A stretch of DNA of 64,000 nt, from positions 124,001-188,000 of the forward strand of contig NW_026858411.1 in NCBI RefSeq assembly GCF_026571515.1. Direction: 5' to 3'. How positions within the stretch are numbered: position 1 is the stretch's first letter; each line of letters begins with the position of its first letter. Below are positions 1 to 64,000 of this stretch, piece by piece. The stretch comes from Ruditapes philippinarum (taxonomy: Eukaryota). Position numbers and translations under genes: made by a program. Below the pieces are notes generated by a model, which was not told where the DNA came from, did not search any database, and was given only the letters and a program-made list of their open reading frames with translations.

Positions 1-341
1 GCAATTTCTTCAACTGACTACAAAAACTAATCTTTGTTACTTGTATTATATGAATTATGTGGCTGGCAGATCTTTAATCATTGGATATGTGTGACCATAA
101 TGACATAATAATTACAAATAATTGATGGTTGGAGCTTGGTAATTGTAAAGTAAATGTCCTTCATGACAAAAAATCATCAAAACAAATTGCATTGTATCTC
201 ATCGACTTCATTTCCAAATTATACAAAGGAAGTGTTATTTCCGACCTTAAAATTGACATTGAATTGGTAAGAAATATAAATATCTTACTTAATGCTTCGG
301 GCAAACTATTATATATCGGAGTAATAGGCATTGCAATAAAG

Positions 342-1121
342 TTACAGAGTGTCAGTTTGATATAATTCTACTATTAAATCAGGTTTGAAGCTGTCGTCGC
401 ACGTGAGAAAGCGTAAGAAAATTTCCACCATCGTCTTGACCGAAATTTTTCTATTAACAGGATTCAAGTCATTAAACCATCTACGGTCAACATTCTCATC
501 GTTATGCTCGGCCGATTCAAACATAACAATATGTTCTTTTTCTGTTATCATCCCATCTCCATCAATGTCCATTAAGTTACATACAAGTTCCTCGTTTTCC
601 CACATTCTTTTGACAAACATTTCTTTATCTGACTCATATGCCTTTCTCTGGTACTCAACAAATTCGGCCTCCGTGATTTCTGACTGTCCCCACATTAGGT
701 ACTCACCCCACCATTTGGTGTATGTATCCACTGCAACTTTCCTTCGCTTAGAAGTTAAATGATGGAGATTAGCGAATCTATTCCTAAAACATCATTCACA
801 ATATTTTCATTCTTGTATTAATAATTTAATTGTAAATTTCTTTATAAGTTTTATATAGTCACATCTTGCAACAAACATGGCAAATAAATAGTTGTCTTAT
901 TTTCAAACGATATTACTTGAAGCATAATATCGAAATTATGTTTCGTATTATTTTAACTTTCAAATATTAAAAACTCTATCACCGTTATCATTTATAATGT
1001 AAGTGAGTAAATACCTTGCTGTTTCTAAATCTGCAGCATTCACCTTGCAATCTTTGTCATGATCAAACCAGGAAAACCATATTTTCCATTTTGAGATAAG
1101 AAAGTTGTTGGCCTTTGTAGT
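342..1121 (-). CDS. SCP-like EF-hand calcium-binding protein (copy A1); own start codon mutated ATG>AAG, so it is either a pseudogene or initiated from an upstream exon
   Basis: Exons 1015-1121 (AG acceptor, GTAT donor) and 342-783 (TTTTAG acceptor, TAA stop). Spliced frame reads ..KANNFLISKWKIWFSWFDHDKDCKVNAADLETAR|NRFANLHH..KWWGEYL..DIDGDGMITEKE.. It is closely similar to the 53209-54120 copy, which has ATG GCC AAT where this copy has AAG GCC AAC (1113-1115). Confidence 0.75.
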
Positions 1122-2289
1122 CTAGTATTATAAAAATGAAGTTTAAAGTTTAAGCTAAATCACTCGCAGAGGCATATAATGATTTTTTTTGTAAGGAAAC
1201 GTCATATGTCTACTAAGCTTTCAATTGACATAAAGGTATGATGCATTAAGTAGATTTAAACCTCTGATTACACTGCAGTTGGAATATAAATAGAAGTGTA
1301 ACGGACCTCTAAATGATCAAATATATCGCTCATTGTTGGGCCTTAGTTATCGTCTTATCTAAAATCATGTTTGAAATCATATTGTTTCTGACATTACCCT
1401 TCGTAGGATAGAGTAAATGGACCTTTATGATAAGCTAATTTTAATGTGATTGACATAAGGCTCGCCTTAATATGTTAAATATTCTTACAGCTGTATGGTC
1501 TTTACAAGTTTTATGCAATTGAAACTAGCAATAATTAAAATTTGTTTCTCTGCTGGTTGTCTGTATTTTCATTTTTATATTGTGTTACTTTGTTTGATGA
1601 ATAGGTTGTAAGTCATACTGGCTTTGTTAATGTCATATGGTTATACAATCCAAACACACGGCAGTTAGGAGCAGAAACCTGAAGCAATAGAGGGACATAT
1701 TAACTTATATACATTAATGTCCCATGATAAAGATATAAACTTAAAATGATAAGCAGAAGCTCTGGCAGTTTAAGTAACCCTAAAGCTGTTTTACCATAAA
1801 TGTCACGGAACGAATATAACCATGTGAATGTGATTTATCTTAAAAGATATGTTTTATGTCATTGGATATGATACATGTGAAACAGACGCATTTTAATATG
1901 CCACTAACTTCTAGGAATTTGATACTTCTATTTCGAGTATCAGATTCTATTAAACTAACATCACCTTTGTAAAATCAGACAGTCCGTTCACCCGTTTATC
2001 CACTGCACAACTTTTTAATAACTTGGACAATGAATCACCATTATAAATTATGTGGAGAGTGCAATAATTTGGTTGCTATCGCCAAGTTCAAGGTCACACT
2101 TAAAGGTCAAGTGTTAAAATGTCTACATTTCGTGCCCACTCCATAACATTGAAACCGCTGCAACGTTTTAAAGATAAATTGGCAGAAATGATCATCATTA
2201 CAACACCATGTACAGAGTGCAACAAACGAGTCACGTTCCTCAATGTCAAGTAAACAATCAAAAGTCCAATGAAAAAAAAAACAGCTATT

Positions 2290-2890
2290 TTTCATGTCCG
2301 CTCTATAACATACTGACAATCAAAAGTTTTTAAAATGTAATCCCCTTCCGCAAAGGAAATTAAAAAGAGGAATATCATCCGTCCTTTCGCCTGTCCGGGC
2401 GAACACATTTGCACTTGTTGGCTACCAAGAACTATATAAAAGGTTACAGTAAATTTTATTGATTCCGTTAGAATTGTCCGGTACTTTTATGGTCTTATTT
2501 GGTACTTTTAAACAAAAGAAGTACCCAATAAGTGTCCTCTCGTTAGGGCGTCCGTATGGCCGTCCGTAACACGTTCGTGTCCGCCCATGGTATAGCAACT
2601 TTGCTTAAAACATTATACTACCAAATATGTAAAAACAACTTGTCAATATATGAAGTCTAAAACAACCAATAGTTACCGTGACATAAAAAATAAAAAGAGA
2701 GGGTTATCTACAAATGTATATACCTTCTAAATATGGAAGATAATTGGTCAATAACTGAGACATGCTTTTTTGATGATCAAAATGTGTTTATGATATACAT
2801 GGCACAACATCAAGGGCATGGTTGGTTAAAGGTCAAGAAGTACATTTTCATGTCAGATGCGGAAGGGGATTTAGCAGTCCTTCAAACATT
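2290..2890. mobile_element. Degenerate Helentron-associated (HINE/DINE-like) non-autonomous element remnant
   Basis: CCGT-type microsatellite (gtccgtatggccgtccgtaacac), a ggtcaag motif and a GC-rich gcggaaggggattt..gtcc end resemble mollusc HINE elements. Boundaries are uncertain. Confidence 0.35.
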
Positions 2891-3400
2891 CCAAATCATC
2901 TATTTACTGGAAATTTGAAATTTATCTAATTATGTAGATAATTATCTGTTACTTTAGTAACAAACACAAATGTTTTATAGATAAACAGATAATTATCTTT
3001 TATTTAACTGGTAAGTGTTGGTAGCCTTGGGCACTTTTTAGTGTTTTTCAAAGTTATCTAATTCGTTATTTATCAATATAACAGAAAAATATCTAGTTAA
3101 GTGTCTGTTATTTATCGTGTTAACACTTAAACTAACTAGTTAGTAGTATAGTTAATGTCATTATTATATGGTTAACTGTTGGCAGAAATATGCCACCATA
3201 CTTTGGCAAATACTATTTAAACATAATCAATTATCTCGTATCGTCTTAAGGTGCCAAAAAAACCAGCTACAAATACAGTAAGGTTGCACAAAAATAAAGA
3301 GGAGTGACCGCTTCGACCGTTTAGAAGTCTCAAAATACTTAAAATAGTTAACTGATGAATAAAAAAATATGTACTTTAACTTTATCGATTTCTGTAGTAT

Positions 3401-4202
3401 TGGGGCAGAATCATAGCCACTATATGACATTTTTGTAATATGCTGGGTTGGGGTAGAGAGCCCTTGTTTATGGCATATGCCACAGTCTTTCAAAAATAAT
3501 TAGAGTATTCACTTATAATTTGAACTAAAAAGCCACTGGCTTATATTCTGGGTTAGCATGCCGGCTTAAGCAGAAGTAAACATTTAAGCACAAACGTGGT
3601 CTCTGTAATAGAAAATTAACATTTGGTACTGAAAAACCACTTAAAGTTAAGTATAGAGCTTGTATACGACGATTAGGGTAAAGGTGATAACAGGAATGGA
3701 AGTAGAGCCAGTATGGTGCATTGGGGCAGAATCATAGCCACTATATGACATTTTCGGTATGTGCTGGGTTGGGGTAGAGAGCCTTTATTTATGGCAAATG
3801 CTACAGTCTTACAAAAATAATTACAGTATTCACTTATAATTTGAATTAAAAAGCCACTGTCTTATATCCTGGGTTAGCATGCCGGCTTTAGCAGAATTCA
3901 ACATTTAAGCACAAAAGTGGTCTCTGTAATAGAACATTAACATTTGGTACTGAAAAACCACTGTGAGTTAAGTATAGAGCTTGTATACGACGATTAGGGT
4001 AGGGGTGATAACAGGAATGGAAGTAGAGCCAGTATGGTGCATTGGGGCAGAATCATAGCCACTATATGACATTTTTGTAATATGCTGGTTTGGGGTAGAG
4101 AGCCCTTATTTATGCCAAATGCCACAGTCTTACAAAAATAATTACAGTATTCACTTATAATTTGAATTAAAACGCCATTGTCTTATATCCGGGGGTAGCA
4201 TG
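3401..4202 (+). repeat. 321-bp tandem repeat, about 2.5 copies (left arm of the element)
   Basis: Units start with TGGGGCAGAATCATAGCCAC at 3401, 3722 and 4043 and are near-identical. Confidence 0.95.
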
Positions 4203-4249
4203 CCTAATTGTGTTGGTTTATGTTATTCTTATTTCTTTTTCTTTTTTAG

Positions 4250-5082
4250 GTACGTACAAGTATCGTGGGAGGAGTTATAAAGTTTGTCCGGTGGGCAACT
4301 GTGCCGCGATAGTAGCAGACGTCCCTCTCCACTTAAGAGGTAAAGGACACTGTTTCACGAGGACGGCCTCTGTTCGCCGGGCAAAAGAGGCCATCAAAGT
4401 GACAGATATGTCGTGGCTTATCCCACCTCCTTCCGAATCGGAAGATGGCAGCCGGTCAGACGATACTGAGGCACCTCCGTCAGTTGCATCGGACAGGGAT
4501 ATGAACGCCCGAAGGTTTACGCCCTTGGTGCCCCAGAAAGCTGACAAGGCCCGTGCACCAGTGGTTGTCACGAGAAGAAGACACTTATTAGATAATTGGG
4601 TCTCTCATCTGAAAAGTTCGATAGGTGGAGACGTCACAGGAGAAAGAGCAAGGGAGTATATGGGAATAATAAAAAGGTATCTTAGATATATTGACTGCTT
4701 GGACACTCCTTGTCATATATTAGAAAAATCAACCCCACAGGTGCTATTAAACTACTTTAAGTCACGTCAGACAGAAAAGTCGCCATATTGGGCAAAAAAT
4801 GTAATTGTAAACCTCAGTAAGTTTCTTTCGTATTTAGAATTTCGAGGGTTTTTACAACCAGGATCGGCACAGGGGCACCGAGAAAGATGCAAGGGCCTTG
4901 CCCTGAGCCTTTCAAAGGCGATCACAAAACGACGAGTAAATACGCAAACGAAACTAAGGAAGAGGATTCTAAAAATAGACAATAATGAGTTTAGTGACCA
5001 TATAAAATTCAGAAGTGCAATACGTTACATGGGTACCGAGTTTACAAAACTGACGCAACCGTTCCAGAAATTTTTGATTTGC
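4250..5082 (+). pseudogene. Element protein, N-terminal part: C2H2-like zinc finger plus helical domain resembling a tyrosine recombinase core-binding (SAM-like) domain
   Basis: Strong polypyrimidine/AG acceptor at 4248-4249. Contains CPVGNC-x9-H-x5-H. The segment LLDNWVSHL..RAREYMGIIKRYLRYI..NYFKSRQTEKSPYWAKNVIVNLSKFLSYL resembles integrase N-terminal helices by eye. The frame is interrupted at 5083 by a retroelement. Confidence 0.6.
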
Positions 5083-6481
5083 AAAAAATATGATAAACAA
5101 GATCAACAAGGAAAGGCGGCGTTCAATGAACGCATCCCCCACATGACCCTGCAACAAGAACCAATGGCAAGGAGCCCAGGGGGACCCCAAACAAAAACAG
5201 GACAGGGCAAAGACAGAGCACGGACAGGTTAATCATTAAATGATAATTAATTTGTAACTGATTAGGAATTCAAAGAAAATAAAAATAGGCCCACAAAGGG
5301 GAAGGGGACAGGTGACCGGGGGAGGGTGTGGGGAGTAATCAAAGAAATAAAAACTAGAGGCAATGGGGAAGATACTTACCGTAGACGAGAAAACAACAAG
5401 GGACACAAGCAAAAGTGTCACCAAAACAGTATGAAACAACATAAGACATACATCTGAGGAACACAGTGGGGCGCCGCCTTGGAACGGTCAGCAGCATAAT
5501 AATGACTGCTGGGGAGTTTAAACCGGTTAATGGTGCACCAAACCTCGCTCTTAGCCCCACCATGTTCCTATAAACGAGACAGTGTAAATAAAATGAATCC
5601 CCGCCAAGTGAAATTCTAACAGTTGTCATGGTTACAAAAGGTTAAATAAGTAAAACACTAAAATGATCATGTAGAAACATATAAAAGTAAACCCAATGAC
5701 CATAACAAAAGTACTCAATGTCCTAAAGGAAGACAGAGCAACAAGAAAATCACCTACAAGGGCCGACGAAGCAAGGCAGAAGACGAACATTAAGACAATT
5801 CAGTCCCAAAGGGCTTTACGAACTATCCATCATAGAGTCTCCCACTTGGTCCGTCAGATGCAATCAAAAGAGGAAAGCGTAGTGTCCAACTGTAAAAGGG
5901 TTGAACACTAAACATGCAGTATGTCTTAAAATAGTAGGGTCATAACCTCTTTTAATAAAACGTTTAATGATTTTAGTAAAAACAGCAGAAAAATTACCAT
6001 GACCCAAAATCTTACGAAGTTTGTAAATCACATCGCCATAAAAACCAGGCTGGCTAATCCCTTGTCGCAGAAGAGTTTTTAAATCACTATTGAATTTGGA
6101 AATTAAATCAAAGTTACGATTGTAAAATTAAGTAAAATATTTCCGTAATTTATGATAGCGGTAGCCCTGTTTTAGAAGCTTGCTGGTAATAAAAATATTC
6201 CGCTCGTTGAAATCCTTTACGTTGCTACAAGCTCTAGCGAATCTAATTAACTGGGAAACATAAACCCCGTAAGATGTTGCATGGGGTACGTCTCCATCAA
6301 AATGTGGATAATTAACTATACAAAAGTCAAAGTCATCTCTTTTATCATAGATTTTCGTGTGAATAGAATTGTTGTTGATAGTAATATGAAGATCCAAAAA
6401 TGATGTACTAAAATTTGAAGAGTTCGTTTTATTAAGTTGTAGTTCATGCGGATAAATGTCAGACACCATTTGATCAAAATA
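5083..6481 (-). mobile_element. 5'-truncated Penelope-like retroelement (Naiad/Chlamys-like RT C-terminus plus 3' UTR), decayed
   Basis: Minus-strand translation YFDQMVSDIYPHELQL..SFLDL..YDKRDDFDF..YGVYVSQLIRFARAC..KLRKYFT*FYNRN..HTACLVFNP..DSMM is typical of PLE RT thumb/C-terminus, with no C-terminal GIY-YIG. In-frame TAA at 6128. The 3' end is defined by a near-identical solo fragment at 21664-21728. Confidence 0.8.
5779..5842 (-). ncRNA. SECIS-like hairpin (form 2) at the end of the retroelement ORF, with the 3' core GA mutated
   Basis: Minus strand reads GGAGAC tct ATGAT GGATAGTTC gt AAA GCCC ttt GGG act GAATTGTCT TAAT gttc GTCTTC. This gives helix I, an AUGA core, a 9-bp helix II, unpaired AAA and an apical ministem. 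The 3' side has TAAT where TGAT is expected. Confidence 0.6.
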
Positions 6482-6759
6482 CTATCTTCAGTTCCATTGA
6501 AGAACGTAGTTACACTAAAGGTAAAACTGTGAGAAAGCGGCGCAGTTGGACGGCACATGCCGAGAATGATTTTTCAATGGATTTCAAGTATGAAATCGAT
6601 TTGTCCTCCGAGTTGAATAAAAGACCAAACAAGACAGGCATCACTGTCAAACTGGACCAAATGCCTAGTCTGAAAGAAAAGTGGGAGTCTTTGTCCGTTG
6701 ACAATATTAAAGACAAAATATGGACCCTGGCTAAAAGAAAACAAAAATTGAATCGCTAA
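6481..6759 (+). pseudogene. Element protein, C-terminal part (Myb/SANT-like RRSWT..IKDKIW segment)
   Basis: Same reading frame as 4250-5082 once the retroelement is removed: ..FQKFLIC|TIFSSIEERSYTKGKTVRKRRSWTAHAENDF..IKDKIWTLAKRKQKLNR*. Confidence 0.55.
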
Positions 6760-6780
6760 GGAAAAAAAAAGACTGTATTC

Positions 6781-7440
6781 AATTTTGTTATGATTTGGAC
6801 TGGACCCCTAGGGTTAGCTGATAAAGGGTCCAGTCTGGACTATGTGTCTCTAAATTTAAAAAAAAAAATCATAAATAGTAAAAAAAGAAAATAAAACAAT
6901 CAAGAAATAGAAAAAATATTAGATGATTTTTGTTGGAATTTTGTGTATATTGTTGATTTATTTATTTTTGTTTTATTTTTGTTATGATTTGGACCGGACC
7001 CCTAGGGTTAGCTGATAAAGGGTCCGGTCTGGACTACGTGTCCCTAAATTTAAAAAAAAAAATCATAAATAGTAAAAAAAAAACATAAAACAATCAAGAA
7101 ATAGAAAAAATATTAGATGATTTTTGATGCAATTTTGTGTGTATTGTTGATTTATTTATTATGTTTTATTTTTGTTAAGATTTGGACCGGACCCCTAGGG
7201 TTAGCTGATAATGGGGCCGGTCTGGACTTCGTGTCCCTAAATTTAAAAAAAAAAACCAATCATAAATAGTAAAAAAAGGCACATTAAACAATCAAGAAAT
7301 AGAAAAAAATATTAGATGATTTTTGTTGCAATTTTGTGTATATTGTTGATTTATTTATTTTTGTTATATTTTTGTTATGATTTGGACCGGACCCCTAGGG
7401 TTAGCTGATAAAGGGTTCAGTCAAGACTTCATGTCTATAA
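6781..7440 (+). repeat. ~195-bp tandem repeat (about 3.3 copies), each unit with a GC-rich hairpin
   Basis: GGACYGGACCCCTAGGGTTAGCTGATAA.. motif at 6797, 6991, 7184 and 7384, separated by A/T tracts. Confidence 0.95.
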
Positions 7441-7469
7441 AGCAATGAACTTTTTCCCTTGCATGTCTG

Positions 7470-9075
7470 TAGGCCTCATCGTGGCGCAAGGGTGAACACA
7501 TAATCGCATTTCGTAACTCGTATTTGCAATTATGTGGCAAACTACAGACGAATTATATATTAAATGAAGAGCCACTGTCTTACACACTGGGGTAACATAG
7601 TTTGAAATATATTGTTAAAATGAAGAGCCACTGTCTTATTACATCCTGGGGTAACATAGTTTGAAACCCTTTTGTCATCGTCGGGGTCGAGGTAATGCAT
7701 ACTACTATGACTATGACTAGGCCTCATCGTGGCTCAAGGGTGAACACATAATCGCATTTCGTAACTTGTATTTGCAATTATGTGGCAAACTACAGACGTA
7801 TTATACATTAAATGAAGAGCCACTGTCTTACACACTGGGGTAACATAGTTTGAAATATATTGTTAAAATGAAGAGCCACTGTCTTATTACATCCTGGGGT
7901 AACATAGTTTGAAAACCTTTTGTCATCGTCGGGGTCGAGGTAATGCAAACTACCATGACTATGAGTCCGTCTGTGTGCAGTGTAAGTCTGTCAATATGCA
8001 TATGTCTCCAGTGTGTAATATCATGTCTTCTCTCTCTCCAGTGTGTATTATTATATCACCATTTCTCAAGTGTTGAATATTAAATATACTCTTTTTCTCC
8101 AGTGTGTATTACTATGTCCACTATCTCCATTATGTATTATAATATCATCATTCTATTCAGTGTGTGTTATGTTATATCGCCCTTTCTCCCAGTGTGTCTT
8201 ATGATATCTTTTTTCTCTCTAGTATGTATTATAATGCCATCGTTTTCATCAGTACGTATCATTATAACTTCTTTCTCTCCAGTGGGTATTGTTATGTATG
8301 TATGTAAGTATGTAAGAGCCATTCTCTGACACCCTGGGGTAACATTGTTTGAAATATAACATGTTAAAATGAAGAGCCACTGTCTGACACCCTGGGGTAA
8401 CATTGTTTGAAAGTATATTGTCATCGTCGGGGTCGGGGTTATGCATTCTTCTATGACTGTGAACAAGTCAGTTTGTATGCAGTGTAAGTCTGTCAGTATG
8501 CTTCTGTCTACAATGTGTAATATCATATCATCTTTTCTCTAGTGTGAATTATTAAATCATCATTTTCACCAGTATTTTTTTTTTTTCCTCCAGTGTGGAT
8601 TATAACGTCCCCGTTATCTCCAGTATGTATTATGATATCATCATTCTTTCCGGTGTGTATTATTATATATAGCTCTCACCAGTGGGTATTATTATATCTT
8701 TTTTCCTCCATGTATGTATGCATGTTCATAGAAAAATATTATGTTAAAATGAAGAGCCACTGTCAGACACACTGGGGCAGCACCCTTCCAGCACCGGTGC
8801 GGAGCCAGGTGTCTTGCTCATCTATATATCTCGAAGAAATCGGAGAGCCACTGTGTGACACCCTGGGGTAGCATTGTTTGAAATATTATATGTTAAAATG
8901 AAGAGCCACTGTCAGACACCCTTGGGCAGAAACCCTTCCAGCACCGGTGCGAGCCAGGTGTCTTGCTCATGTATACATCTCGAAGAAATTGAAAAGCCAC
9001 TGTCTGACACCCTTGGGTAGCATTGTTTGAAATATCATATGTTAAAATGAAGAGCCACTGTCAGACACCCTGGGG
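7470..9075 (+). repeat. Right-arm array: 11 copies of AGAGCCACTGTCTGACACCCTGGGG-type sites, plus a ~250-bp duplication and a degenerate ~30-bp minisatellite
   Basis: TGGGG/TTGGG cores at 7588, 7647, 7836, 7895, 8335, 8393, 8773, 8864, 8922, 9013 and 9071. tctccagtgtgtattat-type repeats at about 7990-8300 and 8510-8710. Confidence 0.92.
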
Positions 9076-9589
9076 ATGTGGATAGAAAATGCTAGAATTG
9101 CGAAATTTACCTTTAGGTTAATTTAAAATCTTTCCTAGCTTTTATAATTCGACTCTTATTGAAAGGACTACATGAAATTTATGATATTATACTGATAAAT
9201 TTGATGATAAACAACAAAAAGTGCTTGGTATAAATGCAATGGTGTGATATTGTTTCATGTGCAAGCGAATAGGGTGTAAAATACATTCACAACAGCGAGC
9301 TCAATATGGTCTCTAAATAACACAGCTCTGAAAAATTGTAATACATGTATACTTAGAAAACGATGTCAATGAATAACTTATTTGTGATGAAGGTGGATAT
9401 ATCTTTAACTGAATTATTTTAAAGAATTTCAAGTCATAAACATTATTTCGGTTTTAAATCTTTCCTTAAGAAAATTGATCATGTTATCCTATTCTTTTCC
9501 AATTTTCAGTCCGAATCTTCATATTGTGATTCAAAACAAGTTGTTAAGTAAAATACACGAATAGAAACCGTGGCAATGAGAGATACACC

Positions 9590-11220
9590 TGTCATGTATC
9601 ATATCAAGCTTCGCTATAATTGTCATGAATCATATCAAGCGTCGCTATAATTGTCATTTACCTATCAAGCGCCCCCTCATTATCATGTATCGTATCAAGC
9701 GTCGCTATAATTATCATTTATCGTATCAAGCGTCGCTATAATTATTATGTATCGTATCATGCTTCGCTATAATTGTCATGTTTTGTATGAAGCTTCGCTA
9801 TAATTATCATTTATCGTATCAAGCGTCGCTATAATTGTCATATATCGTATGAAGCGTCGCTATAATTATCATTTGTCGTATCAAGCGTCGCTATAATTAT
9901 CATGAATTGTATCAAGCGTCGCTATAATTATCATGTATCGTATTAAGCGTTCGCTATAATTATCACTTATCGTATCAAGCACCGCTATTATTGTCATGTA
10001 TCGTATCAAGTGTCGCTATAATTATCATTTATCGTATCAAGCGTCGCTATAATTATCATGTATCGTATCAAGCGTCGCTATAATTATCATGTATCGTATC
10101 AAGCGTCGCTATAATTATCATTTATCGTATTAAGCGTCGCTATATTTATCATGTATCGTATCAAGCGTCGCTATAATTGTCATTTACCTATCAAGCGCCC
10201 CCTCATTATCATGTATCGTATCAAGCGTCGCTATAATTATCATGTATCGTATCAAGCGTCGCTATATTATCATTTATCGTATTAAGCGTCGCTATATTTA
10301 TCATGTATCGTATCAAGCGTCGCTATAATTATCATTTATCGTATCAAGCGTCGCTATAATTATCATGTATCGTATCAAGCGTCGCTATATTATCATTTAT
10401 CACAGGAACTTGAAATTCTATCAAATAACCAATATTAATGATAATATCCAAATATACCCCCTATATACTATAAATAAACAGGAACTTGAAATTCTATCAA
10501 ATAACCAATATTAATGATAATATCCAAATATACCCCCTATATACTATAAATAAACTTATTTATAGTATATAGGGGGTATATTTGGATATTATCATTAATA
10601 TTGGTTATTTGATAGAATTTCAAGTTCCTGTGCATTTATCGTATTAAGCGTCGCTATATTTATCATGTATCGTATCAAGCGTCGCTATAATTATCATTTA
10701 TCGTATCAAACGTCGCTATAATTATCATGTATCGTATCAAGCGTCGCTATAATTATCATGTATCGTATCAAGCTTCGCTATAATTATCATGTATCGTATA
10801 ATGCGTCGCTATAATTATCATGTATCGTATCAAGCGTCGCTATAATTATCATGTATCGATCAAGCGTCGCTATAATTATCATGTATCGTATCAAGCGTCG
10901 CTATTATTATCATGTATCGTATCAAGCGTCGCTATAATTATCATTTATCGTATCAAGCGTCGCTATAATTATCATTTATCGTATCAAGCGTCGCTATAAT
11001 TATCATTTATCGTATCATGCTTCGCTTTAATTGTCATGTATCGTATGAAGCTTTGCTATAATCATTATTTATCGTATCTAGCGTCGTTCTTATTATCATG
11101 TATCCTATCAAGCGTCGCGTTAATTGTCATGTATGGTATCAAGCGTCGCGGTAATTGTCATGTAAAGTATCAAGCACCGCGAAAATTGTCATATATATTG
11201 TCAAGCGTCGCGTTTATTGT
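9590..11220. repeat. 30-bp CpG-rich minisatellite (TATCGTATCAAGCGTCGCTATAATTATCAT)
   Basis: Dozens of near-identical tandem units, interrupted at 10401-10632. Confidence 0.97.
10401..10632. mobile_element. Fold-back MITE with 77-bp TIRs (CACAGG..CCTGTG), 7-bp TSD and a duplicated left arm; possibly P-superfamily
   Basis: TSD CATTTAT at 10394-10400 and 10633-10639. Arms at 10401-10477 and 10478-10553 (direct copy), a 2-nt loop, then the inverted arm 10556-10632. Confidence 0.8.
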
Positions 11221-11898
11221 CAGGTATAAAACTAATTAAACTTCAGATAGCACAAACAGGATTTCTTAGTTTTTACACATAAAAAAATTACGGTATACAA
11301 CATTTCTAAGTGTAAATATATGACACCCTAGGGATGATTAGCCGATTATGCTAATTTGAAAGTCAGTTACTGGTTCAAAAGTACTGTCACAATCATGCAA
11401 TCACTTTCCAGTGGTAGTGTCTCAAAACTTCGATATATCTTTGTGAACAAAGAATAATATACAATTACCTTGTTTCCGGGCATGGAAGCAACTTCATCTG
11501 TTTCAGTTGAGTAATAAAGAAGTGAAAGAATTAAAGTTAAGTACTTCAGAGCTTCACATCGTGTAAGATAATAATCAAAATACATGTAAAATTAGGCGTA
11601 TAGCATTTGGCGAAAAAAAAAATTCACTTCGTTTGGAAAACAATAGACCATATAAAAATGTGTAAAATATATCTCCCGTCAAAAGAATAAATATGCATAA
11701 AACAGGATAAGGAAGGGAAAACAATAAAAAAGAGACTCTTATAGTAAATTTATTGCGGCATAGTTTGATACATTCATTTAAACATTGCACATAAAAGAAT
11801 GCTTAGTCTTAAGAAAATAAATACTATTTTTGCGTTGCAATGCTTCAATGTGGAAATAACGTAAGCATTTGCGATTCTTGTATAAAACAATTACTTAC

Positions 11899-12030
11899 CA
11901 TTGAAACTCAAAACCAAAATAACATAAATCGTACAATACAGTATATTCTGCATGACACGTGATTTTTCTGCACAAGTGTAAACTAGCTCTCTAATAAGCG
12001 TAATATTCTGTGTATTTATACAGCATATGT
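11899..12030 (-). promoter_or_regulatory. Orphan SCP first exon ending in ATG|GTAAGT, with an upstream TATA-like box
   Basis: Homologous to the ATG-only first exons at 44170-44172 and 50963-50965 and to their flanks. TATAAATA on the minus strand at about 12013-12020. Its cognate downstream exons are absent. Confidence 0.7.
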
Positions 12031-12074
12031 AATGTAGGACATCAATTAGTTTAGTACAAAAGACCGGTGGGGAC

Positions 12075-12362
12075 ATTTCAACTTCATGAATTCCCGATTT
12101 CATCACCGTGAATTCACCATGTTAGCTTTCGGGCATACGGAATTCACGATTTTAGCCTTGAGAACTCACAATTTCAAGTTAACTTTTTCACGATTTCAAC
12201 TTCATGATCTCACGATTCAACATTAAAAATTCAACATCGTGAATTCACGATTTCAATTTCACGATTTCAACTTCATGTACTCTTGATTTTAACTTCAAAA
12301 ATTCACAATTTCAACTTCATGAATTCATGATTTCAGCTTCACGAATTCACAATTAACTTCAT
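12075..12362. repeat. Degenerate ~22-bp tandem repeat (atttcaacttcatgaattcacg)
   Basis: About ten degenerate copies are visible. Confidence 0.85.
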
Positions 12363-13529
12363 TTAGGATTTCATGTACAGAATAGGTAAAACGATTCCAA
12401 CAATTATCGGTTTATATATTTTTTTTTATGTTACTTTGTAGCTAAAATAATCTCGGAAAAATGTTGTTTTTCAGTGTAAGGAAGTGTCTTTCATTAACCT
12501 TCAAAAGCAGAAAAATCAAACAAAGTCAATTTTCATATATATTATTTTTGCTGTTTTGTTTGCTTCTGTCAAAGGGACCCAACCCTTTCAATTTCTGTTT
12601 TTTCATTATATTATGTCTTCTAAGCTGATGAAGGTATAATACATGTAACAATAATTTTTATTTGCACAGCTTTATAAATGAAAAAAGTATCATGGGTTTT
12701 CAAATGATGTGTCGTTTATAGTTATACGCTGGTTGTATCTTTATCTTGAAACGTTTATTCTTCAAACAGCTGCATACTCCTCACTTTATTAACGTAGTTG
12801 GTATCGATGTTTGTTTCCTCTAAATTACTTACAAAAGTTATTTCTCAGCTGTTCGATTAACATGTTTTCATGTCTAGAAATATTATTTCAAAACTGAAAT
12901 GGTTCTTGACAAATGTATAATGCAACATCCACACAGAGAAGCAACATCAATATCATCATGATCTACAACATCCATCTTTATTTATTTAGAAGGTTTTTCT
13001 GTGAATAGGGAGAGAGCGATGAAAACAGAGATTAAAACTGAAATTGTCAGACTCGTTAAGTTTGGGTCTGTGCATCACATTGCGAGAAGCGTAGTTTGAA
13101 AAAGTAAAAGAGACTACTACAATTTTAACATTTGAACAAATCCAAAATTAATCGAATAACTTTAAAACAAGAGTAGATTTTTATATTCTTATATCATACT
13201 TTTTATATGTAAGGAAGTGTTCATTATGTTGACTAAGCTCTCCTTTGTCATATATGTATGATACATAATCTTCATTTGAACATCTATTTATACTTTTTTA
13301 ACAATGAAAAAAAATTACAATCTTACTTAAAATTACAACCTTTGCATAAGAGAGTTAACAGAGTTGAAACGTAGAGCTGAATTTAAATGAAATTGACTGC
13401 TAGTATGCCTTAATATGTTATTATTGTTACAGCTGTACGCGTATATCTTCAAGCAGTTGATACAGCTGTTCGTTTGAATTTAGACTTTTAGATTTTGTTT
13501 GTTATTTGATTAATGGATTGTAAGTCAAA

Positions 13530-13745
13530 ACGACTCTGTTATAGTCATATGACCACTTTTCAGCTTTACTGATGGAGGAAATCACAGGTGCCCATTCGTG
13601 CATAATTCAGACACGAGCGGGCACAGGAGTAAAGCAACCGACCATCCGTAAACAAGCTAGATTGCTTTATCACATGAAAGAGTCCAATCCAAATAAACCG
13701 CGGCGATGGACAAAGATTTGAAGCCACTCGGTAATAGAAGACCAC
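13530..13745 (-). mobile_element. Old tRNA-SINE remnant inside a segmentally duplicated block
   Basis: tttcagctttactgatggaggaa..acgagcgggcac..aagccactcgg resembles bivalve SINE bodies. Related copies at about 36010, 38530 and 46080. Confidence 0.5.
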
Positions 13746-16182
13746 ATGATCCGTTTACATTCATATTTTATGATAAAGATATAACTTGAAATGATAAGAA
13801 GAAGCTCTGAAAGGTTGGATACCACTTAAGCATGTTGTACCGTAAATGTAATTGAACTAATATGTAACACAAGTGATGTAATTGACCTAAAAGGCAGCGC
13901 ATATGAAACGTTCATGGTACATAAAATATTATTTATACAGTATATTCTTTGACATTAATATGAGACAGTATAACCCATAAGAAGATTATTGACATGCTTA
14001 AAAGGTCAAACAGAAAACAAATTTCCAACGAATACGCAATGAAAATGATATTAAGATTGGACTATAAAAAATTATGTAAGAAATATCAAATATTATTTCG
14101 AAATCAGTCCATTCGTCCATCTTGTTATATGAGCATGTCAAGATGACATAATGAGAGTAAGGATTAAGTACAAGTTAACAGTATCAGATGTGTTAAATAA
14201 TGTCGCTGTGCATTACAATTGTACGAAACGATTAACAAAAGTTCAAATCTGTGATAACAAGAAGTGGGCTGGTTAGAACATTCGTCTGTAAGGTGTTTAA
14301 ATGATAGACTAAAAAGGGATATATCATATTAATAAATATGGTTTTACAATTCTGTTTAGCTTCATGATCTGCATTAATTAACTATTAATATTTTTATATG
14401 ATGTTAAGTCTTAATATAACTTTAGTGATATTATCATTGACATTGCTCAAGCTGTTTTTGTTTCATTAAGTCTACATTCGTCCAATGTACATCTATATAC
14501 ATGTATGTCTTTGATGAATTTTGGTCTCTTGATATTTCGATTTCGAGGTTAAGAATTCTGTACACTTTTATGGCGCCTGATATATTTCGATCATATGCAA
14601 ATTGTTATAAATAGATTGTATTAATAAGTGCAAAAATCATGCATATTTTAACTACGTTAAATTAGTTAATTCTAAAATATTACTTGTGTTAAGGTTTTAC
14701 GTTATCGATAATTATTGAAACCTTTTACTAAATTTTATAATCGTAGTATTTAATTTCAATATTCAACTCTTCTACGACTCTTCTACGACTAAGAAGCAAG
14801 TCTGGTTTAAAAGGGGATTTGATTTCAATATTTTTTTTTAAAATACAAAGGGCATGAGAGATGTTGAACTGTTTCATTATCCTTTATGAACATACTGAAA
14901 TCAAGTATGCAATTTTCATAGAATATTGCTGTTGTCATTGTTTCCGACAAGGGATCTCACTATTTCCAAATTGTTTACCCATATTTATACTAAGCCTATC
15001 AATCAAACTAAGCATTCATTTTATTTATCTATAAGGCTTTTCTGTGGTAAAGCATTTAACTAAAATGATATTATACCTAAAACTATCAAATACCTGACAA
15101 ATAAACAGGATGATTATTGTTAACAATATATTAAACTCATTTGGAATAAGATCATTGATATGTACATATCGTAAACGTTACAACATTTTGAGCTTTAATA
15201 AAACTGAAAATAAATTAATAAGTGGTCATTGTAGCAAATTGAGAGTGTATTGAAAATTAATTTGCAAGAATAAAAGTGTTGCAAAGATGTCACGTAGTCG
15301 CACTCTCCCATACGAAATATCAATCAAATACCAGATGCGCAACCTCTTGCGAAGCAGCCCCCAGCGCCACCAAAAAAGCTTCATTCTAACTACATGATGC
15401 AAAAGAAATTAATAAACAACAATGTACTATACTTTGTTGCTTCTTTGAAATTAAACAGTAAAGATGGCGCATCAATGACCAAGAAATAGTTCAATGTCTC
15501 AGTCATTCCTTAATGAAATTATTTTTTAACATGAAACAGTTGGCATTGCTGCATAGCCTTCTGCATATAAAATATAATGTACCAAAATCCGTTGTTTTAT
15601 TTGCATTATGTATTTATACATCTGCTAAATTTATACAAGAAAGACATTGTGACAAAGGGACATTAAAATACACAATATATTTGATCAATCAAAGACCAAA
15701 GGCGGTTGATATTCAATCTAAATACAGAAGATGAGTTTGATTGGATTTAACGTCACATTGACACATTACTGGTCATACCACTCCGAACAATAATAAAGTA
15801 AAGAGGTGTCAAAGTAAACATTAACCCATGAGCTATTTTCGTAAAAAAAACAGCCATGTTAGTTTTGTATTAAAGCACGTTTCAGATTTTAATGTATTTA
15901 AACCCATATTGCATCTCCTTTCAAAGTATTATAGACAACATACGTTCGACAATAAAATAGTGAAACCTGCAATCTATAAAGCTTAACAAAGATTCTTTAA
16001 AAAAATAATATAAACATGACAGAAAAAATATACCATTGAATGACCTCAATTAAAATCAATATTATTATCATTATTTCATGAAAAGATAATATGATATTCC
16101 TATACTATATTTGACATACGTTATGGACCTTTAACAGTTTAAACTAAATAGCGAGAATTTGTTGTAATACTTGATCGATCAG

Positions 16183-16191
16183 TATATATAA
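16183..16191 (+). promoter_or_regulatory. TATA box of the secreted SCP-like gene
   Basis: TATATATAA about 50 nt upstream of ATG 16238. Confidence 0.55.
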
Positions 16192-16237
16192 TGGGCAACA
16201 ATATTGTTTTACATGTATTAAGACGCAGCAACGATTC

Positions 16238-19200
16238 ATGCAGGATATGATGAATTGGGCAGTTATTTTGTTGCATGTTTTGATTTACAATGGTAAGTTA
16301 TTGTAATTGTAAGTATATAAAAAGATATTTGTTTGTTTTGTTTTTTGTGTAAGGTGGAACTTTATTTCATCGAGTGAGCTTCAGAAACAGTATTCTCATG
16401 AGTGACGCAGCCACGATTGAGAATACTGTTTCGAAACTCACGAGACCTATATTTCAGACAAATTAGGTTATTCTAAGAAATGTAAGCGACCGTCATTGTT
16501 AAAAGTTGTGTGTTTCACGCTAGGAAAAAATAAAATGTGGAGGGATTTCATTTGGATTTGATAATTTTACCTTTATTTAAACAAAAGGAATCTTATTTGA
16601 GGAATTATACAGTCAATAAGTAATTGTTGACGGATGTGTATACATTCAAGAAGCTATTAGGAATTATGATAACATGGAATGTTTGAAAGGTTGTCTTACA
16701 AACGCTTGGTTATTCACTTATCTTTTTGGCTGATAGCGGTCATTGTATTACAGTTATTGCTTGTGGGATACTTAAATATGCCAGAATATCATCAAGATCG
16801 GTTCAGTTTTCCTCTATTCTGTTTGCATATCAATGAAATAAAAAAAAACACTTGGTGATCGGTCATTTGCTTGAATTAAAGTATATTTTATCTTTTTCAT
16901 TACGTTTGAAATTTAATTTATTTATAAATTCTAGCCTTGCTTTGCTGTAAACAGGACTGATTATATCGGAATTGTAAGCCAAATTGTGAGGTAGTAGTCT
17001 GTTTATTGAAAAGCGTGAATTTATATTTGAAAATATTGATAATTTCCCTATGAACTATAAAATATAATTTTCACGGATATATCAGTAATTTATTCAAAAG
17101 CATAAAATAAATGCTAGTTATCATTTAATTACCTTATGGTTTCTATGTCATCCAGCAAGGAGTTTGAATTTTTTATCTAAAACATTTTTTGCTTAAAGAT
17201 CCTGTATGTTTTGTGATTGATATTGTATACCACACTTGCAAAAAATTATATATGTATATAGTTATGCAAGTAAAACAATTTTCAAACATCGAACAATATG
17301 TAAAATGTGTACTGCAAATATTTAAGCACATTATATTTAATCAATAAATTATATGCATTCATTTTTTATTGGAAAATTTGACTTAGAATTTATAGAAAAT
17401 AAATTTCTAATTATCTCCCTTTATTTACGTGAAATATTATTAAAATCGGTAATATCTTTATAAATAATGCTTATTGGAACTTACAATATTGACAAATCCT
17501 AATTAGAGCATCATATTTATGAAATAAAACCATGAAAATATGTGTTACAGGATCTTTATTATGTATCATGTCTGTATTAGTTATAATCCTTTTCACTGCA
17601 GCATGGATTTTCCATTTACCTTCTGTTTAGAAATAGTTATATGTAAGTATTTTCTGATTTCTTTAACAAACAGATATGAAATTACGATAAAGCAGTTATA
17701 AAATATGACACGAGTAATTTACGAAGATATAACACTGACTAGGGTGACATCGAGGGATGTTTCTTCTAACAAAAATGTCGAGGTCGTAAGACCGAGTTAT
17801 ATTTTTTTGCAGAAACATCCCGGCATGTTGCCCAGCCAGAGTTATACTCCCGTAACTAACTCGTTTTATGTAATCATTATACCTGCTTTACCGTAATTTC
17901 ATATTTTTTTGTAACAGAAATAAGCAACAACAAAAAACTTTTTTGTAACAGAAATCAGCATACAATTTTTTTTTTTGTAACAGAAATCAGCAAAAACAAC
18001 AACCTTTTTGTAACAGAAATCAGCAAACATTCTATGTTCAGTGATTTTCCCTCTCTTGTGCTCCTTCCTTTTCGTTTCAAATGTTTCAAGTGTTAGCCCT
18101 TAAAAACCTAAAAGAATAAACCAATACCAGCCAAAAAGTCTTTAGTGATTAGACATACTCGCAGTGTTAAATTTCAATTTCAGCATAATCATGTATTTGA
18201 TTTTTTGTGAAATGGATATAAGGTCTATATTATTATTATTGCTTGGGTTATAAGAAAAAAAAAGATTGTTTTATTGATGTTTAACATTTCCAGATTCAAC
18301 GAAATACATGCACTGTATATTTCAGAAAAATCACTTAATTGCTAGATGGTAATGTCAACGAATCGGGAAATAATAGCTAAACGATTAAAAGTTGTCGATA
18401 AAGTCTGTAAGAAATATATTGAAATTATGTTTTGAAATAATAGAGAACCCCTAAAGAAAGCCAAACTCAGCAAAATTTAAACTGTTGCATGCTCGGTTTG
18501 ATTGACCATGTTCAGGGGTGGTAGTGGCTATTATAGCAAGCTTCCGTCCACGCCCCAACCACGCCGATAATTATTTAAATAAACAGTACTGTAGTTTTGA
18601 TTTTTCCCTAATACTTTAGGTGCACTCCGCCCGCCTTAGGTTTGATATCAACAGTATAAGGGGAAATGTCACTACAATTGAATATGACGGGTTTTAAATT
18701 AGAAAAGTAGAATAGTGTACTTTATAAGTTAATGCTTAACTTTAATATTTCCTTTCCTAGTTTGTGTTGGTGCTGTCGAACAAGAACCAAGCAGGGTAAC
18801 ATTAAACGGTTTTTTTACCTTTATTAACTTATATTGATCCCGTTAGATTAGATAAATGTTTTATACACTGGTATATAAAATTGTATAAGTTTTGAAACTG
18901 ATACACCAACAGAATGATATTGTTTTCGTTAACTGACACAGAATATGTTAGAACTAAGGCACTGTAAAGGCATTTTGTGATCGAAGTACTTTAAAAAGTG
19001 ACTCAAGTCTTTAATATGAATTTTTATCTTTGATCAAACAGATTGGTTAAACTTTCCGTTTAAATGGGTATGTACTTAAATCAAAAAGGTGTATGAAAAT
19101 AATTTAAATTCGAACAATTATTCCAATACTGTCAGGTGAGGAAACTACAAAGCTTTTTTACTAAACGCCAGCGGTTTTACTTCAGGTTCCTGCTCGTACT

Positions 19201-20394
19201 ATAGATTTAGACGTTCAAGCCTTCCTCAATAAGAAAGTCTGAAAGTGGCAATATGATTTTGTTAGTGTTGTGTGTGTTTAAACACCAAACAATCACTATA
19301 AAAGGCAATTATATTCTTAATATGAATATTGATTCACCTTGTTACTAATTATCTATTTAAATACATTTTAAATTATGGGCTATCTAGTACATTCTTCATT
19401 TTCTTCAGACCAACGATTATCTTATCATGAAGTGGGGAAAATGGTTTACTTTATTGGATTTCAATCATGATGGAAATCTTTCAATGGATGACCCTACAAC
19501 ATTTGAGTAAGTGAGAAAATGTATCACTTAAAACGTTATAAGAAAATCAAAATGAAATTGTGCAGTGCATAAAGCTTTATGTCAAGACTGGATGAGAAAT
19601 TATTACAGGGACCAAGACTCGGTCTCATTCATAGATTTATATAGCATATGAAATAATGCATAAATACAAATTTATTTTTTACGATATGATTATCATATTA
19701 ATTAATCTGAATTTTTTTAGCAAATACCCTTTACAGTAAATTAATGTAAATATTAAGATAAGATTAATGAGAACGTATCTTAACACAATATTTTCTCTGA
19801 CAAGTTATTTACAATAATCCATGTGCCTCACGCTGGCCATTAGTAAGCTTTCAAGTTGGATAACAAAACAATTCATATTTTTACATTAAGTTTGTTTCTG
19901 TGCCCTGCTTGATGCATTAACTTTTAAGCTGGGTCATGTCGGGACTATTTTTCAGGGCATACTATATAGCTCATGGTAATCTAAGCGATCAGCAATTGAA
20001 AACGATGAAGAACAAAATGGATAAACTATGGAAGACCTTTGTTTTCACAAACAAGAAAGAAGTCTCCAAAGAAGACTTTCTATCCATGCTGAAACAAAGA
20101 TATGAATCTAACACAACTGCTTTAATTGGGATGATGCGAGTGTTTCCAACGGATTGGTGCGAAGCGATAGACTTAAATGGAGACAAATTTCTGTCAAAAG
20201 ATGAATTCATTCTAAACTTTGTTGCTGAAACGCACAACAATATCCAAACGGATGAGAAGTTTTTCTACATGTATCATCCTATTAATGAGCGTGTTGCACT
20301 TGACGATGTCATAGAGTCTTTTGTTCTCTTTGTAACTGAGCCTGATGAGGCTAAATCAGACATTGTCTTAAACGCAATTGATTCCGGTTTATAA
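16238..20394 (+). CDS. SCP-like EF-hand protein with a predicted N-terminal signal peptide (208 aa, 4 exons)
   Basis: Exons 16238-16292 (G|GTAAGT), 18761-18795 (cctttcctAG..AGG|GTAACA), 19409-19506 (ttcttcAG..GA|GTAAGT) and 19956-20394. Phases 1/0/2 join without stops: MQDMMNWAVILLHVLIYNVCVGAVEQEPSRTNDYLIMKWGKWFTLLDFNHDGNLSMDD..DLNGDKFLSKDE..IDSGL. The last two exons are firm; the first two are inferred. Confidence 0.75.
16350..16445. mobile_element. Small hairpin-bearing dispersed repeat fragment
   Basis: gaaacagtattctca..tgagaatactgtttc inverted repeat. A related fragment lies at about 25455-25495. Confidence 0.45.
17905..18030. repeat. Short tandem repeat (tttttgtaacagaaatcagcaa) x4
   Basis: Directly visible; probably internal to a non-autonomous transposon. 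Confidence 0.85.
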
Positions 20395-21479
20395 ATTGAA
20401 ATATGAAATGAAATTGATTTGGAAAAAAAGATAATAAATCATTTATTTGCAAATCAGTATGTTAACGTCCAGCTTATTATGAGAGCATTTAATTAAGGCA
20501 TATTTGTAATAATTAAAAGATATTCCTTGTGTTATAGAATAATAGATACGCATTATCGTGGTATGTCACAAAATTCAAAAACTGGCCCGATTGTTACCAT
20601 TTCATTTCACTATCACAGCAAAAATCGTAAAGTGTGTAGGTGATTGAAACTTTGTACAATATTTTTTTCTCGAGGAATGAAACAAGAAGCTAAATTTAAG
20701 CCCATTTTTCACTATTGATTGTGAGTACAAATGCGTAAATAAACGAGACATGGAAGCCTTGTTAAAACAATCCAGCTCCTAACTATAATATATAAAAAAA
20801 CACCATAAATTGGAGAAATAGAATCTAAATAAGGACTTGGAACGTTCTAATTAGGAGTTTGAAAAGCAAAGTAAGGAGAAAAAAATCATCATTCAAACTT
20901 TGTAACTTATTAGACTTGTAAACAAACAACTAATCAGGATTTCATTTCTCCTAATTAGTGTTTTCAATTTTCGAAATAGGAGTAACAAACTCCTAATTGG
21001 GGTTTAAGTTTTCAAGACCTTTCCTCCTACAAGAGAGGTTTTTAAGACCTAATTAAGTTTAAAACTCATAAGTAGAACTCCTTATTAGAAGTTGTAAATT
21101 TTTATTTTAAGCTCACGAAGTCCTTACCAAGAATTCATAAAGTCGTTACCTAGCTTATATTTATTTTCATTGCAAGTTTTAAAGACCTTTTAGCATTTTA
21201 ATTATCCTAAGTCCTAATAGTTTTTTTCTTCTGTTTGTAAAATCATGATTGAGCTTTCATTTTTCCTAATTAGGATTTTTAAAACCCCTTATTAGAAATA
21301 TTAAGTCTTATTTATGCTTTTAAATCAATATGTTTCAAAGAGTTTATGTTTCATTATAAATTATTGAGGTTGGCATCAGGCTGTTTACGTAACTACATAA
21401 TTTAAAAATTTTATGAATATTTTATAGTTTGCAATGTTATGTTTACTTTACTACTAAATAGTAAATAGCATTGCTATAA

Positions 21480-22420
21480 TCTACGTCAAAGCCTTGCTAT
21501 TTATAACTAGTTGAAACGGGTTGTACTTTTGTCAAACACTAGAAAGGATCAAGAAGTATCAATATTTTATTTGCATTACATATGAAACTATGACTAATAT
21601 ATTTTGATGGAACTGGTCACTGCCATAAACGTTTATACGTATTTTGTAAAGTAATAAGTTACTGGGTCGTGCGGGGGTTGTGTTCATTGAACGCCGCCTT
21701 TCCTTGTTGATCTTGTTTATCATATTTTATTTTGGAATAACGTCTCCATATAATTTTATTATTGCGTTTAACCGTCGATCTGATAGAATCAATTGATAAC
21801 TTACATCAGTATTGTGGTCCTATATTTATATAATTCAGCTGATCTCAGTACGCCAACAGGATAAGGTCAATTAATAATTATATATGCAAAAAGACATGTT
21901 TTCAGATTGACTTATTTGATATACTTATTTAAAAAGAAAACACATCGTGTCGTATTTCTTGACCTCGTTTACTTGATATATTATTCTGCAAGAAATAATT
22001 TGCATAGTGGAACATAGCTTTTAAGCAAGAACAGTTAGAACATACAGCAAACGAATGAATTAAAGTTTGCTCGATTAAATACGAACACACGGAAATATGG
22101 AAATGCTTGCAAATAACACCACTTTCATGTTTAAATTACAATTATTCGGACAACTTATGAGAAATTTATAAGACTAAAAGATACTATAGAATGTAAGTTG
22201 CCTTAAACCCCACATTTAACGTGTTCAGCTTATATTAAATTTTATTAAATGTTGTTTGCGCCAGTTCAGATATGCACTGGTGCATTGTCACATATGAATA
22301 GATTTTTGGATAGTAAACAAGTAAGTGATGTATTTCATAATTTCTTTTTTTCAGTTCAGTAATTAGTAATGAAACTTCACAACCCTAATAAGATAAAAGT
22401 TTACATTTAGTTTTTTAGCC
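21480..22420 (+). promoter_or_regulatory. Inverted diverged copy of the upstream region and non-coding first exon of SCP copy C
   Basis: Aligns with the reverse complement of about 24400-25430, e.g. ggtcaattaataattatatatgcaaa..gacatg. It retains ggatagtaaacaa|GTAAGT at 22321, homologous to the copy C donor at 24508-24509. Confidence 0.75.
21664..21728 (+). mobile_element. Solo 3'-terminal fragment of the same Penelope-like element
   Basis: Reverse complement is nearly identical to 5085-5150 (aatatgataaacaagatcaacaaggaaaggcggcgttcaatgaac). It is absent from the homologous position near 25240. Confidence 0.8.
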
Positions 22421-22880
22421 AATGATATGCTCATTCTACATTTATCAATAAGTATTGAAAACGATTCATTTTAAAATGATCTTTTTATGTTTATTTCATT
22501 TTACGACATGCAATAAGCAATGTCTATATCAGCACATTATTGATATTAAATGTAAAAAAATGCAGAGTTACTGACTTCAGGCGTAGAAAATATCGTTCTG
22601 TCACATGAGATTGAATCAAATTATGTAGGCTCAAGGGCATCTGCTTACATCATTTTGTGTTGAAAATGAATTTGCTTTAACTTCATTTTTTGACGTATGA
22701 AATTACCTTAAACAGATCTGTGATTTTAGAAAGACCAACAGATTTGATGCTTTTATTTCACAAGTACGGTAGCATTTTAAGAAGACACACCTCTTATCGT
22801 ATGTTAATGCGAGTCAATTTATAAGAAAAGTATACACACAAAACTTCAAAAAGCAATTTGGTATTGTTACATGTATTTAT

Positions 22881-23954
22881 TTACAAGCCCTCTTCCATTG
22901 CTCGTTGAACCGGGTCTGGAAGTGAGCTATCTTCACTTGTCAGGTAATGGATCCAGTAGCCCTTCAGTCTGTCTAAAGGAATTTTTCGATCAACTGGTGA
23001 AAAATGCGCATAAAACCTCTTATCCTTCTCTTCGTCCTCGTGCCCCTCCGCCTTGAGGATTGCCAAAGCTTCCTTTTCAGAAACAAAACCATCGTGCGCG
23101 ACGTCTACAAAGTCACCAATCTCAGCTTGACACTTTTTAATTCGCTCAACAAACTTTTCTTTGTCGGCTTTAAATGCAGCATTTTGGTATTCTGCAAACT
23201 CGTCCACCGTCAATTCTTCTTTTCCCCAGTTCACATATTCGCACCACCATTTCGTGAATTTCTCACTTATTTCCTTCTTTTCGTCATCTTTCAACTCATG
23301 TTGCTTTGTAAATTTATCTCTGAAAGACAATTACATTTGTTATCTCCCTTATCTAAGTAGACTTGAAGAAATACACTCTAATTGTTTAAGAGTTAAAGGC
23401 AATTTAAACAGACACAGAAATTATATCCAATCATTTGATATTCTTAAATGTATTACATATCTGTCATTTATTGCATTTGTCAATAAACAATTGGGCTAAG
23501 TGTCAGTTTAATAATACATATAATACATCTTTTTCAGTGGCGTATGGAAAGCATATATGGCGAGTGTTCCTTGATACCACTAAAATATTAATGTTTTGTG
23601 GAAGGTTGCTGTTAACTTGTCCCGAGTGACTATTTCAGACATACTGTCTTCAAGCTAATCGTCACGATAAAACATTTGCCTCTCCAAGGACTGGTTCTAG
23701 CAGACAGACGGTGCAATTAAGCGAATAAAATAACTAAAATTTGTTGTTCTATAAAGAATAAAAGATAAATATTGAAAATAAATAAACTTGTAATGAAATA
23801 AAAGATGTATTAACCTGGCTTTCTATAGTGAATGAAATAATATATGTCGTTACCTGGCTTTCTCCATGTCTGCATAGCAAACTTTGCCATCATTATTGCC
23901 ATCAAATAAACTGAACCATCGCTTCCACTTTGAGATAAGGAAGTCATTCGCCAT
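22881..23954 (-). CDS. SCP-like EF-hand protein (copy C, 179 aa)
   Basis: Exons 23854-23954 (MANDFLISKWKRWFSLFDGNNDGKVCYADMEKAR) and 22881-23319, with canonical GT/AG. Probable non-coding first exon with donor at 24508-24509. Confidence 0.92.
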
Positions 23955-26280
23955 GATACTTGAAACAAGCCCACGGTTCAAATACGTCTGATATATTCCA
24001 CCTTAAACAAAGAGTAAATAAAAGATCACGTGTTAAATTAATAAAACGGGGTCAGTATATAAGGAATTCATGTCGCGTTTAGAGAAATGTATGCTGTTTT
24101 CGGAATATGTAATGCATTATTCAATCAGTAAACTAAGCTAACATGTTCATGAATTCATACCACATACATACTCATGTTGCTAACTTAAAAATCTGACAAG
24201 CTGAAAATTAGACAAATTCTATGAGCTATCAATTTTAAAGAAAAAATATGTAAACTATTGTTTCCTTTTCAATGCAAAACATCTCTAGGGAAAAGAAGCC
24301 TGAGAAATATGATAAAAATATAACAGATTCTATAAAATGATGATGTTACATAATGATGTTAATTGATTTATCACTAGAAAGTTGTAATTTATAAATGAGT
24401 GTAAAACCCAAATATAAAAATTCTAAAACTACACATTTTTATCATAAAGATCGTGAAGTTTCATTACAATTAACTTACTAAATAAAAAAGTTATAAATAC
24501 ATTTCTTACTTGTTAACTATCCGAAAATTTATTCTTATCTGACAATACATCAGACGACATCTTCTAAACTGATGCAAAATACATTTCGTAAATATAAGCT
24601 CAACCATTTGAACGAGGGGTTCAAGGCTTAAAGTCTAACATTTTATCGTATCATTTAGTCATATTATGTTCTTATTAGTCGTCTAGTCTATTGTAATTTG
24701 AACATGCAAATTGATGCTATCTGCATGCATTTGCATATTTCCGTTTGTTTGTATGTAATTGAGCAGACGTTAATTCATTCTCATTGTTTGTACTTTTGTT
24801 GTGTGTCGCTTAAGATAACTATGCTACACCATGTAAATTATAACTTGCAATATTATATATCAAATAAAAGAGGTCATGAAATTAGAATTAATGTCTTTTT
24901 TTAAACAAGTCATAAATTAACTCAATCTGCAGACATGTCTCTTTGCATATATAATTATTAATTGACCATATCATGTTGTGGTTTAAAGGTCAGTTGAATT
25001 TCACATTGTGTCAAGTAAATATAGGATTACAATACTGCTGTCCATTGTTTCTATCAAATCGGCGAATACACGATAAAATTGCGTACAAAATACAAAAAGG
25101 GGCACTCTTTCAATATAACCGGAAAGTAACTAGATGACTTTGATAGTGTGTGATTGACTTACAGTCTAATAAAATTGACGAAGGCGATAATATGATTTAT
25201 GCGGAACTTTGGGTTAAATGATATGGAGATGTACTTCTAAAAAAAGAATATAACTTTTCAAATGCGTCTATGAAAGCGACCAGTTCCACCAGAATTTGTT
25301 ATTAACAGTTTTATATCTAATGCGACAAAAAATAATAAGACTGATACTACTTGATGACGTTAAGTATTTTGACAAAAAAAAGTTTACAGCCAGTTTCAAG
25401 TAGTAGTAATTAACAGGGCTTTCACGTGGATAACGTACAGGATATTTGTTTTTATTTTATTTCATCGAGTTTGCTTTAAAACTGTATTCTCACGAGATGA
25501 TCAAACTTTCATCTTCATATTACGCAATGTTGCTTTTACAAATGACGACAACTTTATATGGTATGTGTCCATTTTGGGTCGTCATGAAAACCGGCTATAC
25601 GCTACGTTACGCTTTTTCACCAAGATATAGCCAGGCTTCAGTACATATTTGTGCAGTCTGACCAGGCCCTATATTATTGTATATTATTAGTAGGTGAAGT
25701 GTTTTATTGTGATATTGAAAATCCTTAGAACTCGATTGGACTGTTTCAAATATAAAGCAGAAGGAGCACATTACACAACAAATTAAGCAAGTTTGGCAAT
25801 AAAATCTTTTGCACTTTTCTCGTGTAAATAACCAGTAATATAACTACACTACACATAAGTACATTAAATATATTATTTCAAACAAATAAATATATGAATC
25901 TTTTATATTTGATTTAATTTTCATGACCTGCAATAAGCAATGTATATGTAAGCACAATAATGCTAATAAAAGTCGAACATTTAATCAATGTTGTTTACTT
26001 TAGGTGGAGATGATCTCGTTCTGTAACATGAGATAAGCTTTTTGATTACATATTGCAGACTTAAAGATAACATTTGTTTAAATTAGAACGTGTTGTTCCT
26101 CATCTTTTGGCGTTCAAAGTTATTGAAGACGAACAGACTTGGTGATTTTATTAAACAAGCGCAGTAGCACCTTCAATAGGTCATAACTGTACCTGTATGA
26201 CTAATGTTAATGCGATAATATAAACTGTTCAGGGATTAATACACACGACTTTCAAATTTCAATTTGTAACGTTATATATT

Positions 26281-27121
26281 TTACAACCCCTCTTCGATTG
26301 CTCGTTGAACCGGGTCCGGAAGAGTGCTATCTTCGCTTGTTAGATAATGGATCCAGTAGCCCAACATCCTGTCTAAAGGAACCTTTCCATCAACTGGCGA
26401 AAAATGCGCATAAAACCTTTTATCCTTCTCTTCGTCGCCGTGTCCCTCTGCCTTCAACATTGCTACAATTTCCTTTTCTGAAAGAAAACCATCGTGCGCG
26501 ACATCGAGGAAGTCACCAATCTCAGCTTGACATTTTTTAATTCGCTCAACAAACTTCTCTTTGTCCGCTTTGAATGCAGCATTTTGGTATTCTGCAAATT
26601 CGTCCACCGTTAATTCTTCTTTTCCCCAATTCACGTATTCGCACCACCATTTCGTGAATTTGTCACTTATTTCCTTCTTTTCGTCATCTTTCAACTGATG
26701 CTGTCTTGTAAATTTCTCTCTGAAAGACAAACACATTTGTTACCGCCATCATTTAAATTTGGCTTGAAGGAATCTTTGAAGAGTTAAATAGATGAAAACA
26801 ATGTAGAAAGACACATAATTTTTATTCAAACTTAAAATGTACGGAGATGTATAGAATATCGTTTACGAAGATGTATTGACACACAGACAATTAACGTATT
26901 TAACAAACAAAGCAAGTTATCTTTGTTTTTCGTTTAAGTAATAATAATTTATGGATAATCATTATTATCCTATCCTTATTATGTATAATTAATAGTGAGT
27001 GAAATAATATATGTCGTTACCTTGCTTTCTCCATGTCTGCAAAGCAAACTTTGCCATCATTATTACCATCAAATAAAGTAAACCAGTGCTTCCACTTGGA
27101 GATAAGGTAGTCATTCGCCAT
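26281..27121 (-). CDS. SCP-like EF-hand protein (copy D, 179 aa), recent tandem duplicate of C
   Basis: Exons 27021-27121 (MANDYLISKWKHWFTLFDGNNDGKVCFADMEKAR) and 26281-26719. Flanks are homologous to those of copy C. Confidence 0.92.
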
Positions 27122-29138
27122 AGCGCTTGAAATAAACCCACTGTTCAAATACGTCAGATGTTTTCCTTCTTAAACGCCCTAATTAACAAGAAATTATCAT
27201 GTGTTGAGTAAATAAAACGTTGTCGACACGCGGAGTTTATTTAAGTTTTAATAAATCAAAGGGTCTCCACTTAAGGGTATTTTGACATGACAGGACTGGA
27301 AACATTTTTTTCAAGCATTGTGTACCGAGGTCTGAACCAATAACTTTTGTACGAAATTTTAAGATCATTCACTCACCATGTTTTTCCAGAATCATGTGAA
27401 TGAAAAGAGTTGCAACGCTTTGCACTCAAAGGTGGCTAAGAATTGCACGTTATTGTGAAGGTCTGTATTGCTCGAGCTGAACGTGTAAAGTTGTCTAACG
27501 AGCTCATATGGCTTGCAGGGAATGCAACTTAATGCAATCAACGAGAGCGAAATAGCGTATTCATGTAATTGCTTTTTTATAATTTACCATCTTTTGAATA
27601 CGTAAGACTATAAAGATAATCAGTTAAACATAACATGTTTTATAAAATTAGGATTATCAATAATGTTGCTAATTGACTGCTCAATAAAACAAATTAAAAC
27701 AAACATCTTTGCGACTATGATTGATTGAAGATATGAAGAAACATACAAAAACTAAAATACATAATTATCTCACAATCATCGCGCAGTTTCATTACTATTT
27801 ACAGATTAAGATTAAAAAAGATAAAACAGAAAATAATGAATACATTTCTTACTTGTTTATTATCGAAAGATGTATTCAAATCCGACCATGTATCGGATGA
27901 AATTCATGTCTTATAAACTGACGCAAGGTAACCTAGATTTTGTAATAAACACAATAATTTAGAAGAGGGGTTCAAGGCTATAACCATTATATAACATATA
28001 TTAACGTTTCCCAACAAATGTTATAAAACCTGGCATTTCATTATGTCATTTAAGCTTATTATTTTCACTAGTCATCTACTTTATGATAATTTCAACCTGC
28101 AAATTGCAACTGCACATTTCCGCTTATTTGAGCGAGCTGACGATAATTGATTCTCATTATTTATCCACTTGTTGTTGTGTGTCCTTCATTACTATTATTG
28201 CTAAAAACAGCTTTATGCTATGAACATTAAACTTTCAGTATAATATTGCAAATAAAAGAGGTCAAGGACTTGGAAAACTAATGTTTTCTTGTTTTAAACA
28301 AATGCATCTTTAAAGCTACACGCCTCCAGATGAGCCAAAACATTTCAAGAAATTCAATCTTAAGAAAAATGTATTGAGATCTTAAGAAAAGTAAAAAGAT
28401 TCAATATTTTATTAATTATTGACATGATATGTGCGATTGATGGTTGAATTTGCAGTATCAATCCCTATAATTCTACTGCGTCACTAACACAGGAAGAGGT
28501 ATTTATGTATATTTTTACCTCTTTTTTGGTAATTAACGTGGATTGTAAGTGCCGTTTGCAATGTATACATTACTTTCTTTGTTTATTCACAGTATTTTAC
28601 TTTCAAATACATTTTCATGAAAATAATCAGGTGCCTGGAGGCTTAAAACCTGCTGCCTCTCAGATAAAGTTATCAAATAGTCTCATCTTTTTGTCGTGTG
28701 GAGGTTAGCATATGGTGTCAAATAAATATAGGATCACAATACTGATACCAGTTATCCATTGTTTCTATCACATCGGCGGTTAAACTCAAATGAGTAACCG
28801 CTTGTATCGTAAAACAAAGCAGGTACTTCATATGTTTCTCTTCCAATAAAGCCGGAAAGGAAACATATGACCTTGCTTATGTCTATGTATCAAATACAAT
28901 CAGAAGAAGGCGATTAGCTTATACGGGATATTCGGGTTTTAGGTTTAGATCATATGCAGACGTTTTGTACTTTAACATCAGTGACCAGTTAAATCAGAAT
29001 CCATTTTTTTCTTTTTGGAAATATGAGAACAATTTCACCTCTAATTCATGCGACCGCAAATGAAAAGATTGCTACATTTCGATAATTTTTCGACAATGAG
29101 AGTTTTATAATTTCCAATTATTTGTCAATATAGATGAT

Positions 29139-29377
29139 ATGAGCCGCGTCACGACAAAACCAACATAATGGGTTTGCGACCAGCATGGATCCAGACCAGC
29201 CTGCGCATCCGCGCAGTCTGATCAGGATCCATGCTGTTCGCTATCAGTTTCTCTACTTATAATAGAGTTGGTAAGCGAACAGCATGGATCCTGATCAGAC
29301 TGCGCGGATGCGCAGGCTGGTCTGGATCCATGCTGGTCGCAAACCTATTATGTTGGTTTTGTGTTGACGCGGCTCAT
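29139..29377. mobile_element. Palindromic MITE (~240 bp, ~105-bp TIRs, GAG..CTC ends; possibly Sola-type)
   Basis: atgagccgcgtca..tgacgcggctcat, a near-perfect GC-rich inverted repeat with AT-rich flanks (atat/attt). Confidence 0.88.
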
Positions 29378-30282
29378 TTAGAATTATATATAATTCAGTT
29401 TTGAAATGTAATTTCATTTAAATTAAATTTGATGTCAGTTTCTTAAATAAAAAGCGTACAGAATCACTAAATTATGTTTAAGCAAATTGCATTACAAGAA
29501 CAAATCTCGGGAGTAATAAGAACAAATGTGGAAGAAAGTATAAGTTTGAAACAGATGTAGTTCTTTAACCAGCTGGAACATTTTTTCCCCATTGTTCACA
29601 GAGATATTTAGCGTTAATAAACTATAAATGTTCTAACTTGACCATGTTCTAACCTGACCCAGTTTTTTCATCATAATGCTTTTCGTATTCATTTCGTATT
29701 AATTTATAGATTAAAAATTCAGAAAGAAAAAATAAAATGTTTTTCCCGAGTCTCCCTTTATCATCAAATAAAATGATTACCTGTACTTGCATATTGTTGT
29801 TAGCACTCAGGTGAATATCTGTTTGTCTTTTTATCAAAACCATTACAAACTATCAAAATTGAAAAAAAATCTACATTTCAGTCAGAGCAACAACTCTCTC
29901 TTGAATCGGCCATTAAAATGTGAAAACTACACTATTTAACAACATTTGGAAGGTAAAGGTATATTCTACGCTTCCTTCTGTATTGTGATGTAAAACTAAG
30001 GTAAGTTATACATGTTTTGAATATTATACATTTTATTCCATGAATTATAGTTTTACACGGTATAAGCATAAAAATAATGAAAGTTCGAGTCATTTGCTTA
30101 TTAGGATGCATTAATAAACTGCTTATGTTTTATTTCCATTATAATATTACACAGTGCATATGATTAAATTACAACGAAAATTTGGCAAAATAATTACTTT
30201 GAAATGAAATGTCATTACTTCAAAATTGTCTGAAATATCAATACATGTTGAGTAATAGAACAATAGCAGTTATTCATTTAGT

Positions 30283-32139
30283 TTACTGGTTGATATCGCC
30301 CATTGCCTTTTGGCATGGATCAGGCAATGAACTATCTTCGGATGTTAGGTGATGCGTCCACAACTCCACCATTTTCTTGACTGGAAACGTGTTACCCTTT
30401 TTGTTGAATTCATGGAAAAACTTTTTATCCTGTTCTTCATCACCATGGCCACCTGCTTTCAAGATGATCAATATGTCTTCTTCGGAGATATTTCCATCGC
30501 CAGAAACACCGACAAAGTGACAAATAATCTCCTCGCATTTATGCATCCTTGCCACAAATGCCTCTTTGTTGGCTTTAAAAGCAGCATTTTGCTTTTCTAA
30601 AAACTCATCTACCGTGATTTCTTTCTTCCCCCACATAACGTATTCAACCCACCATTTAGTAAAGGCGTCGTTAGATTTTTGCTTCTGTTCCCCTTCTAAA
30701 TGATGAAGACTTGTAAACTTGCTCCTGTCGTGTAAAGATTACAATCATTAAAATTTGGATTGTCCAACATATTTTTAAAGGTAAGTGTAAAATATAATTA
30801 TCATGTATCTAACAAAGTATATGTAAATAGATATTTCATCTATGTCTTGTTAGAATAAGTTTATTGAAATGAAACAAGGGACGGAATGTGAGTTTTGTCA
30901 TTGATGGTTCAGAGGCAAGTGAAAAGTTTAAAGAATTATAACACGATTGATATGTTTTATTCAAGTATGTAGCCTTTTAAAGAAACATTACAAATCATTT
31001 AAAACATATTAAAATCATTAACAAACATTATCTTTTGCTTATTAAATAAATGGTTATCCCGTTTAATAAGAGACTTTTCCTATAGCACTGTAAATTTCTA
31101 CATTTGTGTCGTTATGCCATAAAACCAAATAAAACAAGAAGGAAAATTTGAATTCTCTTTTACTTTTCGTAATGAAATATAATTAACATAAATATTTATA
31201 AATTATATTCATAAAAAATTGTCGGGCCTTTAATGAGTGATAAAAATTGTCTGTGCTTTAATGAGTGATAACACTGAATTTGTCTTAGCAAATGGACTTA
31301 AAAGGACTTGACTGGGATAAATTTTCTACAATTAAATATAATAAAGGAACAAGCACGGATTCGAGATAACAAGTGTCGTTGCATTGTACTGAGATTATCT
31401 GAGAGCTATGTCTTACATAATTCTCAACTCACACTTAAAGTTTCCATATTTGCATTTGTAAAAATTAAAATTCTTTGGAAATTTTTATTGAACTTTTAGA
31501 CATATACCGGTATACGTCTGCTTGCATCATATGAAATTTCTACCCGGACAGACATTTATCATTGAAATAGAAAAATATCGCTAAAGTGGAAGGATATAAC
31601 AATAAAACCAAACACCAATCCTTGAACATGATCCACACAACCAACAAACCTATATTTTATGAAATAAGGAAAAAACAGAATACCTAAAGAACGCCATAAA
31701 ACGACAAAAATGAAATTGATTGAGTCTGACGGTACTAGACATTGCAAGGTAGCCTATAATCATGATAATGCCCCTAGCACTGGTTTAAGCAAAATTCTTT
31801 ATTTCAACATGTTATAATGTAATATCAAGAAAAATGAATATCTGTTTTTGATTTTGTCAAGTTGATAACCGTTTCACTTTCCGTGAAACCACTTCAAACA
31901 CTCTCCCATTTTAAATAACAACAACAATGTCATATACATGTCGCATTGTCTTTCCGAGCAAGATGACATGTTGTTGTTAAACATCAAATATGTTGAAATT
32001 CATTGCTTTGCATGAAATGATACATTAATAAATCATACCTTGCAGTTTCCATATCGGCATAGCAAACTTTTCCATCTTTGTTGTGGTCAAAAAAGCCAAA
32101 CCAATTTCTCCATTTTGATATCAGATAGTCGTTTGCCAT
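30283..32139 (-). CDS. SCP-like EF-hand protein (copy E, 180 aa)
   Basis: Exons 32039-32139 (MANDYLISKWRNWFGFFDHNKDGKVCYADMETAR) and 30283-30724. The EF3 loop is degenerate (GVSGDGNISEED). Candidate non-coding exon donors at about 33500 and 33702, and TATAAAA at about 33785. Confidence 0.9.
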
Positions 32140-34063
32140 TGTTGATTTTCTGTAAAACCACAAATAAAACTATCCAGTGATATCTAAAAAAAAGATTTAA
32201 AAGACCCGCCTAGCTAGACACTTCTGCCTGGTAGCATATTTATTACAGCCATTATTATTCAAGAAATTAAATTAACATTCTAGAACAGTTGGATTTATTA
32301 TCAATACTTGCCAAATTAAAATATAGGATTGTACAAAAAGTAATTGGGCCGAAACTTATCTTGAGCAGTTATGATTGAACTTTCAAACTGCAATTTAAAT
32401 GCAACAATGTAAGACGATAGCTACAGCGTTCCGTGATAATGAAATGCATGTACGTTACATATTGGCCCTACTAACACATGACCCCACATTTTTAACGAAT
32501 TATTTTCGTAATTTGCGAAGAGAATACAGGCCACTTGTGATAACACAATATGATAAATATCCATATTCAAGGACCTTGGCAAGATATTACAGGTTCAGAC
32601 ATCCTTTAACCAATCTATATCAGTAGTTAAAAGGGCCCTTCAATAACCAAGTTACAGAAGGAGTTGATAAAAAAAGTCAAACTTAGCGGATATGCAGAAA
32701 ATGGTACAATCCGTACAATCCTAAGTAGTATCAATACTATAATGGAATTGAGAAAATAACAGAAGAGAACAAACATTGAATCAACGCATTATATAAACAT
32801 AATGGAACATTCATTAAAACATCACAATTATGTCTTTTGAATATAAATGAAGTACACTCAATAACTTTGATAAAATCTGTCATATATTTAATGAACATTG
32901 AATCTGATAAATAATTCGCATTAAATTTGGTGAAGATAATAATCATCTTCAAGGCCATCATCTGTAGGGATTTCATTTTAATAAATTAACATTTACGTAA
33001 TTTAGGACACTAAAAAAGTTACAAGACGAAATCAGAAAGTTCACAAAAGTAACTATCGAGTTTATAGCCTATAAACTGCAAATCAAACTTTGCACTGACA
33101 CCTTATAGACAACATCTTGTATGCATAACTATATAGATGAAAAATACCATAGATGGCATATGATATTGAATATTATTTGTTCAAACTTTTGTGTAAATAT
33201 TTGTTCATATTCAAATTAAAATCTATAACAATTGGTTAGAGCATGTAAAATTTGTTGAGTTTATTATGAAAATAACACTTATCACTTTATAAAAATGATG
33301 TCAAATTTAAAAAGTTAACGGTTTCATTAGTTAAAGATGAATCAAAATTCAAGTTAATATATTGCAAATGCACGTTTTGTTGAATATACAGCAAAGCTTC
33401 AAATTATCACAACTAGCCAGTAAATTACAGAAACATGTTTCTATTTGATTTAGCAAATTAAAATCTGTATGAAATATTATAAGTTGATAAGATGTGACTT
33501 ACCTAAATGCTCTATTTATCACCCACACGATGCGTATAACACAAAAATGTTGAACTTTGTTTTTAATGAATTAGATTTTTAATGACTGTTTTTACTATGT
33601 ATAACATTATGATTTTTAAAATACAAAAAAAAACTATAAATAAACCATAAAGACATTTGTTTCTGTTAGATAAAATAAAAAAATAAAATGAAAAATGCAG
33701 TACCTGTTTACAGATAACCTGGCGAGCGTTGTGTCAGTAACAGTATATGATAACTGTCTGGCAGGTGAGCGCACATTACATTGTTTTATACGCATCCTAA
33801 TATATCTAATTTATTCACACATTGATAAAGATACTTAACTGTCAAAGTAGGGCACCATGAACGAAAACACATGCTTTGCATAATAAAATTGTATGAAAAT
33901 GAAGTCGTGATGTTATTGAATTAATTTGCAATTACTGCGTAACTATACTTTTCTTCTTTACCTATAAATAGGTCGTTCTTAGGCTATCAAACCTACTTTT
34001 TAATTACATAATGTGAGATTTGGGGTTATGAAATTACATTATTTTCATTATTGTTATCATTTT

Positions 34064-34064
<1 letters not shown>

Positions 34065-34154
<90 letters not shown>
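34065..34154. repeat. Head-to-head (AAT)n/(ATT)n microsatellite
   Basis: An (AAT)n run switches directly to (ATT)n near 34101. Confidence 0.97.
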
Positions 34155-35586
34155 GATAAATAAATTTGTACCTGTTTCATGTAATGTATTTGATGTCCAT
34201 ATATATGTAATGAAACTAACTGTGTAAAATTGTGAAGAGTTTAAATTAAAGGTTTAAAAAGAATAGGTTTCATAATCATGTTATTCTTATCAAAAACCTA
34301 TGCAGAGAATGTTTTGGAGTAAACATTTTGGTATATAAATGAACACGTGATATTCACGCGGTTTCACTTTACGAAAATGACTTGATTTTCTCCTCGAGAC
34401 ACATTTTATATCGTGTTCCTCACTACAATGTGTGGTATAAGGCTTTTAACCATGAAAATGTTAAAATATTATCAGGAACACCTTTTGTATCGTTTGTTTT
34501 TCCTACCACGGAAATCAAAAAGTAGAGGCACCGTATTGATACGAGCTTTCCTCCTATTTGGATAAACGTATTAATTTTCAGAAAAATGAGCATGTGTTAA
34601 AAATTTTTATGTAGGATATTCTAATGTTCACAGCTAGCTTTATGCCCAGGATTTCGAGTATTTTATGCCTTTGTTAAAATTACTTCATTAATTACTGTCT
34701 TAATTTTATACCATTATTGCTCTCTAATCTTCTACTCTCAATGGTTGTTGATATTTATAGAATAACAAATTTTAGTTGTATAACTACTTCTCTTTATTTT
34801 TACTATGACATCTGCACCCTTTGAAAAAGAAAAATACATTTATTTCGATTTGAAAATATCATGCATATCTTCTGTATCTGAAATCGACTTTTCATGTCCT
34901 CGTTTCATCATACATGCGCAAAGTACTTTCTGTGCCTACTCAAACTATTGATTATTATTTTTATAAAGCGACTACCCTAAGTACTTATAAGTTACTGTTG
35001 GATGCAAGATTATGTAATGTTTTGCTATATTAAGTATGGCCATAGACCACTCTTTTTACTCGTTATACGTTTTGATTATATGATCCAAACATTGTCAAAA
35101 GCATATTTATGTTCGATTTGATATTGTATGCATATTTCTTAAAGATCAACCATGTTTTTTTCGTTTTAAAATGCGAATGATGCTTGTGAAATTCAAAGCA
35201 CAAGTATAGTTTAAAGATGATCAAATTTTATATTTTCTAAGCACTAATTCGTGCATTATTGAAAAAGTATTTAACACTCTAACAACCAGTATATAATGAT
35301 AACTCAGTGCCATGTATTTATTTTCAAAAGTTATTGTAACTCATGAACCTTTGTGAAACTTGTATGTCTTTAATATTTCTTCAAAGTTTTGGATATTGTT
35401 ACACGATGAACTAAAAATGTAGAAAAATGTATTTATTTCACAAACAAACCAATAATAGTTAAAATAATTCAATCAAAGTTAATTTCAAAATTATTTTTTC
35501 TATAATTCATACTGTTGTGTCTGTAGCAGTGTGTTGTGCAGTCGCCTTTATGGGACCATGGCAGTGATGAAAGGGATGTATCAGCT

Positions 35587-35850
35587 TTAGAAGACACCTG
35601 CTTCAAATGCATCTTTGATAATATCCTTTTGCGAATTGTCTTCGCATGTTAGAAATGTTACCCATGTATCTACTATTTTTTTAATAGGAATATTTCCATT
35701 TTCTGGTTCGTAAGAGTTGAAGAAATCTTTATTTAGTTGTACTCTTTCAAAGCCACCTAACCTTAAACCGTTTAAAAAATCTTCTTCATCTATCATGCCA
35801 TCACTGTTAATGTCTATAGTATCATAAATCTTCTGGCATAGTGCCTTTAT
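35587..35850 (-). pseudogene. SCP last-exon 3' fragment (truncated duplicate of copy F)
   Basis: About 35370-35850 duplicates about 36578-37058. It breaks off into an unrelated duplicated block at 35851. Confidence 0.88.
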
Positions 35851-36099
35851 CCTTACAGCTGTATGGTCTTTATGAGTTTTACCTAGTTCAGACTAGCAAT
35901 AATTATCATTTATTTCTCAGCTGGTCCTTTGTATTCAATTTTTATATTGTGTAAGTGTGTTTGATGAACACATTGTAAGTTATAACGGCTCTGTAAATGT
36001 AATATGGCCAGTTTTCAGCTTTATTGGTGGAGAGAACCTCGTGTGTTCATACGTGCTTATTTCAGACATAAGCGGGCACATGGGTTAATGTTTAGTAGC

Positions 36100-36415
36100 A
36101 GGAATAATAAAATCAGTCATATTTTGCGGTTCGGATCGGAATATCCGTCCCGAGGTGACCCGCCATTTGTGCGGTAACGAGGCTTGATAAAGATTAAGAT
36201 AAATTCTTTATTTTTAATTTCAATGGAAATTTATATCATTACAACCGTAACTACTTTCTTACAACAGCGTATGATTTACAACTTCATTCATAACGGTAAA
36301 ATGACGTCATCCTAAGCGTGCCATTGTACAGCACGCGAATCATCTGGCACCCCCCATGCCAGATGAAATTTCCGGCCTGGGTAAAGCTCACGGAAACGCC
36401 AGTCTGATATGCAAG
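36100..36415. mobile_element. ~310-bp non-autonomous transposon insertion
   Basis: GC-richer block interrupting gtagcaagaaagc.tcatctgatgac, which is contiguous in the paralogous blocks at about 38617 and 46166. Confidence 0.6.
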
Positions 36416-36794
36416 AAAGCTTCATCTGATGACAGAATCCAATCCAAACATACAGCTTTTAACACATTGTAGATACGGTTTACTCACACAACAGTTGTGA
36501 CTGTTTAATAGGGCGGTAACGAAAACCATGTCGGACTTAACAATATGCAATAGAAGAACCTTCCTTACCCAATGTCTTGAATATTTCTTCAAAGATTTGG
36601 ATATTGTTACACGATGAACTAAAAATGTACAAAATGTATTTATTTCACAAACAAACCAATAATAATTAAAATAATTCAATCAAAGTTAATTTCAAAATTA
36701 TTTTTTTCTATAATTCATACTGTTGTGTCTGTAGCAGTGTGTTGTGCAGTCGCTTTTATGGGACCATGGCAGTGATGAAAGGGATGTATCAGCT

Positions 36795-37680
36795 TTAGAA
36801 GACACCTGCTTCAAATGCATCTTTGATAATATCCTTTTGCGAATTGTTTTCGCATGTTAGAAATGTTACCCATGTATTTACTATTTTTTTAATGGGAATA
36901 TTTCCATTTTCTGGTTCGTAAGAGTTGAAGAAATCTTTATTTAGTTGTACTCTTTCAAAGCCACCTTATCTTAAACCGTTTAAAAATTCTTCTACATTTA
37001 TCATGCCATCATTGTTTATGTCTATAGTAACATAAATCTTCTGGCATAGTGCCTTAATCGTTTTAGCGTATTTCCCTTTGTCTTTCTTGTAATCGGCGCT
37101 TTGTTTTTCAACAAACTCTTGTTCTGTGATAGGGCCTGGTTTGCCACGAAATATAAATACATTCCACCATTTGTCCAATTTCCCGATGATGTCTTTTTTC
37201 TTCTCCTTGCCAAAATGATGGAGGCGCACAAATTTTTCTCTGTAATTTACAATAATATTTTGCGTTTATTTGAAACATGTCTTTAATTTGGTCATGGTTT
37301 TAAGGATATTATATATACTTTGAATAACATTTTTTTATTTGGAAAAAAAGAAGTAAAATTTAGACTGTAATATTTCTGGCTAGAGAAAGTGAAAAAAAGT
37401 TTAAAAACCTGTGAAGAAGAAAAATGGGACCAAGACTGATCTAAAAAAAATATTAATCTCAAACGACTCGAGTACCTAGTTAAGCTATTATAGCTATTGG
37501 GATCAAAGGACCAGGAAAATATTGCACACATGCATGCTTTTGGAAGATCGGTATGTTAAAAAAATCTTACTTTTCCCTGGACACGAACTTTCGTGTAAGA
37601 ACTCCATCTTTTGCTCCAAGGGCTTTAAACCAAATCTTCCACTTTAATATTAGATAATCGTTTGCCAGCTTTCTACGCAA
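36795..37680 (-). pseudogene. SCP-like pseudogene (copy F)
   Basis: Exons 37571-37680 and 36795-37239. Start ATG>CTG (37666-37668), EF1 loop eroded (ALGAKDGV), and premature TAA at 36966-36968 where the duplicate has TTA. Confidence 0.88.
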
Positions 37681-37954
37681 CTGAAGGTTAAAAATTAAGT
37701 TAAACTGTTGTCAAAAAGGATTATACATTTTGGCAAAATATGTATACAAGTCCAGATTGTAATATTACAGAAGATATATGGTAAAACATGTTTCGTTATT
37801 TGTTTTCCGTATGAAGAATCCAGTTTTGTATTGCTGTCCTCGTGCTCGTGCGATGTCCTCAGTCAATTAAGTTTTAGTATATTATGAAACTATCGAGGCC
37901 GTTATAGCATTAAACTGTTTTAATTGGCTCCCCTAGTCACGCATCTTAAAACGC

Positions 37955-38170
37955 ATTAAACCATCTACAATAAACATCCTCATCATAATACTCAGTCGAT
38001 TCAAACAAATCTATATAAATATCATCTGTTATCATACCATCTACAGTCAGAGTCAAATAAATTACATACAAGTTTCTCGTTTTCCCTCATTCTTTTGACA
38101 AACATTTCTTTAACTGAGTCATATGCCTTTCTCAGGTACCCAACAAATTAGGATTTCATGAGATGTGACT
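37955..38170 (-). pseudogene. Decayed fragment of an A-type SCP last exon
   Basis: Aligns to about 470-690 (attaaaccatctac..ttcttttgacaaacatttcttt..tgactg) with indels. It is joined by deletion to the block homologous to 1275 onward. Confidence 0.8.
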
Positions 38171-40464
38171 GCTTTTGGAATGAAAATACATGTAGAAGTA
38201 AAATGGGCCTAAATGATCAAATATATCGTTAATTGTTGGACTATAGTTATACTCTTATTTAAAAGTATATTGTTACTGACATAACCCTTCGAATGACAGA
38301 GTAAATGGACCTTTACGATAAACTGATTTTAATGAGAATTACATAAGGCTTGCCTTAATATGTTAAATATTCTTACAGCTGTATGGTCTTTATGAGTTTA
38401 ACGTAGTTCGAACTAGCAATAATTATAATTTATTTCTCAGCTGGTCCTTTGTATTTCAATTTTTATATTGTTAAGTGTGTTTGATGAACACAATGTAAGT
38501 TATAACGGCTCTGTAAATGTCATATGTACAGTTTTCAGCTTTACTGGCGTAGAGAACCTCGTGTGTTCCTACGTGCATTATTTCAGACATAGACGGGCAC
38601 ATTAGTTAATGTTAAGTAGCAAGAAAGCGTCATCTGATGACAGAATCCAATTCAAACACAGAACGGTTAGAAGCAGAGACTTGAAGCCATTTGGAAAAAG
38701 AGCGATATATTATCCGTTTATATTTTGTCCCATGATAAAGATATAAACTTAAAATGAGAAACAGAAGCTCTGGAAGGTTTGATTACCCTAAAGCATGTTT
38801 AACCGTAAATGTCACGGAACGAATATGTAACACGAGTCAAAATGTTAAAACTATCATGAATGATACGTTTGTGTCATTGAATACGGTACGTGTAGTTTCG
38901 ACAAAGACTCATTGTGACATGTCTTTGTTAACTAACTTGTAGGAATTTTGATATTCATATTTCGAGTATCAGATTTTATTCAACTGCCGTCACCTATGAA
39001 AAATAAGATGAATGTGTCTGTATGTTTGTTTTTACTATAATTGTATAATTGTTTCTATTCTTAGTATGCATTATGTTTTATTCGGTTTCATGATGTGGTT
39101 GAAAACGTCATAAGAAAAAATCATTTAATTCCGAGTACTGAGAACAATTACAATGTTTTGAAACATGAAAATATATTGGTAATGCGATATGCAGTATTTG
39201 GTTTATACTATTCATATCTGACGGCATACGACATGATAAGCAAATCTTATTTTAGCACATTGTAGATATTGTTTACTCACACAATAGTCGTAAATGTTTA
39301 ATAGGGCGGTAATGTTTATTCGATTAGTAGGAAATATAAACTCATTTAAGTTTGTTCAACATGTTCAGAGATTGAAATTGGCACACTACTATGTCACTGA
39401 CTTTTTTAAGTTCTTTTGTTAATTAAAGTTGCTGCATTTTATAATTGTTGCGTTGGTGATAACTATTCAAAATTATATATATAATTTGTCCATTTACAAC
39501 ATAAAACAACGTATGATGTAATGCAAATGACATGAGACATGAGCCAACAAATAAGGCATTGACTGACATACACGAGACACGATATAATCCAGACCATTTG
39601 AGACATGATATAACCAATATGAGCTAAACCAAATCACATGCAATTAAAACCAGTAGATATATAAATCAACCGATATAAGTTGTAAATAAAACTAACATCA
39701 TACAAGATGAAACCCACATCTAACCAACATCACACATATTCCAAAGCACATGACTCGTGCAAATGATGTTTTTGTTTCAATATGACTGAACAAGCTATTC
39801 TTATCAAACAGTATTCTTAGAATAATTATGCTAATATGTTCATGTACTATGTCTGCTTAGAAGGTAATTCAAATAGGCTGGAATATCTATAATTGCATTG
39901 AAACTAAGGTGTCTGTGTTCAAACCTAAAAAGAGTCAACTTTTTAATAAAAAAATCGGCATTACAATTTTAGTCAAACATGGTTGCAAGTAAAAAAATGC
40001 TGCATTCCATGTTATTCAATCCAGATATTGTTTGTAGCAAAATAAGGAATTGTTTTATAACAAATGAGCACAGAACATAGTACATAAATTTCGAGTGGCA
40101 AAAGTGAAATGTCTGGCAAACTTTATTTTGGTTCCATATTCGAACAGCATTAAATATTTCATGAAATCAGTGTCTTCGTGAGTTATGGAAAAAAAATGAA
40201 AAAAGAAACTATCAAACTGATAACGATATAATCAATAAGTTACTGAGCTTAAATATAATGTGTTTATTATTTTTGTTGGTATCATTTACCTTCATTGACT
40301 TAACATTGTTTTACATGTACTTGCAACTATTGATAAGTTCACAATGATAAGTGTTTCAACTTTAAGAAGGTATCTTGGTGTCCTTGTTTTAGAAATTGAG
40401 AAAACTCGATCCACATTTAACTTAATTATAATTATTCGCTTCTTATTTTTCAGCTTCCGGATCA

Positions 40465-43400
40465 TTAGACTCCGAATTCAATCGCAGATTTAACGAGATC
40501 CGGTTTAGTGCTGTCCTCCAACGTCAAAAGTGTTACCCATGAATCAGTCATCACCGATATTGGAACCTTGTCGTCAATTGGATGGTAGTCCTCGAAGAAC
40601 TTTTCATCCAATGGGCTGTTATTGTGACCGCCAGTCTTCAAAATGACCTCAAATTCTTCCTTTGTGATACTTCCATCATTGTTAGTATCAACAATGTTAC
40701 CAATCATATTATTGCACGTATACATCATCTTTCTAAACACCTTTTTATCTGTCTCCCATTTGTTGCTCATCCCCTCTATGAAATCAGATTCGGTCAGTTC
40801 AGATTTTCCAAAGAGAACACATTCAGTCCACCATTTTCCAAACTGATTCAGAATTGTCTTTTTTTCGGCATCACTTAGATGATTTAAGTTGCTAAACCTT
40901 GACCTGTTTTGGGAGAAGAAAACAAAACATGTCATGTTTGAAATGATCTACATACTAAATAAATCACAATTATAAGAATACGATAAACCCTTCACTCGTT
41001 GTAGTGTTATTACATTTGTTTATTCCCAATATTTAGAAATTCCCATGCTTGAGTATATTGTATTTGTAGGTACATTTATTCTTTATTAATATGAATAAAA
41101 CACGCACTTACATTTCATCGTATTAATTTAAAATGTTTTCCAGAAAACCGAATAAAACCCACGCTTTTGTATACTTAAATGTGTTTTTCGTCTTTATTTC
41201 ATTATAATAATAAAATCTTTCTTTTTGTATACATGTATTTGTTTAGAATTTTAAATATAATTGATTGTTCCCCTTATCATGACATAAAACTACACAAATT
41301 CCATACTACTCGATTTAATAATAAGATATAAGATTTAAGATAAGTCACGAATAATAACATTTAATGAGATCGAATTTGCAAAACACACTTTTATGCAATA
41401 GAAAGAAAAAGAATAAACAATCATCTAAAAATCTCATAGTTTCCAGTATCCTAGCTACTAGAAAGTTTATGTGCTTTGGTAAAAAGAATATAATAACTGT
41501 GAAATAACCTTTGCAGATCGCCATCGCTAAAGTCGACTTTACCATCCTCATTAATATCAAACCACGTGTACAATAATTTCCATTTAGATACTAGAAAATC
41601 TAACGCCTGAAATTAAAATACAGTTTGACTCGTATATTTACACGCAAGCAATTTGTATAACTTAGTGTTTTAAGAGTAAAAACTAGGCTTAGCAAATATT
41701 GTTTTTTACAGAAAATAACGTATCTCGTATCATAGTATGATGCCGATGGATTTGACAACGAGAACTAGCAACAAATACAATAAGGTTGTGCCAAAAGTAT
41801 AGTGTACGCTTTGTCTGTTCAAAAGTCTCAAAATACTTAGAATAGTTCAGGTAATTGGTTGTTATAAAGTTCCAATTTGTTGCTTTCTCAAAAAATGATT
41901 ATTTATAAAAAATATATTCTTTAACTTTAATCCATTTCAATAGAATTATAGATATGGATAGTTAATGAACTTACGTCATTATATCATTTACATGTACTAG
42001 AAATAAAGAAATTGCAAAACTTACCTTAATTTAAAATCGTTTCCCAGGTTTCATAATGAAAGAAGTACATATTAATTATTATATTATATTGATAATTTTG
42101 ATGACTAACAACAAAAGCTACCTGCTATTAACTGTTATGGTATGTTGCTCAGATAGAAGCGAATAAGGTGTTTGATACATTCACGACCGCGAGCTCAATA
42201 TGGTCTCCAAACAATACAGCTCGGAAGAATCGTTATATATTGATAGAAATATGTCAATGAATTCCTTCTTTGTGATGAATGCGGAAATATCTATAACTGA
42301 ATTCTTTTAAAGAATTTCAAGTCGTTAACAACTTTTTAGGTTTAGCATCTTAGGCTTTTTTTAGAAATTTTATCATGCTGTTTTCTTTTATTCTTATCCA
42401 ATTTTCAATCCTGATCTTTATATTTTGATTAAATTCTTAACTGAAATACATGAATAGAGATACATCTGTCATAAATCGTCTCAAGCGTCGCAATAATAAG
42501 CATGTATCGTATCAAGCATTGCAAAAATTGCCATGTGCATGTACATTGTCAAGCTTCGCGATATAGTTGTCATGCGTCGTATCAAGCATCGTGAAATTGG
42601 CATGTATTGTATCAAGCATCACTATAATTATCATGTATTGTATCAAGCATCGCGAAAATTATCATGAATTGTATTAAGCATCGCTATAATTATCATGTAT
42701 TGTATCAATCGTCTATATAATTATCATGCATTTTATCATGCATCGCGAAATTTGCCATGAATTGCATCAAGCGTCGCTATAAATCTCATGTATAATATCA
42801 AGTTTCGCGAAAATTGTCACGTGTTGTATCGTCATGTACCGTATCAAACATCGCTATAATTATCATGTATTGCATCAAGCATCGCGAAAATTATCATGAG
42901 TTGTATTCTGCATCGCAAAATTATGTCATATATTGTATCAAGCATTGCGAAAATTGTAATGTTTATTGTCAAGCATCGCGGTAATTGTCATTTATGGCAT
43001 CAAGTGTCGCTTTTAGGGCCATGTTTCGTATCAAGCATTTGTGAATATTGTCATGTTTATTGTCAAGAGTCGCGATAGTTGTCATTTCAAGCCAAACGGC
43101 ATTTTGCCAGGTAATGTATCACCGGATTCGTGTTACGTGTTATGTGTGGACATCCAAATGAAACTTATTATACTTAAGATGGAACCAACCTGATTTCGTA
43201 CATATTTTACATATGAGAATGTAATGATTAGTAAAAATATGTGACACCTTATAGATGGTAAGCATATTTATCTAATTGTGCTGATTCGAATGTTAGTTAC
43301 AATAACAAAAGTTCTGTCACAGTCACACAAACATTTTACACTGATTTTGTCTCAATAATGGCAAGGAAACAATATGTCTTCTGAACAAAGAATAATATAC

Positions 43401-44172
43401 AATTACCTTGTTAGACATTTTTCCTGGCTTGGAAGCAACTTCATCTGTTACAATTGAGAAATGAAAAAGTGAGAGAATTATAGTTAAGTACTTCAGTACT
43501 TAGATAATAATTAAGATAAAAATGTGCGTAAAGCATTTGGTGAAAATGAAATTAAATTCGTTTGAAAAACAGTCCATGTAAAACTTGTGTAAAATATATC
43601 AAATGTAATGATCTCCCGTCAAAAACAATTATAGAAATAAAAAAAAACTTAAAAAGGAAATAAAATAAAAAAGAAGACTCCTTTTGTAAATTAATTTGCA
43701 ACATATTTGAAACATTTATTTAAAAAATTATTAACATATTTGTACATAAAAACATAAAAGTATTAATCTTAAGATCTAAAATTATTTGTAGCATATTTAC
43801 AACGTTATGAATAACAATAAAAATGCATGTGAAATAATATGCTAGTTGCCGAAGGCAATTAGTAGAAATGAAATTCACTTCCCTTGAGAAACAGACAGTA
43901 TGATAAATTGTGTAAAATATACAAAAATTATCTCCCGTCAAAAAATGAAAACGTATAAAAACAGGAAGGAAAGAAGACTCTTATAGTAAATTTATTTGCA
44001 GCATATTTTGAAACATTCATTTAAAAAATATTTACATAGTTGTATGTAAAAGAATTAGTCTGAAGATTTTAAAACTTGTAAAAGCTTGACAAAAAAGTAC
44101 TTGCGTTACAATGGTATACTGTGAAAACAACATAAGCTTTTACGAATATTTTACGAAACAATTACTTACCAT
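40465..44172 (-). CDS. SCP-like EF-hand protein (copy B1, 179 aa, ATG-only first exon)
   Basis: Exons 44170-44172 (ATG|GTAAGT), 41509-41606 (ALDFLVSKWKLLYTWFDINEDGKVDFSDGDLQR) and 40465-40903. EF3 is DTNNDGSITKEE. TATA-like box at about 44296. Confidence 0.88.
42468..43085. repeat. Degenerate copy of the 30-bp minisatellite in the B1 intron
   Basis: tgtatcaagcatcgc(ta/ga)aaattatcatg units, at the position orthologous to 9590-11220. Confidence 0.9.
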
Positions 44173-45536
44173 TTAAGTTTAAAGCCAAGAAAAGATAAAT
44201 CGTACTGTACAGTATAATCTGCATGACAGTGATTTTCCTCCTAAATAATTAACACAAGTGTAAACTAGCTCTGTAACGAGCTTATATTTTCTGTCTATAT
44301 ATACAGCATATTTTATGTTGGATTTTAATTAGTTAAGACATGTTTCTTTGTTTTCCAATTTAGTCACCTTTTGATGCAATATGTAATATTTATTTACCGG
44401 TAGATGTGGCATTTACTGGATAAATACATTTTAATCGATACTTTTGATCTTCCGTTAGTTTAAAGAAGTTTAATTCAAATAAGTTCCTTTCATCTTTATT
44501 GAAGAAATATTAAAACTTTAAAGCAAATTCGGCTTTCATGTTTAGAATGAGTATTAATAAATAGATTTCCTTCCTGTCGTATTGATTCCTATCAAGATTT
44601 ACCGATTCATATATATTTTCGTATGTTACTCTGCAGCTGTGGATTATTTCCTTCAGAAACAGATAGAGAATAATGTATTGTATATATAAGGTAGTGTTTT
44701 AATATATTATTTTTCATGAGCAGACATAATCAAACCGAACCTTTTTATTTACTTTATTTTGCTGTTTAAATGTTTCTTAGCGATTTCCCCTTTTGGAAAT
44801 TTTAATACTTTACAACACCCAATATCGAATGTCGTATGGCAGCTGTAATGAATTTGTGACAACTGTGAATAATCTTCACGAACTTCACATCTGTGTCATA
44901 TGTTATTCTGCTCCTTCGAGTATTCTTTTATGATTAAATAATGCTTAAGCCGGTGCTAGGGAACGTGAGAGATGTAGCACTTTCACGTTACCTCTAATGA
45001 ACGGGTTTAATCAAACCGAGTATGCAATTTTCATAACAAATGTGGTTTTTATTTGTTTAGGGGGATCTCACCATTTCAAGATTTTTTTTCATTATTTCTG
45101 CTTCACTTATGAATGTATAATACATGTATATAATCTACACTTGCACCTGTCATTTTACTACTTTATAAATGACAAAGAAGTAAAATAAGCTTTGAAATGA
45201 TGTGTCCTTCGTTGTTTTACGTTGATTTTATCTTGATAAGTAACTTATTCTAACAGCTGCAAGCTGCATTCTATTCTCTTCATTGTTTGTTTCTAGTCAC
45301 AATTCAAAGTTATTTGTCAGACAGATGTTCGGTTGTATTTTCATGTCATGTCCTATACTATATCATTTAAAACAAAATGGTTCTTGACAAATGTATATTG
45401 CAATATATAGTATAAAGAACCGGTGTTGTCATAATGTCCTCGTGCTTGTGCGATGTCATTAGATAAGTATGTTTTGATAGGCCGACATTGCAGTAAACTG
45501 TTTGAACTGGCTTCCCTAGTCATACATCTTAAAACC

Positions 45537-45740
45537 CATTAAACCATTTACAGTCAACATTCTGTCGATTCAAACAAATCTATATGATCATTATTTGATA
45601 TCACACCATCTACATCAGCGTCAATTAAATTACATACAAGATTCTCGTTTTCCGACATTCTTTTGATAAACATTTCTTTAGTTGACTCAGGTGCCTTTCT
45701 CTGGTACTGAGCAAATTCGGATTTCGTGAGTTGTGACTGT
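45537..45740 (-). pseudogene. Decayed fragment of an A-type SCP last exon
   Basis: Duplicate of 37955-38170 with further deletions. Confidence 0.8.
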
Positions 45741-47890
45741 TTAAGGAATGATCAAATATAAATGATCAAATATATCGTTAATTGTTGGACTTTAGATATA
45801 ATCTTATTTTAAAAAATATTGTAACTGTCATAACCCTTCAAAGGAAACAGTAAATTGACCTTTACGATAAGCTGATTTTAATGAGATCGACATCTTTGAT
45901 GCCTTAATATGTTAATTATTCTTACAGCTGTACGGTTTTCACGAGTTTTACGTAGTTGAAACTTGCAATGATTATAATTTATTTCTCAGCTGGCCGTCTG
46001 TATTTCCATTTTTATATTGTGTTAGTGTGTTTGATGGATATATTGTAATTCATTCCGGCCCTGTAAATGTAAATGGCAAGTTTTCAGCTTTACTGATGGA
46101 GAGAACCTCATGTTTCTCTTCGTGCATTGTTTCAGACATGAGCGGGCACATGGGTTAAAGTTAACTAGCAAGAAAGCTTCATCTGATGACAGAATCCAAT
46201 CTAAACACACAGCGGTTAAGAGCAGAGACTTGAAGCCACTTGGCAATAGAGGGACAAATTTTCCGTTTATAATTATGTACCATGATACAGATATAAACAT
46301 AAAATGATAACCAGAAGCTCTGGAAAGTTCGATAACACTAAGCATGTAAATGTCTCGGAACGAATGTGTGACAAATGAGAATACAAATCAACAAGGCAAG
46401 GCAACGTTCACAGAACGCATATCCCGACACAATCTAGCCGCACCAGCAGAGCACCCAGTAGACACTGGAAGAGAACACAGGGGCGGTGATATAGTTATAT
46501 CTTTAAAGATATTTTGTGTCATTGAATATGGTACGTGTAATTTCGACAAAGACTTATTTGACATGCCTTTGATAACTAACTTGAAGGAATTTCGATATTT
46601 CTATTTCGAGAATCACATTTTATTCAACTACCATCACCTACATAAAATTACCTTAATTGCTTCGTTTGTTTTGCTATAATTGTATTGTGTTTTGTTTTAT
46701 TTTAAATATGCTTTATGTTTTATTTAGTTACATGATTTGTTTAAAAGAACAAACATTTAAATACAAATACTGAGAACAATAATATTGTTTTGAAACACTA
46801 AAATATATAGTGAATGAGATATTCATATTGAAGTTTTGTCGTAAATTAAGATTATATACAGAAATTTCACATAAATTTCACAAGTTACTGATATTAAAGT
46901 GCTAAAACTGAGCAGGATATTCCAATATTATTCAAATTAAAAATACTTGAAGAACTGTATCGTTTCCACGGGCATTGCAATTTTCAAAAAGTGAATGTAA
47001 TAACATGGCTTTCTGCAGCCATTAATGAAATTTATTCCATAAGATCTCAGATCGATCTCACTTCTTTGTGATCAGCATACAAAATTTATGGCTACATATA
47101 TTTATACTTTCATTACATATTTGTAACCTATTAACTTACATAAGGGCTACGTTCATCATCGTTTTATAATTTTTGTTTCAATATGACTGAAAAAGCTATT
47201 CTAAGCAAACAGTATATTTAAACATAATGTGATACTAGTATCTGATTTATTATGCTAATATGTTTATGTACTACTTCTGCTTATAAGGATTCAAATCAGG
47301 CTAGTATTACTTCAACTGCATTGAAACTGAGGTTTCTGTGTTCAATCCTAAAAAGAGTCGACGTTTTAATAAAGAAACCGGCATTGCTGTTTAAGCTGAA
47401 CATTGTTGGAAGTTAAAAAATGCTGTACACCATGTAATTCAATCCAGATATCGTTTGTAGCAAACAAAATAAAGAATTGTTTTATAACATATGAGCAAAG
47501 AACATAGTACATAAATTTCGAGTGGCAAAAGTGAAAAGTCTGGCAAACTTTATTTTGGTTCCATATTTGAACAGCATTAAACATTTTATGAAATCAGTGT
47601 CTTCGTGAATTTTGGAAAACTAAAACAAAAAAACTATCAAACTGATAACGATATAATCAATAAGCTACGGAGCTTAAATATAATGTGTTTATTATTTTTA
47701 TTGGTATCATTCACCTTCATTGACTTAACATTCCATTGTTTTACATGTACTTGCAACTATTGATAGTTCGCAATGATAAGTGATTCAATTTTAAGAAGGT
47801 ATCTTGGTGTCCTTGTTTTAGAAATTTAGAAAAAAAGATCCACTTTTAAATTAATTATAATTATTCGCTGGCTTTTTCACCTTCCGGAAC

Positions 47891-50800
47891 TTAGACTCCG
47901 AATTCAATCGCAGATTTAACGAGATCCGGTTTAGTGCTGTCCTCGCACGTCAAAAGTGTTACCCATGAATCAGCCATCACCCTTATTGGAACCTTGCCGT
48001 CAATTGGATGGTAGTCCTCGAAGAATTTTTCATCCATTGGGTTGTTGTTGTGACCGCCAGACTTCAAAATGACACTGAATTCTTCCTTTGTGATACTTCC
48101 ATCATTGTTAGTATCAACAATGTTACCAATCATATCATGGCACGTATACATCATCTTTACAAACACATTTTTATTTGTCTTCCATTTGTTGCTCATCAGC
48201 TCTATGAAATCAGATTCTGTCAGTTCAGATTTTCCAAAGAGAAGACATTCAGTCCACCATTTTCCAAACTGATTCAGAAGTGTCTTTTTTTCGTCATCAC
48301 CTAGATGATTTAAGGTAATAAACCTAGACCTGTTTGGGAGGAGAAAGCAACGTGTCGTGTGTGAAATTATCTACATATTGAATAAATCACAGTTAAGTCA
48401 TTCACTTATAATCTTTGTAGTGTTATTACAAGTGTTTATTGTCAATACTTGAGAGAAAAAACACGATTGGGTATATCGTCTTTAAAGGTGCATTTATTCT
48501 TCATTAATATCATGAATAAAACACGTACTTCAGTTTTATCGTATTATAATGTATTTCAGATAATCGAATAAAACCCACGCCTTTGTATATTTAAAAGTGT
48601 TTTTCGTATTTATATTACATGTATTTAAATAAAATATTTGCTTTTGTATATTGGTTAAGAAATTCTCCCTGATAATGAAATAAATAACTGACCGGCTTTT
48701 GTATATTTGTTTGTTCCCCTAATCATGAAATAAAAAATAATGACGAAAAATCGATCTTATTCAATTTTTTATTTGATTAGATAAATCACGAATAATATCA
48801 TTTAATGAGATCAAATTTGCGAAACATACTTTTATGCAAGTTTGTATTTCAAAAGAAAGAAAAGGAACAAACAATCAACCAAAAAAATCTGATAATTTGC
48901 AGTATCCTAGCTACTCGAAAGTTTATTTTCTTTAAAATTTATTTATTTAAAGATTATAATAACTGTGAAATAACCTTTGCAGATCGCCATCGCCAAAGTC
49001 GACTTTACCATCTTCATTAATATCAAACCACGAGTACCATAATTTCCATTTAGATACTAGAAAATCCAAAGCCTGAAATGGAAATACAATTTGACTCGTA
49101 TATTTAAACGCAGACAATTTGTATAACTTAGTAAGTGTTTTAAGAGTTAAAATTAGACATATTCGGTAACTTTAGCAAATATTGTTTATTTGTTGTTTTT
49201 TTTCCAGAAAAATAACTTATCTCGTATCATCGTATGATGCCGATGGATTTAACAACGAGAACTCGCTACAAATACAATAAAGTTGTGCCAAAAGTATAGT
49301 GGCCGCTTTGTCTGTTCAAAAGTCTCAAAATACTTAGAATAGTTCAGGTAATTGGTTGTTATAAAGTTCCAATTTGTTGCTTTCTCAAAAAATGATTATT
49401 TATAAAAAAAATATGAACTTTAACTTAAATGGATTTTCTATAGAATTAGAGATGTGGATAGTTAATGAACCTACGTCATTATATCGTTCACATTTACTAG
49501 AAAAATACTACAAATTGCAAAACTTACCTTCATTTAAAATCTGTCCCATGTTTCATAATTCGACTTTGTATTGAGAGGACTACATGTATATTATGATATC
49601 ATATTGATAAATATATTATTATATGATGATATATTACAAAAACTTACAGCTATTAAATGTTAAAATAGAGAAAAACGGAATCCCTAATGAAAGCTCATCA
49701 CGGCAAAATTGAAATGTTGCAGGCTCGGTTTGATTGAGCCTGTTCATGGACGGTACTGCCACGTGTGCACTACCGTCCACGCCCACTAGCACCGGCTGAA
49801 GCAGAATTCAACATTAAAACACGAAAATTGTTAAATTTTGAATTTAGAAACATCCGCAGATGTGTTCATACATCGGCTATCATAGAACATACAATGTGAC
49901 ACAGTAGAGCCATTCCATAAAAAAGCTGCGTATGGCCCCCAATTAAAAACCGCCATTAAAAACAAATATGTAAAACAATGAGCGGAACTAAATAAAATGG
50001 AATTTTGAAAGGGGATCTGAGGTTATGAAGCCTGCATATCACAGACAAGTGTGATATTGCTTAGATGAAAGCAAATATGGTGTTTGACACATTCACGACC
50101 GCGAGCTCAGTATGGTCTCCAAATAAAACAGCTCGGAAGAATCGTTATATTCTACGAAAAACGGTTTCAATGAATTCCTACTTAGTGATGAAAGTGGAAG
50201 TACCTATAACTGAATTCTTTTAAAAAAATTCAAGTCATAATTATCTTATAGGTTTTGCTTATTATCTTATAAGTTTTCATATAGATATTTTATCATGCTT
50301 TTATTCTTATCTAATTTTAAATCCTGATCTACATATTTTGATTAATAAAAATGATATTAACCATATTTATCTAATTGTGCTGATTCAAATGTTAGTTACA
50401 ATAACAAAAGTACTGTCACAATCATACAATCATTTTACAGTGATTTTGTCTCAATAATGGCGAAGTAGTATTGGGAAGGAAACAATATGTCTTCGTGAAC
50501 AAATAAAAATATACAATTACCTTGTTAGAATTTGTTCCGGGCATAGAAGCAGCTTCCTCTGTTACAATTGAGAAATGAAAATGTGAAAGGATTAAGGTTA
50601 AGTACTTCAGAACTTCACAATGTCTTAGATAATAATCAAAATACGTGTGAAATTATGCGTAAAGCATTTGGCGAAAATGGAATTCAATTAGTTGAAAACA
50701 GTCCATATAAAATGTTTGTAAAATATGTTAAATATATCGTATCTTCCGTCAAAAATTAAATGGTAATACGTATTAAGGAAGGGAAAATAATAAAAATAAT

Positions 50801-50965
50801 ACATGTACTCTTATAATTTGCAGCATATTTTGAAACATTCATTTAAAAATATTTACATATTTGTATATAAAGGAATTAGTCCTAAGATTTTAAAACTTGT
50901 AATAGTTTGACAAATAAAGTACTTATAAGCTTTCAAGAGTATTTTACGAAAAAATTACTTACCAT
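47891..50965 (-). CDS. SCP-like EF-hand protein (copy B2, 179 aa, ATG-only first exon)
   Basis: Exons 50963-50965 (ATG|GTAAGT), 48975-49072 (ALDFLVSKWKLWYSWFDINEDGKVDFGDGDLQR) and 47891-48329. Confidence 0.88.
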
Positions 50966-53208
50966 TTAAACTTAAAGCCAATAAAAAAATAAATCGTACT
51001 GTACAGTATAATATGCATGACAGTGATTTTCCTGTAAACTAGCTCTGTAATAAGCTTATACTTTCCGTCTATATATGCAGCATATTTCATGTAGGATATA
51101 AATTAGTTAAGATATGTTTGTTTGTTTTCCAATTAAGTCACGTTTTGATGCAATATGTAGATATTTATTTACTGGTAGATGTGCCATTTATTTGATAATT
51201 AAATTTTCTAACCAATACTTTTGATCTTCCGTTAATTTAAAGCAGTTTAATTCAGATAAGTTTCTTTCATCTGTATTAAAAAAAATATTAAAACTTAAAA
51301 GCAAATGAGTCTTTCTTGCTTAGAATGAGTAATAATAAATGGATTTCCTTTTTCCTGTCGTATTGATTCCTATCAAGATTTACCGATTGAAATATATTTT
51401 CGTATGTTACTCTGCAACTGTGGATTATTTTTCTTCAGAAACAGATAGAAAATCTATATAAATATATATAAGGTAGTGTTTTATTATATTATTTTTCATG
51501 AGCAAACATAATCAAACCGAACCTTTTTATTTACTTCATTTTGCTGTTTCTGAAGGATTTCCCCTTTTAGAAATTTTAATACTTTACAACACAAAATGTC
51601 GACCCTGGTGTGGCAGCTGTAAAGTTTATAGGCATGAGAGATAGTTTTCGAGGTATCTCACTATTTCAAGATTATTTTCATTATTTCTACTTCACTTATG
51701 AATGTATAATAAATAATCCACACTTGCACATGTCATTTTACTACTTTATAAATGAAAAAAAGGAAAGTAAACTCTGAAATGATGTGTCTTTCGTTGTTTT
51801 ACGTTGATTTATCTTGATATGTAAATTATTCTAACATTCTAACAGCTGCAAGCTGCATTCTATTCTCTTTATTGTTTGTTGCTAGTCACAATTCAAAGTT
51901 ATTTGTCAGCTTTGCGGATGTATTTTCATGTCTAGAACTATATTGAATTTATATTGATTTATCCGCACAGAAGCAACATTAGTACCATCATGATCTACTT
52001 TAGCCATCTGTATCTTTTCACAGGTTTTCCTTTGGTAAGGGTTTTAACTAAAATTATAGCTAGAAGCTCTGTGAAAATCAAGTCTTAAACCACTAAAGCG
52101 TGTATCTTTAATATATAAATTTGGAAAAAAATCTCCCGAGAACAATGAAAACATAGTATCAAAATGGAAATTGCAGACACGCTTTTTTTAATCAATCTGT
52201 TTATGATTGAAAATGAGAAGTGCAACATCTCTCACGTCCCCTAGCACCGGCTTAAGCAGTATTTAATTATAATAAGATACTCAAAGGAGCAGAATAACAT
52301 AAGACACAGATGTGAAGTTCGTGGAAAATTTTCACAGTTGTCAAAATCCATTCCTGCTGTTAACTGGGGTAGGGGCGTGAAAATTGTTTTGATTTCCAAG
52401 TTTCACTTTTGACTTTGTTTTTACTGCTATTAAGTATTCTCCCGTTTTCTAGATTTCAGTAAAAATATTTGAATTCCAAGCTGTTGTAAAGATTACAGTG
52501 TCAAGTGGAAAAAGGTTTTGCTTAATGTAAGTTTCCACACTTGACATATGTGATATATTCGTTTCGATACAAAATGGAAAAACAACAATTCAAACGAATG
52601 TATTGTTTTACTATAGATAAATGCCAAATGCAATGTCAGATATGAAACTAACATGTTACATATTCGATCTATGGCATAAACGTTGAAACAAATAAATTTC
52701 TTTGTATTGAAAATTATCCATTTTAGGATATAAAAGGTTTCTTCTTGGGAAATAAAGTGAAACAGACGTTAACACGTTCTTTATTATGCAAGCTTTCATA
52801 GCATTCATCATTTCTGCGGCTTAGCTCTAAGAATAAAACTTCCGTATTCCTTTTAATAAAAAGTAGATCAAAAACATTGAAATTAAATTCAAATCAATAT
52901 TTATTGCATCAAAGTATACATACATTTGTATTCCTAGCAATTAATAATAATATAAAACATATCGATCATATTCGTGACTATAAGTACATATCATTGATAA
53001 AATCATGGTAAAAAATGGCCATTGTAGAATAAACGTCCTTTATTACAAAAGAAAATCGAATCAAATGAAAAGTATTTTATCGACTTTATTTCATAATCAT
53101 ATAAAGCATGTATTATTTCCAAATATGTCACTAATGATCAGCCGATTAGAGTACTTAATGTTTCGAACATCATATTGTATATCAAACAATACGCTAGCAA
53201 TGAAGTTC

Positions 53209-54120
53209 CTAAGTGTCAGTTTGAAATAATTGTACTAATAAATCTGGTTTGGAACTATCTTCGTCTGTGAGGAGGCGTGACCATAATTCCACCACCGTTT
53301 TGACCGGAACTTTTCCATTAACAGGATTGTAAGCTTGAAACCATCTCCGGTCAACGGTCTCATCGTTATGCTCAGTCGATTTAAACATGACAATGTGATC
53401 TTCTTCTGTTATCATACCATCACCGTCTGTGTCCATTAAGTTACACACAAGTTCCTCGTTTTTCCACATTCTTTTGACAAACATCTCTTTATCTGACTCA
53501 TATGCCTTTCTCTGGTACTCAACAAATTCGGATTCCGTGATTTCTGACTGTCCCCACATCAGATACTCACTCCACCATTTGGTGTATGTATCCATTGCAG
53601 TCTTCTTTTGCTCGGCATTAAAATGGTGAAGGGTAGCGAATCTATTTCTGAAATATCATTTGCAATATTCACAATATCTACATATTATAAAATAGGTATT
53701 TTTAGTTGGTTTTAATAGGATACGTATAAGAATAAATTCATAATGAATATATTTATAAACTTCATATTTCAATTGAAATAATTACAGGCATATCATTTTA
53801 CTTCTTAGTTATTTTCAACACAATTCATTGCTTATTACTGGTTGGTTCCAGGAACGGATTCGAGAATGTTTCAAAATGCTTATAGCTTCCAACACAATCG
53901 AACTAAAATAAATTTGTATAAACTAACACTTTTGGACTTGAGAAAGTCATACTGTAAGTAGCTGTAAAACATTTAAAACGGTCAAAATGAAATAGGCTGT
54001 CAGTATTTTTGCTACATACCTTGATGTCTCTAAATCTGCAGTACAAACTTTGCCATCCTTGTTATGATCAAACCAGGAAAACCACATTTTCCATTTTGAG
54101 ACAAGAAAGTCATTGGCCAT
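53209..54120 (-). CDS. SCP-like EF-hand protein (copy A2, 179 aa)
   Basis: Exons 54020-54120 (MANDFLVSKWKMWFSWFDHNKDGKVCTADLETSR) and 53209-53647, with canonical splice sites and a TAG stop. Confidence 0.92.
53832..53927 (+). mobile_element. SINE 3'-end fragment in the A2 intron
   Basis: ggttccaggaacggattcgag..cacaatcgaactaaaataaat..tataaactaa resembles mollusc SINE tails. Not seen in the A1 intron. Confidence 0.45.
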
Positions 54121-56284
54121 TGCGGTCTGTTGAAGTATAAAAATAATATCTAAACTATCAATTTCATATAACATACCATGTAGAATTATGTACAATTATT
54201 TGTGCTTATAACATCAGTCCAAGGAAACGAAACGTGCTGTTGGGTTATATTTGTATCTGTATGTCGATCTACATCTAACATATATAGTGGACGGAATTCG
54301 AACTACAATAATTATACAGTTAAACGAAAATTCTGTATATACATTGTTCAAGATATTTTCGTAATGAAAAAGAACGTTTGACATGGGCAATTGTTATATC
54401 GTCTAAGATAAAATAAATGTTATAGGAAATCAAACTGAGTTTATAGATAAGTACGCTGTCATTGTGTTTCAAATGATAGATAAAGTGATAAACAAAAGGT
54501 ATCAATTTATTTATAAAAAATGTACAAAACGTAATTCAAACTTGTATAGTTGTACAGTACAAACTGACCTGAAAGTGAAAAGCAGTTGTGCGGACGAAAA
54601 GAAAATTGCATGTCCGCGTTGTGCTTGCAAACTAGTTAAAAATAAAAAAAAGAATTCAATGCCCAAGTTTGATTTAATCAACACTTTTATCCAATTATCC
54701 ATTCGGAAACCAACATAAATAAAAGTTTAAATACATTCAATTATGAAATAAGTGAATAGCTTATCAATATCAAATGAAGTCTTGCTGAGGAGAATGCGGG
54801 AAAATTATGATGATCTTCGATTATATTATTATAGGAATCCCAAGAACGACCTTGAAGACATGATTTTTCATGTTAATTTGATAACGTGTTAATGCAAACG
54901 GTTTGATAATTAATTGTATCAAGATGAGTTTCATGCTTTTGAATTAATTAACTTTTGATACTGTCCATCGAGATTAAACTTGTTTACAAATTGTGACTTG
55001 AATAAGAGATAGTAATTAAAAGAGTAATTGAAATTGTAGACAATTACGTTCATAAAGTAAACAAGCACACAAAGGTAAATATAAAACCCGAGAACATTTA
55101 ACAACCTTTTAAAATTTCACAGAAGTTTTCATTTCTTTATTTTGTATCAAAACTTCAGAACAAAACAAAATTGATTTAAATACACTTTACCGAAACTTTA
55201 AGACTTTGTATATTCGAAGAAATATATAAAGACATTGAAGATGTTAGTATATATTACGAATTCTAAACAACTGCATACAAACAAAATTAACAATAGTTCA
55301 TTTAACATTACAATTACACAGAAGTTTTTATTTTATTTTTATTGACGGAACTTCAGTAATCAAATTCACCACTAATTCAGTAAATACACTTTAAACGAAA
55401 ATTGTAATAACTTATATATAATTAAAAACGGGTATTATAAGCTGGATTTCTATATTTATTTAAAATTTTAAATACTGGCAGTATCAAAATTAAGATAGTC
55501 TATTAAATTTTTGTTGTTGTTTTTCTTTTTATCTTTTTTTTTATTTAATTTTATAATCTGTTGTTAAACTTCATTAAAATGCACTTACTTGTCGCAATTT
55601 AAAAATGTGCAAAAAAACTAAGTGGAGTAGATTCAGGTTAACTTAATTAACTTACAAGTTTACTTGAAAGAACAAAATTTTAAAACTGCCGCCATATGTG
55701 CTTCTAGAGCTAGAAATATTACATGCTTATGTAATCAGGTTAGTTCGTATACATCACAGCTTCTTATCTTTTAGTGCGTTGAACCTTGTTTGCAGACACG
55801 TTATTTACTCGCTTACTACAAGAAAAGTTTCAAGGACATACTGGCATCTTATATAAATGATAACACATATTATATCGTGTAAATGATAACACGTATTATA
55901 CCGTGATCTGAAATATAATAACTTACAAAGGTTACACTTGTGAAGGTAAATAGGTAAGAAAACAGTTTAAATCTCATCTTTCGGTTGATTCATATAAAGA
56001 GATAAAACTATTCATTGTGTAATTTAACTTTTGGACCAGGGGATTATAAATTAAGTTCGTTTAAGTGGTTTGTATATGTTTTATATGATTTACTCACATA
56101 CAATGGAATGATATGCATTACATACAAAGTATCTAAATTGTTTTCTACCATTTAACGTCGTTAGAAATGTAAAATGGATAGTTGATGCAATTATAATGGA
56201 TATAAGATACTTATAACGCAAAGGTTAATAAAACAAATGTTTCAAAATAAACTATTTATCAATCACCTATATATTTCAGAAACC

Positions 56285-57211
56285 ATGGCCAACGAGTATC
56301 TTATATCAAAATGGAAAATGTGGTTTACCTGGCTAGATATTAATAAGGATGGCATACTGGACGCACAAGACATCGAGTCGGAAAGGTATTGCTCATATAC
56401 TAATATAGCGAATATATTATAAAGATGAGGGCCATTATGATGGGCTGTATCGCTGGAGTTGATTGTTATGAATTATACGACTATTATCTGGAGTTCGTGG
56501 GAATACAGGCATGTGCAATGCACGTGAGCAAAGCAATCAATCACAATTACCATTTCTTTATAAATGTAAACCTTCAAATAAAATGCGTTAAGAATATGAA
56601 CAAAACTTAGGGTTGGGTGATTCTAATGAACACAGTCTAAGCATCAGGTTATTGATATTTTGGAATGAAGTGTTTGGCTGGTTATTGTTAGCGGGAAGTT
56701 GGTAGAGGCGGGTGCTGTGTTTCGTGAAAGTAGCATTACCTTGTTGATTTTCATTATTATTTTAAATTTCAGGCAAAGGTTTGTTGAATTGAACGAGTTC
56801 AGCACAGAACAAATAAATGCTGCCATGGAGGTTTTTGCAAAATGGTGGGAGGAATTTATTTTCTGTGGAAAAAGTGAGCTATCAGAAGAAGCTTTGATTA
56901 AATCTTTCAATGACGCCTTCAAAGCGAACAAAAAAAGATTTATAGAGAAAATGCGCCGTTCTTTTCAAGTCGCTTATAATGTGGTTGATATTCATAGTAA
57001 TCAATGCATATCCGAGGATGAATTCATAGTTGGTTTAAGGACGTCAGGACACGAAAATATTGAGCTCAATCGAAGGTTCTTCCAGATGTATAATCCAGTA
57101 GATGGCCACATTCCTGTAAAAGAACTAGTTGAGTCTTGGGTTCAGTTTACAACTTGTGAGGACAAAGAGAAACACGACATCGTGAAAACAGCTTTTGAAT
57201 TAGGTGTTTGA
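56285..57211 (+). CDS. SCP-like EF-hand protein (copy J, 179 aa)
   Basis: Exons 56285-56385 (MANEYLISKWKMWFTWLDINKDGILDAQDIESER) and 56773-57211. Upstream TATATAAA at about 55850 and candidate non-coding exon donors at 55946 and 55954. Confidence 0.92.
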
Positions 57212-60035
57212 CGATTTTACTTAACACATCAATTGACTTTATTAATAGTCTATCTCTAGCAATATTTGATAGTTTTTGCTAGGTGATGATGTCATAAGGT
57301 ATGACTATATTAACACTGCTTTATTCTATTCTGGATGTGCTTGAAAATTCAACATTAGGTGAACATAACTGGAAATGACATAGCTGTTTTAAATGAGTGA
57401 ATTTAAGTGTGCAAGACAATTATGTGCATTTTCGTTCTTTGACAAGATGTTACAAATAGGGCACCGTTTATTTAAACAATAATTAAAAAAGATAATTCAG
57501 AAAATTGTTTTGTTTGTTTATGTTCTTCTTATTTTATACATTTATGTAGGCAAAAAAGTATGAAAGTCAATATAACCAGTTATTAAAGTCTTCTTCTGTT
57601 TACTTTTTTTTAATTGTCAATTCTTAATATTTTAGCTATAAACGAATAATCTAGTTCTGTTACTTACAGCGAAAATTTGAGTATCATTTTAACGCAATAA
57701 ATGAAATGAGAACGTACATGAGTTACCTAGCTTTTTAAAACTGTCATCATAAGTAAGCATGCGTGAAGCGATGCGCCGTTTACACATTATCCGACGGATT
57801 TTTGCAAATAGATAAGCCAACAAGTTAAATGTTGATGCTGCATATCAAAGACGGCGCCAAATAATATGACCAGTCACAGGTAATGAACAAAATCTTAATT
57901 AAAAATCGTTCTCAATTACAATTGAATATCCGAAGAACTAATCAATTTTTTTCCATGTTCTTGTAATGGGTCTGAAAGTCTGAAATGTTTCTGTTGCGAC
58001 AATGATTGAAACGTCTGGTCGAAGCAAAATAAATTGGATAACAAGAAAAATTGAAATGATTAGTAAACTTAAAATGAATTCCAGACAATATGTGCCGAGA
58101 ATATGTCCATTTAAATATTGGTGCGAATTGCATAATGTTTATTCGAATGAATTTGAGGATGAACTGTCTATTGTTTAATAAATAGCAAAATATGTCTGTA
58201 ATATCAAATAATAGTTATGAATAAATTGATATATATATATATATATATTATCAATTCTTAGTAACGTTTTGTTTTCTTATTTATAAAAGAATGAAGTATT
58301 TGATTAAACTAAAGATTGCATAATTTTATTCGCCTAGAATCTAGGTTTAGGACCACTTAATGTAGAAAAACATCAAAGTCGTCAGTCAAAGAATCCTTCA
58401 AAAAACCTATTGCAAGTATTCGTGATACATTTAAAGTAAGCGTAATTTCTCAATCAGTTAATCTGTTTTATAACTGAAATCTTAATTATTTTCATGAATT
58501 ACATGTCGAACACGTTTTGCATGTTTTGCAAAATATATTTCCGGTGTGTCCGTATCGCTAATAAAATGTCCGTTGCGTATTTTAATGATACCTCTTGTTC
58601 CCTTGGTTCCCGTCATTAGACTATAGACTGGCTAATTGGCACGTTATTTATAAGGTAGATAAAATTTGATTAGTATTAAAAGAATATGATATTCAAACAT
58701 GGCACTATCACTTCAGTCAAACGATTATTTTCATCCCTTAAAGCTCTGTGACATGATGTTCATCAAAAAAATGCACAAAATCAAGTCTAAAATTTTCCCA
58801 ACTGCTATACGAACAAATGCATATCTGTGCACGCGCCGTATAACTAAATGTTGTTTTATATCTTATAATATGAAGGTTTTCATCAGATATAGAAATACTG
58901 TTTACCATGCCTCCCATGTTAATAACTATTGATTGGCATGCATCTCCCCTATTATATTGGGAATCGAAAGATTGGATTGCCACGTGACCTCCAGTCTGCC
59001 AATCACTAATACAAACATCAATACACACGACAAAATTCATGTTCTTATTTTAAGGAAAATATTGTTTATAACTTATGTTTTATTTTTTAACATGAGCATT
59101 CTATTTAAATCAAATGATACAAATTTTGTCTAATTATATATAAGCATGATTTCACTGAATAATAATCATGGATTGCTGTAAATACTGCTGCATGAATTAG
59201 ATAATTTTCATAAAACGCTGAAATAAGTACCGATGTAAACGTTTGTAAAATGGTACAGAATGTTAGGAACGTGAATAGATTAATATTGTGCAACTGCACA
59301 TGATAGAGATGTGGGAATGTTATAATTTTGTTAAATAGTTTTCATACGAGAAAATATATCAGACAAAAACAAACACACAAACAGTAAAAGACGGCGGTGT
59401 TAATCAAATTAATCTTCTGTCAATTCATCCTTATCCTCAACTTAAGAAGTATTATCAGTTGCCTTATATGTTTTTGAAGAGAGACTTAACTATAATTGAC
59501 AATTGAAGTTATCTAAGGGGTTGTTACTTCAAAGAAAACAAGTGATTGTAGGCACTAGATATTTCAAAATTAATCTAACTGAAGTATTACATGGTGTCAA
59601 TTTAGATGATAAAAATAAAAGATTAAAGTAAAGTGTTATGTGAACCAGCATTTAAGACAATCAAATGTGAATGACCTTTATCAATATCGGAGATCACAAA
59701 ATGTATGTGGTATCCTTTAGTAAAACGCCTTTCTTACATTAGCATAATGCCTCAATAGACGGTTAGGTTCGAGGTGTACACAACTTATGGTACAATATTC
59801 ATAGCATTAAATCACTTACTATAATATATAAATCACCATGTTCCCCCCATAACATATCCCCCAAACAGATTCATTGCAGAATTTAGACAATATTATTATC
59901 TAAATATCTCTGTTATCTTTGTTTGTTATGCTTATAAATGTTTTAATTGTTCGTTTCAATTATGTGATTGGTTTATACAGAATTTATTTAAGTTCGATTG
60001 TAATGTGTAGGAAGCTATAAACTTGTAAAAACACA

Positions 60036-60128
60036 CGTTTGAATGAATCCGTCCCTGCAACCAACAAGTACTGAGCAATGAGTGTAAAGTTTCTTGCTCA
60101 AGGAAAGAACGACTTGCCCCTGACGGTC
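60036..60128 (-). mobile_element. SINE central-domain fragment
   Basis: agtactgagcaatgagtgtaaagtttcttgctcaaggaaagaac resembles the reverse strand of conserved-domain SINEs. Confidence 0.45.
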
Positions 60129-60684
60129 AGGTGATTATTTATGAAATATCAAGTAGAGGACATGTAGGAAATATCATGTGCTTGTGAAATACTGGAGGAA
60201 CTGAAGACCCTAAATGTTGAGTTGAATAATTGTTATGTCTTCAAGCAATGGAATATCTCCATTTATTTAAACGTTTAAATCTATAGATTACACAGTATGA
60301 TTTGCTTGTACACATCTAAGTTTCGATTGGTATTGTTCTTCTTAATCCTAATCCGTTTAGGCCTTATATTAACAGAAGATTTTATTTATTCAAACAGTTT
60401 GTTAACTTCATATTATATGAGTACGGCTCAATCCCATTATTCCTCAGTTGAGAGGCAACTAGATGTATCAACCTCTTGGTCACCGTTTCCCCTTTTTTTT
60501 AATTTAATCAACATTCAGTTTTGAATATGAATGGTCTAGATAATGGGGAAAATGTTGACATTAACCTTGGATAAAGTAGTACATCCTTCTCCTGTTATCA
60601 GACGTTTCTGCAGATATGAAACATGTGACCTTAGTACTATTTTCAAAATAAGTTCAATTACTCTTTTATTTGTTGACACTACAT

Positions 60685-63600
60685 CTGAAAAAATATTTTA
60701 TCAAACTCTTACACTTTATAGACTCATAAAGTATTTGGATATCGAACATTATTTTAATAAGTATCAATGAAATGACAAAAACAGACAATTATCTTAAGCG
60801 CTTTAAGACGGGTTATAGAAAAGTAGTGCCAACAATCCTTTTTGACCTCGGATAACGTTATCTGGCGTGTTTGTAATGTGTACAATCTGTCTGTCATGAA
60901 GACAACCTTGACCTGGGAAATACTGCATTGCACTTCTTGTGCATAATTATATTACATAAAATATCAAAGTAATTTCATTAATATCCTAAAGTGTTTTCTA
61001 ATTTTTAAATTTCTAAATTGTTTATGTGAAATTGTAAAAACTCGTAAAAACGTAAAAAGTGTCAGTACTTAGACAAATATTTTAGCTCTATTTTAAGATT
61101 TTATTTAAACCTCATCCCCGTTCAAATGTTACGATATTAAGCTATATAAATAATACAACGGAAGATATAAACATGGTCATTCTTGAAGGCTTATAAATTA
61201 TAATTTCTTTTTTATAATAGATGTACTTTTATAACACTATGCAATAGATGCTAAATTATACAGTTAAGCATATTCACGTGGCGTTCTGTTTATTATCACC
61301 TAACATTGTGAATATTATCTTAAAAAGTTACTATCAAACTTTAAAATATTGTTGCACAAATATGCACAATCAACATTAAATATCGCTATCTATCATGTTA
61401 TCAAGAAGAGAATAACCTTGTCATTAATCACAAATGCTTTACTAAAAGAATTAATTTAATAGAATATTAACATAAAATCTTATAAAATAAGAAGTTATTA
61501 CTATGACATACAGTAAAGCTGTTTGATTTAGATATCACATTTTCGATGGAGAATTTAAATAAAGTAATATAAAGTGTGACATATAATAAATAATCAGTTT
61601 TGTTTTAAAGCTGCATTTTATAAAAAAACATGTATTTAGAAATATTTTGTCATCGGTCTAAAAACCAAACAGTCTACTCTTATTAACCTTTTGATAATAT
61701 CGTTATAATCTAATCAAATATTGTTCAGAAATCATTATTTTAAAAGGAAAACTAAAGTATACGATTTTTATCATGCAAATGAAGACGTTTGCACTACGTC
61801 ACAGTGTTTGACTGCTAAACAATCAATAGCTTTTAATAATGTAATTATAATCATGAAACAAAACTAGCATTATGCAAAATATTGATTTAACTTTAAAGTG
61901 TAAAAAGCTATAAATCTGCTGTAAAAAATATTTCTTAAAATTTTACAAAAGAATACTTCCAAAATGCTGTTGTGAAATAAAAATGGTAGAAAATTGCCTC
62001 AAAAGCGAATGTCGCATGCACAAAATCATTGCTAAACGGATACAACCCTGCTTAAAATAGTAACTATAATATTTTTGTTCCGGAACTTTTTATTCTGTTT
62101 GCGTACAAAATTCATGTGTTAAATAACAGAGACATTCTATGTGAATCAACCAAATAATAACGGAACCGATATAACATGAATATTGATAAAATAAAGATAT
62201 TTTATAGTATACAGTATACATTTATACTATTGAAACGATTTGGCATTGCAATTGATCCCTTTTTAAATAAAAAAAAAAGTTTTATTAAGATATTCTATTC
62301 TGTTATTCATTATTAATAACTTTTACAGATCTTGTTAATGCAAATTGATTTACATAACATTTTACAAAGTTGCTATGCCTATGACACTGGCGAAGTTTAT
62401 GTGATGAAGTATGTAAGATATCAAAAGTAGTGAATTATTTATGTCAACTTATATAGAATGTATTTATCCTATGACACAAAAAGTTTGAACTGTGGTACCG
62501 AAATGAAAAATATCTGTATGTCTGCGTATGAGACATTTGCCCTGAGTCCTATTTTTAAAATTAAGTTTAGTTATGATTGTAAAATAAGTGATTTAAATCA
62601 TTAAAAAAAGGCAAATTCGACACTCTATTTTTTATTTGTCAATATATGTGAGAAATATTTTACCCAACTCTTACACTTTATAGACTCTTTGAGTATTTGT
62701 TTTCCAACATCATTTTTAAAAAAGCATCAATTAAATGGCAAAAAAACAGACAATTATTTCAAGCGCTTTTAGACGGGTTATAGAAAAGTAGTGCCAACAA
62801 TCCTTTTTGACCTCGGATAACGTTATCTGGCGTGTTTGTAATCCGTCTGTCATGAAGACAACCTTGACCTAGGTAATACTGCATTGCACTTCTTGTGCTT
62901 AATTATATTAAATTAATATCCAATTGGTGCTTTTTACTTATCTTAAATTTCTGTCAAGTTATAAATGACTGATTTTAGGAACTCGTAAAAAAGTGCCGAT
63001 ATTTTAACAAATGTATTAACTTTATTTTATGTATTTTATTTGAGCCTCATCTCCGTAAAAATATTAACATATTCAGTCAACAGAATATATGAACATGGCA
63101 TCTTGAAGACTTATAAATGACTTTATTTTATATAAAAGTTCTTTTATAACTGTATGCATTAAACAGTTGAGCATACTCAGACGGTGTTCTGTTTATCATC
63201 AACTACCATTGTGAATAAACTTTATTTACAAAGGTTACAATCAAACTATTAAATATATTGCAAAAACATGCACAATCAAAAGTTTTATATATCGCCATAT
63301 ATCATATTTGTAAGAATAACTGTCATTATGCACAAAGTTTTACTGAATGAATTTAATAAAATATCAACATCTTTAAAAGAAGTCATAACTATAAGACATA
63401 GTAAAGCAGTTTGATTTAAATGTCACATCTTCAAAACAGTTACAAATCTAGTTATATTAAGTATGAAATATAATAATCAGTTTTATTTTTAAAGCTGCAT
63501 TTTATAAATGTATGTGTGTAGAAATATTTTGTCGTCGGTCTAAACCCCAAACTATTGAATTAACATTTTTTAACAATATCGTTGTAAATCTAATCATCAG

Positions 63601-64000
63601 TGTTAAGAAATTAACATTTAAAAGGAAAACTAAAGTATACGAATTTTTTTACATGCAAATGAAGACTAATATTATCTCTTGTATGCACTACGTCGTTCTA
63701 AAAATCAATAGCTGCAAATTTGTAATATTGTAAAAATGAAAATTAAACAAAACCAGCATTATGCAAAATATTGATGTCACTTTATATGATGTGTCATTGC
63801 ATTTGATCCCTTTTCGTAGATAAAAAAGTTTTTTTTGTAATTCATTAATAATAACTTTTACAGGTCTTGTAAATGTAATTGATTTGCACATCATTAAATA
63901 AAGTTGCTATCCCTTTGACATTGGCGAACTTGATGTGATGAAGTATCACAAATAAACATTCGACTTTAGTTGATTATTTATGTCAACTCGAATAAAATGT
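60685..64000. repeat. Diverged ~1.96-kb non-coding tandem duplication (about 60685-62480 and 62650-64000, running off the window)
   Basis: Collinear homology with indels, including a 72-nt identical core at 60806-60877 and 62771-62842. Confidence 0.9.

What the first reader, a model, noticed from the sequence alone, without database searches (positions are those of the whole stretch)
3401..9075. Tyrosine-recombinase-like element whose arms are arrays of its own putative recombination site
Seen in sequence: the insertion is precisely delimited by TGGGG direct repeats, and empty sites exist in two paralogous introns. The right terminus GCCAC-N12-TGGGG recurs 11 times in the right arm, mostly as pairs 58-59 bp apart. 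It also appears in variant form in the left arm (about 3549, 3870, 4191). The 321-bp left repeats begin exactly at the TGGGG core. Internal sites at 8773 and 8922 read right-end+core+CAG(A/C)A, which is what a circular junction would look like. There are no terminal inverted repeats. Established: Cryptons and other YR elements integrate through a short crossover core instead of a DDE-type TSD. Inference: the arrays may be built by repeated site-specific recombination or circle re-integration, a cassette-like architecture I do not recognise from described Crypton groups.
Basis: partly seen in the sequence, partly recalled or inferred. Interest (0 to 1): 0.82.

Follow-up and report, generated by a model that had tools for sequence, protein, structure and literature searches.

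The report
Dead clam Crypton-like recombinase element
This is a broken, truncated copy of a rare clam mobile element whose intact relatives encode a tyrosine recombinase surrounded by arrays of one conserved 24-base motif, which makes a candidate recombinase-site pair that could be tested at the bench.

Summary

**What it is.** Window 3401-9075 is a 5.7-kb insertion that two paralogous segments lack. It is a remnant of a low-copy DNA element that encodes only a tyrosine recombinase (YR), i.e. Crypton-like in the broad sense. The genome is probably Ruditapes philippinarum.

**What the sister copies show.** Copies on C12074 and C5028 carry about 890 bp that this copy has lost to a nested retroelement (5086-6481). 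Those bases encode the YR catalytic domain. A family profile hits XerA at 5e-12, and an AlphaFold model matches integrases, Xer, lambda Int and Cre.

**The "left arm" is an intron.** The full gene has an upstream zinc-finger exon, so the 321-bp array lies inside its intron. The window copy starts in that intron and lacks exon 1.

**The motif.** GCC-N3-GT-N4-CA-N3-TGGGKTA is conserved in arrays around YR genes of three families with only 35-42% protein identity. It is almost absent elsewhere in the genome (136 hits against 3 in the control).

**What is not reproducible.** Ends at TGGGG could not be reproduced. No other copy I could read ends at TGGGG. At least the C5028 left end is an artefact of a MITE and the contig start.

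**Status of the mechanism.** Excision of a circle between two TGGGGCAG sites and re-integration at TGGGG fits the data but is inferred. Microhomology-mediated copying fits as well.

An unchecked first-stage note (s1-804200) may describe the same motif elsewhere in this genome.

The parts
3401..3405 (+). Left TGGGG. With 3399-3400 it forms ATTGGGG, which is shared by the flank and by the position before each internal 321-bp unit. It is the possible crossover or microhomology.
3399..4204 (+). 321-bp tandem array, 2.5 units at 92% identity. In full-length relatives it lies inside the intron between exon 1 and exon 2 of the recombinase gene. Each unit starts ATTGGGGCAGAATC (3399, 3720, 4041) and carries one 24-bp motif copy (3532, 3853, 4174).
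4249..5085 (+). Exon 2, first part. A splice acceptor ttttttag lies just upstream. It encodes the second zinc-finger-like CxxxxC...HxxxxxxHC, an acidic linker and the SAM-like core-binding domain. It breaks off at ...TQPFQKFLICK, just before the first catalytic Arg motif (GARTG).
5086..6481 (-). Nested, 5'-truncated copy of a very abundant retroelement (TE-X). It replaces about 891 bp that encode the whole YR catalytic domain in sister copies.
   Evidence: summed contig depth 1e5-1e6; common end at 5085/5086
6482..6759 (+). C-terminal end of the recombinase ORF, a conserved roughly 75-aa helical module that is 51% identical between families W and F17. Stop codon at 6757-6759.
6783..7416 (+). 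194-bp x 3.2 A/T-rich array directly after the stop codon. Each unit holds an 11-12-bp palindrome (GGACCGGACCC...GGGTCCGGTC). It contains no 24-bp motif.
   Evidence: z = -3.3
7470..7964 (+). 248-bp x 2 blocks, each with a pair of class-A motif sites 56 bp apart (7571, 7627; 7819, 7875).
8005..8720 (+). Two stretches of degenerate roughly 31-bp repeats (8005-8290, 8477-8720). Between them lies a class-A site pair (8318, 8376).
8740..9075 (+). 149-bp x 2.3 array that alternates class-B sites (8756, 8905, 9054) with class-A sites (8847, 8996). Class-B sites read GCCACTGTCAGACACNCTGGGG followed by CAG(C/A)A and an inverted copy of AGACACC-TGG about 28 bp downstream. Class-A sites are followed by TAGCATTGTTTGAAA. 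The copy ends inside the class-B site at 9054-9075.
9071..9075 (+). Right TGGGG, the last bases of the terminal class-B site.
41940..41961 (+). Paralogous empty site 1 (ATAGAATTATAG|ATATGGATAG).
49440..49461 (+). Paralogous empty site 2 (ATAGAATTAGAG|ATGTGGATAG).

Best explanation
Window 3401-9075 is a dead partial copy of a low-copy DNA element of the clam that encodes only a tyrosine recombinase (Crypton in the broad sense).

**The full element.** It encodes a protein of roughly 680 aa, estimated from broken copies. The protein has two N-terminal zinc-finger-like modules, a SAM-like core-binding domain, a YR catalytic domain (Arg, Lys, Arg, His and Tyr kept; the first His of HxxR replaced) and a conserved C-terminal helical module. 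In this family (W) the gene is split by one GT-AG intron.

**The motif.** Around the gene lie same-strand arrays of a 24-bp motif, GCC-N3-GT-N4-CA-N3-TGGGKTA. They sit upstream or in the intron, and again downstream of the stop codon. I infer that this motif is the DNA site the recombinase binds. Class-B sites, which have an inverted half-site, would be the crossover sites. Class-A sites would be accessory sites, like the arm-type sites of lambda attP.

**Origin of the window copy (inferred).** Two directly repeated sites share TGGGGCAG: one in the intron array (ATTGGGG|CAGAATC) and one class-B site in the 3' array (CCCTGGGG|CAGMA). Recombination between them would excise a sub-genomic circle lacking exon 1. 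That circle would then integrate through the same core into a TGGGG-like target in non-coding DNA of a host gene paralogue.

**Later damage.** A retroelement then inserted and removed the catalytic domain.

**Shown versus inferred.** Shown: the YR identity of relatives, the gene structure, the losses in this copy, the exclusivity and conservation of the motif, and the insertion relative to paralogues. Inferred: motif binding, the crossover at TGGGG and the circle.
For: **YR identity**
- Sister copies carry about 891-920 bp between window 5085 and 6482. They encode LINSGARTG...SSHKT...HPF...TDNRTH...QLKHS...VMYD.
- The family profile hits XerA 5hxy at E 5e-12, with Arg I, Lys, Arg II and His aligned.
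- 18 of 59 relatives hit PF00589.
- The AF2 model has pLDDT 84. Foldseek top hits are integrases, XerA/XerH, Tn1549 Int, lambda Int and Cre.

**Gene structure**
- Exon 1 (MEKVRNIYKCPVCDNLVKRLTPHMRRQH...LKG|gtaagt) lies upstream of the 321-bp array in C5028 and C4710. Diverged exon-1 matches precede a left-array unit in two C10817 loci.
- Intron-less families F17 and F20 read straight across the junction.
- Copies keep the intron, which points to DNA-level copying.

**Motif**
- The same 24-bp module sits in arrays of different period (33, 46, 93, 149, 248, 321 and 336 bp) in three families whose proteins are 35-42% identical.
- Genome-wide the generic pattern gives 136 hits against 3 in the control. 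Family-specific patterns give 28/0 and 37/0.
- 27 of the 28 W-type sites lie inside copies of this element. F17 sites lie on YR-bearing contigs (C14609, C15046, C12708, C5911, C2228) and on C4710, which holds only an exon-1 fragment.
- Within an element the sites share the gene's strand, apart from one inverted block in L017.

**Ends and clustering**
- The 5-bp TGGGG at both ends, the terminal site being class B, and the internal class-B sites reading TGGGG+CAG(A/C)A like the left end all fit one core.
- F17 copies on C15046 lie head to tail and are joined through site-bearing repeats.
- W and F17 fragments co-occur on C5911, C4710, C518 and C14609. This is expected if circles integrate into resident site arrays.
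Against: - Only this one copy has ends at TGGGG.
- The C12074 copy ends at other points, possibly flanked by GCAAT.
- C5028 ends 34 bp earlier on the right; its left end is lost to a MITE and the contig start.
- C5911 and C518 end elsewhere.
- The empty paralogous sites read AGAG/ATAG, not GGGG.
- Left end and class-B sites share only CAG(A/C)A beyond the core.
- The inverted half-sites of class B are about 28 bp apart, not the 6-8 bp typical of YR core sites.
- No copy I read is free of stops or frameshifts. No circle junction or empty allele was seen among the listed joints of four DNA runs, which were short contigs only.
- F20-type arrays also occur on contigs with no YR hit (C10163, C3688, C11742, C12370). 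The motif can therefore persist as a plain satellite.
Confidence: 0.6

Rival explanations
1. The piece is a fragment of the recombinase element, but it was not placed here by the recombinase. It was copied in by microhomology-mediated template switching or repair (MMBIR/FoSTeS, or capture of extrachromosomal DNA). The process used ATTGGGG at entry and TGGGG at exit. On this view the arrays are ordinary tandem repeats.
For: - There is 7-bp and 5-bp microhomology at the two junctions.
- Every other copy has different, idiosyncratic ends.
- The copy is non-functional and lacks exon 1.
- Unit numbers vary between copies, as in any satellite.
Against: - It does not explain why the right end falls in a class-B site, whose internal copies continue with the same CAG(A/C)A as the left end.
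- It does not explain why the motif is conserved across families at 35-42% protein identity and nearly absent elsewhere.
- It does not explain the head-to-tail tandems or the co-clustering of families.
Confidence: 0.22
2. These are not mobile elements but a decaying host gene family (a domesticated recombinase). It would have spread by tandem and segmental duplication, and the motif arrays would be cis-regulatory or chromatin elements of those genes.
For: - The gene has a spliceosomal intron.
- Copies cluster in a few contigs, partly in tandem.
- Two C5911 copies share the same flank, which indicates segmental duplication.
Against: - The window copy is a 5.7-kb insertion that two paralogues of the surrounding segment lack.
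- Every copy I read has stops or frameshifts or is interrupted.
- Copies are dispersed over about 45 contigs.
- Several diverged families coexist, as transposon lineages do.
Confidence: 0.1
3. It is a derivative of a DIRS/Ngaro-type tyrosine-recombinase retrotransposon. The internal right-end+left-end sites would be the B1-A2 junction of split direct repeats.
For: The internal sites at 8773 and 8922 look like right end joined to left end over TGGGG+CAG(A/C)A. DIRS/Ngaro elements do keep such an internal junction (PMC13465315, background section).
Against: - No reverse transcriptase or RNase H lies within any copy of the element. The only RT-like ORF belongs to the nested, genome-wide abundant TE-X.
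- The match to the left end stops after 5 bases, so there is no A2 repeat.
- Copies retain the intron.
- None of 59 relatives carries an RT domain.
Confidence: 0.03

Closest known systems
Crypton DNA transposons in the broad sense (Goodwin, Butler & Poulter 2003; Kojima & Jurka 2011, PMC3212892)
   Same: - The element's only gene is a tyrosine recombinase.
- It has no reverse transcriptase, no TIRs and no LTRs.
- A short (5-bp) direct repeat lies at the two ends of the one delimitable insertion. This matches the 4-6-bp repeats read as recombination microhomology in CryptonF and CryptonS.
- It is low in copy number and its boundaries are hard to define.
   Different: - The recombinase is not DUF3504 (CryptonA) and has no GCR1_C domain (CryptonF).
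- It has two N-terminal zinc-finger-like modules and its own conserved C-terminal module.
- Arrays of a conserved 24-bp motif flank the gene. Kojima & Jurka report no terminal repeats of any kind in animal Cryptons.
Lambda-type integrases with arm-type sites in attP
   Same: The recombinase has extra N-terminal DNA-binding modules. Many same-sequence sites lie on both sides of the presumed crossover once the element is circular. Only a subset of sites (class B) has dyad symmetry. This is an analogy of mechanism only.
   Different: - It is eukaryotic.
- It has tens of sites in tandem arrays rather than five arm sites.
- The half-sites of class B are about 28 bp apart.
- No binding data exist.
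DIRS/Ngaro tyrosine-recombinase retrotransposons
   Same: They also use a YR of the same superfamily, and they keep an internal sequence that resembles a circle junction.
   Different: There is no RT/RNase H/methyltransferase, no ITR+ICR and no split direct repeats. The intron is retained in copies.
Bacterial/archaeal Xer recombinases (XerA, 5hxy)
   Same: This is the best sequence-profile and structural match. It covers the SAM-like core-binding domain plus the catalytic domain, with Arg, Lys, Arg and His aligned.
   Different: Identity is 12-15%. The first His of HxxR is replaced (T/G-D-N-R). The clam protein has long N- and C-terminal extensions and sits in a eukaryotic transposon context.

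Membership tests
Tyrosine recombinase superfamily | Two-domain fold: SAM-like core-binding domain plus catalytic domain | tested here: met
   Tested on a relative, L010:1564-2700. AF2 pLDDT 84. Foldseek top hits are integrase 3nkh, XerA, Tn1549 Int, XerH, lambda Int and Cre, all at probability 1.00. Profile against XerA gives E 5e-12.
Tyrosine recombinase superfamily | Catalytic residues R-K-H-R-H/W-Y | tested here: inconclusive
   Relatives and sister copies keep Arg (GARTG), Lys (HKT), Arg (DNR), His (LKHS) and a Tyr (MYD). The Tyr lies beyond the aligned XerA stretch. The first His of HxxR is T/G. Activity is untested.
Tyrosine recombinase superfamily | Catalytic domain present in the window copy itself | tested here: not met
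   About 891 bp between window 5085 and 6482 are replaced by TE-X, so all catalytic motifs are missing.
Crypton (broad sense) | YR is the only transposition gene; no RT or DDE | tested here: met
   ORF lists of C5028 and C12074 copies show only the YR gene. The rest of the element is tandem repeats. No RT or DDE Pfam hit in 59 relatives.
Crypton (broad sense) | No TIRs or LTRs; short 4-6-bp direct repeats at the ends | tested here: inconclusive
   No TIRs. TGGGG lies at both ends of the window copy. Other copies do not end at TGGGG, and the empty paralogous sites read AGAG/ATAG.
Crypton (broad sense) | Mobility: insertion absent from homologous sites, and dispersed copies | tested here: met
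   Two paralogous empty sites. Copies or fragments lie on many contigs.
Crypton (broad sense) | Circular intermediate | not testable with these tools
   Only short assembled contigs of public runs were available. No 9075-to-3401 joint appears among the listed joints.
CryptonA | Recombinase matches DUF3504 (PF12012) | tested here: not met
   No DUF3504 hit in the window ORFs, the sister copies or 59 relatives. Eighteen of the relatives hit PF00589 instead.
CryptonF | C-terminal GCR1_C DNA-binding domain | tested here: not met
   No Pfam hit on the C-terminal pieces. The model of the C-terminal module has no significant PDB match.
DIRS / Ngaro | RT/RNase H ORF plus ITR+ICR or split direct repeats | tested here: not met
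   No RT in the element proper. The internal 'junction' shares only 5 bases with the left end. Copies keep the intron.
Described Repbase/Dfam family | Nucleotide or protein match to a curated consensus | not testable with these tools

The most novel reading that the evidence does not exclude
This would be a previously undescribed lineage of animal tyrosine-recombinase DNA elements. Its recombinase carries zinc-finger modules, and the gene is embedded in arrays of its own 24-bp binding or recombination site. Recombination between any two directly repeated sites would release sub-genomic circles, and these would re-integrate at a TGGGG core. That would explain the truncated copies with different ends, the head-to-tail tandems, the nesting of different families in one another's arrays and the stand-alone motif satellites. 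In effect it would be a eukaryotic cassette-like system with a readable recombinase-site code: three families, three site variants.
Probability: 0.3. Interest if true: 0.75.

Novelty: new variant of a known kind. Interest (0 to 1): 0.55.

Why it matters
Cryptons are the least understood class of eukaryotic DNA transposons. Their ends are hard to define and their recombination sites are unknown. Kojima & Jurka (2011) found no terminal repeats at all in animal Cryptons.

Here one short motif co-varies with recombinase family and is practically exclusive to these loci in a 1.4-Gb genome. That gives a concrete candidate protein-DNA pair that can be tested by gel shift and by plasmid recombination assays.

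If the motif is the site, the family would also show how a site-specific recombinase can seed satellite arrays and generate sub-genomic circles in an animal genome.

The window copy itself has no biological activity. It is a fossil, useful only because it is the one insertion with both junctions and empty sites readable.

Tried and rejected
**Protein searches that found little**
- Pfam on all window ORF pieces and sister-copy pieces gave nothing at E <= 1 except noise.
- The word-index protein search gave only 2 hits.
- A single-sequence PDB search gave none. Only the profile worked.
- The model of the C-terminal module (pLDDT 84) has no PDB match better than E 2.6. The weak POU/HMG-like rows are not evidence.

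**Structure of the sites**
- I tested whether the sites are single-strand hairpins. Class B gives z = -1.0, +0.3 and -1.9. Class A gives +1.3 and the left-end site +0.4, none significant. Only the palindrome of the 194-bp unit stands out, at z = -3.3.
- Rfam and tRNA scans of the arms found nothing there. The only hit lies in TE-X.
- No TIRs.

**Alternative readings of the ends**
- The Ngaro/DIRS split-direct-repeat reading is rejected, because the internal junction matches the left end for only 5 bases.
- Target similarity to the motif beyond TGGGG is 10 of 22 positions by my own count, which is about chance.
- A telomere link is rejected. (TTAGGG)n lies beside one F17 copy only.

**Reads and blocked tools**
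- Reads from four DNA runs were available only as short Logan contigs. No empty allele and no circle joint appeared among the listed joints. This is no evidence of absence.
The right arm of the C14609 copy and the stand-alone arrays (C10163 and others) could not be read.
Flanks of homologues in other organisms could not be checked for the motif.

Full report
**Setting.** The window is C6898:124001-188000 of a 1.41-Gb, 15,874-contig assembly. A protein hit named Ruditapes philippinarum sits on a 569,185-bp contig, the length of C518. The genome is therefore probably the Manila clam.

**1. The observation.**

The stretch 3401-9075 contains the following, in order:
- a 321-bp x 2.5 array (3399-4204);
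- an ORF (4210-5232, of which 4249-5085 is element-coding);
- a foreign block (5086-6481);
- the ORF tail (6482-6759);
- four kinds of tandem repeat: 194 bp x 3.2, 248 bp x 2, degenerate roughly 31-bp units, and 149 bp x 2.3.

GCCAC-N12-TGGGG with at most 1 mismatch occurs 11 times, against 0.27 expected. With N12-N15 there are 11 sites in the right part and 3 in the left, all on the + strand.

Both ends read TGGGG. Flank BLAST finds two paralogous segments without the insert. Their junctions are ATTATAG|ATATGGATAG (41951|41952) and ATTAGAG|ATGTGGATAG (49451|49452). So the insertion is real and its limits are good to within a few bases. The paralogues have AGAG/ATAG where the occupied site has GGGG. 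There are no terminal inverted repeats.

**2. What the protein is.**

Pfam finds nothing in the window ORFs. The genome holds few close copies: C12074 at 95% protein identity, C5028, C2348 and C4131. It also holds more distant families at 35-42% identity. I call these F17 (C14609, C15046, C7361, C518 and others) and F20 (C2072, C9273, C15268, C10602).

In C12074 and C5028, about 891-920 bp lie between the points that match window 5085 and 6482. They encode ...FQKFLICKVLINSGARTGVVSGMT...SSHKT...HPFVTKSGKPF...SPTDNRTHMVS...QLKHSMRIEKVMYD.

A full scan of 1.84 billion representative proteins found only 80 relatives at E <= 1e-3. Evidence from those relatives:
- 18 of 59 hit PF00589 and none hits DUF3504;
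- their profile hits XerA (5hxy) at 5e-12, with Arg I, the beta-hairpin Lys, Arg II and His aligned, and the first His of HxxR replaced;
- an AF2 model of an F17 ORF (pLDDT 84) matches integrases, XerA/XerH, Tn1549 Int, lambda Int and Cre.

The family is therefore a tyrosine recombinase. The window copy has lost exactly that domain. The break at 5085/5086 lies just before GARTG.

**3. The nested block.**

Block 5086-6481 (TE-X) recurs in most loci I fetched. In four public DNA runs its summed contig depth is 1e5-1e6, against tens for the rest of the element. Hundreds of contigs end at 5085/5086. This is a common 3' end of a 5'-truncated retroelement on the minus strand. Its insertion coincides with the 891-bp loss.

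**4. The "left arm" is an intron.**

The N-termini of the intron-less F17 and F20 proteins (MAKHREKYTCPVCK...HLKYWH... / MTKIRNSYRCPVCK...) match a segment upstream of the 321-bp array. The match is found in C5028 (L014 238-387) and C4710, with diverged matches in two C10817 loci.

In C5028 this exon ends ...VRLKG|gtaagt. The window's coding part starts ttttttag|GTACGTACAAG = (G)TYKYRG. The join reproduces ...LKG-xxxYRGRxYKxCP of the other families in phase. The 321-bp array therefore lies in a GT-AG intron of the recombinase gene.

The window copy, and apparently the C12074 copy, begins inside that intron and has no exon 1. In C5028 the intron has also picked up a roughly 387-bp repeat (thousands of genome candidates in the first look) and a 133-bp MITE. 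Retention of the intron in all copies argues for DNA-level copying.

**5. The motif.**

This is the strongest result. Arrays next to the recombinase genes of the three families all contain one 24-bp module:
- W: GCCACTGTCTGACACCCTGGGGTA
- F17: GCCCTTGTGCAACAAACTGGGTTA
- F20: GCCACCGTCCAGCAGTATGGGGTA

Thirteen positions are identical: GCC, GT, CA, TGGG and TA. The module sits inside repeat units of quite different length and flanking sequence (33, 46, 93, 149, 248, 321 and 336 bp).

Genome-wide counts:
- The W pattern has 28 hits against 0 in the control. 27 lie inside copies of this element.
- The F17 pattern has 37 hits against 0.
- The generic 13-position pattern has 136 hits against 3.

Sites share the gene's strand and lie both upstream (or in the intron) and downstream of it. 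In C14609, for example, they lie at 192481-194193 and 198541-198656 around an ORF region at about 194.9-197.3 kb. One inverted block lies at the far left of that copy.

DNA between families is otherwise not alignable. The motif is therefore maintained, and I infer that it is the recombinase's binding site. F20-type arrays also exist on contigs without a recombinase hit (C10163, C3688, C11742, C12370). These could be non-autonomous derivatives or plain satellites.

**6. Two classes of site in the window.**

Class A is GCCACTGTC(T/G)...CTGGGG followed by TA(A/G)CAT(A/T)GTTTGAAA.

Class B (8756, 8905, 9054) is GCCACTGTCAGACACNCTGGGG followed by CAG(C/A)ACCCTTCC.... It has an inverted copy of AGACACC-TGG about 28 bp downstream. 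In a C5028 unit this inverted repeat is a perfect 11-mer although the spacer has diverged.

The element ends inside a class-B site, right after TGGGG. The left end reads ATTGGGG|CAGAATC, and so does the start of each internal 321-bp unit.

A coherent but inferred model follows. Recombination between an intron site and a class-B site, which share TGGGGCAG, releases a circle. The circle re-opens at the same core when it integrates at a TGGGG-like target.

Supporting context:
- F17 copies on C15046 lie head to tail, with the right arm of one running into the left arm of the next through site-bearing repeats.
- W and F17 fragments share contigs C5911, C4710, C518 and C14609, far more often than chance in 15,874 contigs.

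**7. What speaks against a fixed TGGGG terminus.**

- C5028 ends at ...ATATCATATG, 34 bp before the equivalent of the window's end. Its left side runs into a MITE and the contig start.
- The two C5911 copies share one flank, so they are a segmental duplication. They end at ...TATATGTTA.
- The C518 fragment ends at ...CATTGTTTG.
- The C12074 copy sits in an unrelated roughly 190-bp repeat. It runs from about window-equivalent 3885 to 7987, perhaps flanked by GCAAT.

Some of these ends may be later truncations. Even so, the TGGGG rule rests on one case. Template switching through ATTGGGG/TGGGG microhomology would give the same product.

**8. Comparison with known elements.**

The element meets the working definition of a Crypton (PMC3212892; PMC13465315, background section). 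It is a eukaryotic DNA transposon with a YR as its only enzyme, without TIRs or LTRs, and with short direct repeats at its ends that reflect microhomology with the target.

It is not CryptonA, because there is no DUF3504 match. It is not CryptonF, because there is no GCR1_C domain.

Kojima & Jurka state that they found no terminal repeats of any kind in animal Cryptons. Arrays of a conserved site around the gene are therefore not part of the described picture. I could not consult Repbase or Dfam.

The element is not DIRS/Ngaro: no RT, no split repeats, intron retained.

The nearest mechanistic analogy is lambda-type attP with arm-type sites. That is an analogy only.

**9. Verdict.**

The feature is real and the class was named correctly. 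The architecture needs re-reading: a fossil fragment, an intronic array and a lost catalytic domain. The motif-recombinase link is upgraded to a family-wide feature. The recombination-built-array idea remains untested.

**Limits.** Reads were available only as short contigs.

Noticed in passing
window 5086-6481 (minus strand); SECIS-like hit at 5780-5841: TE-X is an extremely abundant 5'-truncated retroelement. Summed contig depth is 1e5-1e6 in four runs, and many contigs share an end at 5085/5086. It carries a match to Rfam SECIS_1 at 33 bits, just under the gathering score of 35. A first-stage note (s1-804416) flagged the same spot.
   Followed up: partly
window 9555-11300: A large 31-bp satellite (TCATGTATCGTATCAAGCGTCGCTATAATTA, about 60 or more units in several blocks) lies just downstream of the insertion.
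   Followed up: no
L017 43-2880 (C14609:188043-190880): 2.7 kb of 21-bp CCTTACCCAC-type satellite ends in short (TTAGGG)2-3 runs. This directly abuts an inverted block of W-like motif sites at the far left of an F17 copy. No other fetched locus has telomere repeats.
   Followed up: partly
G000:C7248:202379-206720: Five tandem copies at 1006-bp spacing of an open 132-aa frame without stops. It resembles the N-terminal zinc-finger region of the recombinase at 32-33% identity. It could be a domesticated or amplified DNA-binding module.
   Followed up: no
G000:C10163:127122-133353; also C3688, C11742, C12370: Dense arrays of the F20-type 24-bp motif, about 94-bp spacing and at least 22 sites in 6 kb, on contigs with no recombinase hit. 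These are stand-alone satellites or non-autonomous derivatives.
   Followed up: no
L014 394-780 and 838-970; L019 about 6130-6250: Two abundant short repeats: one of about 387 bp (3,476 first-look candidates) and a 133-bp MITE-like one. Both sit in the intron of the C5028 copy. The 133-bp one also splits the recombinase ORF on C15046.
   Followed up: partly
G000 contigs C5911, C4710, C518, C14609: Fragments of different recombinase families (W and F17) lie within a few kb of each other on the same contigs, sometimes head to head. These look like nests of these elements.
   Followed up: partly
window 12143-12354: A short 22-bp tandem repeat (TTCACGATTTCAACTTCATGA-like) unrelated to the element.
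   Followed up: no

Follow-up and report, generated by a model that had tools for sequence, protein, structure and literature searches.

A spliced two-exon leader and the predicted export of SCP-like calcium-binding proteins in the clam Ruditapes philippinarum

An SCP-like gene of Ruditapes philippinarum (16238-20394, + strand; hereafter the target) carries two 5′ exons that encode a predicted cleavable signal peptide, by which its product would be exported, and it belongs to a clade of leader-bearing proteins that reaches the clam Mercenaria. The reading we prefer, with a probability of roughly 0.55, is that the protein is exported and, with its Ca sites permanently filled, serves in the mantle or extrapallial fluid as a calcium carrier or a moderator of nucleation. 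Leader-bearing proteins of this kind already stand in RefSeq under an automatic name; more surprising than the single gene are the leader-bearing clade and an apparently captured cassette next door.

The window, the whole stretch of DNA analyzed, comprises 64,000 nt (GCF_026571515.1, contig NW_026858411.1, positions 124,001-188,000 of the forward strand); its DNA is AT-rich (GC 27-42%), and SCP-like genes stand in it as a tandem array. Nine of these genes were modelled, from two core exons each, and broken copies occur besides. The phase-2 intron after EF I lies at the same position in all nine, the target included. The target is the most divergent of the nine, as a preliminary description of this DNA had stated, with 23-31% identity to the eight others (mean 27% vs. 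36-47% for the rest).

Gene model and spliced leader

The target exons (16238-16292, 18761-18795, 19409-19506 and 19956-20394, all on the + strand) join through GT-AG introns into a single open 208-aa frame that is identical to RefSeq XP_060599517.1 (R. philippinarum), RefSeq models being computed, probably with RNA-seq, and so not fully independent of transcript data. We regard the gene model as confirmed. Three Met codons (1, 4 and 5) are in frame in coding exon 1 (55 nt, phase-1 donor), which supplies the n- and h-regions of the predicted signal peptide; its c-region, with the predicted cleavage after Ala23, and a short linker come from micro-exon 2 (35 nt, phase 1 to 0). Exon 3 is homologous to the start exon of leaderless paralogues, lacks the usual ATG (it begins AG/ACC AAC GAT at 19409), and contains the EF-hand I loop (D47-D58). 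Exon 4 encodes a degenerate EF II, the EF III loop (D135-E146), a degenerate EF IV and the stop. A candidate TATA-like box, TATATATAA (16183-16191, + strand), lies 55 nt 5′ of the ATG, and AATAAA at 20433-20438 (+ strand) is a candidate polyadenylation signal, one X7 contig extending to 20421. The in-phase upstream exons, the start-exon homologue without initiator and the TATA box had all been proposed in the preliminary description, and the present analysis recovers each of them. Four ORFs within the long intron of the target had no Pfam match.

Contigs over 15000-25600 came from 4 of 24 runs, from four studies. The two 5′ junctions predicted earlier, 16292/18761 and 18795/19409, were found in contigs of two of these four runs (X1 and X5, from two studies) and the third, 19506/19956, in contigs of three (X1, X5 and X7); the three exact GT-AG skips fit spliced transcripts, the runs being presumed RNA. 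In X5, record 21 is a 621-nt contig with 93 nt 5′ of exon 3, a length fitting exons 1 and 2; the three joints all have a depth of 31.6. Among the joints listed (all but six), both 5′ joints were absent from X2 and X7, and X2 had none of the three target joints although its exon-4 depth was high (9892 in the exon-4 bin, vs. 29-38 in X5 and X7). Such depth differences between runs were set aside: contig depth is no basis for ranking genes, and paralogues at 88% likeness add to it. We rejected the joints 18791/19457, 19507/20044 and 19494/20166 as isoforms; their ends are non-canonical and their middles undefined, and they are probably paralogue contigs. Among the allele differences listed (40 of 418 rows), ten lie in exon 4, in nine codons, of which six are silent, three are changing and none gives a stop.

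The signal-peptide call was a crude test of hydropathy and small residues. By this test the target has an N-terminal hydrophobic core, its best 11-residue window scoring 2.29 (residues 7-17; 1.85-2.92 across clade members), followed by small residues at -3/-1, while no leaderless row of the tree described below exceeds 0.78. The hydrophobic core claimed earlier thus stands, and the cleavage site is better moved by one residue: Ala23 is common to 7/7 closest sequences, which also keep the V21/A23 pattern, and position 22 varies (G/V/D; 14-sequence alignment), so predicted cleavage between Ala23 and Val24 is likelier than the proposed cleavage between Gly22 and Ala23. The leader is without a basic n-region residue, and His13 and Asn18 lie in or close to the core. 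As a chance control we counted open ATG..GTAAG stretches in this DNA; there were 21, of which eight were hydrophobic, from five donor sites, two of these not belonging to a cassette. Several metagenome fragments also showed hydrophobic intron read-through. The case for the leader is accordingly built on junctions and conservation, not on hydrophobicity alone, because hydrophobic mini-exons arise by chance in this AT-rich DNA.

Neither a second hydrophobic segment nor an ER-retention motif was seen in the mature chain; the C terminus has no KDEL/HDEL-type motif and ends in SGL, like leaderless members. We consider it highly probable that the product enters the secretory pathway, and its secretion is predicted from sequence. 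The three sequons noted earlier are present, at N53 (NLS), N71 (NLS) and N115 (NTT). The first falls within the EF I loop and is private to the target; the sequon at N115 recurs in several relatives, and N115 is most plausibly the site of any N-glycosylation. Sequons occur in 11/12 rows of the target clade vs. 11/28 leaderless rows, rows that are related and hence not independent.

The leader-bearing clade and an apparently captured cassette

The missing initiator noted in the preliminary description is not unique to the target: the initiator ATG is absent in 4/9 modelled SCP genes of the window, and all four have a homologous leader cassette upstream. Target exon 1 has three homologues, all minus-strand (11953, 44224 and 51018); each has an ATG, a phase-1 donor and then a phase 1 to 0 micro-exon, and each is preceded by a TATA-like sequence motif ~60-90 nt 5′ of the ATG. 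In ungapped comparison, exon 1 of the target is identical to that of two other cassettes at 36/55 and 30/55 nt; none of 20,000 shuffles reached 36/55, and ≤0.5% reached 30/55. Exon 2 of the target had no significant DNA match to exon 2 of the other cassettes. RefSeq uses the leader in two of the three other cassette genes (XP_060599516.1 and XP_060599522.1). The latter is paralogue B1 (40465-44224, - strand; exons 44224-44170, 43444-43407, 41606-41509 and 40903-40465; 209 aa). Paralogue B2 (47891-51018, - strand) has the same cassette, its exon 1 being 56 nt long with an extra T in a T run, and thus out of frame in the assembly; its RefSeq model, XP_060599523.1, takes a Met in exon 2 as its start.

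The remaining cassette gene (11953-342, - strand) appears to be a chimera. Its leader cassette (11469-11953; exon 1 11953-11899, exon 2 11497-11469), which XP_060599516.1 uses, and the following intron match B-type genes down to 3225, exon 1 being 80% identical. Its body (342-1121; exons 1121-1015 and 783-342) is 84-86% identical in nucleotides to the leaderless gene at 54123-53209, vs. 49-61% to the B genes. In the tree this body groups, with starred support, inside leaderless proteins of Ruditapes and Mercenaria, and AAG stands at its initiator position. A cassette from one lineage joined to the body of a cytosolic gene, in a recent capture, is well supported by these sequence comparisons. 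We rejected a reading of 1975-1310 as DNA from upstream of the cytosolic gene, since this stretch proved to be a dispersed repeat, and the junction is therefore bracketed only to 3225-1137. A mis-assembly is possible, since the repeat and a 10-kb intron span the join. A second cassette capture in the window is also possible.

The closest relatives of the target (54-69% identity) are RefSeq proteins on other contigs, with a leader of the same kind. A search of 1.84 billion representatives returned 62 matches, adding further leader-bearing proteins of Ruditapes, one of Mercenaria, and one Pinctada protein whose leader is different. Matches in the ESM Atlas were confined to generic mollusc EF-hand/SCP clusters. 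The tree was built from 44 mature domains (35 of 104 fetched proteins and the nine window models), with fragments, near-duplicates and P0022 (aberrant N terminus) excluded and P0010 classed as leader-bearing on its exon-2-like part; "leaderless" here denotes the state of the sequence record and is no proof of cytosolic location. The target falls in a leader-bearing clade of 12 rows (support 100/100) on a long stem branch, comprising Mercenaria XP_053380824.1 and 11 Ruditapes rows, some of which may be haplotypes of a fragmented assembly. A leader-bearing relative in another species, as the preliminary description suggested looking for, is thus present in Mercenaria, and the picture of a lone, recently neofunctionalised member gives way to a leader common to a venerid clade and to three window paralogues. 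We propose at least one origin of the leader earlier than the divergence of Ruditapes and Mercenaria.

A single clade for all 15 venerid leader-bearing bodies, a hypothesis fixed before the tree was made, was rejected (p-AU 0.0023). One clade for the target clade and the B pair was not rejected (p-AU 0.397), and separate cassette capture by all three leader-bearing lineages is therefore unsupported. We suggest that the leader consists of two exons (phase 1, then phase 0) joined by splicing to what was the ancestral start exon, and that a further, recent capture probably brought such a cassette to a copied cytosolic gene of the array. The broader idea, of a portable promoter-plus-two-exon secretion cassette in venerid clams that recombination within the SCP tandem array puts repeatedly onto cytosolic SCP genes, with three body lineages reached in this window (the target clade, the B pair and the chimera) and an undescribed, steadily growing family of exported calcium carriers for calcifying fluids, is tentative, and we would bet against it rather than for it.

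Calcium sites and proposed function

The AlphaFold model of the target (pLDDT 81) is a single compact domain with four EF-hand helix pairs, as expected of SCPs (about 175-185 aa). Its best PDB match by Foldseek is Pf-SCP (9L5M; TM 0.79/0.91, E 7e-11, rmsd 1.7, 30% identity), to which its sequence aligns from residue 33 (E 7e-21). A sequence search of 177,635 PDB sequences at E ≤ 0.01 gave two matches, both SCPs (7e-21 and 5.5e-5), and the Nereis SCP matches structurally with TM 0.70/0.83. Other fold neighbours are aequorin, obelin and the coelenterazine-binding protein, ligand binders at rmsd 2.7-5. Pfam EF-hand scores of the target were below the curated cut-offs.

Calcium binding by the target at EF I and EF III is predicted from its ligand residues. 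The EF I ligands D16/N18/D20/K22/S24/D27 of Pf-SCP correspond to D47/N49/D51/N53/S55/D58 of the target, and the EF III ligands D106/N108/D110/Q112/E114/E117 to D135/N137/D139/F141/S143/E146. Thus 11/12 ligand positions are compatible, the exception being S143 for E114. The SCP fold, the retained Ca ligands and the leaderless state of most relatives bear out the earlier description in these respects. The residues D47, D51 and D58 are invariant in 14/14 aligned sequences, D1/D5/E12 of EF III are retained in 11/12 clade rows, and few positions in the clade are as conserved as the ligands of EF I and EF III. EF II and EF IV of the target are degenerate by sequence. The canonical sites are better retained in the target than in several leaderless neighbours (e.g., EF III of the genes at 23930, 27097, 32115 and 56309). 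With a pI of 4.66, the target is no more acidic than its leaderless relatives, and acidity as a mark of a shell role was dropped as not distinctive.

The exported product would be a Ca-loaded, two-site EF-hand protein, holding calcium in clam extracellular fluids. Calcium in seawater is about 10 mM. At such a level the sites would stay filled, which would suit a Ca carrier or, as for Pf-SCP, a moderator of nucleation, not a fast cytosolic buffer; the protein would likely hand calcium on where carbonate is high, and the likeliest site of action is the mantle or extrapallial fluid. We infer the carrier function from the Pf-SCP-like fold, the shared ligands (S143 excepted) and the conservation of the ligand positions. 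A shell role would follow only by analogy, and a mineral-related function does not need secretion, because the leaderless Pf-SCP is localized inside mantle cells.

About half as probable as the carrier reading is one in which the protein is secreted and calcium only stabilizes its fold, its work in mucus, digestion or defence being done through a partner or a small hydrophobic ligand. The lineage-specific expansion and fast divergence of the clade, with its 11 Ruditapes rows and long stem, would suit such a role, as would the ligand-binding fold neighbours and the unexceptional acidity; millimolar calcium is moreover beyond buffering by a high-affinity site. Faster evolution is reportedly general among extracellular proteins (PMC2839354), which fits this role as well. 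Against this reading, the nearest solved relative is the Ca carrier Pf-SCP (rmsd 1.7), and the ligand binders are further away.

We regard as unlikely a third arrangement, in which the protein is retained within the secretory pathway and stores calcium in the lumen or in granules, as the CREC proteins calumenin and Cab45 do. A signal-like leader indicates ER entry only, and the well-retained Ca sites would serve a store; against this, the chain ends without a KDEL/HDEL-like motif and as leaderless members do, and repeated duplication is presumably commoner in exported proteins. CREC proteins have six or seven EF hands, about 315-360 aa and an HDEL/HDEF-type end, whereas the target has 208 aa, four EF-hand positions and the SGL end.

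That the 5′ exons are untranslated or the leader non-functional, with a start at Met37 giving an ordinary cytosolic SCP, is very improbable: it could appeal to the A at -3 of Met37, the weak context at the first ATG, the chance hydrophobic mini-exons in window DNA and the internal-Met start in the RefSeq model of B2, but upstream of the core there are three ATGs in frame, of which two have a purine at -3, no stop interrupts the frame over both 5′ junctions, both of which are in contigs, the leader is conserved and Met37 is not (it is found in the target alone among 14 aligned sequences), and a start there would delete the conserved NDYL helix start.

Proteins of this kind are probably exported into the fluids of these clams, perhaps as carriers of calcium to the shell. 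SCPs are generally regarded as intracellular buffers, and where they turn up in bivalve fluid proteomes they are taken either for a calcium response or for contamination. With a leader-bearing clade, some of them could be there by design, and such a clade would supply the export step left open by the calcium-delivery model for Pf-SCP.

Comparison with known systems

Classical SCPs and calexcitin are cytosolic, and the target departs from such plain, soluble, leaderless SCPs in one feature, the spliced hydrophobic leader. The Nereis SCP (2SCP/1Q80), amphioxus SCP (2SAS) and calexcitin (2CCM) share its compact four-EF-hand fold (TM by query 0.70, 0.56 and 0.63, respectively) at only 15-20% identity; the Nereis protein has three active sites, whereas EF II and EF IV of the target look degenerate. 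Pf-SCP of Pinctada fucata (9L5M) is closest, sharing the fold, the placing of the two Ca sites in EF I and EF III, and an Asp as twelfth residue of the EF I loop; it has 178-180 aa and is leaderless, and the target adds a 30-residue leader and sequons. The Pf-SCP study describes Ca binding at EF I and EF III (two ions), release to carbonate in vitro, and localization within mantle epithelial cells, and the term "signal peptide" is not in its main text (PMC12542302).

SCPs have been found in bivalve fluids. In Mercenaria, according to the parts of the reports at hand, an SCP is raised in cell-free EPF and plasma under acidification (PMC9781830) and is reported from haemolymph (PMC8902148), the paralogue being unspecified in both cases; the Mercenaria fluid proteomes, as far as available, also contain plainly cytosolic proteins. 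An oyster study, in its accessible text, ascribes SCP in secretions to cell contamination (PMC6193008). Other accounts available in part describe co-option into mantle secretomes (PMC5400390) or mention SCPs without a leader (PMC8933548, PMC13190495). The word "sarcoplasmic" was not found in Pinctada nacre proteome supplements, which concern another species and carry gene ids as headers. Our literature search, which mostly did not reach subscription journals, returned nothing on signal-peptide SCPs or a venerid SCP expansion.

Secreted EF-hand proteins with a link to shell give precedent, compared here by description, for the shell role suggested for the target. The pearl-oyster EFCBP is reportedly a secreted EF-hand Ca binder tied to shell formation. 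Abalone Hdh-SMP5, from the part of its description available, is likewise secreted, binds Ca and is linked to shell formation, and it is Asp-rich with 134 aa (PMC10741955). No secreted EF-hand shell protein was recognised among the sequence-search matches of the target. The Pinctada protein A0A194AJ93 / KAK3106025.1 resembles the target in joining a signal-like leader to an SCP-like domain (E 1.2e-5) and differs in its shorter, dissimilar leader and long Asn/Gly/Tyr-rich tail; it sits on a long branch of uncertain placement, and its sequence probably represents an independent route to secretion.

The case also resembles protein subcellular relocalization, in which, as summarized in earlier studies (PMC4202327, PMC3879971, PMC2397506), one copy of a duplicated gene acquires a targeting peptide and its product moves to another compartment. 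Compared with those cases, the gain here would come from splicing on a cassette of two exons, one such capture being visible within the same array. The chimera would then show with unusual clarity how a cytosolic gene acquires a signal peptide through exon capture, since a span of 60 kb holds the donor of the cassette, the sister gene without a leader and the dead start codon.

Chimeric gene and its leader cassette

The gene on the minus strand at 11953-342 (RefSeq XP_060599516.1) is chimeric: the body of a cytosolic-type sarcoplasmic calcium-binding protein (SCP) gene, with AAG in place of ATG, lies behind a B-type cassette of two leader exons, from which it is separated by a repeat-filled intron of 10 kb. 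It is arranged head-to-head with the four-exon target gene, which has a predicted signal-peptide leader. A 31-bp minisatellite occupies the same position within intron 2 of the chimeric gene (9592-11211) and of paralogue B1 (42469-43004), and marks the common ancestry of their cassettes. In paralogue B2, the leader exon (51018-50963, minus strand) is 56 nt long because of one extra T in a T run, which is either a frameshift or an assembly error; the RefSeq protein model of B2 begins at a Met within exon 2.

Repeats and broken copies in the array

A dispersed repeat is present in at least five copies in the SCP array (1979-1174, 13892-13191, 36104-35847, 39198-37809, and 46829-45410), one of them within the bracketed junction of the chimeric gene, and is a possible recombination substrate. 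The GC-richer ORFs in the long intron of this gene, at 4171-5232 (plus strand) and 5864-6573 (minus strand), are probably mobile-element remains, those at 5864-6573 resembling retroelement fragments; a Pfam search of four ORFs inside this intron returned no match. Intron 1 of the target gene contains palindromic (inverted-repeat), MITE-like elements (17651-17927 and 16374-16441), and many repeat contigs map to other parts of it.

Three broken SCP copies lie on the minus strand: one that reads CTG in place of the initiator and carries an in-frame stop (37668-36801), a partial last exon (35892-35587), and a remnant resembling the leaderless gene at 54123-53209 (45748-45537). The third EF loop is canonical in the leader-bearing clade, whereas it is decayed in several leaderless paralogues (22881-23951, 26281-27118, 30283-32136, and 56285-57211).

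SCP-like proteins of other molluscs

The Pinctada records A0A194AJ93 (P0063) and KAK3106025.1 (P0086) have a signal-like leader followed by an SCP-like domain and an Asn/Gly/Tyr-rich tail of ~240 residues, an architecture typical for shell matrix proteins. Within the Mytilus californianus protein XP_052094789.1 (P0039), a long Thr/Pro/Lys-rich, mucin-like segment precedes the SCP domain, and this record may be the truncated model of a further extracellular SCP.
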